A DNA stretch of 36,456 nt, taken from the NCBI GenBank assembly GCA_041487635.1, contig JBGPNR010000001.1, positions 1 through 36,456 of the forward strand, written 5' to 3'. Origin of the DNA: Candidatus Udaeobacter sp. Lineage in GTDB: Bacteria; Verrucomicrobiota; Verrucomicrobiia; Chthoniobacterales; UBA10450. Position numbers and translations under genes: made by a program. Position 1 is the first letter of the stretch. Every line of letters starts with the position of its first letter. Below the pieces are notes generated by a model. The model had not been told where the DNA came from. It made no database searches and saw only the letters and a program-made list of their open reading frames with translations. Positions 1 to 36,456 of the stretch are shown piece by piece.

Positions 1-103
1 GGAGCGAGTGGGAGGAGCGACATAGACGGTTGCGCCGCGAGGGTAGCGGCGAGAGAGTCAGGAGACGAACGAGTCAATCTCTGGTCGTTAATCAAGCATT
101 CCC

Positions 104-952
104 ATGTCCCTGAAACTTTCTGAGAAGAAACTGGTAGTGCTCGGCGCCGGGAAACTTGGCGGTATACTGCTGCGCGCGTACCTGAAGCAAGGACTGTTCG
201 ACGTCAGCCGCACGACCGCGACAGTGAAACATGCGGAAAGAGCAGCCGCGCTTGCGAAAGAGTTGGGCATCGCCGTGATCAAGGACAATCGGGAAGCGGT
301 TAAGGGCGCCGACATCATTCTGCTGACGGTAAAGCCCCAAACCGTGGCGGAGGTGTTGCAGGAGATCGCTACCGAAATTGGCCCGCAGACGCTGCTTGTT
401 TCCGTTGCGGCTTCGGTGCCGACAGGTTTCGTCGAGCAGCAACTCGCTGCGGCCACTGGTGGCAAGCGCGACGAAGTGGCAGTGGTCCGAGCGATGCCAA
501 ACACCCCTGCCGCTGTCGGCTGCGGGATGACTGCAATTTGTGGCGGGACTCATGCGAGCCTCGAGCATCTCGAAATTGCTCGAAGCATGTTCGACGCCGT
601 CGGCAGGACGATTGTGCTTGATGAAAAGCACATGGACGCGGTGACCGGTCTTTCCGCAAGCGGACCGGCGTTCGCATACATCATTCTCGAATCGCTTGCT
701 GAAGGCGGCGTGAAAGTTGGTTTGCCGCGCGATGTAGCCACGCTTCTGGCGGCGCAGACCATGAAGGGTTCGGCGAGTGTTGTGTTGGAAACCGGCGACC
801 ATCCCGCGCTTCTAAAGGACGCTGTCACCACCCCGGCCGGCTGCACTATTGACGGCATCCTTGAACTCGAAGAAGGGAAACTGCGCGTCACTCTGATCAA
901 GGCGGTTGTCAAAGCGACCAGCCGTGCTGGCGAATTGCTATTTGAAAAGTAG
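104..952 (+). CDS. proC: pyrroline-5-carboxylate reductase
   Basis: 282-aa ORF with ATG at 104. N-terminal Rossmann motif VVLGAGKLGG, plus AMPNTPA and TTPAGCTI motifs typical of P5C reductase. Confidence 0.9.
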   Translation: MSLKLSEKKLVVLGAGKLGGILLRAYLKQGLFDVSRTTATVKHAERAAALAKELGIAVIKDNREAVKGADIILLTVKPQTVAEVLQEIATEIGPQTLLVSVAASVPTGFVEQQLAAATGGKRDEVAVVRAMPNTPAAVGCGMTAICGGTHASLEHLEIARSMFDAVGRTIVLDEKHMDAVTGLSASGPAFAYIILESLAEGGVKVGLPRDVATLLAAQTMKGSASVVLETGDHPALLKDAVTTPAGCTIDGILELEEGKLRVTLIKAVVKATSRAGELLFEK

Positions 953-1071
953 CTGGGTTGCCTGAAGGGAAAAATCGCGGTCTTCCATCGCACGCTCCGA
1001 GCACGGCAGGCAAAAACATACGCGAAACGGCTACGGCTTGAAATCCGTGCGGCATTGCTTAATGACGCAGT

Positions 1072-2274
1072 ATGAGTCCGCTCTTGTATGTTTTAATCGG
1101 GGTGATCGGCGGCGGATTTGTCGTCGCGGTGATCGCTCTGGTTGCATGGCGTGGAACCAGCGGGAGCGTGCAAGTGGACCTGGTGAAGCGATTGGAAATG
1201 ATCGATCGCGGATTGCGCGACGAATTCTCTCGCAACCGTGAGGAAGCGGGCGCGGCCGCGAAGAATCAGCGGGAAGAATTGAGCAAGTCTCTCGAAAATG
1301 TGCGGTCGGCTGTCGATCTCCGCCTCAAGCAATTGCAGGAGGACAACGCAAATCAAATCGACAAGATGCGCGCGACGGTCGATGAAAAATTGCAAGGCAC
1401 GCTGGAGAAGCGCCTTGGCGAATCGTTCAAGCTGGTGAGCGAGCGGCTTGAGCAGGTCCATCAAGGCCTCGGCGCGATGCAGCAACTGGCGAGTGACGTT
1501 GGCGGGTTGCAACGCGTACTTACGAATGTAAAGACCCGCGGCGGCTGGAGCGAATGGCAGCTAGGCGTCCTTTTGGAGGAAATGCTGACACCGGAACAGT
1601 TCGCCAAAAACATGAAGACGCATGATGACAGCGACGAGCGCGTCGAGTTTGCGATCAAATTGCCCGGTGACGATAACGGCGCTCCGGTGTGGTTGCCGAT
1701 TGACGCGAAGTTTCCGATGGAACATTACGAGCGCCTCGCTGCCGCGCAGGAAAAAGGCGACCCCTCAGCGGTGGAAGCAGCGATCAAGACGTTGGAGACC
1801 CAGTTGAAGCGGTGCGCGAAAGATATCTGCGAGAAATACATCAATCCGCCAAAGACGACTGATTTTGCGCTCTTGTTTCTACCAAGCGAAGGACTGTACG
1901 CGGAAGCGATTCGTCGCGTGGGCTTGGTGCAAAACGTACAGCGCGATTGCCGAGTTACCTTTGTCGGACCGACTACGCTGGCGGCGTTGCTCAATAGTTT
2001 GCAGATGGGTTTTCGCACCCTGGCGATTCAAAAGCGATCCAGCGAGGTTTGGAACCTGCTTGCAGCGGTGAAAACTGAATTTGGAAAATTCGGCGAGGCG
2101 TTGTCAGCGGTGAAGGAGAAAATCGACCAAGCCTCACGGAAAATAGAGGATGTCGATGTTCGCTCGCGCGCGATCACAAAAAAGTTGCGCGACGTCGAGG
2201 AGTTGCCATCGAATCCGCAGCCGTTGTTGAGAGATCTGTTGCCGAACGAGGACGATGAAGGCAGCTACGAATAA
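1072..2274 (+). CDS. rmuC: DNA recombination protein RmuC
   Basis: 400-aa ORF with an N-terminal TM helix (LLYVLIGVIGGGFVVAVIALVAW), a long charged coiled-coil region and a C-terminal RmuC-type region (TRGGWSEWQLGVLLE, FALLFLPSEGLY). Confidence 0.85.
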   Translation: MSPLLYVLIGVIGGGFVVAVIALVAWRGTSGSVQVDLVKRLEMIDRGLRDEFSRNREEAGAAAKNQREELSKSLENVRSAVDLRLKQLQEDNANQIDKMRATVDEKLQGTLEKRLGESFKLVSERLEQVHQGLGAMQQLASDVGGLQRVLTNVKTRGGWSEWQLGVLLEEMLTPEQFAKNMKTHDDSDERVEFAIKLPGDDNGAPVWLPIDAKFPMEHYERLAAAQEKGDPSAVEAAIKTLETQLKRCAKDICEKYINPPKTTDFALLFLPSEGLYAEAIRRVGLVQNVQRDCRVTFVGPTTLAALLNSLQMGFRTLAIQKRSSEVWNLLAAVKTEFGKFGEALSAVKEKIDQASRKIEDVDVRSRAITKKLRDVEELPSNPQPLLRDLLPNEDDEGSYE

Positions 2275-2350
2275 CGGGAACGGCAGTTCGGTCGATGGGG
2301 TAATGCGACTCTCGAAATCAGCTACAAGCTATTTCGAACGTTTTTGGAGT

Positions 2351-2394
2351 GCGGCGACATGTCGCCGCTTTCAAAAGCGCGGACATGTCCGCGC
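2351..2394. terminator. twin perfect 18-bp palindromes, likely a bidirectional terminator between convergent rmuC and the DUF885 gene
   Basis: gcggcgacatgtcgccgc (2351-2368) and gcgcggacatgtccgcgc (2377-2394) are each perfect palindromes sharing the core GACATGTC. The first is followed by TTTC on the + strand, and the second by TTTT on the - strand. Confidence 0.6.
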
Positions 2395-2403
2395 AGTCCA
2401 AAT

Positions 2404-4170
2404 TTACAATACCGCGTCCCATTTGGTCTGGTCTTTGAGCATGATTTCTCGCAGGAGACGAATGGGCGGCATGCCGTGGTTGAGCAACTCGTTATGGAAC
2501 TTTTGTAATGAGAAGGTGTCGCCTTCTTGCGCCTTGTAATCGTCGCGCAGTTTCAGGATCTGCAATTTGCCAAGCGTATAATTGAGATAACCAGGATCGA
2601 AAGTGCCGCGCATGGCTTCGCTGCGCGCCGGTTTTTCCTCGTAGTAACAATTGTCCTGGAAAAATTTGGTGGCCTCATCGAGCGACATATTTTGCGTGTG
2701 CATTTTAATCGATACGCATAACCGGCAGAGACGAAGCAGCGCTTCGTCGGCCTGAGCCATGCGATATTTTGCCGCGCGTTTGACGTCCTCTTCGCTGGGG
2801 CTTGAGCTGGTCGGACCGCCGAATCCTTCATCGAGCATCATTTTCTCGCAGAAGTGAGCCCACCCTTCGATGAACGCGTAGCTGCCGAAGATCTTTTCCA
2901 CCTTGGTGGCTGGCGATGCGTTCAGGTGCAGGAACTGCACATAATGGCCGGGATAAGCTTCATGAATCGAAACGACGTCGGAAGTGTAGTAGTTGAAGGC
3001 GGTGAGCCATTCTCGTTTTTGTTTCTCCGGCCAATCGTGCTCCGTCGGCGTGACGTAGTAATAGGCCTCGGTAGCCCGCTTCTCGAATGGACCCGGCGTA
3101 TCCATCGATGCAAAGGACGTGGCGCGCAGATATTGCGGCGTCTCTTTGACCTTTGCGCGAACCTCTGAGGGGATGCTGACCAAATGACGGTTCAAAACGT
3201 ACTTGCGAATTTTGTCCAGGTCTTTGCCAACATCGGAAATGAGTTTGTCCGGCGCCGGATGTTCGCTCTGGATTTGCTTGAATACTTCGATTGGCGACTT
3301 GTTCGGGTCGATTTTTTTTGCAGCGTCGGCAAACGCTTGCTGTTCCGCTTTTAATTGCGCCATTCCGATCTCGAGGACTTTTTGCGGCGAAAGATCGACC
3401 AGTTCGGTTTGGGCCAGGAAGCGGCCGAATTTCTCTTCGCCCAACGCAAAATCGAGCGAGGCTTTCGGCAGTTTCTCCCGCTCCAGCCACGCCGCGTAAT
3501 CGTTGAGAGCATTAGCAGCCTTGCGATTGGCTTCTTGAAACGCCACTCGAAGCTGTTCGTCCTTCAGTCCGCCGACCGCGGCAATGAGATCTTTCTTCAA
3601 AAAATCGGCGGAACCTCTTGCTATCTGGATGGCAAGCTCTACAAACGGTTTGGGAAGCTGTTCATTGAGATTTGTTCTCGCAGCGATCAGGATGTTTGGG
3701 ATTTGAGATTCGATTGCGACGAGGCTGCGAACACGATCGTCGAGCGGCGCAAAATTTCTTTTGATATAAACATTCACATCGGCGGCGCGCGCATAGACCA
3801 TGGGATTTCGCTCGAAAATGGACATGTCCTGCATCTCAAAGAGATCCTTCTTCACCGCAGCCTGAAGAATCCGCAGGTCGATAGATTGGCGTGCACTCAG
3901 TTTGGACGGATCGAATTTGGCCAATCGATCATCGAAGCGTCGCAGCCGGGAAAGTTCGGCATCGAGGGCGAGCCGGCTGTAATCGCTGATTTTGCCGTCG
4001 TACTCGTGAAGACCCAGGGCAGTTCCCTCTAGCGGATGAGCCGCCAGATAGGTTTTGACGTATTCTTCAGCTACCGCTTCATACTCGGCGTCCTCCGCCT
4101 GCGCACCCAGGGTCGCGCTGGAAAAACACAGCGTCAGGAGGAAAATGAACAAGAGCAGTTTGCCTGACAC
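2404..4170 (-). CDS. secreted DUF885-family protein (putative HExxPGH metallohydrolase)
   Basis: Contains the DUF885 signature HEAYPGHYVQ. I start it at GTG 4170, which gives a clean signal peptide (SGKLLLFIFLLTLCFSSATLGAQA) and has a GAGAG SD-like sequence upstream. The ORF-track start at 4338 reads through a repeat element (4174-4317). Confidence 0.8.
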   Translation of the reverse strand: MSGKLLLFIFLLTLCFSSATLGAQAEDAEYEAVAEEYVKTYLAAHPLEGTALGLHEYDGKISDYSRLALDAELSRLRRFDDRLAKFDPSKLSARQSIDLRILQAAVKKDLFEMQDMSIFERNPMVYARAADVNVYIKRNFAPLDDRVRSLVAIESQIPNILIAARTNLNEQLPKPFVELAIQIARGSADFLKKDLIAAVGGLKDEQLRVAFQEANRKAANALNDYAAWLEREKLPKASLDFALGEEKFGRFLAQTELVDLSPQKVLEIGMAQLKAEQQAFADAAKKIDPNKSPIEVFKQIQSEHPAPDKLISDVGKDLDKIRKYVLNRHLVSIPSEVRAKVKETPQYLRATSFASMDTPGPFEKRATEAYYYVTPTEHDWPEKQKREWLTAFNYYTSDVVSIHEAYPGHYVQFLHLNASPATKVEKIFGSYAFIEGWAHFCEKMMLDEGFGGPTSSSPSEEDVKRAAKYRMAQADEALLRLCRLCVSIKMHTQNMSLDEATKFFQDNCYYEEKPARSEAMRGTFDPGYLNYTLGKLQILKLRDDYKAQEGDTFSLQKFHNELLNHGMPPIRLLREIMLKDQTKWDAVL

Positions 4171-4173
4171 ACT

Positions 4174-4317
4174 CTCATTAACGCCGGGCTTCAGCCCGGT
4201 GTTACGGTACGAACAAGCCCCAAACCGGCTCAACGGTTTGGATGCGGTGAGAAAGCCGTCAAAACGGCTCGCGTTTGACTGAGCTTCGGCACCCGGCTGA
4301 AGCTGGGTGTTAATGAG
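4174..4317. repeat. 144-bp MITE/REP-like inverted-repeat element
   Basis: 28-nt imperfect terminal inverted repeats: ctcattaacgccgggcttcagcccggtg (4174-4201) against cacccggctgaagctgggtgttaatgag (4290-4317). Each arm is itself a hairpin. There is an internal 8-bp hairpin, ccaaaccg/cggtttgg. Confidence 0.6.
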
Positions 4318-4440
4318 ATCAGGGAAAGGGTTGGTCATCCTTAAGAGTCTCAGCTAAGACAGCCCTCCTCCTTCGCCGTTGCCAAAAACTCCTCATGAGC
4401 GATGATGGAGTTTCTCGAATCTTGGGTTGAAGGTTGAAAT

Positions 4441-5739
4441 ATGAGGCGTGTGATGATCATCCCATTGCTGGTTTGTCTGCTGCTTAGCGCTTTCCCGGGC
4501 GCATTCGCGCAAGAAGCGCAGCCGGGAAAGAGCGAAGAGGATAACGGCTACGCGCAGATTTCCATTTTCGCAAAGGCTCTCGAATTGATTCGGCAGGATT
4601 ATGTGGATGACAACAAGACGAGCTATCACGATCTCGTCACCGCCGCAATGAAGGGGATGCTTTCTTCGTTGGATCCACATAGCCAGTTCATGGACCCGAA
4701 TGACTTTCGAGACATGCAGGACGATACGCGCAGCCGCTTCAATGGCCTTGGGATTGAGGTTTCGATGAAAAACGGCCTGCCTACGGTGATTACAGCGATG
4801 GAGGACACGCCTGCCGCCAAGGCAGGTATTCTGTCCGGCGATCAGATCTTGCGAATCAACGGTATTTCTACGGAAAAAATGGATCTTCAGGATGCGATCA
4901 ATGTTTTGCGCGGCCCTGCGGGCGCAAAAGTGGCTCTTACGCTGCTGCGACCTGCAACCAAGGAGATCAAGGAATACGCGTTGCAGCGGGCAGAGATCAA
5001 AATCCAAAGTGTGAAGGGAGCAGGGTTGCTCGACGCGGAGCTGACGGGGCCATTCAAGATTGGTTATGTCCGGCTGATTCAGTTTAACGAGCCGACCGCC
5101 GATGAACTATCAAAGGCGCTGGACGATTTGCAGAAGCAAGGCATGCAAGCGCTCATTCTCGATCTTCGGAACAATCCGGGCGGTCTGTTGAATAGCGCGG
5201 TCGACGTATGTGCTCAATTCTTGCCGCCGAACACAAAGATTGTCTCAACGCAGGGACGTGTCGCTTCTCAGCAGCATGATTACTCGACTTCCGGCGCGAA
5301 AAAAGAGCGTCCGAACTTTCCGATGGTATTGCTCGTGAACGAAGGCAGCGCAAGCGGCGCGGAGATTGTTGCAGGGGCGCTCAAGGATTTGCGTCGCGCC
5401 GTGCTTGTCGGCGAAACTACTTTCGGGAAGGGCTCCGTACAAAATGTGATGCAGTTGCCAGACGGCTCGGCAGTGCGTTTGACGACTGCAAAATACTATA
5501 CGCCGAGTAAGCAGGTTATTCAGGGAAACGGCGTTACTCCAAATATTCGGGTTGCTATGACTGCCGAGCAGGAGCGCTCTCTCTTTGCGATGCGCAATGC
5601 CGGAAATATCAAACCTGAGGACGAGAAAAATGTTATCAAGACGAAAGATCCGCAGATGTTGCGCGCAATCGACGCGCTGAAGGGCGTGATGATTTATGCG
5701 CAACAGAGCGCCCCGAAAGCGGAAGCGGTAAAGAAGTAG
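4441..5739 (+). CDS. S41 family carboxyl-terminal processing peptidase
   Basis: 432-aa ORF with a signal peptide, a PDZ-like segment (GIEVSMKNGLPTVITAMEDTPAAKAGILSGDQILRING), the Ser motif NEGSASGAEI and the Lys motif TTFGKGSVQ. Confidence 0.9.
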   Translation: MRRVMIIPLLVCLLLSAFPGAFAQEAQPGKSEEDNGYAQISIFAKALELIRQDYVDDNKTSYHDLVTAAMKGMLSSLDPHSQFMDPNDFRDMQDDTRSRFNGLGIEVSMKNGLPTVITAMEDTPAAKAGILSGDQILRINGISTEKMDLQDAINVLRGPAGAKVALTLLRPATKEIKEYALQRAEIKIQSVKGAGLLDAELTGPFKIGYVRLIQFNEPTADELSKALDDLQKQGMQALILDLRNNPGGLLNSAVDVCAQFLPPNTKIVSTQGRVASQQHDYSTSGAKKERPNFPMVLLVNEGSASGAEIVAGALKDLRRAVLVGETTFGKGSVQNVMQLPDGSAVRLTTAKYYTPSKQVIQGNGVTPNIRVAMTAEQERSLFAMRNAGNIKPEDEKNVIKTKDPQMLRAIDALKGVMIYAQQSAPKAEAVKK

Positions 5740-5754
5740 GCGCTTTCGCTCGTT

Positions 5755-5929
5755 TGTCATTCCGAGCGCAGTCGAGGAATCTCTTTTCATCAATGACGAA
5801 TGACAAATGTCGAATGACGAAGTCCCAAACGCGCGCGCATCTGATCTTTTCATCATTCTCCGCTCGCGCTTCGTTCGTCATTCGGAATTCGTCATTTGAG
5901 GTTACGTCTCGACTTCGCTCGACATGACA
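5755..5929. repeat. 175-bp composite inverted-repeat element filling the ctp-tsaD spacer
   Basis: The termini are tgtcattccgagcgcagtcgagga (5755-) and the reverse complement of tgtcatgtcgagcgaagtcgagac (5906-5929). Inside are inverted heptamer arrays: AATGACG x4 at 5792-5819 and CGTCATT-type x4 at 5869-5896. Confidence 0.55.
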
Positions 5930-7021
5930 GTATTAGCCCTCGAAACATCGTGCGATGAGACTGCCGTGGCGATCTTGCGCGGGCGCGACGATCGCTCCGG
6001 TCCGGAGTTGCTTGCCAGCGAAGTGGCATCGCAGATCGCCGAACACGAGAAATACTGTGGGATCGTGCCTGAGATTGCGTCGCGCAACCATCTGGTATAC
6101 GCGCCGCGACTGCTCAATCGCACCGCAAAGGCGTCCAAGATCGATCTGTCAGACGTTGATGCATTTGCGGCGACCAGCGGACCCGGGCTGGCGAGTTCGC
6201 TCATGGTAGGCGCGTCGATCGCCAAGGGATTGGCGATCGGCTTTGGCAAGCCTTACATCGCAATCAACCATCTCGAAGGCCATTTGCTATCGCCATTTTT
6301 CAGTGGCGCAAATGGCGAGGCGGGAATCAGACCGAATGTTTCGCTTATTGTGAGCGGTGGACACACCATGCTGGTTCGAGTGCATGCGCTGTGTGATTAT
6401 CAGGTGATCGGCCGCACGGTCGACGACGCCGCTGGCGAGGCGCTCGATAAAGTCGCCAAGATGCTTGGGCTGGCTTATCCCGGCGGCCCGGAAATTGAAA
6501 AGCTCGCCCGCGACGGTGATCCAAACCGTTTTGGTCTGCCGCGCAGCATGCTCGGCTCGGAGAATTTTAGCTTCAGCGGGTTAAAAACCGCGGTGCGATA
6601 TTTGCTGCCGAAAATCGATGTCATTCCGAGCGAAGCGAAGCGTAGTCGAGGAATCCCGGCGAACGGCCTTTCTAGTAACGCCACGGGATCCAGCCACTTC
6701 GCACGTGATGACGTCCTTCCGGATCTATGCGCGTCGTTCCAACAGGCAATTATCGACGTGCTGGTGACAAAGACGATTGCGGCAGCGCACAAATACGACG
6801 TCGATCTCGTGACAGTTAGCGGCGGCGTGAGTTGCAACCAGGAATTGAGAAGGCAGTTGCACGAGGCATGCAGTCGCAACGGATTTGAATTCAAAAACGC
6901 CGAGCCGTCGTTGTGTACCGACAACGCGGCCATGATTGCCTTTGCTGCATTATTGCGATTGCAGGCGGGATTTGAATCGCAAGTGACCGAAGAGATCGAC
7001 CCGAATCTCGCGCTCGCGTAA
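5924..7021 (+). CDS. tsaD: tRNA N6-adenosine threonylcarbamoyltransferase TsaD
   Basis: 365-aa ORF with the motifs LALETSCDETAVA, NHLEGHLL, SGGHT and SGGVSCN. It carries a 31-codon repeat-derived insert at 6620-6712. Confidence 0.9.
   Translation: MTVLALETSCDETAVAILRGRDDRSGPELLASEVASQIAEHEKYCGIVPEIASRNHLVYAPRLLNRTAKASKIDLSDVDAFAATSGPGLASSLMVGASIAKGLAIGFGKPYIAINHLEGHLLSPFFSGANGEAGIRPNVSLIVSGGHTMLVRVHALCDYQVIGRTVDDAAGEALDKVAKMLGLAYPGGPEIEKLARDGDPNRFGLPRSMLGSENFSFSGLKTAVRYLLPKIDVIPSEAKRSRGIPANGLSSNATGSSHFARDDVLPDLCASFQQAIIDVLVTKTIAAAHKYDVDLVTVSGGVSCNQELRRQLHEACSRNGFEFKNAEPSLCTDNAAMIAFAALLRLQAGFESQVTEEIDPNLALA
6620..6712. repeat. 93-bp in-frame copy of the GTCAT..CGAAG inverted-repeat element inside the tsaD CDS
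   Basis: The left end is gtcattccgagcgaagcg. The reverse complement of the right end is gtcatcacgtgcgaagtg (14/18 identical). It belongs to the same family as 5755, 5906-5929 and 11876-11959. Length is 93 nt = 31 codons (VIPSEAKRSRGIP...HFARDD). Confidence 0.6.
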
Positions 7022-7037
7022 TCTTTTCGCCATGCTG

Positions 7038-7180
7038 ATTCTGGGGAGCGAAGGCTGCCAGCCTGCAGTCGTCGGCAGCTTGCCGACGACATTTTTCGCG
7101 AAGCGACCTTTGAATTGGAACACAAGCTTTTCGGCAGGTTGCCGAAAAACGACAGGCTGGCAGCCTGTGCTCCCCAGAAT
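7038..7180. repeat. 143-bp inverted-repeat element between convergent tsaD and the polyprenyl synthase gene
   Basis: About 49-nt arms: attctggggagcgaaggctgccagcctg... (7038-) against ...caggctggcagcctgtgctccccagaat (-7180). Each arm contains its own 9-10 bp hairpin. Confidence 0.65.
7068..7096 (+). terminator. intrinsic terminator candidate for tsaD
   Basis: Perfect 10-bp stem gtcgtcggca / tgccgacgac (7068-7090) followed by aTTTTT (7091-7096). A mirror hairpin ttttcggca / tgccgaaaa at 7128-7148 could serve the minus-strand gene. Confidence 0.6.
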
Positions 7181-8064
7181 CAATACTCGCGCTCGAGAAG
7201 ATAATTCGCCAGCGCATGCAGCGGTTCGGCATCGCTGCCACTGAACACCGACAGAGCATTGTGCGCCTGACGGGTGAGCTGTCTGGCTTCGGCGCGGGAT
7301 TCTTCCAAGCCGATCACTGCGGGGTAAGTCGCTTTTTTTGCGGCCAGATCTTTGCCAGCGCTCTTGCCCAATACCTCCGAAGTCTGCGTTACATCGAGAA
7401 TGTCATCGATGATTTGGAACGCGAGACCCAGTCGCTGCCCGAACCGTGTGATGGCAGAAAGTTTTCGGGCGTCTGCGTTGCCGCTCATCGCACCGAGCCG
7501 CACCGAGCTTTTCAAAATGGCTCCGGTCTTATTCTCGTGAATAAATTTCAGCTGGTCGCGTTTGACGTCCTTGCCTTCGGCTTCGAGATCAGCAACCTGA
7601 CAGGCGATAAGTTTTTGGCTTCCAGCTGCAACTGAAATCTCGCGCAACAAGGCTGAAGTGTTGTAGCGGCGCGCCGGCTTCGTTCTGGAGACAATTTCGA
7701 ACGCGATCGTCAACAACGCGTCTCCAGCCAGGATCGCAATGCCGTCGCCGAAGACTTTGTGGCAGGTGGGCCGACCGCGCCGCAAATCATCGTTGTCCAT
7801 ACTGGGAAGATCATCGTGCACGAGCGAGTAGGTGTGAATGCATTCGAGCGCGCAGGCAAGAGGGAGCGCATCGTCGATGTTCCCGCGACAAGCTTCGGTT
7901 GCCGCAAGGCAAAGAATAGGTCGCAATCGTTTCCCACCAGCGAAAAGACTATAACGCATCGCCTTGTGAAGTGTTGCGGGTTTCGTATTCGCCCCGGGCA
8001 AATAGCGATCCAGCGCCCGGTCGATCTTTCTTTGGCGGCTGCGAAGATATGCTTTCAGATCCAT
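7180..8064 (-). CDS. polyprenyl (farnesyl/geranylgeranyl) diphosphate synthase
   Basis: 294-aa ORF with the first Asp-rich motif HDDLPSMDNDDLRRGRPT and the second Asp-rich motif FQIIDDILD. Confidence 0.88.
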   Translation of the reverse strand: MDLKAYLRSRQRKIDRALDRYLPGANTKPATLHKAMRYSLFAGGKRLRPILCLAATEACRGNIDDALPLACALECIHTYSLVHDDLPSMDNDDLRRGRPTCHKVFGDGIAILAGDALLTIAFEIVSRTKPARRYNTSALLREISVAAGSQKLIACQVADLEAEGKDVKRDQLKFIHENKTGAILKSSVRLGAMSGNADARKLSAITRFGQRLGLAFQIIDDILDVTQTSEVLGKSAGKDLAAKKATYPAVIGLEESRAEARQLTRQAHNALSVFSGSDAEPLHALANYLLEREY

Positions 8065-8190
8065 GACGCTAGTAGATCTCGATTGTAGCGGCGCTCCGTA
8101 ATGCTGGCAGTATTTTTCGACGCAAAGTTCTCAATGTTCCTCCAACTTTGCGCATTGGTGGCCCCGAACGTTCTCCAAAGTAGGGTGCGC

Positions 8191-9174
8191 TCAAATATTC
8201 TCGGCCGCTTCACTCGTGGCGACCGGTTTCACTCGCATGGCGAGGAACGCACCCAGGAGCAGAACCGCCGCGCTCCAAAGCTGCGCGTGAGTGAGCCGTT
8301 CGTGAAAGATCCAAGCGGAGAGCGCCATCGCAGTGGCGGGACAAAGCAACTGGAGGGCCTGAGAGAGCGCGACTCCGATCTCGTGTATCGCCACATAATA
8401 CAGAACGTGGGCGAGCGTGATACAGGTAACAGCGGAAATGATTAGAACCAGGTTCGCCTGGACACCGGCGTGAATCGGCGTGTCGATCCTGCCGAAAGTG
8501 AGCGTGAGAGGAAAAAGCAGCGCCGAAGTGATGAAGCTGATCAATCCAAAGCTGCGGATTGGCCCAAGCTCAGCCGACGGACGTTTAATCAGAACACTGT
8601 AAAGCGCCCAGCAAAACGTTGCCGTAAAAGCGATGAACAATCCGGGCAATGCAATATGCCCCGAAGGCGTTCGGGGTTGCGCGTTGGCCTGGAACCAAAT
8701 CACGCCGAACGCTCCGGCCAACCCCAGCAAGGTGCCAAGTTGAAATTGCCACTGGCGAATGACGAAGCGTTCCTCTGGGAAAAATGCCAGCGCCAACAAC
8801 GCAGTGAAAATGACGGAAGCCCGAGTGAATATCGCATACACGCCAGGGCCCATGTAGAAAAGAGCCATCACTTGAGTGACTTGATGGACGACATTCGGCA
8901 GGCACGGAAGAAGGCAAAGCCTAATTGCACGCATGTCGATCCTCGGCCCGCCACCCCGCATCCGCCAAAGCACCAGTGGCGCGATCGCGATGCAGGCTAC
9001 TGAATACCGATAAAAATTTTGCGCCCAAGGATCATAAAACCGATTCAAATAGTACATGAAAAGCGACGGCAACGACCAGATGACGACTGTAGCGAATACT
9101 GCGGCGTAACCTTTCGAGAGATCGGCACTCCGGCGAACATCCGCAGATTCTCCGCGCGAATTTGGTTGTTTCAT
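8191..9174 (-). CDS. DMT superfamily (EamA-like) transporter
   Basis: 327-aa ORF that is hydrophobic throughout, with many predicted TM helices arranged as two similar halves typical of EamA/RhaT transporters. Confidence 0.75.
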   Translation of the reverse strand: MKQPNSRGESADVRRSADLSKGYAAVFATVVIWSLPSLFMYYLNRFYDPWAQNFYRYSVACIAIAPLVLWRMRGGGPRIDMRAIRLCLLPCLPNVVHQVTQVMALFYMGPGVYAIFTRASVIFTALLALAFFPEERFVIRQWQFQLGTLLGLAGAFGVIWFQANAQPRTPSGHIALPGLFIAFTATFCWALYSVLIKRPSAELGPIRSFGLISFITSALLFPLTLTFGRIDTPIHAGVQANLVLIISAVTCITLAHVLYYVAIHEIGVALSQALQLLCPATAMALSAWIFHERLTHAQLWSAAVLLLGAFLAMRVKPVATSEAAENI

Positions 9175-9250
9175 CAGTTTGCCGTTTCGGCGTATTTAAT
9201 TTGCTCGCTTACAAACGATAAATCGCTCAAAAAGTAGGCCGGAAGGAGAA

Positions 9251-10240
9251 ATGAATATGTTGAACAAGCAAACACTCACTATCGCGACAGCGTTATTTCT
9301 GTGGCTTACGGCTGTTCATATCGGGCTCGCGAAGAAACCAGCTGCGGGCGGCGGCGGGAACCATATGCAGCGCGGGATCGAACTCGCCCAACAAAAGCAT
9401 TTTGACGCTGCGGTTGCCGAATTTACAAAGGCCATTGAAGCAAACCCAAAAGATCCACGTGGCTATGCAAACCGCGGGACCGCCTATCGCCAGGCGGCGC
9501 GTGCTGCTGTGGCGGCGGGAGATCAGGAAGGGGCCTCAACCAGGTATCAATCTGCGATGGCAGATTTTTCAAAATACGTTGAACTCGCTTCGAAGGATGC
9601 GTCCGCCTATCTGGAACGCGGAGAGACCGAGGTCGAACTTAAACAGTACGACGCGGCCGTGGCTGATCTGAACAAAGCGCTCGAACTGAAGCCAGACGAC
9701 CTCACGGCAAACAAATTCCGGGGCTTCGCCGAGCTCGGACTCAGCCAGTGGGATAAGGCGGTCGCAGATTTCACGGCTGTGATCCAAAAAAAACCGGACG
9801 ATCTGCAGAGTTATGATCGGCGCGCATTAGCATATCGCGGTATGAAGAACTACGACGCGGCCATTGCCGATTACACATTTCTGCTCAGCAAAAACCCAAA
9901 CGATATGGAGGCGCTGACGAAGCGCGGCTACACCTACAGCCTGGCGCTGCATTACGAAAACGCTATTCCCGATTACGAGGCCGCTCTAAAAGTAAACCCG
10001 CAAGACAACGATACTTTCCAGCGCTTGCAATATGCGCAGTCGATGCTGGCGAAAAAGAATGCATCTCCTCCACCGGCTGCATCGCCCACGCCAAGTCCGA
10101 CGCCGGAAAAACCTGGCCTGCTCAGTTTGATGAATCCGCTGTACATCGGAATCGCCATTGTAGCGCTCATCATCATTGCTGTCGTGGTGCGCTTACTCAC
10201 ACGAGGAAAACCCGAAGGGACAAGCAGGATGATCCGCTGA
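9251..10240 (+). CDS. TPR-repeat protein with signal peptide, Pro/Ser/Thr-rich linker and C-terminal TM anchor
   Basis: 329-aa ORF with GGAAGGAG upstream. Repeated TPR-like units (AxxDFxKAIExxPxD), then the linker ASPPPAASPTPSPTPEKPG and the helix LYIGIAIVALIIIAVVVRLL. Confidence 0.8.
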   Translation: MNMLNKQTLTIATALFLWLTAVHIGLAKKPAAGGGGNHMQRGIELAQQKHFDAAVAEFTKAIEANPKDPRGYANRGTAYRQAARAAVAAGDQEGASTRYQSAMADFSKYVELASKDASAYLERGETEVELKQYDAAVADLNKALELKPDDLTANKFRGFAELGLSQWDKAVADFTAVIQKKPDDLQSYDRRALAYRGMKNYDAAIADYTFLLSKNPNDMEALTKRGYTYSLALHYENAIPDYEAALKVNPQDNDTFQRLQYAQSMLAKKNASPPPAASPTPSPTPEKPGLLSLMNPLYIGIAIVALIIIAVVVRLLTRGKPEGTSRMIR

Positions 10241-10541
10241 TTTGCGTATGCTGTAGTGTCCGCTGTCAATAGCGGATTTGCATTCTCGGTTCGCAACTCG
10301 GGATGCGCTGAGGGCAGCGCCCTCTACAGCGCGCATCGCGTCTCCATCAGCTCGGGCCGCAAGCCAAAATTTCTTTGACACGACCATGGGCGCGGTTAGC
10401 TTGCGGGCGCTTTTTGCTGGAACGAGGCGGTCCCATGGTCGTTCAAATTGCAAATTTGACGCGGCTTTGGGACTTTTGAATCTCTGGCACGGAGCGAAAC
10501 CGGTTTGCCGCGGAGGCGCTGGGTTGGCGAAGAAAGAGCAG

Positions 10542-10614
<73 letters not shown>

Positions 10615-10685
10615 CAGAAAGAACTCGCGACCGGCAGTAGAGAATTAGTACCCAAGACGAAGTTTAATTAAACAGGAGAATTGAA

Positions 10686-11870
10686 ATGGCTAAGGAAGCT
10701 TTTAAACGCGACAAGCCGCACGTGAACGTCGGCACGATCGGCCACGTGGACCATGGCAAAACCACCCTGACAGCTGCAATCACGATGGCGTTAGCGAAAA
10801 AGGGCATGGCCGAAGTGCGGGCATATGAATCGATCGATAATGCCCCCGAGGAAAAAGAGCGGGGAATCACCATCAACACAGCGCACGTGGAGTATTCGAG
10901 CGACAAACGCCACTACGCACACGTTGATTGCCCCGGGCACGCGGACTACGTCAAGAACATGATCACTGGCGCGGCACAAATGGATGGTGCCATTCTGGTA
11001 GTCTCCGCCGCGGACGGTCCCATGCCGCAGACGCGTGAACACATCCTGCTGGCCAGGCAGGTAGGGGTTCCATCGATTGTCGTTTTCCTGAACAAAGTCG
11101 ACATGGTCGATGATCCCGAGCTCCTTGATCTCGTGGAGATGGAAGTGCGCGATCTACTGACGCAGTATGAATTTCCAGGCGACAAAATCCCGATTGTCAA
11201 AGGCAGCGCGCTCAAGGCGCTGAATGGCGACGCGGAGGCGGAAAAGCAAGTCCTCGCGCTGGTGGAGGCGATTGACGATTACATCCCTGTCCCCGAGCGC
11301 CCCGTCGATCAACCATTCCTGATGCCGATCGAAGACGTGTTCAACATTGAAGGCCGCGGCACTGTCGCCACGGGTCGTGTCGAGCGCGGCGTTCTCAAGA
11401 AGATGGGAGAGGTCGAGCTGGTGGGCATTCGACCGACAGTTAAGACCGTGGCGACCGATATCGAGATGTTCCGCAAACTTCTCGATGAAGCGCGCGCGGG
11501 CGATAACGTCGGCGTTCTGTTGCGCGGCTTGAAGAAGGAGGAGGTAGAACGCGGGCAGGTCATCGCGAAACCGGGCTCCATTACGCCGCACAAGAAGTTT
11601 AAGGCGGAAGTTTACGTGCTGAGCAAAGAGGAAGGCGGACGTCACACTCCGTTCTTCAGCAATTACCGGCCACAATTTTATTTCCGCACGACTGACGTTA
11701 CTGGGACGGTTAAATTGCCCGAAGGCGTCGAAATGGTAATGCCGGGCGATAACATCTCCATCGAGGTGGAGTTGATCACGCCCATCGCGATGGAAAAGAC
11801 GATCCGGTTCGCCATTCGCGAAGGGGGCAAGACCGTCGGCGCGGGTCGCGTGGGCGATATTTTGGATTAA
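10686..11870 (+). CDS. tuf: elongation factor Tu
   Basis: 394-aa ORF with AGGAGA upstream and the GTPase motifs [21 protein letters not shown] and SAL. Confidence 0.98.
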
Positions 11871-11875
11871 ATTGT

Positions 11876-11959
11876 TGTCATGTCGAGCGAAGTCGAGACA
11901 TCTCTGATTTGGTGATTCGAGAGATTCTTCGGCTCCGCTGCGCTTCGCTCAGAATGACA
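11876..11959. repeat. 84-bp inverted-repeat element (GTCAT..CGAGCGAAG family) between tuf and tRNA-Trp
   Basis: The left end tgtcatgtcgagcgaagtcgagac (11876-11899) is identical to the reverse complement of 5906-5929. The reverse complement of the right end is tgtcattctgagcgaagcgcagcggagccgaagaatctc. Confidence 0.65.
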
Positions 11960-11968
11960 ATTAAAAAT

Positions 11969-12041
11969 ACGCCAGTAACTCAATTGGTAGAGTAGCGGTC
12001 TCCAAAACCGCCTGTTGGGGGTTCGAGTCCCTCCTGGCGTG
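11969..12041 (+). tRNA. tRNA-Trp (anticodon CCA)
   Basis: Hand-folded cloverleaf. Acceptor stem acgccag/ctggcgt, anticodon arm gcggt-ctCCAaa-accgc, T arm ggggg-ttcgagt-ccctc. It sits in the canonical position between tuf and secE. Confidence 0.9.
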
Positions 12042-12071
12042 TGGCTACCGCCGTGTTAAAGGGTTGAATTG

Positions 12072-12131
12072 TTGAAGCGTTAAACCGGACGAAATGAATT
12101 TGCTGCGTGATTGGCCGCTTTAACCCTTCAA
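12072..12131 (+). other. long hairpin in the tRNA-Trp/secE spacer
   Basis: ttgaagcgttaaaccgg (12072-12088) pairs with ccgctttaacccttcaa (12115-12131) at 15 of 17 positions, with a 26-nt loop. Function unknown (processing site, terminator or repeat). Confidence 0.35.
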
Positions 12132-12152
12132 CGAGTCACGATTGCATTTTAA

Positions 12153-12371
12153 ATGATCACCAGGATTAAGAACTTCTTCGGCGAAGTGAAAGTGGAGCTG
12201 CAGAAATGTTCGTGGCCGTGGGACCCGAAGGAGAAAGGATTCCGCCGGTACAAGGAACTGAGTGATTCGACGGTTGTAGTCGTTATCGCGATGCTTTTGC
12301 TTGGTGGTTACGTCGCGCTGTTTGATTTCGTTCTGGTGAACGTTGTGCACTTTTTCACTCGAATACACTGA
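12153..12371 (+). CDS. secE: preprotein translocase subunit SecE
   Basis: 72-aa ORF with the typical start (IKNFFGEVKVELQKCSWP) and a single C-terminal TM helix, in the canonical position upstream of nusG. Confidence 0.9.
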   Translation: MITRIKNFFGEVKVELQKCSWPWDPKEKGFRRYKELSDSTVVVVIAMLLLGGYVALFDFVLVNVVHFFTRIH

Positions 12372-12375
12372 ATTT

Positions 12376-12945
12376 ATGGCACAGACACTCGCAGGGAAAG
12401 ATCAATGGTTCGTTGTGCACGTGCTTTCCGGGCAGGAAAACAAGGTGCGCGAGAATATTTTGAAACGCGTCAAGACAGAGGAAATGGGCGACTTGATTTA
12501 TGATGTGCTGGTTCCCACTGAGCGCGTCTCGGAGATCAAAAAGGGGAAAAAGAGCGAGACGACGCGAAAATTTTTCCCCGGCTATCTGATCGTTAACATG
12601 CACTTGCTCGACGAAAACAATCAGTTGGTCGGGCGCACGTGGTATTTCGTCCGCGACACCCCTGGCGTGATCGGGTTCGCTGGCACCAAGGACAAACCGA
12701 TTCCGATGCGCCAATCGGAAGTGGACAGCATGCTGGCGCAAATGAAAGAGCGCGAAGAAAAGGTGAAGCCGAAAGTCAGCTTTGAGGTGGGTGAATCGGT
12801 GAAAGTGGCCGACGGTCCGTTCCAAAATCAGACTGGTATCGTCGAAGAGATCGATCCTGAACGAGGCAAATTGCGCGTTTCGGTCACTATTTTCGGTCGC
12901 GCTACTCCGGTGGAACTGGAATATTGGCAGGTCGAACGCGGTTAA
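12376..12945 (+). CDS. nusG: transcription termination/antitermination factor NusG
   Basis: ATG at 12376, 4 nt after the secE stop. The NGN domain begins WFVVHVLSGQENKV, and the KOW motif is GESVKVADGPFQNQTGIVEEID. The ORF-track start at 12343 would overlap secE. Confidence 0.95.
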   Translation: MAQTLAGKDQWFVVHVLSGQENKVRENILKRVKTEEMGDLIYDVLVPTERVSEIKKGKKSETTRKFFPGYLIVNMHLLDENNQLVGRTWYFVRDTPGVIGFAGTKDKPIPMRQSEVDSMLAQMKEREEKVKPKVSFEVGESVKVADGPFQNQTGIVEEIDPERGKLRVSVTIFGRATPVELEYWQVERG

Positions 12946-13036
12946 CCTTTCGACAGAATTAACAAAATGATCAGAATCATTTCAGAGATGTTGTCCCGAA
13001 CCTATTTGTAAATTCTGTTCATTCTGTCTAAATCCT

Positions 13037-13462
13037 ATGGCAAAAGAAAAAGTAGCAGAAATAAAACTCCAAATTCCGGCGGGACAAGCTAACCCTGCGC
13101 CGCCGGTAGGTACCGCTCTCGGCCCGCGCGGTGTGAACATCATGGCGTTCTGCAAAGAATTTAACGCTGCCACCCAGAAACAAGCCGGCGACATTCTCCC
13201 GGTCGTGATCACCGTCTTCAAAGACAAATCATTCACGTTCATCACGAAGAGCCCTCCCGCTGCCGTCCTTTTGAAAAAGGCGGCTAACATCGCTGCCGGG
13301 TCCAAAGAGCCGAACAAAACGAAGGTCGGCAAAGTCACGCGCAAACAAGTCATGGACATCGTGAACACCAAGCGCCAAGACCTGAACGCGCGCGACGACG
13401 AAGCCGCCTTCCGCATCATCGCCGGCACCGCCCGCCAAATGGGCCTCGAAATCGCCGATTAA
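13037..13462 (+). CDS. rplK: 50S ribosomal protein L11
   Basis: 141-aa ORF containing [30 protein letters not shown]. It is full length, with a normal C-terminus ([10 protein letters not shown]). Confidence 0.98.
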
Positions 13463-13473
13463 TAGTTTTCAAG

Positions 13474-14312
13474 ATGGTTAGCGCCATCTGTAAGCAGTGC
13501 GGTAATCCAATAGTTCGTCGTGGCACGAGACGACCAATTTTTTGCAGCATTTTCTGTAAGCCGCATGGCAGCGATTACAAAAACCTATCTCTCGACCGGA
13601 GCTACGGCGGTTGTACGTCGATGAAGGATTAGGGACGTATGCGATCGCACGGCTAGTGAATCGCGATCCAAAGCGAGTTTACGACTGGCTAACGGGATAC
13701 CAAATTCCCATTCGACGGCGAACGTGGGATACAACGACTCGAACAAAACCGTACCACGATCGCAATTGGCTCGAGCGCGAATATCTCAAAAGGAAGCGTT
13801 CGGCCTCTGAAATCGCGCGCCAGTTCGGGGTTACAGAGAATACTATTTTGTTTTTCCTAGATGTTCTGAAGATTCCCCGGCGGACAATGAGTGAAACGCG
13901 AGCTGTTAAACATTGGGGATCAAAGGGCGAAGATAACCCAATGTTTGGCCGGACAGGTCAAACGAACCCGCATTGGAAAGGCGGAGTAACGCCTGAGAGG
14001 CAGTCGTTCTATGTTTCGCAGGAATGGAAGCGCGCCTGTGTCGCGGTCTGGCACCGAGACAGAGCGACGTGCAAACGCTGCGGTAAAAAGGCTAAAGATG
14101 GTGCAGCTCTTCACATTCACCATATAGTTTCATTTGCTGTTCGGGCAGAGCGCGACAATCCCACAAATTTAGTTCTGCTCTGCAGTTCATGTCATCACTT
14201 CGTGCACAGCTTAGCAAATGCGAACGGGGAGTTCCTCGCTTCAGAAACGCGAGCGGGATGCTACATGAAGAGGTCGGCGGGCTGGCCAACAAACATAAGC
14301 GAGACAGAATAA
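13474..14312 (+). pseudogene. free-standing HNH homing-type endonuclease, disrupted by a 1-nt frameshift near 13560
   Basis: The frame starting at 13474 gives the zinc-ribbon start MVSAICKQCGN..FCSIFCK. The frame open from 13560 continues AAWQRLQKPISRPELRRLYVDEGL.. into the 13611-14312 ORF. That ORF has two HTH-like modules and the HNH/zinc motif CKRCG..HIHHIV..NPTNLVLLCSSCHHFVH. Restoring one base after AAG (13558-13560) joins the two frames. Confidence 0.75.
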
Positions 14313-14372
14313 GCAATGACTGGTGATCAGCCGTTCGATTTAGACTGATATCAAGCTGAGCGGTTGGAGCAG

Positions 14373-15458
14373 ATGACCACCGCAGCAGAGCAGCGCGCTA
14401 CATCCCACGAGCATAAATCGTTTAATGAGTACCGCCGCCAGCGATATGAGGAGTTGCAAACGTTCGCTGCAAAGCGGCGGAAGATTTATCTCGATACTAA
14501 GTTTTGGATTTGGTTAAGAGAACCACAGGCTTCGCCATATCCGTCTGCAATGGCGACCTTACTGGATAAACTGCGAGATGGTGCTTCCGAAGGAAGCATT
14601 TGTTGCCCCGTTAGTTATCCAATGTTCGTTGAAGCTACGAAAATTTTTCCGTTAAGTCGTCGGTATCAGCACGTTCGGGCGATGGATGAACTTTGCGAGG
14701 GAGTGGCACTACGCAATCCGTTCGATATTTTCGAACTAGAAGTGCTGGAGTTCTTCATCCGCAATTCACCCGCGCTTCGAAATCTGCCGCTACGACCGGA
14801 CAGCGTTTGGTGCCCCGTCGGGCACATGATAGGTGAAAAATATCCATTCCATCCGATGCTTGATGGTCGCGCCCAGGATGCTGCTCACAAATTTATCCTC
14901 GACGCAATGTGGGAGATGACGATGGCTGACTTAGTCATGCAAGATGTCCCGCACCCGCGGATGGATACGGCGCAGAAGGTCAACGCCGAGCGAAGTCTCA
15001 ATCCACGAGGCACGAAGACTTTCGAGCAACTGTTGAAAGAGGAATTGCACGGAGCGCTAGAGGCAATGTTTCCACACATTCGAAATGCCCTAAAAGATCT
15101 TGCGTCGGTATTCGGTATCAGCGCTGAGCCTGCCGATGTGACTCCCGAAGCCTTTCGTCCGGTAATCAACCTAATTCGTGAGGCCGTAACTCAAAATTTG
15201 GACCAAGCCGCGATCCCGTCATTGCGAATTCGCTCTGCATTGCATGCTGCAATACGGTTGGATGATAACCGGCCGTTCCGCGAAAATGATTTTCCCGATC
15301 TCGACCACTCTTCGGTTGCTGTTGCTTATTGCGATGTGTTCCTGACGGAACGTTCGTTTGGTGATTTGCTGGAACAATCATTCGTTAAAAACGTTTCGCG
15401 TTCACAGTGCTTCGTCGCAACCAGCCCGGAGGGCGCGTTAGCTGCACTGGACGCATAG
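14373..15458 (+). CDS. orphan hypothetical protein (possible PIN-like/HEPN-like nuclease motifs)
   Basis: ATG at 14373 preceded by GGAG (14366-14369). The ORF-track TTG start is at 14364. I cannot assign a family by eye. See the findings for the motif-level observations. Confidence 0.6.
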   Translation: MTTAAEQRATSHEHKSFNEYRRQRYEELQTFAAKRRKIYLDTKFWIWLREPQASPYPSAMATLLDKLRDGASEGSICCPVSYPMFVEATKIFPLSRRYQHVRAMDELCEGVALRNPFDIFELEVLEFFIRNSPALRNLPLRPDSVWCPVGHMIGEKYPFHPMLDGRAQDAAHKFILDAMWEMTMADLVMQDVPHPRMDTAQKVNAERSLNPRGTKTFEQLLKEELHGALEAMFPHIRNALKDLASVFGISAEPADVTPEAFRPVINLIREAVTQNLDQAAIPSLRIRSALHAAIRLDDNRPFRENDFPDLDHSSVAVAYCDVFLTERSFGDLLEQSFVKNVSRSQCFVATSPEGALAALDA

Positions 15459-15465
15459 CAAGCAT

Positions 15466-17133
15466 TTACTCGCGCTCGTCGTCGCTGTTTAAACGTTTAA
15501 AGTATTCCCACTGCTGCAGTGAAATCGGGACGTTGCCGTTTTTCCAGACGAAATCGTGGAAGGCGCGGAGGTTGAACTTGTCGCCATGCTGCATGCGCGC
15601 GTCGGCGAGAAATTTCATGATCTGCAACTTCCCGATTTGGTAAGTAATGGCCTGACCAGGACCAGTGGAAAACGCGATCGCTTCTTGCCGCGCGGTCTGT
15701 TCGTCCATCGGGACTTTCTCCTGTAGATAGTTGGCGGCTTGCTCGAGCGTGAATTCGCCGAGCGCGAGTTTCACGTCCACTTCCACGCGCAGCGCGCGGA
15801 GCCGCATGAAATTGTAAATGATCTCGCGCGTGTGCGGGCTGTCATCGAACAAACCGGCCTGCAGCATCATTTCTTCGGCGTAAAAGCCAATCCCTTCGTT
15901 CGCGCCGGAATCGTAGTAATGCCGCCGGATCGGGTCCTCGTGTTTCCACGAAAGACAAAGCTGAAAGTAATGACCGGGAATTCCTTCGTGAACAGTGATC
16001 GGCCGCGGATCCATCGCTGTCGCGCGCCAGAAGTAGCCAAGATTTTCTGACGGCTCAGGCACGTAACGGATGCAATTCTCGTTCAGCCGCGACGGCGACG
16101 TGAAGTCATCGTTCTCAGTAAAGCCGAGAGCGCGCAAATATTCCGGAGTCGGTCGAAGCGTGTAATGCTGGATCCAATCCGGCACAGTTAGAATCCCGCG
16201 CTCTTGGAGAAATTTACGGATCGACAATTCCTTTTCAGCTGCATCGCGAATCCAGTTATCGATGTTGTCGGCAATTTTCAGCGGCGGCACATCTTTGTTC
16301 CGATTTTTCTCGTACGCTTCGAACGCAACCGCGCGATTCCATTCCTGCCGTCCCATTGCCAGCAGTTCCTCCGGCGTGAACGGCATCAGTGCGACATTTC
16401 GCAAAAACCAGACGTACGCGTCGCGACCGAGCGCTGTTTGCTGCGGAAGCTTCGGCAGGTTTTCTTTGAGCTGCTGCTGAAATTTCTCCAGCGCACCGGC
16501 TGCTTGTTCGCAAGCGCTGTTTAGATCTTCCGGGCTCAGAGTCGTGGATTTTATGAGTGCGCTCGACATTTTGCGGAGACGCTCGCGAATGCCGTGGAGG
16601 TTCTGGATCGCGACGCTTGCAAACGGCGCCGGCGGATGCTCGAGATTCTCCGAGCCTTGCTGCAGGATCGACGGAATATTCTCGACTCGCGTGAGAATCT
16701 CGCGACTCCGTGCTTCCCCGTAAGGCGCGGGAATAGTAAGCGCTTCCGCCAGCGCGGTGAGCGTCTGCTCAACGTAAAAATTCGGATCGCGTTTCCAGCG
16801 CGGATTTACGTCGAGTTCCCAATGAACCCGTGACAGCGCAGAGCCGACCAGTTTGTAATCGACTTGCTGCGAAACTGGCCAGCTGCTCGGATCAATGTTC
16901 TTCCACCGCGTTTCGAATTGTTTCAGATCATTTCGCCGTTGATCAATGCTCGCTCGCGACCAATTGCGTATTCCCCCTGGCCGTTCCGATCGATTGACAT
17001 CGTCACCTGTGAACGGCGCGTATTTCGTGCGCCATGTCCAGAAGTCGTCGGCCAGCTTCTCGAGTGATTCAGCGGCGGCAATGTTCGCGACACAAATCGC
17101 AATCAACGCGAGCAAGGCAACGCGCGCTTTCAT
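15466..17133 (-). CDS. secreted DUF885-family protein, second paralog
   Basis: Contains the signature HEGIPGHYFQ. ATG at 17133 gives the signal peptide MKARVALLALIAICVANIAAA and overlaps the upstream stop as ATGA. The ORF-track start at 17265 lies inside the upstream gene. Confidence 0.8.
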   Translation of the reverse strand: MKARVALLALIAICVANIAAAESLEKLADDFWTWRTKYAPFTGDDVNRSERPGGIRNWSRASIDQRRNDLKQFETRWKNIDPSSWPVSQQVDYKLVGSALSRVHWELDVNPRWKRDPNFYVEQTLTALAEALTIPAPYGEARSREILTRVENIPSILQQGSENLEHPPAPFASVAIQNLHGIRERLRKMSSALIKSTTLSPEDLNSACEQAAGALEKFQQQLKENLPKLPQQTALGRDAYVWFLRNVALMPFTPEELLAMGRQEWNRAVAFEAYEKNRNKDVPPLKIADNIDNWIRDAAEKELSIRKFLQERGILTVPDWIQHYTLRPTPEYLRALGFTENDDFTSPSRLNENCIRYVPEPSENLGYFWRATAMDPRPITVHEGIPGHYFQLCLSWKHEDPIRRHYYDSGANEGIGFYAEEMMLQAGLFDDSPHTREIIYNFMRLRALRVEVDVKLALGEFTLEQAANYLQEKVPMDEQTARQEAIAFSTGPGQAITYQIGKLQIMKFLADARMQHGDKFNLRAFHDFVWKNGNVPISLQQWEYFKRLNSDDERE

Positions 17134-18152
17134 TCTTCGCTGTCCGATGTGCGCCGAAGCGTAATGACGGCGGGATTGTTGCCCCGACGGTACATCGAGA
17201 ATCCGTAGCAAATCGCGGCTGTATTTTCGCGAGCGTACCGAATGTGGTTCAACATCTCGTCCCAACGCTCGATGTACCAGCAGTTCGCCGTCTTCTTGCT
17301 CCCGGGAATCGGTACGTAACGATTTTCGGTGAACGTGAGAAACGCGCTCTCATCGGGCAACGGAAACGGCGTTGCCCAATTTGGCGACAGCCGCACGAAG
17401 CGCTTTCGCACGAGATCGAGCGCAAACACTGTTGTTCCATCGCTGCTGTTGAGATGCAGATCAAAGAACGCGAGACGCAGTGCGCCATCGAACAGAAAGC
17501 AGCGTTCCGGGTTCCGGTTCTCATGCAAAATTCCGAACGCTCCTTCAAATCCCGCGAGATCCACAAACGGCGTCTCGGTTCCGGATTTCGGGTCGCGCAA
17601 TAAATAATGTGCGCCGTGTCCAGGCATATCGACCTGATCGGCCTCATCGTTTGGATTTTCACGCAACACGAGCTCAAACGCACCGCCGGGAGATTTGTAG
17701 GTTGGCGTCGGCGTCGGCGATTCGTTAGGGGACTCGCTGGATTCGGGCGAACCACTGGGCGGAGGTGAATTTGCCGCTTCAGGCTCGGCGTTTGTGAAAT
17801 ACGGCGACGTCTTTGCTTCGACGTACCACGACGGCGCGTCCTCAAGCTTTTTCAGTCCTTCTCCATGCGGCTTAATCGTCCAGTACTCGACGATTTTGTG
17901 CGGTTTTTCCCGCGTGAATACAATCGTTTCGCCGCTCGAATCGAAAATCGGTGCGACGTCCTGCCCAGAGTTGTCATTCGTCAACTGGCGCAACAGTTTT
18001 CCATCCTCTCGATACAGATACAGATGGGAGTGACTGATTCCCTCCGCTTGCAGATAACGAATGGCGATTACGATTTCCGAATCGCCCCGCGCGATCGTCA
18101 CAAGGAGCGAAAATACTCCGGCGACAGCCAATATTCGAAGGGTCGAGCGCAT
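17130..18152 (-). CDS. secreted hypothetical protein with PD40/TolB-like segment and Pro/Ser-rich linker
   Basis: 340-aa ORF with the signal peptide MRSTLRILAVAGVFSLLVTIARG, a beta-propeller-blade-like segment (LTNDNSGQDVAPIFDSSGETIVFT) and the linker SPPPSGSPESSESPNESPTPTPT. It is start/stop coupled to both neighbours. Confidence 0.65.
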   Translation of the reverse strand: MRSTLRILAVAGVFSLLVTIARGDSEIVIAIRYLQAEGISHSHLYLYREDGKLLRQLTNDNSGQDVAPIFDSSGETIVFTREKPHKIVEYWTIKPHGEGLKKLEDAPSWYVEAKTSPYFTNAEPEAANSPPPSGSPESSESPNESPTPTPTYKSPGGAFELVLRENPNDEADQVDMPGHGAHYLLRDPKSGTETPFVDLAGFEGAFGILHENRNPERCFLFDGALRLAFFDLHLNSSDGTTVFALDLVRKRFVRLSPNWATPFPLPDESAFLTFTENRYVPIPGSKKTANCWYIERWDEMLNHIRYARENTAAICYGFSMYRRGNNPAVITLRRTSDSEE

Positions 18153-19966
18153 CAGCGAAAAGGGAGTTGAATTGTGCTGGGGTGCGCAGCGTCATGATAA
18201 ATCTGCACGTGACACGTGCGCGCGTCCTTCGCCGTTTCATCGGCCACAACTCCGCCGGAGCAATAATTTTTTTGCCAAGAGATTGAATTGACGGCGGTGA
18301 CAATCAGGCGCAGGCGGCTGCCCTTCATTAGTCGGCGCGCGACGAACAATCCGGGGTTGAAATCGCATTTCAAAATCTCGCCCGGCTTAACGAGCTTGGC
18401 TTCGCGCAGCGACTCGCGGTAGCGCAGCCGGCCCAGGGTGCTCCACAACGCGATGGTTGTTCCGTCCGGCTGGACTTCGTAAAGATCGCACTCAAGATCG
18501 ACATCTGGGGTGTCAATGGAGAGCCACAGGGTGACTGCGGGACAACCAATCAATGGCGTCTCGTTTGGCAAGGGCTCGGTATGATACACTAAGCCATCGC
18601 TGCCGATGCTCAGCGCAAACGTCTGATCGATCGCGGCGGTTTTCTCTTTTGGGTCTACTCCTTCAACAAATTCGCCGCGGTGTGTGTCCAGTGGGTCGTA
18701 TGTGAATTTATCAGTACCGTCGGTCGGCCGCATTTCAGTCAGCGCGCCCGAGCGAAATACTCCGTTCGCATCACTATTCTTCGACGCGAGATAAAATGTC
18801 TTCGGATTGGCGATCAATGCTGCGAAATCGTCGGCGTATTTCCATTCGCCGTTGGCGCCGCTATTGCCGGGCGCTAGCAAATAATATGCGACCTGGCTTC
18901 TGAGGAAGGGCGGCTTCGGGCCGGCCTTCATTGTCCAGTCATACCATTGGCGATGCAGATCGTTAAGATCGACAATCGCACCGGGGCCGAATTTCACCCC
19001 AGCGACATCAGCCGTCGGCGTGCGTGTGCCGGCATGGTCCCACGGGCCAATGACAAGAAAATGTTTCGCCCGGGCTTCGGTTGAGGCGTTCGCCATGTGA
19101 TCACGATAGAACGTGAGCGCGCCCAACTCGTCGCCGTCATATTGGCCGGTAATCGTCAGGATCGGCAGTGTGATTTTTTGAAACTGGTCGCGCGTCGGAA
19201 GCATCGCATCGTAGTACGCATCGACCGTGGGATGTTTGAGGATGCGCTGAAAATTGACGGAGGGATTTCCGACAAAGGAATCGAGCGATTTAAATGGAAG
19301 GTGTTTCTTGTAAGCATCGAGGAATTTTGTACGCCAGAATTTTTGATCAGCGAAAAGGTTTTCCTGTCCGGTGCGGCCACTAGTGAGCGTAAACCACTGC
19401 ATGTCGTAGGTTTCGCCGACATTGTTGTAGGAAGGATAATCCAGCCCCGGGTGAGCAGCTGCCGCCGGAACGATCGTCGCAAGATGCGGCGGGAATTCTT
19501 TCGCCGTCGCCCATTGATCGAACCCCGCGTAAGACCCACCCCACATTGCGATTTTCCCGTCGCAAAACGGCTGTTTTGCTAACCACTCAACGACGTCATG
19601 TCCATCGCGCGGTTCGTTTGCAAATGGTTCAAACTCGCCGCCGGAATTTCCGCGACCTGGCACATCCACGAGCGCGAACGCGTATCCATGCGACGCGAAG
19701 TAGGCGCCGCGGGCGTGGTACGTATCGGAAATGTAAGGAGTGAGCGTGAAGATCACCGGCGTCTTCGGCTGCGATCCGTCCAGCGTTTTCGGTAAATACA
19801 ACGTCGCGTTGAGTTCGACGTTGTCGCGCATTGGAATCTTTACGGCCCATCGCAGATTGTAATCAGCAGGCGGTTGTGCCGGAGATGGCGCTGGAGTTGG
19901 AGATTGTGCAGTGACGTTTGTGGTGAAGGCTGCGCAGAGCAGGCCTGCTAAGATTGACAATTTCAT
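18152..19966 (-). CDS. CocE/NonD family hydrolase (peptidase S15, Xaa-Pro dipeptidyl-peptidase-like), secreted
   Basis: ATG at 19966 gives the signal peptide MKLSILAGLLCAAFTTNVTA (the ORF-track TTG start is at 19975). Motifs include VDVPGRGNSGGEF, the nucleophile elbow WGGSYAG and a C-terminal beta-sandwich region. Confidence 0.85.
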   Translation of the reverse strand: MKLSILAGLLCAAFTTNVTAQSPTPAPSPAQPPADYNLRWAVKIPMRDNVELNATLYLPKTLDGSQPKTPVIFTLTPYISDTYHARGAYFASHGYAFALVDVPGRGNSGGEFEPFANEPRDGHDVVEWLAKQPFCDGKIAMWGGSYAGFDQWATAKEFPPHLATIVPAAAAHPGLDYPSYNNVGETYDMQWFTLTSGRTGQENLFADQKFWRTKFLDAYKKHLPFKSLDSFVGNPSVNFQRILKHPTVDAYYDAMLPTRDQFQKITLPILTITGQYDGDELGALTFYRDHMANASTEARAKHFLVIGPWDHAGTRTPTADVAGVKFGPGAIVDLNDLHRQWYDWTMKAGPKPPFLRSQVAYYLLAPGNSGANGEWKYADDFAALIANPKTFYLASKNSDANGVFRSGALTEMRPTDGTDKFTYDPLDTHRGEFVEGVDPKEKTAAIDQTFALSIGSDGLVYHTEPLPNETPLIGCPAVTLWLSIDTPDVDLECDLYEVQPDGTTIALWSTLGRLRYRESLREAKLVKPGEILKCDFNPGLFVARRLMKGSRLRLIVTAVNSISWQKNYCSGGVVADETAKDARTCHVQIYHDAAHPSTIQLPFR

Positions 19967-20174
19967 CTTGATCAATTCAACCGAAGAAGGCCTGGCGAGA
20001 CAAGAAAGTAGAATTCGACTAACGACTGGCGATGCATCCGCCGTTTACAGCAAATCGAGTTTGCGAGACGATAAGCGCGTGGCTCGCGGTCCTTCCAAGC
20101 ACAAGCAAACTCAGAGCCGCAGCAATTCCGGGCGAGCGACGGCTTTGAACCGAGCGTCGACGCTGAACCGGCAG

Positions 20175-22217
20175 ATGAATGCTGCTCGGACAATTCGTCT
20201 GTCGCAAGCGGAGTTGCTTTGCGCCAGCACCGTATTTCTTGTGGCGCTACTTCTTTATGGCTGGACGCTTGCTTCCACGGTTACTCTCGTCGACAGCGGC
20301 GAATTGATAGTGGCTGCTCAAGGGCTGGGAGTTGCGCATCCGCCGGGCTTCCCTCTATGGGTCATGCTCGCGCATCTCGCATCGCTGGTGCCTTTGGGAA
20401 ACGTTGCGCTTCGCATCAATTTTTCGTCTGCTCTTTTCGCTGCGCTGGCGTCCGCGATGCTCACTCTCATTGTCGCGGACTTGATGATTACAGGTTCATA
20501 TCTCTCCACGTCGAAGCAGAAACGCGCGCAGCGAAGAAGAGAGGATGACGACTCGAGCTTTGGCCGGCTTTTGATCTTCGCGCCTGCGCTTGGCGCGGGC
20601 TTGCTCCTGGCGTTTTCTCGAACGCTTTGGTCGTACGCGACAATCACTGAAGTCTACACTCTCAACGCGCTGCTAATTCTCACGGTTTTTTTTCTGCTGC
20701 TTCGCTGGCGGCGGCGCATCGTCGCGGACCAAGGGAATGCTGGCGCGGCGCTTGCGGCACACGACAGTTGGCTTTATGTCGCCGCTCTCGTGTTTGGGTT
20801 GTCGCTGGGCGTGCATCACGTCACGGTGGGACTGACACTTCCGGCTCTCGCCGTGATCGTTTACAGGACGCAGGGACTGAGATTTTTCACAGGCCGACGA
20901 CTGATATATGCGGCGCTGATTTCGATTGCCGGCCTGGTCGCTGTTTACGCCTATTTGCCGTTTGCAGCGTCCCGGTCACCTGTCATTAACTGGGGCAATC
21001 CGCGTTCACTGCAAGAGATTTGGTGGCATGTAACCGGTCGCCAATACCGAGTGTTTCTCTCCTTCAGTCCATCGACGATGGGAACGCAGTTCCTTGAATT
21101 TTGCCGAATGCTCCTGCGCGAATTCGGCCCTGCCTGGATGCCTTTGCCGCTATTATTGGCTTTTACCGGTTTTGCCAGTGCTTACAAGAGAGACCGCACA
21201 ACCTTTTGGTTTCTCTTATTCATCATCATCGCCAACTTGGCGTACGATCTCAGCTACCAAATTGCGGAAGACAAGGACGCGTACTATTTGCCGACATTCA
21301 TTGCGATGGCGATCGGTGCAGGGTTCGGCATTCGTTGGCTAATCCAAATCACCGTCTCGAAGTCCACGCGATCAAGTGGGTACTGGGCCGCAGTAATTGC
21401 CATTTTACTCACATCAGCAACAGCGTTCGCGGCGAATTGGCCATTCAACAATCGCAGACATTACTTTATTGCCCACGATTATGTTGAAAATCTACTCAGC
21501 ACGATCGAGCCCAATGGCCTCTTGCTCACACAAGACTGGCAGGTCGTGTCGCCCATGTTCTATGCCCAGGAAGTGGAGCGACGCCGGCCCGACGTCAAAG
21601 TTGTCGACATTAATCTGCTGCGTCGTTCGTGGTATTTCGATTATCTAAGACACGCCTATCCTAGCTTGATCGAGCGGTCACGCGAGAAGATTGACACATA
21701 TCTTGAGGACCTCAAAGAATGGGAGCGCGATCCTGGGGCTTTTGCCAGAAACGACTTTCTTACTCAAAAGATCAGCACGGCTTTTTTCGAGATGATCCGA
21801 TCGATTGTAATGAACGAGAACAGGGTCGCACCAGTTTATATTGCACAAGACTTGCTCTTCGCGGACACAACGAACGGTCAAGTGACCAAGTGGATCATGC
21901 AAAATTATCAACTTGTTCCGCAAGGTCTGGTTTTCAACCTCGCGGCTGACCAGAGCTTTCACGATTCGCCAGAGCCGCGCCTCCAGACTCGCGGCCTGGC
22001 TGACGGGACAGTGCGGTTTGACAAGGATGACGTAGTGAACCTCAAGATTTTACCGGCGTACACCAGCATGTTAGTCAATCGTGGACGCTACCTCGCCTTA
22101 TTCAATCAGTACGAGCGCGCCATGGTTGCGTTCAAAGAGGCACTCGCACTCAATCCCAGCCTCACCGCGGCGCGAGAAGGCCTTGCGAAAAGCGCGGCGA
22201 AACTGGGCAAGCCTTAG
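20175..22217 (+). CDS. DUF2723 (TMEM260-like GT-C fold) membrane protein with C-terminal TPR region
   Basis: ATG at 20175. The N-terminal loop motifs VDSGELIVAAQGLGVAHPPGFPLW are characteristic of DUF2723. Many TM helices follow, then a TPR-like tail (NRGRYLALFNQYERAMVAFKEALALNP). The ORF-track 5' extension to 19911 overlaps the divergent gene. Confidence 0.8.
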   Translation: MNAARTIRLSQAELLCASTVFLVALLLYGWTLASTVTLVDSGELIVAAQGLGVAHPPGFPLWVMLAHLASLVPLGNVALRINFSSALFAALASAMLTLIVADLMITGSYLSTSKQKRAQRRREDDDSSFGRLLIFAPALGAGLLLAFSRTLWSYATITEVYTLNALLILTVFFLLLRWRRRIVADQGNAGAALAAHDSWLYVAALVFGLSLGVHHVTVGLTLPALAVIVYRTQGLRFFTGRRLIYAALISIAGLVAVYAYLPFAASRSPVINWGNPRSLQEIWWHVTGRQYRVFLSFSPSTMGTQFLEFCRMLLREFGPAWMPLPLLLAFTGFASAYKRDRTTFWFLLFIIIANLAYDLSYQIAEDKDAYYLPTFIAMAIGAGFGIRWLIQITVSKSTRSSGYWAAVIAILLTSATAFAANWPFNNRRHYFIAHDYVENLLSTIEPNGLLLTQDWQVVSPMFYAQEVERRRPDVKVVDINLLRRSWYFDYLRHAYPSLIERSREKIDTYLEDLKEWERDPGAFARNDFLTQKISTAFFEMIRSIVMNENRVAPVYIAQDLLFADTTNGQVTKWIMQNYQLVPQGLVFNLAADQSFHDSPEPRLQTRGLADGTVRFDKDDVVNLKILPAYTSMLVNRGRYLALFNQYERAMVAFKEALALNPSLTAAREGLAKSAAKLGKP

Positions 22218-22297
22218 TACTGTCTTGAGAATGGGGCGTGCGGCGTTTGCCACATTCCTTTCTTGCCAGCGTACTACATTGCTTCTAAACGAGCGGG

Positions 22298-23665
22298 ATG
22301 AGAATCACGTTTCGTATTCTTCTACTTTTCCTGTTTTTCGACGTGTCGGTGCACGCGGCCGATCAGCCAATCGCGCTTAAAGCTGCGCGAATGTTCGACG
22401 GCAAATCGAACGCCCTCGTGCAAAATGCCGTCGTTATCGTACAGGGCGACAAAATCGTCGATGCGGGAAGCAATTTGCCGATCCCCAGAGGAGCGCAGGT
22501 CATCGACCTTGGCGACGCGACGCTTTCGCCTGGTTTCATGGATGCGCATACGCATCTGACGCTTGATTTCTCCGGAGATTACAATCTGCGCCGGCTAAAA
22601 GAGGTCGACCTCAATGTTTCCGAGCAGGCGATCATTGCCACGGCGCATGCGCGCGCCACTGTCGAAGCGGGGTTCACTACCGTGCGCGATCTTGGAAGCC
22701 GCTTCGTTGGTAGCCGCGAGTTCGTCGATGTCGCGCTACGCAATTCGATCAACAAAGGCGTGATTGTCGGGCCGCGTATGCTGGTCGCGACGAAAGGCAT
22801 CGGCGCCACAGGCGGACATTTCGATCCCACCAGCGGGTTTCGCGATTTTCTTTTTGGACGCGAGCCGGACTACACAGACGGGATTGCGGACGGCGCTGAC
22901 GAAATTCGAAAGGCGGTGCGGTTTGAGGTGAGGAATGGCGCGGATGTGATCAAGGCCGCAGTCTCCGGCGGCGTACTTTCACTCGCCGACGAAGTCGACA
23001 CTCCGCAATTGACGCCGGCTGAAATGGCTGCGCTCGTCGACGAATCGCATCGCTTACGCAAAAAAGTGGCTGTGCATTGTCACGGCGATCAGGCCGCGCA
23101 CGAGGCGATTGAAGCGGGAGTTGATTCGATTGAACACGGTTCTTTTATGAAACCGGAAACGCTGACGATGATGAAAAGAAAGGGAACATTTCTTACGCCC
23201 ACGCTCATGGCGACCGAATGGATCATGAGCAAGATCGACAATTACCCGCCGGCATTACAGGCCAAAGCCAAAGCCGCAGCGGCAGCGCGCTCGGATATGT
23301 TCCGCAATGCAGTGAAGATTGGCGTGAAGATTTCATTTGGAACGGACGCGGCAGTTTTTCCGCACGGGCAAAATGCAAAAGAATTCAAACTAATGGTCGA
23401 TCTCGGAATGACACCAGTCGATGCATTGAGATCCGCGACCGCAAACGACGCCGAGCTTTTGGGAGTCGGTCAAAAGGTCGGCACGCTGGAAAAAGGCAAA
23501 CTGGCCGATGTCATTGCCATGCCGGGCGACCCGACTTCCGACATTACTGCAACCGAGCGCGTTTTGTTCGTGATGAAAGAGGGCAAAATTATCCGCCGGG
23601 GCGCGCCGACAGTGCAAGGAATCTCCGAATCGACAACGCCAGACATCGCAGCGCCGGTCGATTGA
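22298..23665 (+). CDS. secreted amidohydrolase-family metallohydrolase
   Basis: 455-aa ORF with a signal peptide, the HxH metal motif PGFMDAHTHL, plus VAVHCHG, SIEHG and FGTDA motifs of the amidohydrolase superfamily. Confidence 0.85.
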   Translation: MRITFRILLLFLFFDVSVHAADQPIALKAARMFDGKSNALVQNAVVIVQGDKIVDAGSNLPIPRGAQVIDLGDATLSPGFMDAHTHLTLDFSGDYNLRRLKEVDLNVSEQAIIATAHARATVEAGFTTVRDLGSRFVGSREFVDVALRNSINKGVIVGPRMLVATKGIGATGGHFDPTSGFRDFLFGREPDYTDGIADGADEIRKAVRFEVRNGADVIKAAVSGGVLSLADEVDTPQLTPAEMAALVDESHRLRKKVAVHCHGDQAAHEAIEAGVDSIEHGSFMKPETLTMMKRKGTFLTPTLMATEWIMSKIDNYPPALQAKAKAAAAARSDMFRNAVKIGVKISFGTDAAVFPHGQNAKEFKLMVDLGMTPVDALRSATANDAELLGVGQKVGTLEKGKLADVIAMPGDPTSDITATERVLFVMKEGKIIRRGAPTVQGISESTTPDIAAPVD

Positions 23666-23695
23666 TGCGCCCGTGGCATTTATTGGCATAAGGCT

Positions 23696-23723
23696 TTGAC
23701 AAGGCGAAGATAGCCGCTACCTT
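23696..23723 (+). promoter_or_regulatory. candidate sigma-70-type promoter for rplA-rplJ-rplL(-rpoBC)
   Basis: TTGACA at 23696-23701, a 16-nt spacer, then TACCTT at 23718-23723, about 90 nt upstream of the rplA ATG. Pattern match only. Confidence 0.3.
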
Positions 23724-23813
23724 CCGTGCTCCGTTCATGGATTGAGGTGGAGCGGTTTTAAGCAGGAGCCTCGTTGCTGTGCCAAGTGACTGGGCATTTG
23801 AACTGCATAAGAA

Positions 23814-24515
23814 ATGCAAACGAATCGAAGCAAACGTTATCGCGCGGCCGCTGAGCAGGTCGATCGAAGTAAGACTTACAGTCTTCACGATGCCGTCTCG
23901 ACGCTGAAGAAGTTTCCGCCGACAAAGTTTGATCAGACGGTGACGGTTTCATTCCGACTCGGCGTGGATCCCAAGCAATCTGATCAAATGGTGCGCGGGA
24001 CCTGCCCCCTTCCGCATGGGAGTGGAAAACAGGTGCGCGTACTTGTTTTCGCCGAAGGGGAGGCGGCAAAGGCAGCCAAAGAAGCCGGGGCCGAATTTGT
24101 GGGGATGAAAGATCTGATTCAGAAGTGCCAGGAAGGCTTTCAGGATTTTGATGTGGCGGTCGCTACGCCTGCGGCAATGGCTGAAGTGCGTAAGCTGGGC
24201 AAGGTCTTGGGGCCTCGCGGATTAATGCCTAATCCAAGGACCGGGACCGTGACCGATGACACTGCGAAAGCTGTGCAGGAGGTGAAGGCGGGCCGCGTAG
24301 AATTCAAGCTCGACAAGAATGGCAACGTTGCGGTCCCAGTCGGGAAATTTTCCTTTGAAGAAAAAGCGCTCATAGAAAACGGAACCGCAGTGATCGAAGC
24401 CGTTGTGCGGGCTCGTCCGGCGACAGCTAAGGGTCGCTACCTTGAAGGGGTGACAGTCAGTGCGACCATGTCGCCAGGAGTCCGCGTCGATCCGGCACCG
24501 TATTTGAATAGTTAG
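23814..24515 (+). CDS. rplA: 50S ribosomal protein L1
   Basis: 233-aa ORF with a typical L1 N-terminus (KRYRAAAEQVDRSKTYSLHDAV) and the core motifs GTCPLPHG and GPRGLMPNP. Confidence 0.97.
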   Translation: MQTNRSKRYRAAAEQVDRSKTYSLHDAVSTLKKFPPTKFDQTVTVSFRLGVDPKQSDQMVRGTCPLPHGSGKQVRVLVFAEGEAAKAAKEAGAEFVGMKDLIQKCQEGFQDFDVAVATPAAMAEVRKLGKVLGPRGLMPNPRTGTVTDDTAKAVQEVKAGRVEFKLDKNGNVAVPVGKFSFEEKALIENGTAVIEAVVRARPATAKGRYLEGVTVSATMSPGVRVDPAPYLNS

Positions 24516-24540
24516 GTAAAAATAATCACGTCAAAACTAA

Positions 24541-25074
24541 ATGCGATCCGAAAAAGCCAGCATAGTTGCAGATCTGTCCGATAAATTGAAGCGCTCGCCT
24601 TTCGTGCTTGTGACCGATTATCAGCACATGAAGGTCGCTGATTTCAGCGAATTGCGGAACCGACTGGCGCCAACAGGCGCGGAAATGCACGTGGTGAAAA
24701 ACAATTTCCTCAAGCGCGCCATGGCGGATTCCGGTTTGCCCGATGTTAGTGATCAATTAGTAGGCCAGACGGCAGTTGTCACAGGCGAGCAAGATGTGGC
24801 GCCCGTAGCAAAGATTTTCAAGACGTTTGCGACCGAATTTAAGATCGCCGCCCTTAAGATTGGTTTTGTCGATCGCACGGTTCTCTCCACGGCCGAATTG
24901 GAGACATTGGCAGAATTGCCCGCACGCGACGTTTTGCAGGCGCAGTTGCTCGGGTTGCTTCTATCTCCGGCCACGAAATTCGTGCGTATATTGAGCGAGC
25001 CCGGCGCAGCATTGGCGCGGTTATTGAATGCAAAAGCTCAAAAGGAAGGTAAACCAGCGGAGGCAAGCGCATAG
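24541..25074 (+). CDS. rplJ: 50S ribosomal protein L10
   Basis: 177-aa ORF, 25 nt after rplA. L10-like sequence (VTDYQHMKVADFSELRNRL) with a helical C-terminus for L7/L12 binding. Confidence 0.93.
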   Translation: MRSEKASIVADLSDKLKRSPFVLVTDYQHMKVADFSELRNRLAPTGAEMHVVKNNFLKRAMADSGLPDVSDQLVGQTAVVTGEQDVAPVAKIFKTFATEFKIAALKIGFVDRTVLSTAELETLAELPARDVLQAQLLGLLLSPATKFVRILSEPGAALARLLNAKAQKEGKPAEASA

Positions 25075-25150
25075 AAGATTTCGCGCCGCTTTTGGCGGTG
25101 CGAGTAACCAAAACGAAAACTGACCGGGTCGGCGGCTGTCGATCTTAATT

Positions 25151-25168
25151 CTCCGAAGGCTTTCGGAG
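25151..25168 (+). other. 7-bp hairpin in the rplJ-rplL spacer
   Basis: ctccgaa-ggct-ttcggag. A second GU-containing hairpin, gcgccgc-ttttg-gcggtgc, lies about 60 nt upstream. Regulatory role unknown. Confidence 0.3.
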
Positions 25169-25193
25169 GCGGCAATTGGAGGAAAGATACAAC

Positions 25194-25589
25194 ATGGCAG
25201 ATACAGACAAATTGGTGGAGCAACTCAGCAACCTGTCGGTGCTGGAGATTGCTGGATTGGTCAAGCAGCTTGAGGAAAAATGGGGAGTGAGCGCAGCCGC
25301 ACCGGTGGCGATGGCGGCCAATCCCGCTTCAGCGGGCGCACCTGGCGGAACAGCAGCTCCAGCGGCTGAGGAGAAGACCACGTTTGACGTGATCCTCACA
25401 GAAATGGGCGCAAACAAGATCGCTGTGATCAAGGAGGTCCGCGGCGCAGTCCCGGGGCTTGGTTTGGCGGAAGCGAAGGCGCTCGTAGAAGGAGCGCCCA
25501 AAACGATCAAGGAAGGTGTGACGAAGCAGGAGGCAGAGGAGATCAAGAAAAAGATCGAAGCTGCGGGTGCAAAAGTTGAAATCAAATAA
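25194..25589 (+). CDS. rplL: 50S ribosomal protein L7/L12
   Basis: ATG at 25194 with GGAGGA 10 nt upstream. Sequence begins [32 protein letters not shown], followed by an Ala/Pro hinge and the conserved C-terminal domain ending KVEIK. Confidence 0.97.
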
Positions 25590-25864
25590 TTAATCCGATT
25601 TTAAGCGGCCGCGGGGCAGGAAAGTACTTGCGCCTCGCCGTATTCGGAGTAGAGTTGGATTTGGTTAAAGCTAGGTAGGCGTATTTTTAACCCGGCGCTA
25701 AAAGGCAAAACACATTATTGGCAACGAGACGGGGTCGTCAATTTGACAGGACGCTGTTTCGATGCCATTTTTGTGTCCCTCGCTCGTCGTTGAACCGGTA
25801 AAATCTTGCCCGCGTCGGCCCACGTTTTGGTGTGGTCGCTGCGAGGCTCTTCATCTTAGTGACT

Positions 25865-28800
25865 ATGTCGGAACGCATTTACTTTGGAAGCATCAAGGAA
25901 GGCATCGAACCGCCAAATCTGATCGAGGTTCAGGCCAATTCATACGTCGATTTCCTCCAAAAAGACGTCCCTTACGCAAAACGGAAAAATCAGGGGCTCC
26001 AGGCTGTTTTCAAGGAGGTTTTCCCAATCGAAAGCTACGACGAGAAAGCGGTCCTCGATTTTAGTCACTATGACATTGGGGATCCGAAATTGGCGGCACT
26101 CGAAGCGCAGCGCGAAGGCCAGACCTATAGCGCGCCGTTGCACGTCACTTTCCAATTGCGAGAAGAGAAAGGCACGAAGGAAGAGAAGGTCTACATGGGT
26201 GAAATTCCGCTCATGACGCCTCAGGGCACGTTCGTCATTAACGGCGCGGAGCGCGTGGTCGTGAGTCAGCTGCACCGCTCCCCCGGAATCGCTTTCGAAT
26301 CAACCGTTCACGTCAATGGCAAGGTGCTCTACAGCTTCAGGATCATTCCGGACAGAGGTTCGTGGATCGAGGTGCAATTTGACACCGCTGATCTTCTTTA
26401 CATCTATCTCGATCGACGTAAGCGGCGCCGCAAATTTCTCGCCACCACGTTCCTGCGCGCGCTCGGCTATGGCTCTGACGAAGACGTCATCAAATTATTT
26501 TACAACATCGAGACCCTGAAACTGAGCGACAAACTCGATGAAGAGAAGCTGGCCACGAAGGTGCTGACTGCAGAAATCCGGGACGACGAAGTGACGGTCG
26601 CACGAGCTTTCGAACCGCTCACTCTGGCAACCGTTCGCCAGATCATGGCGCTCAAGATCACCGAGGTTAAAGTTATCGACATCGCGAATGACGACACAGT
26701 CGTGAAGGCGCTGAGAAAAGACCCAGCGCACGATCAGGAAGAGGCGCTCAAAGATATCTACCGCCGTCTTCGACCGGGCGATCCCCCAACGGTCGCTAAT
26801 GCCCGTGCTTTACTCAAAAGACTCTTTTTCGACCCGAAGAAATACGATCTTGGCCGTGTCGGCCGGTACAAGATCAATCAAAAACTTGGGATCAATATCG
26901 ATTCCACGGAACGTATTCTGACCGACAAAGACTTTATCGCGGCGATCAAATATTTGATCAATTTGCGTCGCGGGGAAGGGACGCTTGATGATATCGATCA
27001 CCTAGGCAGCCGGCGTGTCCGCACCGTGGGCGAATTGCTGGCAAACCAATGCCGCGTCGGTCTGGCGCGCACCGAGCGTCTGGTCAAAGAGCGCATGACC
27101 CTTTTCGACATCAACGTAGATGGGATGACCCCGCAGAAGCTGATTAATCCAAAAGCGCTCAGCGCAGTCATCCGAGATTTCTTTGGGCGTTCGCAACTCT
27201 CGCAATTCATGGATCAAACAAATCCGCTCGCGGAATTGACGCACAAACGCCGTTTGTCGGCACTTGGGCCCGGGGGCCTCAGCCGGGAGCGTGCGGGATT
27301 CGAAGTGCGCGACGTTCATCCTTCGCATTACGGGCGCATTTGTCCGATCGAGACTCCGGAAGGGCCAAACATCGGGTTGATTAGCTCGATGAGCACGTTT
27401 GCCCGCATCAACGAGTTCGGTTTCATCGAGACGCCTTATCGGAAGGTGGAAAAGGGCCGTGTGACGGACGAGATAGAATATCTCACAGCTGATCGAGAAG
27501 AGAATTTCCTCGTGGCGCAAGCCAATGCGCCTATTGACGGACGTGGCCATTTCACCGGGGAAAAAGTATCTGTGCGCTATCGTGGCGATTTTCTTGAAGT
27601 TGATCCAGCTAAAGTGAATTACATGGATGTGTCCCCGAAGCAGCTCGTCTCGGTGGCAGCAGGCCTTATTCCGTTCCTTGAACACGACGACGCAAACCGG
27701 GCGCTGATGGGATCCAACATGCAACGCCAGGGTGTGCCCCTGATCGTTTCCGAAGCGCCACTCGTAGGCACTGGGCTGGAAGAAAAAGTGGCGCGAGACT
27801 CGCACGCTGTTGTTCTGGCCACCGAGAGCGGCAAGGTCGCTTCGGTTACAGCGGATCAGATTGTTGTCACGAAAGATGGTCACCTGCCCGAGAGCAAAAG
27901 GAAACTTAAGACTGACCCTGAAGCCGGGATTTACGTTTACGAACTCCGCAAATTTATGCGCTCAAACGCCGGCACGTGCATAAATCAGAAGCCGATCGTG
28001 CACAAAGGCCAGCACGTGAAACGAGGCCAGGTCATCGCAGACGGCCCGAATACCGATCGTGGGGAGCTTGCGCTGGGACGCAATGTGCTGGTCGCGTTCA
28101 TGCCGTGGAACGGATACAACTTCGAAGATGCGATCATGATCTCCGAGAAGGTGGTGAAGGAAGACGTTTACACTTCCATCCACATTGACGAATTTGAGAT
28201 CGGCGCGCGCGATACCAAGCTCGGGCCGGAGGAAATTACGCGCGACATTCCCAATGTTAGTGAAGAAGCTTTGCGCAACCTGGGCCCGGATGGCGTAGTG
28301 CGCGTCGGAGCGGAGGTGAAGCCGGGCGATATCCTGGTTGGAAAAATCACGCCGAAAAGCGAGACAGAATTAGCGCCGGAAGAACGCCTGCTTCGCGCGA
28401 TCTTTGGCGAGAAAGCAGCGGACGTGAAAGATACATCGCTTACGGTCCCCTCCGGCACCTATGGGATCGTGATGGACGTAAAGGTCTCGTCCCGTCGCGA
28501 AGTCTCACGCGAAAAGCTCACGCCCGCGGAAACCAGACGACAGCTTAAAACCATCGGCGAAGAGCATAAGCGAAAGAAAGAGGCGCTGATTGAACAATTG
28601 ACCGATTCGCTTTCGAATGTCCTGCTGGGCGAAAAAGTCCCGCTTGATGTGGTAAACGCCAAAAACGGTGAGATCATTATTCCAGCCAATCGCAAAATCA
28701 CCAAAACGCTGTTGCGCAAGCTGGCGACGGCGCATGATCACGTCGAGATCGATCCGAGTCCGATTCGTAACAGGATCCGCGAAATCATTGGCTCGTACGA

Positions 28801-29659
28801 GCACAAATTTGCGGAGCTGGAACTCGAACGCGATCGCGCGACCGACCGGGTAGAGAGCGGAGACGATATCGACCCGGGAATCATCAAGCAGGTGAAGGTT
28901 TATATCGCCAGCAAGCGGAAGCTCAGTGTCGGCGACAAGATGGCTGGACGCCACGGCAACAAAGGCGTCGTCGCCCGAATCGTGCCTGAAGAAGACATGC
29001 CTTTCCTGGCAGACGGGACACCGGTTGAGATTGTGCTGAATCCGTTGGGGGTTCCCAGCCGTATGAATGTGGGACAAGTTTTGGAAACACACCTGGGCGT
29101 TGCCGCGAAGGCGCTCGGATTCAAAGTCGCGACTCCGGTGTTCGACGGAATCAAAGAGAAACAGATTGGCGAATACTTGAAGGATGCCAGAAAGAAGGAG
29201 GGCTTCACCTGGGTGCAAGACAACGGTAAAGCGCGCCTTTTTGATGGACGCACTGGCGATCCGTTCGATCAGGAAGTGGTGGTTGGCCACATCTACATGA
29301 TGAAGCTCGGTCACCTTGTTGCCGACAAGATTCACGCCCGCGCAGTCGGACCGTATTCGCTTGTTACTCAGCAGCCGCTTGGCGGCAAAGCACAATACGG
29401 GGGCCAACGCTTCGGCGAGATGGAAGTTTGGGCTCTTGAGGCGTACGGCGCCGCGTACACTTTACAGGAACTGTTGACTGTTAAGTCTGACGATGTGCAA
29501 GGCCGAACCCGGATTTACGAATCGATCGTGAAAGGCGACAACTCGCTCGAAGCGGGTACGCCCGAATCGTTCAACGTCCTGATTAAAGAAATGCAGAGCC
29601 TCGGCCTCGACGTGAAGGTGGGGGGGCAGCCGCCCAGCTTTCTGGAAAGCGTCGCATAA
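25865..29659 (+). CDS. rpoB: DNA-directed RNA polymerase subunit beta
   Basis: ATG at 25865 gives the canonical start [10 protein letters not shown]. Conserved blocks include [14 protein letters not shown] and [20 protein letters not shown]. Confidence 0.98.
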
Positions 29660-29689
29660 TTTTTAAAATCACAATCATTCGAGAAAATC

Positions 29690-33808
<4,119 letters not shown>

Positions 33809-33828
33809 GGGAAAGTTGGTGGTCTTTA

Positions 33829-33882
33829 GCTGAGAGCTGAGAGTGTTGTTGAAAACTCTCAACGCTCAACGTTGAACTCTCA
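33829..33882. repeat. inverted heptamer arrays forming a hairpin just downstream of rpoC
   Basis: GCTGAGA x2 (33829-33842) faces ACTCTCA/ACGCTCA/ACGTTGA/ACTCTCA (33855-33882). The proximal 7 bp pair perfectly. There is no clear T-run. Confidence 0.5.
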
Positions 33883-33945
33883 ATTGTTCGATTTCGACGC
33901 TTTGCTTTTTGAACGCGCGCTGGGTATCCTTCGCCTGTGCTGAAT

Positions 33946-34170
33946 ATGAAACACGTTCGGGACCGTTTGGGTCCGGACTTTCGGCCGTTCACAATTCATC
34001 TGACTGATGACCGAAGCTTCGAAGTGCCGCATCCTGGCTTTATTGCGGTCGGTCGCGGGTATGTCGCAATCGTGGACGAAAAAACGAATCGTCTGCACGA
34101 AATAGACGCGCTTCACATTGTCTCGCTGGACAGGGCTACTCCCGCCGACCAAACTTCGGACGGAAGTTAG
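33946..34170 (+). CDS. small conserved hypothetical protein
   Basis: ATG at 33946 (the ORF-track GTG start is at 33937). From memory, the 74-aa sequence (FRPFTIHLTDDRSFEVPHPGFIAVG) resembles small uncharacterised proteins common in Planctomycetes, Verrucomicrobia and cyanobacteria. Confidence 0.55.
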   Translation: MKHVRDRLGPDFRPFTIHLTDDRSFEVPHPGFIAVGRGYVAIVDEKTNRLHEIDALHIVSLDRATPADQTSDGS

Positions 34171-34174
34171 CCTT

Positions 34175-34720
34175 ATGTCGATTGTCACCAGAACGGGTGA
34201 TGGGGGCGAAACTTCGCTGATGTATGGGCGGCGCTTGTCAAAGGCCGATCCCCGGGTTGAAGCTTACGGATGTGTCGATGAGTTGACCGCCGCGCTCGGT
34301 CTGGCCCGATCCAGTTCGTCCGATAAATTGATTTCGGACGAGATCTTCGCCGCCCAAAAAGATTTGATTGTTGTGATGGGTGAGCTGGCAACGGCGCCAA
34401 GCGATCGGGAACGTTACGTTAAAGATGGCTTTCAACTTACGAGTTCAGCGATGGTGGACCGTATTACAGCGGTCATTTTCGAACTCGAGAAAGACAAAAC
34501 ACTTTATCCGAAAGATTGGGTGATCCCCGGCGCCACCGCACTTTCCGCGGCTCTCGATTTTGCTCGCGCAGTGTGCCGCCGCGCCGAGCGCCACATCGCG
34601 GCATTCAGCGCCGGAGAAAAGGATTTTAACGCCGAGATTTTGCGCTACCTCAATCGCCTTTCCGATCTTTGCTGGATTCTCGCCAGATACGCCGAGAAAG
34701 CCACCATCACTCATCACTGA
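34175..34720 (+). CDS. PduO-type ATP:cob(I)alamin adenosyltransferase
   Basis: ATG at 34175 gives the family-typical start MSIVTRTGDGGETSLMYGRRLSKADPRVEAYGCVDELTAALG. It also has the C-terminal motif RRAER. Confidence 0.88.
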   Translation: MSIVTRTGDGGETSLMYGRRLSKADPRVEAYGCVDELTAALGLARSSSSDKLISDEIFAAQKDLIVVMGELATAPSDRERYVKDGFQLTSSAMVDRITAVIFELEKDKTLYPKDWVIPGATALSAALDFARAVCRRAERHIAAFSAGEKDFNAEILRYLNRLSDLCWILARYAEKATITHH

Positions 34721-34883
34721 CCTGCCCGCCATGCCGTAGTCATACGAAGGCAGGTCACGCCGTAGGTTTAGCGAAGGCGGATCAACTATCCGCCTCCCCA
34801 AAAATCCCTCCCCACAGAGCTAATTTCCGCTATTTTCCGCGCTTCATATCGGAAAAAGTTTCAGCTAGGGTTTTGCCTCACAA

Positions 34884-35288
34884 ATGGCTTCGTTGGTATC
34901 CAAGGGGATAATCGTCTTGAAACCGGAAAACGTTGCTCAGCTCGTCTTCTTCATTCGTGGAGAAAAGGTCCTGCTCGATGCTGATCTCGCGATGCTTTAT
35001 GGCGTTGAGCCGCGCGTCCTGAATCAGGCGGTGGCGCGAAACCGCAAACGTTTCCCAGCGGACTTCATGTTTCAGGTTTCAGCTAGCGAGTACGACGCTT
35101 TGACATCACAGATCGTGATCTCAGACAAGGATGATGCCCGAGGCGCTCCAGCTTTGAGATCACAAATTGTGATCTCAAAGAAAGGCCGCGGCGGACGCCG
35201 CTACCGCCCGTATGCCCTTACCGAGCAAGGCGTCGCCATGCTCTCGAGCGTGGTGCACAAAGTCTCCAATCGATACTGGCCAAGCTGA
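34884..35288 (+). CDS. ORF6N-domain protein, internally duplicated and apparently C-terminally truncated
   Basis: Contains the ORF6N core [63 protein letters not shown]. The segment L(T/R)SQIVIS is present twice, 18 codons apart. From memory, family members normally continue after SSV with more conserved helices; this one ends shortly after. Confidence 0.7.
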
Positions 35289-35311
35289 CCGCACAACTAT
35301 AACATTCATTC

Positions 35312-35518
35312 GTGACGACAACATTGACCATCGATGATGAGCTTTTCGACGCCGCGGCTCGTGCCATGAACTCGGCTGATCCGAACGAAGTAGTTGCGCG
35401 CGCGCTGCGTCTGGCAGCCGAGGACTCAATAGAGCTATACAGCCCCGAGCGTATTGCCGAGTTCGAGCGCGCTGAGAAGGAGCTGGAGGAGTTCTTTCGC
35501 CGCAAAGGACTGCGTTAA
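35312..35518 (+). CDS. VapB-like type II antitoxin (putative)
   Basis: 68-aa ORF with a GTG start. The N-terminus TTTLTIDDELFDAAARAM is typical of VapB/ribbon-helix-helix-type antitoxins. It ends 9 nt before the PIN gene. Confidence 0.6.
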   Translation: MTTTLTIDDELFDAAARAMNSADPNEVVARALRLAAEDSIELYSPERIAEFERAEKELEEFFRRKGLR

Positions 35519-35527
35519 CCCAGCCGA

Positions 35528-35872
35528 ATGCGGATCTTTCTCGATGCAAACATCCTCTTCTCTGCCGCCAATTCCTCCGGCTCAATACGACAGCTTTTGA
35601 ACATCGCTCGCGGAGCGGGACACGAATGTTGGGCCGACGAACACGTCATTCGCGAAGCGCATCGCAATCTCTTTCTCAAGCAACGAGAACGAGTCGCTGA
35701 TTTCGAACGGCTACTCACAGAAGTCCAATGCGCGACGAAACTCCCAAACCTGTCACTTCACGGGCTTGAGGCGCCATTACCAGAAAACGACCGCCGGGTT
35801 CTCGCCGCCGCGATTGCACTTGAATGCGATGCGTTACTTAGCGGCGATCAGACACATTTCGGACCGCTCTAA
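35528..35872 (+). CDS. PIN-domain toxin (VapC-like), truncated by an apparent 1-nt insertion
   Basis: Contains MRIFLDANILF (first acidic residue) and LLSGDQTHFGPL. The stop is at 35870-35872. The +1 frame continues (Y)GKIVNGVKICSPRQLAEDMVK to a stop at 35937-35939, which looks like the missing C-terminus. Confidence 0.7.
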   Translation: MRIFLDANILFSAANSSGSIRQLLNIARGAGHECWADEHVIREAHRNLFLKQRERVADFERLLTEVQCATKLPNLSLHGLEAPLPENDRRVLAAAIALECDALLSGDQTHFGPL

Positions 35873-35940
35873 CGGCAAAATTGTGAACGGCGTAAAGATT
35901 TGTTCGCCCCGCCAGCTTGCCGAGGACATGGTCAAATAGA

Positions 35941-36199
35941 CGATCACCGATCACTGATCACGAATCACTATTCACTTCTGACGCTCCCTTCTCCCTTTCC
36001 CCGTCTCTCAGCTCTCAACTCTCAACGCTCAGCCTTCTTTTCCTGCCACTGATCACCAGTCACTATTCACCATTCGCTTCCTCGCCTCCCTCCGTCTCTC
36101 AACTCCGTAAAAGGGGCGTGGCTCCGACTGAGCTTTACGCTCTCAACCCTCAACTCTTCCCTGTTCACCGATCACTAGTCACTAATCACTTTCTCCAAT
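35941..36199. repeat. G-poor block of interleaved heptamer tandem arrays
   Basis: GATCACT-type x5 (35942-35976), NCTCTCA x4 (36004-36031), CACNNNT x4 (36047-36074), NCTCTCA x3 (36139-36159) and NATCACT x4 (36163-36190). The + strand is strongly depleted in G. Confidence 0.7.
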
Positions 36200-36456
36200 C
36201 TAGCTCCCATCTTGTACCGCTTTCAGCCCGCGCTTGCGCAAGAAATCATGCAGCGGCACGAGGATGATCATCGAGAAATAAACCCAGCCGCTCCATTGGA
36301 TCTGTTCTGTCGGCAAAGTAAGCGCAAAGATCAGCGCCACGATCCCGACGCTCACCGGGACGCTCCAGCCGGTCAGCTCACCGCGCGTCACCAGTCTTTC
36401 CAGTGCATTCAATCGCAACGGGTCACGCAATTGCCAGGCACGCAGATTCAGGAGCA
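36200..36456 (-). CDS. partial hypothetical membrane protein (5' end outside the window)
   Basis: The minus-strand frame stays open to the window edge, upstream of the TTG used by the ORF track. It has hydrophobic segments VSVGIVALIFALTL and WVYFSMIILVPL. No family recognised. Confidence 0.45.
   Translation of the reverse strand, partial: LLNLRAWQLRDPLRLNALERLVTRGELTGWSVPVSVGIVALIFALTLPTEQIQWSGWVYFSMIILVPLHDFLRKRGLKAVQDGS

Follow-up and report, generated by a model that had tools for sequence, protein, structure and literature searches.

The ribosomal protein genes rplK and rplA, neighbors in most bacteria, are separated throughout Candidatus Udaeobacter and its relatives, a group of bacteria abundant in soil. 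In the window, by which we mean the whole 36,456-nucleotide stretch of Candidatus Udaeobacter DNA that was analyzed, a block of 10.35 kb lies between them. It likely represents the form that an old rplK-rplA break, common to the Udaeobacter-type clade, has taken here, and not a recent accessory island. A promoter-like element and a structured leader in front of rplA (23696-23806) appear to be what makes the split workable.

Separation of rplK and rplA across relatives

The L11 gene rplK (13037-13462, plus strand; Pfam Ribosomal_L11_N and Ribosomal_L11) is the last gene of an upstream unit, tuf-secE-nusG-rplK, and rplA (23814-24515, plus strand; Pfam Ribosomal_L1) opens a downstream unit of rplA, rplJ and rplL (23814-25589, plus strand; Pfam matches). 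The gap from the end of rplK at 13462 to the start of rplA at 23814 amounts to 10,351 nt, compared to 3 nt in E. coli K-12, and is filled by seven ORFs on both strands. Both flanks are canonical, with tRNA-Thr, tuf, tRNA-Trp, a SecE-like 72-aa ORF, nusG and rplK on the left and rplA, rplJ, rplL, rpoB and rpoC on the right. The rplA-rplJ spacer measures 25 nt and the rplJ-rplL spacer 101 nt, and a search for L10_leader near rplA-rplJ-rplL gave no match. Pfam and other searches confirmed the coordinates, the seven gene calls and the canonical flanks given by an earlier reading of this DNA (the sequence-only reading).

rplK and rplA were adjacent in none of the 80 related reference genomes. In split relatives the gap ranged from 1,964 nt to more than 10 kb, and rplK itself was 89-97% identical among relatives. 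Udaeobacter-like loci from metagenomes, sampled independently, agreed with a clade-wide split, and Chthoniobacter-like relatives were split too. The pair was adjacent in 58 of the 60 decidable outgroup lineages, separated by a median of 53 nt. These include lineages labelled as Chthoniobacterales and Verrucomicrobiales; unsplit L107 is an exact match to a Chthoniobacterales MAG and unsplit L108 clusters with Verrucomicrobiales. We therefore regard the separation as secondary, derived from the adjacent state, as the sequence-only reading had proposed.

The history of the split does not look like a clean single event. It is quite possible, although we give it somewhat less than even weight, that the junction is permissive and opened independently two or more times in Chthoniobacterales, with one opening in the Udaeobacter-type clade and one or several in Chthoniobacter-like lineages; each time it would have been filled with different cargo and gained a promoter. 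In a neighbor-joining (NJ) tree of L1, L12 and RpoB, unsplit L107 was sister to the split Chthoniobacter-like loci L074, L075 and L079 in 186 of 200 bootstraps, and these loci grouped with the Udaeobacter-type clade to the exclusion of L107 in just 5 of 200. An L1-only tree paired split L078 with unsplit L105. Split Chthoniobacter-like loci have no interval gene family in common with Udaeobacter-type loci, and the pair is likewise non-adjacent in two lineages that are unrelated (L158 and L173). However, these are NJ trees of one to three proteins, with L105 represented by L1 alone, and a single break followed by re-fusion through deletion requires an equal number of events. Moreover, the Udaeobacter-type and the Chthoniobacter-like split groups have the same TTGAC-N16-TAnnnT promoter-like element at about equal distance from the leader, which favors one origin. 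Any new sigma-70 promoter would look alike. Recurrent opening and a single old break differ in the number of founding events alone.

Promoter-like element and leader upstream of rplA

The promoter-like element of rplA (23696-23723, plus strand) consists of TTGACA (23696-23701), a 16-nt spacer and TACCTT (23718-23723). When scanned as TTGAC[AT]-N15-18-TAnnnT, the pattern was found in 75 of the 80 split-clade loci irrespective of the upstream gene, 72 times with a 16-nt spacer, and in none of the 58 unsplit rplK-rplA spacers. Its -10 hexamer is weak, and because this fits just three of six consensus positions a generic promoter scan did not list the element. The conserved element is predicted to serve as a promoter of rplA's own, which is consistent with the earlier proposal that rplA had moved onto a new promoter. 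It is followed by a hairpin of the 5' leader (23728-23753, plus strand; GCUCC/GGAGC, then GGUUUU) that is conserved in position and variable in sequence; unsplit L105, L107 and L126, all outgroups, have an equivalent hairpin 3' of rplK.

A second structure (23762-23806, plus strand) ends 7 nt ahead of the rplA ATG. It is composed of an outer helix P1 (GCAG/CUGC), a GA bulge, a hairpin P2 closed by a G:C pair and a 3' internal loop AUUUGAA; the clade consensus is GCAG-GA-GAGC...GCUC-GUUnGAA-CUGC. Among 79 sequences 97.5% of the cells were paired, compared to 22-40% in slid controls, and none of 500 shuffles reached the observed score. With outgroups added, 99.4% were paired and five of the eight pairs showed compensatory changes. 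Folding of the single sequence recovered P2 and not P1, with an energy that was not unusual (z = -1.1). Scanned with the clade model R1, the window had a single strong match, of 46.9 bits, and each locus had one match, located at rplA and not before rplK. The motif was also detected inside unsplit spacers (L107 with 45 bits, L108 with 31.5 bits, and L105, L112, L116 and L117), and it is kept from Verrucomicrobiales-like to Udaeobacter lineages. The leader is thus a real structure and an old one.

The architecture of the leader agrees with the sequences of 23S H76-78 and of the E. coli rplK leader, where we take the hairpin chosen for comparison to be the mapped L1 operator. Based on position, conservation, covariation and this side-by-side resemblance, and not on a statistical match, the leader can be assigned as a putative L1 operator that would mimic the L1 stalk of 23S rRNA. 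Since unsplit relatives carry it in the rplK-rplA spacer, the break fell upstream of a pre-existing putative L1 control site. That the block uncouples L1 synthesis from L11, as had been claimed, is thus overstated: the genes are apart, but the leader lies directly before rplA in split and unsplit relatives alike, so that L1 control would have been beside rplA before the break.

We think it rather unlikely that the leader is a different cis-element, such as an attenuator, an RNase site or a target of L10(L12)4 or another protein, with a merely coincidental likeness to L1 sites. Curated Rfam families gave no match to the leader, R1 failed to retrieve the E. coli L1 sites, and a generic descriptor of the motif's structure was non-specific, with 32 matches against about 41 expected, no rarer than chance. 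Furthermore, rplJ follows rplA after only 25 nt and no L10 leader was found there, so control of L10/L12 synthesis would lie elsewhere, possibly in the rplA leader. Nevertheless, the motif is placed as L1 sites are in other phyla, directly before rplA, where it overlaps the initiation region (PMC3616713). Its GGAG bulge, closing G:C pair and 7-nt loop on the 3' side all recur in the E. coli rplK leader, its UUGAA recurs in 23S H76-78, and its compensatory changes accompany conservation from Verrucomicrobiales-like lineages to Udaeobacter.

Layers of the interval

Interval maps ordered on a tree of L1, L10 and L12 formed a nested series. The interval is a mosaic that grew stepwise by nested accretion, in the order amidohydrolase and DUF885, S15 and orf340, GT-C, orf361 and finally HNH. 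The oldest gene, adjoining rplA, encodes a secreted amidohydrolase resembling Caulobacter-type Xaa-Pro dipeptidase (22298-23665, plus strand; Pfam Amidohydro_1; 405 bits against NCBIfam NF051886, under the 500-bit cut-off of that family). Present in 59 loci, it is the most widespread interval gene; the minimal interval of L050 contains no other large ORF and that of L031 just one other. The identity of the amidohydrolase follows that of rpoB (rho = 0.79, n = 36) as tightly as do rplJ, rplL and tuf; for DUF885, S15 and GT-C no clear tracking of rpoB was seen.

Three genes form a minus-strand operon in which neighbors overlap by 1 to 4 nt. The first encodes an S15/CocE-NonD hydrolase, secreted and X-Pro dipeptidyl-peptidase-like (18152-19975; Pfam Peptidase_S15 and PepX_C; 255 bits against NCBIfam CocE_NonD; 23 loci), and the middle one a secreted orphan without a match in family searches, orf340 (17130-18152), which occurs in 11 loci, each time between S15 and DUF885. 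The last is the gene for a secreted DUF885 protein (15466-17133; Pfam DUF885, E = 1.6e-59), the 555-aa call of which was taken from L081; it was found in 36 loci, mostly convergent with rplK, and adjoins rplK in most relatives, as an old layer. Judged by eye, all three proteins have signal-peptide-like N-termini and most interval products look secreted; three are peptidase-like. On the plus strand, a TMEM260-like GT-C glycosyltransferase (formerly DUF2723) with C-terminal TPR (19911-22217; Pfam PF11028, E = 1.5e-39), the true start of which is probably downstream of 19911, is found in 23 loci clustered in a derived clade, with just 62-73% identity even in nearest relatives. It is a late layer restricted to the sub-clade of the window.

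Next to rplK lies an HNH homing-endonuclease pseudogene (13475-14312, plus strand; Pfam HNH). Its zinc-ribbon N-terminus begins at the ATG at 13475 in a different frame from the HTH-HNH body (13611-14312, plus strand). Compared with P0121, an intact allele of 279 aa, one nucleotide is deleted at 13560/13561, which shifts the frame. The frameshift noted in the sequence-only reading is thus real, and it inactivates the gene in the window. P0121 is 99% identical and occupies the identical site in L084, as does a 71%-identical allele in L088; in three lineages that have diverged from one another, the element sits 11-12 nt past the rplK stop. Along its entire length the protein matches phrog_8446, a phage family (E = 3e-33), and relatives occur in phage-like gene arrays. 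These features bear out the homing-type assignment, and we attribute the gene to a late, site-specific, phage-type homing element. Absent from all 80 species representatives, it is the newest layer, of about 890 bp (13463-14350), or about 0.9 kb of the 10.35 kb. The second-newest layer, orf361 (14373-15458, plus strand), encodes an orphan protein with no match in Pfam, NCBIfam, PADLOC, PHROGs or PDB. L067 is the sole one of the 80 relatives to carry it (86% nucleotide identity), and HNH is missing there; orf361 is identical in L081-L083 and frameshifted in L084.

The sequence-only reading had taken the whole block for one accessory insertion, possibly nucleated by the HNH gene. The homing-type gene at the left edge, the lowest tetranucleotide correlation within the window (r = 0.75, for the HNH+orf361 segment) and the presence of genes on both strands that are unrelated to translation would fit a recent island. 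However, all 80 relatives are split, L019, L025 and L030 have the five-gene core of the window without HNH or orf361, and the HNH gene, which lies outside this core, is missing from every species representative; it did not nucleate the block. GC is flat across the block (0.51-0.57), the tetranucleotide profiles of 17-24 kb agree with the remaining window, and amidohydrolase divergence is in step with rpoB; we therefore regard the genes of the block as native chromosomal genes. No integrase or transposase was found among the ORFs of the interval, as had been stated before, and no meaningful flanking repeat, direct repeat or tRNA attachment site at the block. What the earlier reading had named as speaking against an insertion, a split in all relatives with a composition like that of the flanks, is essentially what was observed, the composition agreeing for most of the block. 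As an account of the entire block, a single recent island is highly improbable and refuted; it survives for 13463-15465 alone, HNH and orf361, the only recent part. A chimeric contig fusing rplK-bearing and rplA-bearing regions is practically dismissed, with nothing found in its favor, by the recurrence of the left junction (rplK-HNH-orf361-DUF885) at 99.9-100% identity in L081, L082 and L083, three other assemblies from different samples, of the right junction (amidohydrolase to rplA) in about 30 independent MAGs, and of the gene order in independent MAGs from several studies, long-read chromosome-scale contigs included.

Proposed course of the split and comparison with known systems

In the preferred reading of an old break, the unsplit ancestor had, as living unsplit relatives do, the structured leader in a 50-90-nt rplK-rplA spacer directly before rplA. 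Binding of free L1 to this leader would prevent initiation at the rplA start codon, which lies 7-9 nt further downstream. DNA then entered between the rplK stop and the leader, and only split lineages have a presumed sigma-70-type promoter (TTGACA-N16-TAnnnT) in front of the leader. rplA-rplJ-rplL(-rpoBC) may now be an autonomous, L1-regulated transcription unit, and with independent units, genes could have been gained and lost in the gap without harm. The earliest were amidohydrolase and DUF885, followed by S15/orf340 or by c2, an orphan unrelated to them, and later by GT-C and orf361. Last came the phage-type HNH gene targeting the site past the rplK stop, where it may use rplK read-through transcription; the copy in the window has already decayed through its 1-nt deletion.

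The block resembles genomic islands as a multi-gene, non-translation block that interrupts a conserved operon and varies in content among relatives. Unlike islands, it lacks integrase, transposase, attachment site and direct repeats, has native composition, appears to have inherited its oldest genes vertically with the flanks, and varies gene by gene over clade history and not as one cassette. The HNH gene is similar to free-standing phage HNH homing genes, which home without an intron next to conserved genes, in its zinc-ribbon and HTH modules, its phrog_8446 match, its 99% and 71% alleles at one site and its presence/absence polymorphism, and the decay of the window copy is typical of such elements. 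Unlike theirs, its putative target is the terminus of a chromosomal ribosomal protein gene in a free-living soil bacterium.

The E. coli L11 operon (rplKA) has a leader like the one described here, with an outer helix, a GA bulge after G, a G:C-closed inner helix and a 7-nt 3' loop (GGG-GA-GCCUC...GAGGC-GUUAUUA-CCC). Each of the two leaders lies a short distance ahead of the start codon under control and resembles 23S H76-78. In E. coli, however, the site precedes rplK and rplA is regulated by translational coupling (PMC3616713), whereas here it precedes rplA, which has its own promoter-like element, and rplK is 10.35 kb away without a copy of the motif. L1 sites have been published as irregular stem-loops with an internal bulge, and those of Actinobacteria, Cyanobacteria and Chloroflexi are located directly before rplA (PMC3616713, PMC10931766), as here (Fu et al. 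2013, PMC3616713). Unsplit Chthoniobacterales and Verrucomicrobiales carry the leader in the rplK-rplA spacer, which is also where the sites of those three phyla are described (PMC3616713); Verrucomicrobiota are not named for rplA-proximal sites in the text of PMC3616713. In the three phyla, unlike in the window, rplK and rplA are adjacent and co-transcribed, and the leader version found here differs from their sites in having no curated Rfam match. The closest layout is archaeal: in Methanococcus the L1 site precedes an rplA-rplJ-rplL operon unlinked to rplK (PMC3616713, PMC10931766), and in the MvaL1 operon (L1-L10-L12) of M. vannielii the three genes are contiguous (PMC3616713), as in the window with its two short spacers. 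Unlike in the archaeal operon, rplK remains on the strand of rplA, 2-10 kb upstream, and rpoB and rpoC still follow rplL; in this bacterial host the layout is derived secondarily from the bacterial rplKAJL order.

Contents and reality of the interval between rplK and rplA

In the window, ORF listing and Pfam located rplK (L11) at 13037-13462 and rplA (L1) at 23814-24515, both on the plus strand, with 10,351 nt between them (13463-23813); in E. coli K-12 the distance is 3 nt. Few bacterial gene pairs are as conserved as this one, and the coupled L11/L1 regulation model in E. coli is built on it. Pfam and NCBIfam identified in the interval an HNH endonuclease gene, a 361-aa orphan (orf361), a minus-strand trio with 1-4 nt overlaps, encoding an S15/CocE-NonD hydrolase, a 340-aa orphan (orf340) and a DUF885 protein, a TMEM260-like GT-C glycosyltransferase (formerly DUF2723) at 19911-22217 and an amidohydrolase whose score with a Caulobacter-type Xaa-Pro dipeptidase model is 405 bits. 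The flanks are canonical, with tRNA-Thr, tuf, tRNA-Trp, a SecE-like ORF, nusG and rplK on the left and rplA, rplJ, rplL, rpoB and rpoC on the right. The sequence-only reading had described this split pair, its seven intervening ORFs and its flanks correctly. Searches with orf361 against PADLOC, PHROGs, NCBIfam, Pfam and PDB sequences gave no match, and orf340 had no significant match in PADLOC, PHROGs, NCBIfam or Pfam, its best signal being a TolB-repeat at 16 bits, far below the 343-bit cut-off. Downstream of rpoC follow genes for a cobalamin adenosyltransferase, an ORF6N-domain protein and a PIN-domain protein (33809-36456); in E. coli and many other bacteria, rpsL-rpsG-fusA is found nearby.

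The separation of rplK and rplA is not an assembly artefact: exact-protein lookup of orf361 returned rplK-HNH-orf361-DUF885 at 99.9-100% nucleotide identity in three more contigs (L081-L083), which stem from separate samples, a JGI metagenome and two SRA runs, and the right-hand junction, amidohydrolase followed by rplA, is repeated in about 30 independent MAGs.

Neither does the block behave as the single accessory island proposed from the sequence. Pfam and NCBIfam detected no integrase, transposase or recombinase in it, and a repeat search at its boundaries returned flanking repeats at chance level only, in agreement with the absence of such elements reported earlier. GC content is flat (0.51-0.57) over block and flanks. 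The tetranucleotide distance of the 17-24 kb region resembles that of the rest of the window (z from −1.2 to +0.6), the DUF885 region departs mildly from it (z = 2-2.8) and HNH plus orf361 show the lowest tetranucleotide correlation of the window (r = 0.75), so that most of the block matches its surroundings. As a whole it thus has neither mobility genes with direct repeats or an attachment site nor an atypical composition with patchy presence; its core is common to the clade and only 13463-15465 is patchy.

Stepwise filling of the interval

Using the L1 of the window as query against one genome per GTDB species, we obtained 80 loci, all from MAGs of Candidatus Udaeobacter, Chthoniobacterales or Verrucomicrobiota whose L1 shares 78-96% identity with the query; every window gene was mapped onto them. 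In none of the 80 was rplK directly upstream of rplA. The gap measured 1,964 to 9,824 nt in the 27 loci where both genes were visible, and 20 loci had no rplK within 10 kb upstream of rplA. An arrangement common to all relatives speaks against an accessory insertion.

De novo calling and clustering of the interval ORFs showed which genes recur. The amidohydrolase gene, on the plus strand and adjoining rplA, is present in 59 loci, DUF885, mostly on the minus strand and convergent with rplK, in 36, and a minus-strand orphan of about 278 aa (c2), immediately before rplA, in 26. The S15 hydrolase (minus strand) and the GT-C glycosyltransferase (plus strand) each occur in 23 loci, orf340 (minus strand, between S15 and DUF885) in 11 and a minus-strand D-Ala-D-Ala ligase (c6) in seven. 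The latter, found at L035:2324-3421 and in six other loci, is a full-length housekeeping cell-wall gene, and the interval is therefore not purely accessory. The smallest intervals consist of rplK, amidohydrolase and rplA only (L050, 1,964 nt; L031). The five-gene core of the window, in the order DUF885, orf340, S15 (minus strand), GT-C and amidohydrolase (plus strand), recurs exactly in L019, L025 and L030, without HNH and orf361. Sorted by a tree of L1, L10 and L12, the architectures form a nested series: the deepest, Chthoniobacter-like branches are split and carry unrelated genes in the gap, followed by amidohydrolase plus DUF885, then by c2 or S15/orf340, and last by GT-C in the sub-clade of the window, with HNH/orf361 at the tip only.

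Across relatives, amidohydrolase identity to the window follows rpoB identity (Spearman rho = 0.79, n = 36) as tightly as that of rplJ, rplL and tuf does, which indicates that this gene was probably inherited vertically together with the flanks. For DUF885, S15 and GT-C the correlation with rpoB was weak or absent and the taxon range narrower. The GT-C protein is only 62-73% identical even where L1 and RpoB reach 96-97% and neighbouring block genes 84-86%; its gene is either fast-evolving or swapped between lineages.

The HNH gene had been proposed as a possible nucleus of the block. The existence of the five-gene core without it, and its own restriction to the tip, show that it is the last arrival rather than the founder. 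Its frameshift, noted earlier, is real: the zinc-ribbon N-terminus starting at ATG 13475 is out of frame with the HTH-HNH body, and the frameshifted stretch is also present in L081-L083. An intact 279-aa allele, P0121, 99% identical, lies 11 nt after the rplK stop in metagenome contig L084; compared to it, the window has a 1-nt deletion (AAGGCC to AAGCC at 13560/13561). Decay is reciprocal between the two contigs (L084:1463-2148 and window 13475-15458), the HNH gene being intact and orf361 frameshifted in L084 and the reverse in the window. Contig L088 has an HNH allele of 71% identity at the same site, and the ORF behind it is a different one, a 251-aa orphan. In locus L067, which lacks HNH, about 50 nt separate rplK from orf361; the HNH gene (about 890 bp, 13463-14350) was therefore inserted separately and is confined to the lineage of the window.

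Pfam detected HNH (E = 1e-10), HTH_23 and HTH_28 domains in the window ORF; the intact allele includes the zinc-ribbon N-terminus and matches the phage family phrog_8446 over nearly its full length (E = 3e-33). Of the more distant members (57-60% identical), some lie within phage-like gene arrays and others directly follow hisF. The insertion site is 11-12 nt past the rplK stop in the window, L081-L084 and L088, at 99% and 71% protein identity, and at least 25 relatives with a visible rplK 3' flank have no HNH gene. An HNH domain joined to DNA-binding modules, at the same site in different genomes and polymorphic for presence, marks this as a predicted site-specific, phage-type homing endonuclease gene. 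The left-most 2 kb are the sole recent, mobile part of the block. At their right edge, orf361 (plus strand) and DUF885 (minus strand) have convergent stops 7 nt apart (15459-15465) with no terminator between, so that any transcript continuing past rplK-HNH-orf361 would enter the DUF885 operon in antisense. Insertion-free relatives (e.g. L060) often have a hairpin or terminator at the position of this junction.

The leader of rplA and the position of the break

The 150 nt upstream of rplA are kept in all 81 sequences regardless of the upstream gene. Their last element is an L1-operator-like motif (23762-23806), GCAG-GA-G(hairpin)C-AUUUGAA-CUGC, the end of which is 7-9 nt from the start codon of rplA in 79 of 81 loci. 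It consists of a 4-bp helix P1, a GA bulge, a G:C-closed hairpin P2 with 4 bp or more and a 3' loop of 7 nt. Standard pairs fill 97.5% of the cells, versus 22-40% when the partners are slid by 1-3 columns. The P1 columns 62:109 hold G:C in 66 sequences and U:A in 13, with none unpaired, and the covariation score of 0.408 (shuffle mean 0.131) was reached by none of 500 shuffles. With outgroups added, 99.4% of the cells are paired and a second P1 pair covaries without exception (A:U 14, G:C 8). Compensatory changes occur in four to five of the eight pairs, and slid controls in both alignments gave 22-47%. The covariance model of the clade, R1, has one strong match in the window (46.9 bits; next best 9.4) and a single one in each locus, in every case at rplA, with none ahead of rplK. 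L016 and L041, left out of R1, were both still found. These two carry an insert of 70-100 nt in the apical loop of P2 (L016:2569-2711, L041:2931-3088) with P1, bulge and P2 base intact; the apical part of P2 seems dispensable.

L1-binding mRNA sites are irregular stem-loops with a 6-12-bp stem and an internal bulge that mimic 23S H76-78; they precede rplK in Proteobacteria, rplA in Actinobacteria, Cyanobacteria and Chloroflexi, and the rplA-rplJ-rplL operon in Methanococcus, where rplK is unlinked (PMC3616713, PMC10931766). The leader motif is likewise an irregular stem-loop with an internal bulge, placed directly before rplA and overlapping the initiation region. The side-by-side comparison used the rplK leader hairpin of E. 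coli, which we take to be the mapped L1 operator, and E. coli 23S rRNA, the host's own 23S rRNA being outside the window. In the E. coli rplK leader, outer GGG, bulge GA, inner GCCUC...GAGGC, 3' loop GUUAUUA and outer CCC follow each other; in 23S H76-78 these are GGUGG, GA, GGCUU...GAGCC, GACCUUGAAAUA and CCACC; in the window GCAG, GA, GCCUCG...CUGGGC, AUUUGAA and CUGC; and in the clade consensus GCAG, GA, GAGC...GCUC, GUUnGAA and CUGC. The architecture is the same, with G-GA-G and UUGAA elements in common, and from this likeness, together with position, conservation and covariation, we infer that the leader motif is a candidate L1-binding operator. Run on the E. coli locus, R1 retrieved neither the rplK leader nor the 23S L1 stalk. 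Both the window leader and the E. coli operator fitted a structural descriptor written by hand, but its matches were no rarer than chance and it was dropped as evidence. Rfam 15, at gathering and permissive thresholds, returned only tRNAs and noise for the window and both leaders; such RNAs are typically missing from Rfam (Fu et al. 2013, PMC3616713). For the L1 site, PMC2175363 gives no motif sequence.

Upstream of the motif, a promoter-like TTGACA-N16-TAnnnT element (23696-23723) is present in 75 of the 80 loci; the spacer is 16 nt long in 72 of these. Its −10 hexamer is weak, and a generic promoter/terminator scan, whose sites were no more numerous than in shuffles, missed it. The pattern occurred in none of 58 unsplit rplK-rplA spacers and was absent within 200 nt upstream of rplA, rplK 3' end included, in five outgroups checked. 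The new promoter postulated for rplA from the sequence would correspond to this conserved, split-only element. Between the −10 hexamer and the L1-like motif sits a hairpin of variable sequence (23728-23753) followed by a U-run, GGUUUU (23754-23759). Unsplit outgroups have an equivalent, intrinsic-terminator-like hairpin right after rplK (e.g. AACGGCCGAGACGGCCGTTTT in L105), and its counterpart behind the predicted promoter might act as an attenuator or 5' stabiliser. The only Shine-Dalgarno-like sequence near rplA, AGGAG at 23764-23768, is about 45 nt upstream of the ATG and belongs to the conserved bulge and P2; the 7 nt before the ATG (23807-23813, AUAAGAA) contain none. Further downstream, rplA and rplJ are 25 nt apart (24516-24540), as short in relatives and unsplit outgroups, and rplJ and rplL 101 nt (25075-25175). 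No L10_leader (Rfam RF00557) was found anywhere in the window; L10(L12)4 autoregulation, if present, cannot use the usual rplJ leader.

An L1 homologue search returned only relatives at 88-95% identity and was uninformative on depth. L1 similarity could not be used for a direct walk through Verrucomicrobiota because the nearest representatives at 50% clustering belong to other phyla (Bifidobacterium, Latescibacteria, Armatimonadetes). A metagenome scan with P0275, one of the fragmentary L1 representatives at 60-71% identity, sampled lineages with L1 49-78% identical to that of the window. Here rplK adjoins rplA in 58 of 60 decidable loci (gaps −7 to 161 nt, median 53), in line with the secondary event proposed earlier, and Udaeobacter-like loci (L1 at least 85% identical) again had no rplK upstream. 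By cluster look-ups, unsplit L107 exactly matches a MAG of Chthoniobacterales, unsplit L105 groups with Verrucomicrobiota and Chthoniobacterales MAGs and unsplit L108 with Verrucomicrobiales. R1 matched in the unsplit spacers of L107 (45 bits), L108 (31.5 bits), L116, L117, L112, L105 and others. Since these spacers hold the motif and not the promoter pattern, the leader before rplA predates the break. The break thus lies downstream of the rplK stop and upstream of the leader, and only split lineages have the promoter pattern. In the two remaining loci, L158 and L173 (L1 54-55% identical to the window), the 3.7 kb and 9.2 kb ahead of rplA-rplJ-rplL-rpoB, respectively, contain no rplK. They represent two unrelated lineages; lost adjacency is rare (2/60) yet extends beyond this clade. 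No relevant report of a split rplK-rplA pair in Verrucomicrobia turned up in a literature search.

Number of breaks and relation to known operon layouts

In a neighbour-joining tree of L1, L12 and RpoB (1,690 columns, 200 bootstraps), the Udaeobacter-type clade was recovered in 200/200 replicates, and unsplit L107 was sister to the split Chthoniobacter-like loci L074, L075 and L079 in 186/200. In an L1-only tree, unsplit L105 paired with split L078. The split Chthoniobacter-like groups have no interval genes in common with the Udaeobacter-type group. Taken together with L158 and L173, these placements therefore imply either at least two breaks, or one break and re-fusion by deletion; the shared form of the promoter weakly favours a single origin.

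A more dynamic reading, which we consider rather unlikely, is that the rplK/leader boundary in Chthoniobacterales is a recurrently re-opened integration hotspot, with at least two independent breaks, different cargo and a promoter gained each time, and with HNH driving the turnover. The phage-type HNH enzyme would cut just after rplK, and double-strand breaks and recombinational repair would import or delete neighbouring genes. If true, this would account for the presence of orf361 in the non-sister genomes of the window and L067, and would represent bacterial convergence on the archaeal L1-L10-L12 operon, enabled by the L1 operator beside rplA.

The split of the rplKA pair is best described as long-standing and clade-wide, and the gap as subsequently filled stepwise with native genes, the products of which are mostly secreted-looking and in three cases peptidase-like. 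We suggest that the split may have been tolerated because the candidate L1 control site already lay beside rplA, so that only a promoter had to be added. The value of the finding is moderate. It provides a concrete, testable case of the splitting of an essential ribosomal operon, in one of the most abundant soil bacterial groups. For annotators and synteny-based tools, the interval in Udaeobacter MAGs should not be read as an island or a misassembly, and the leader is a candidate for r-protein leader collections from Verrucomicrobiota.

The candidate L1 operator, the putative promoter and the HNH homing gene are of known kinds; what is new is a bacterial clade with an archaeal-like L1-L10-L12 layout. 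In the window and in 80/80 relatives, rplA, rplJ and rplL are contiguous and rplK is non-adjacent. This bacterial parallel has the gene layout of the archaeal L1-L10-L12 unit; the candidate for its own promoter is the conserved element with a weak −10 hexamer, shared by 75 of the 80 split loci and by none of the 58 unsplit spacers.
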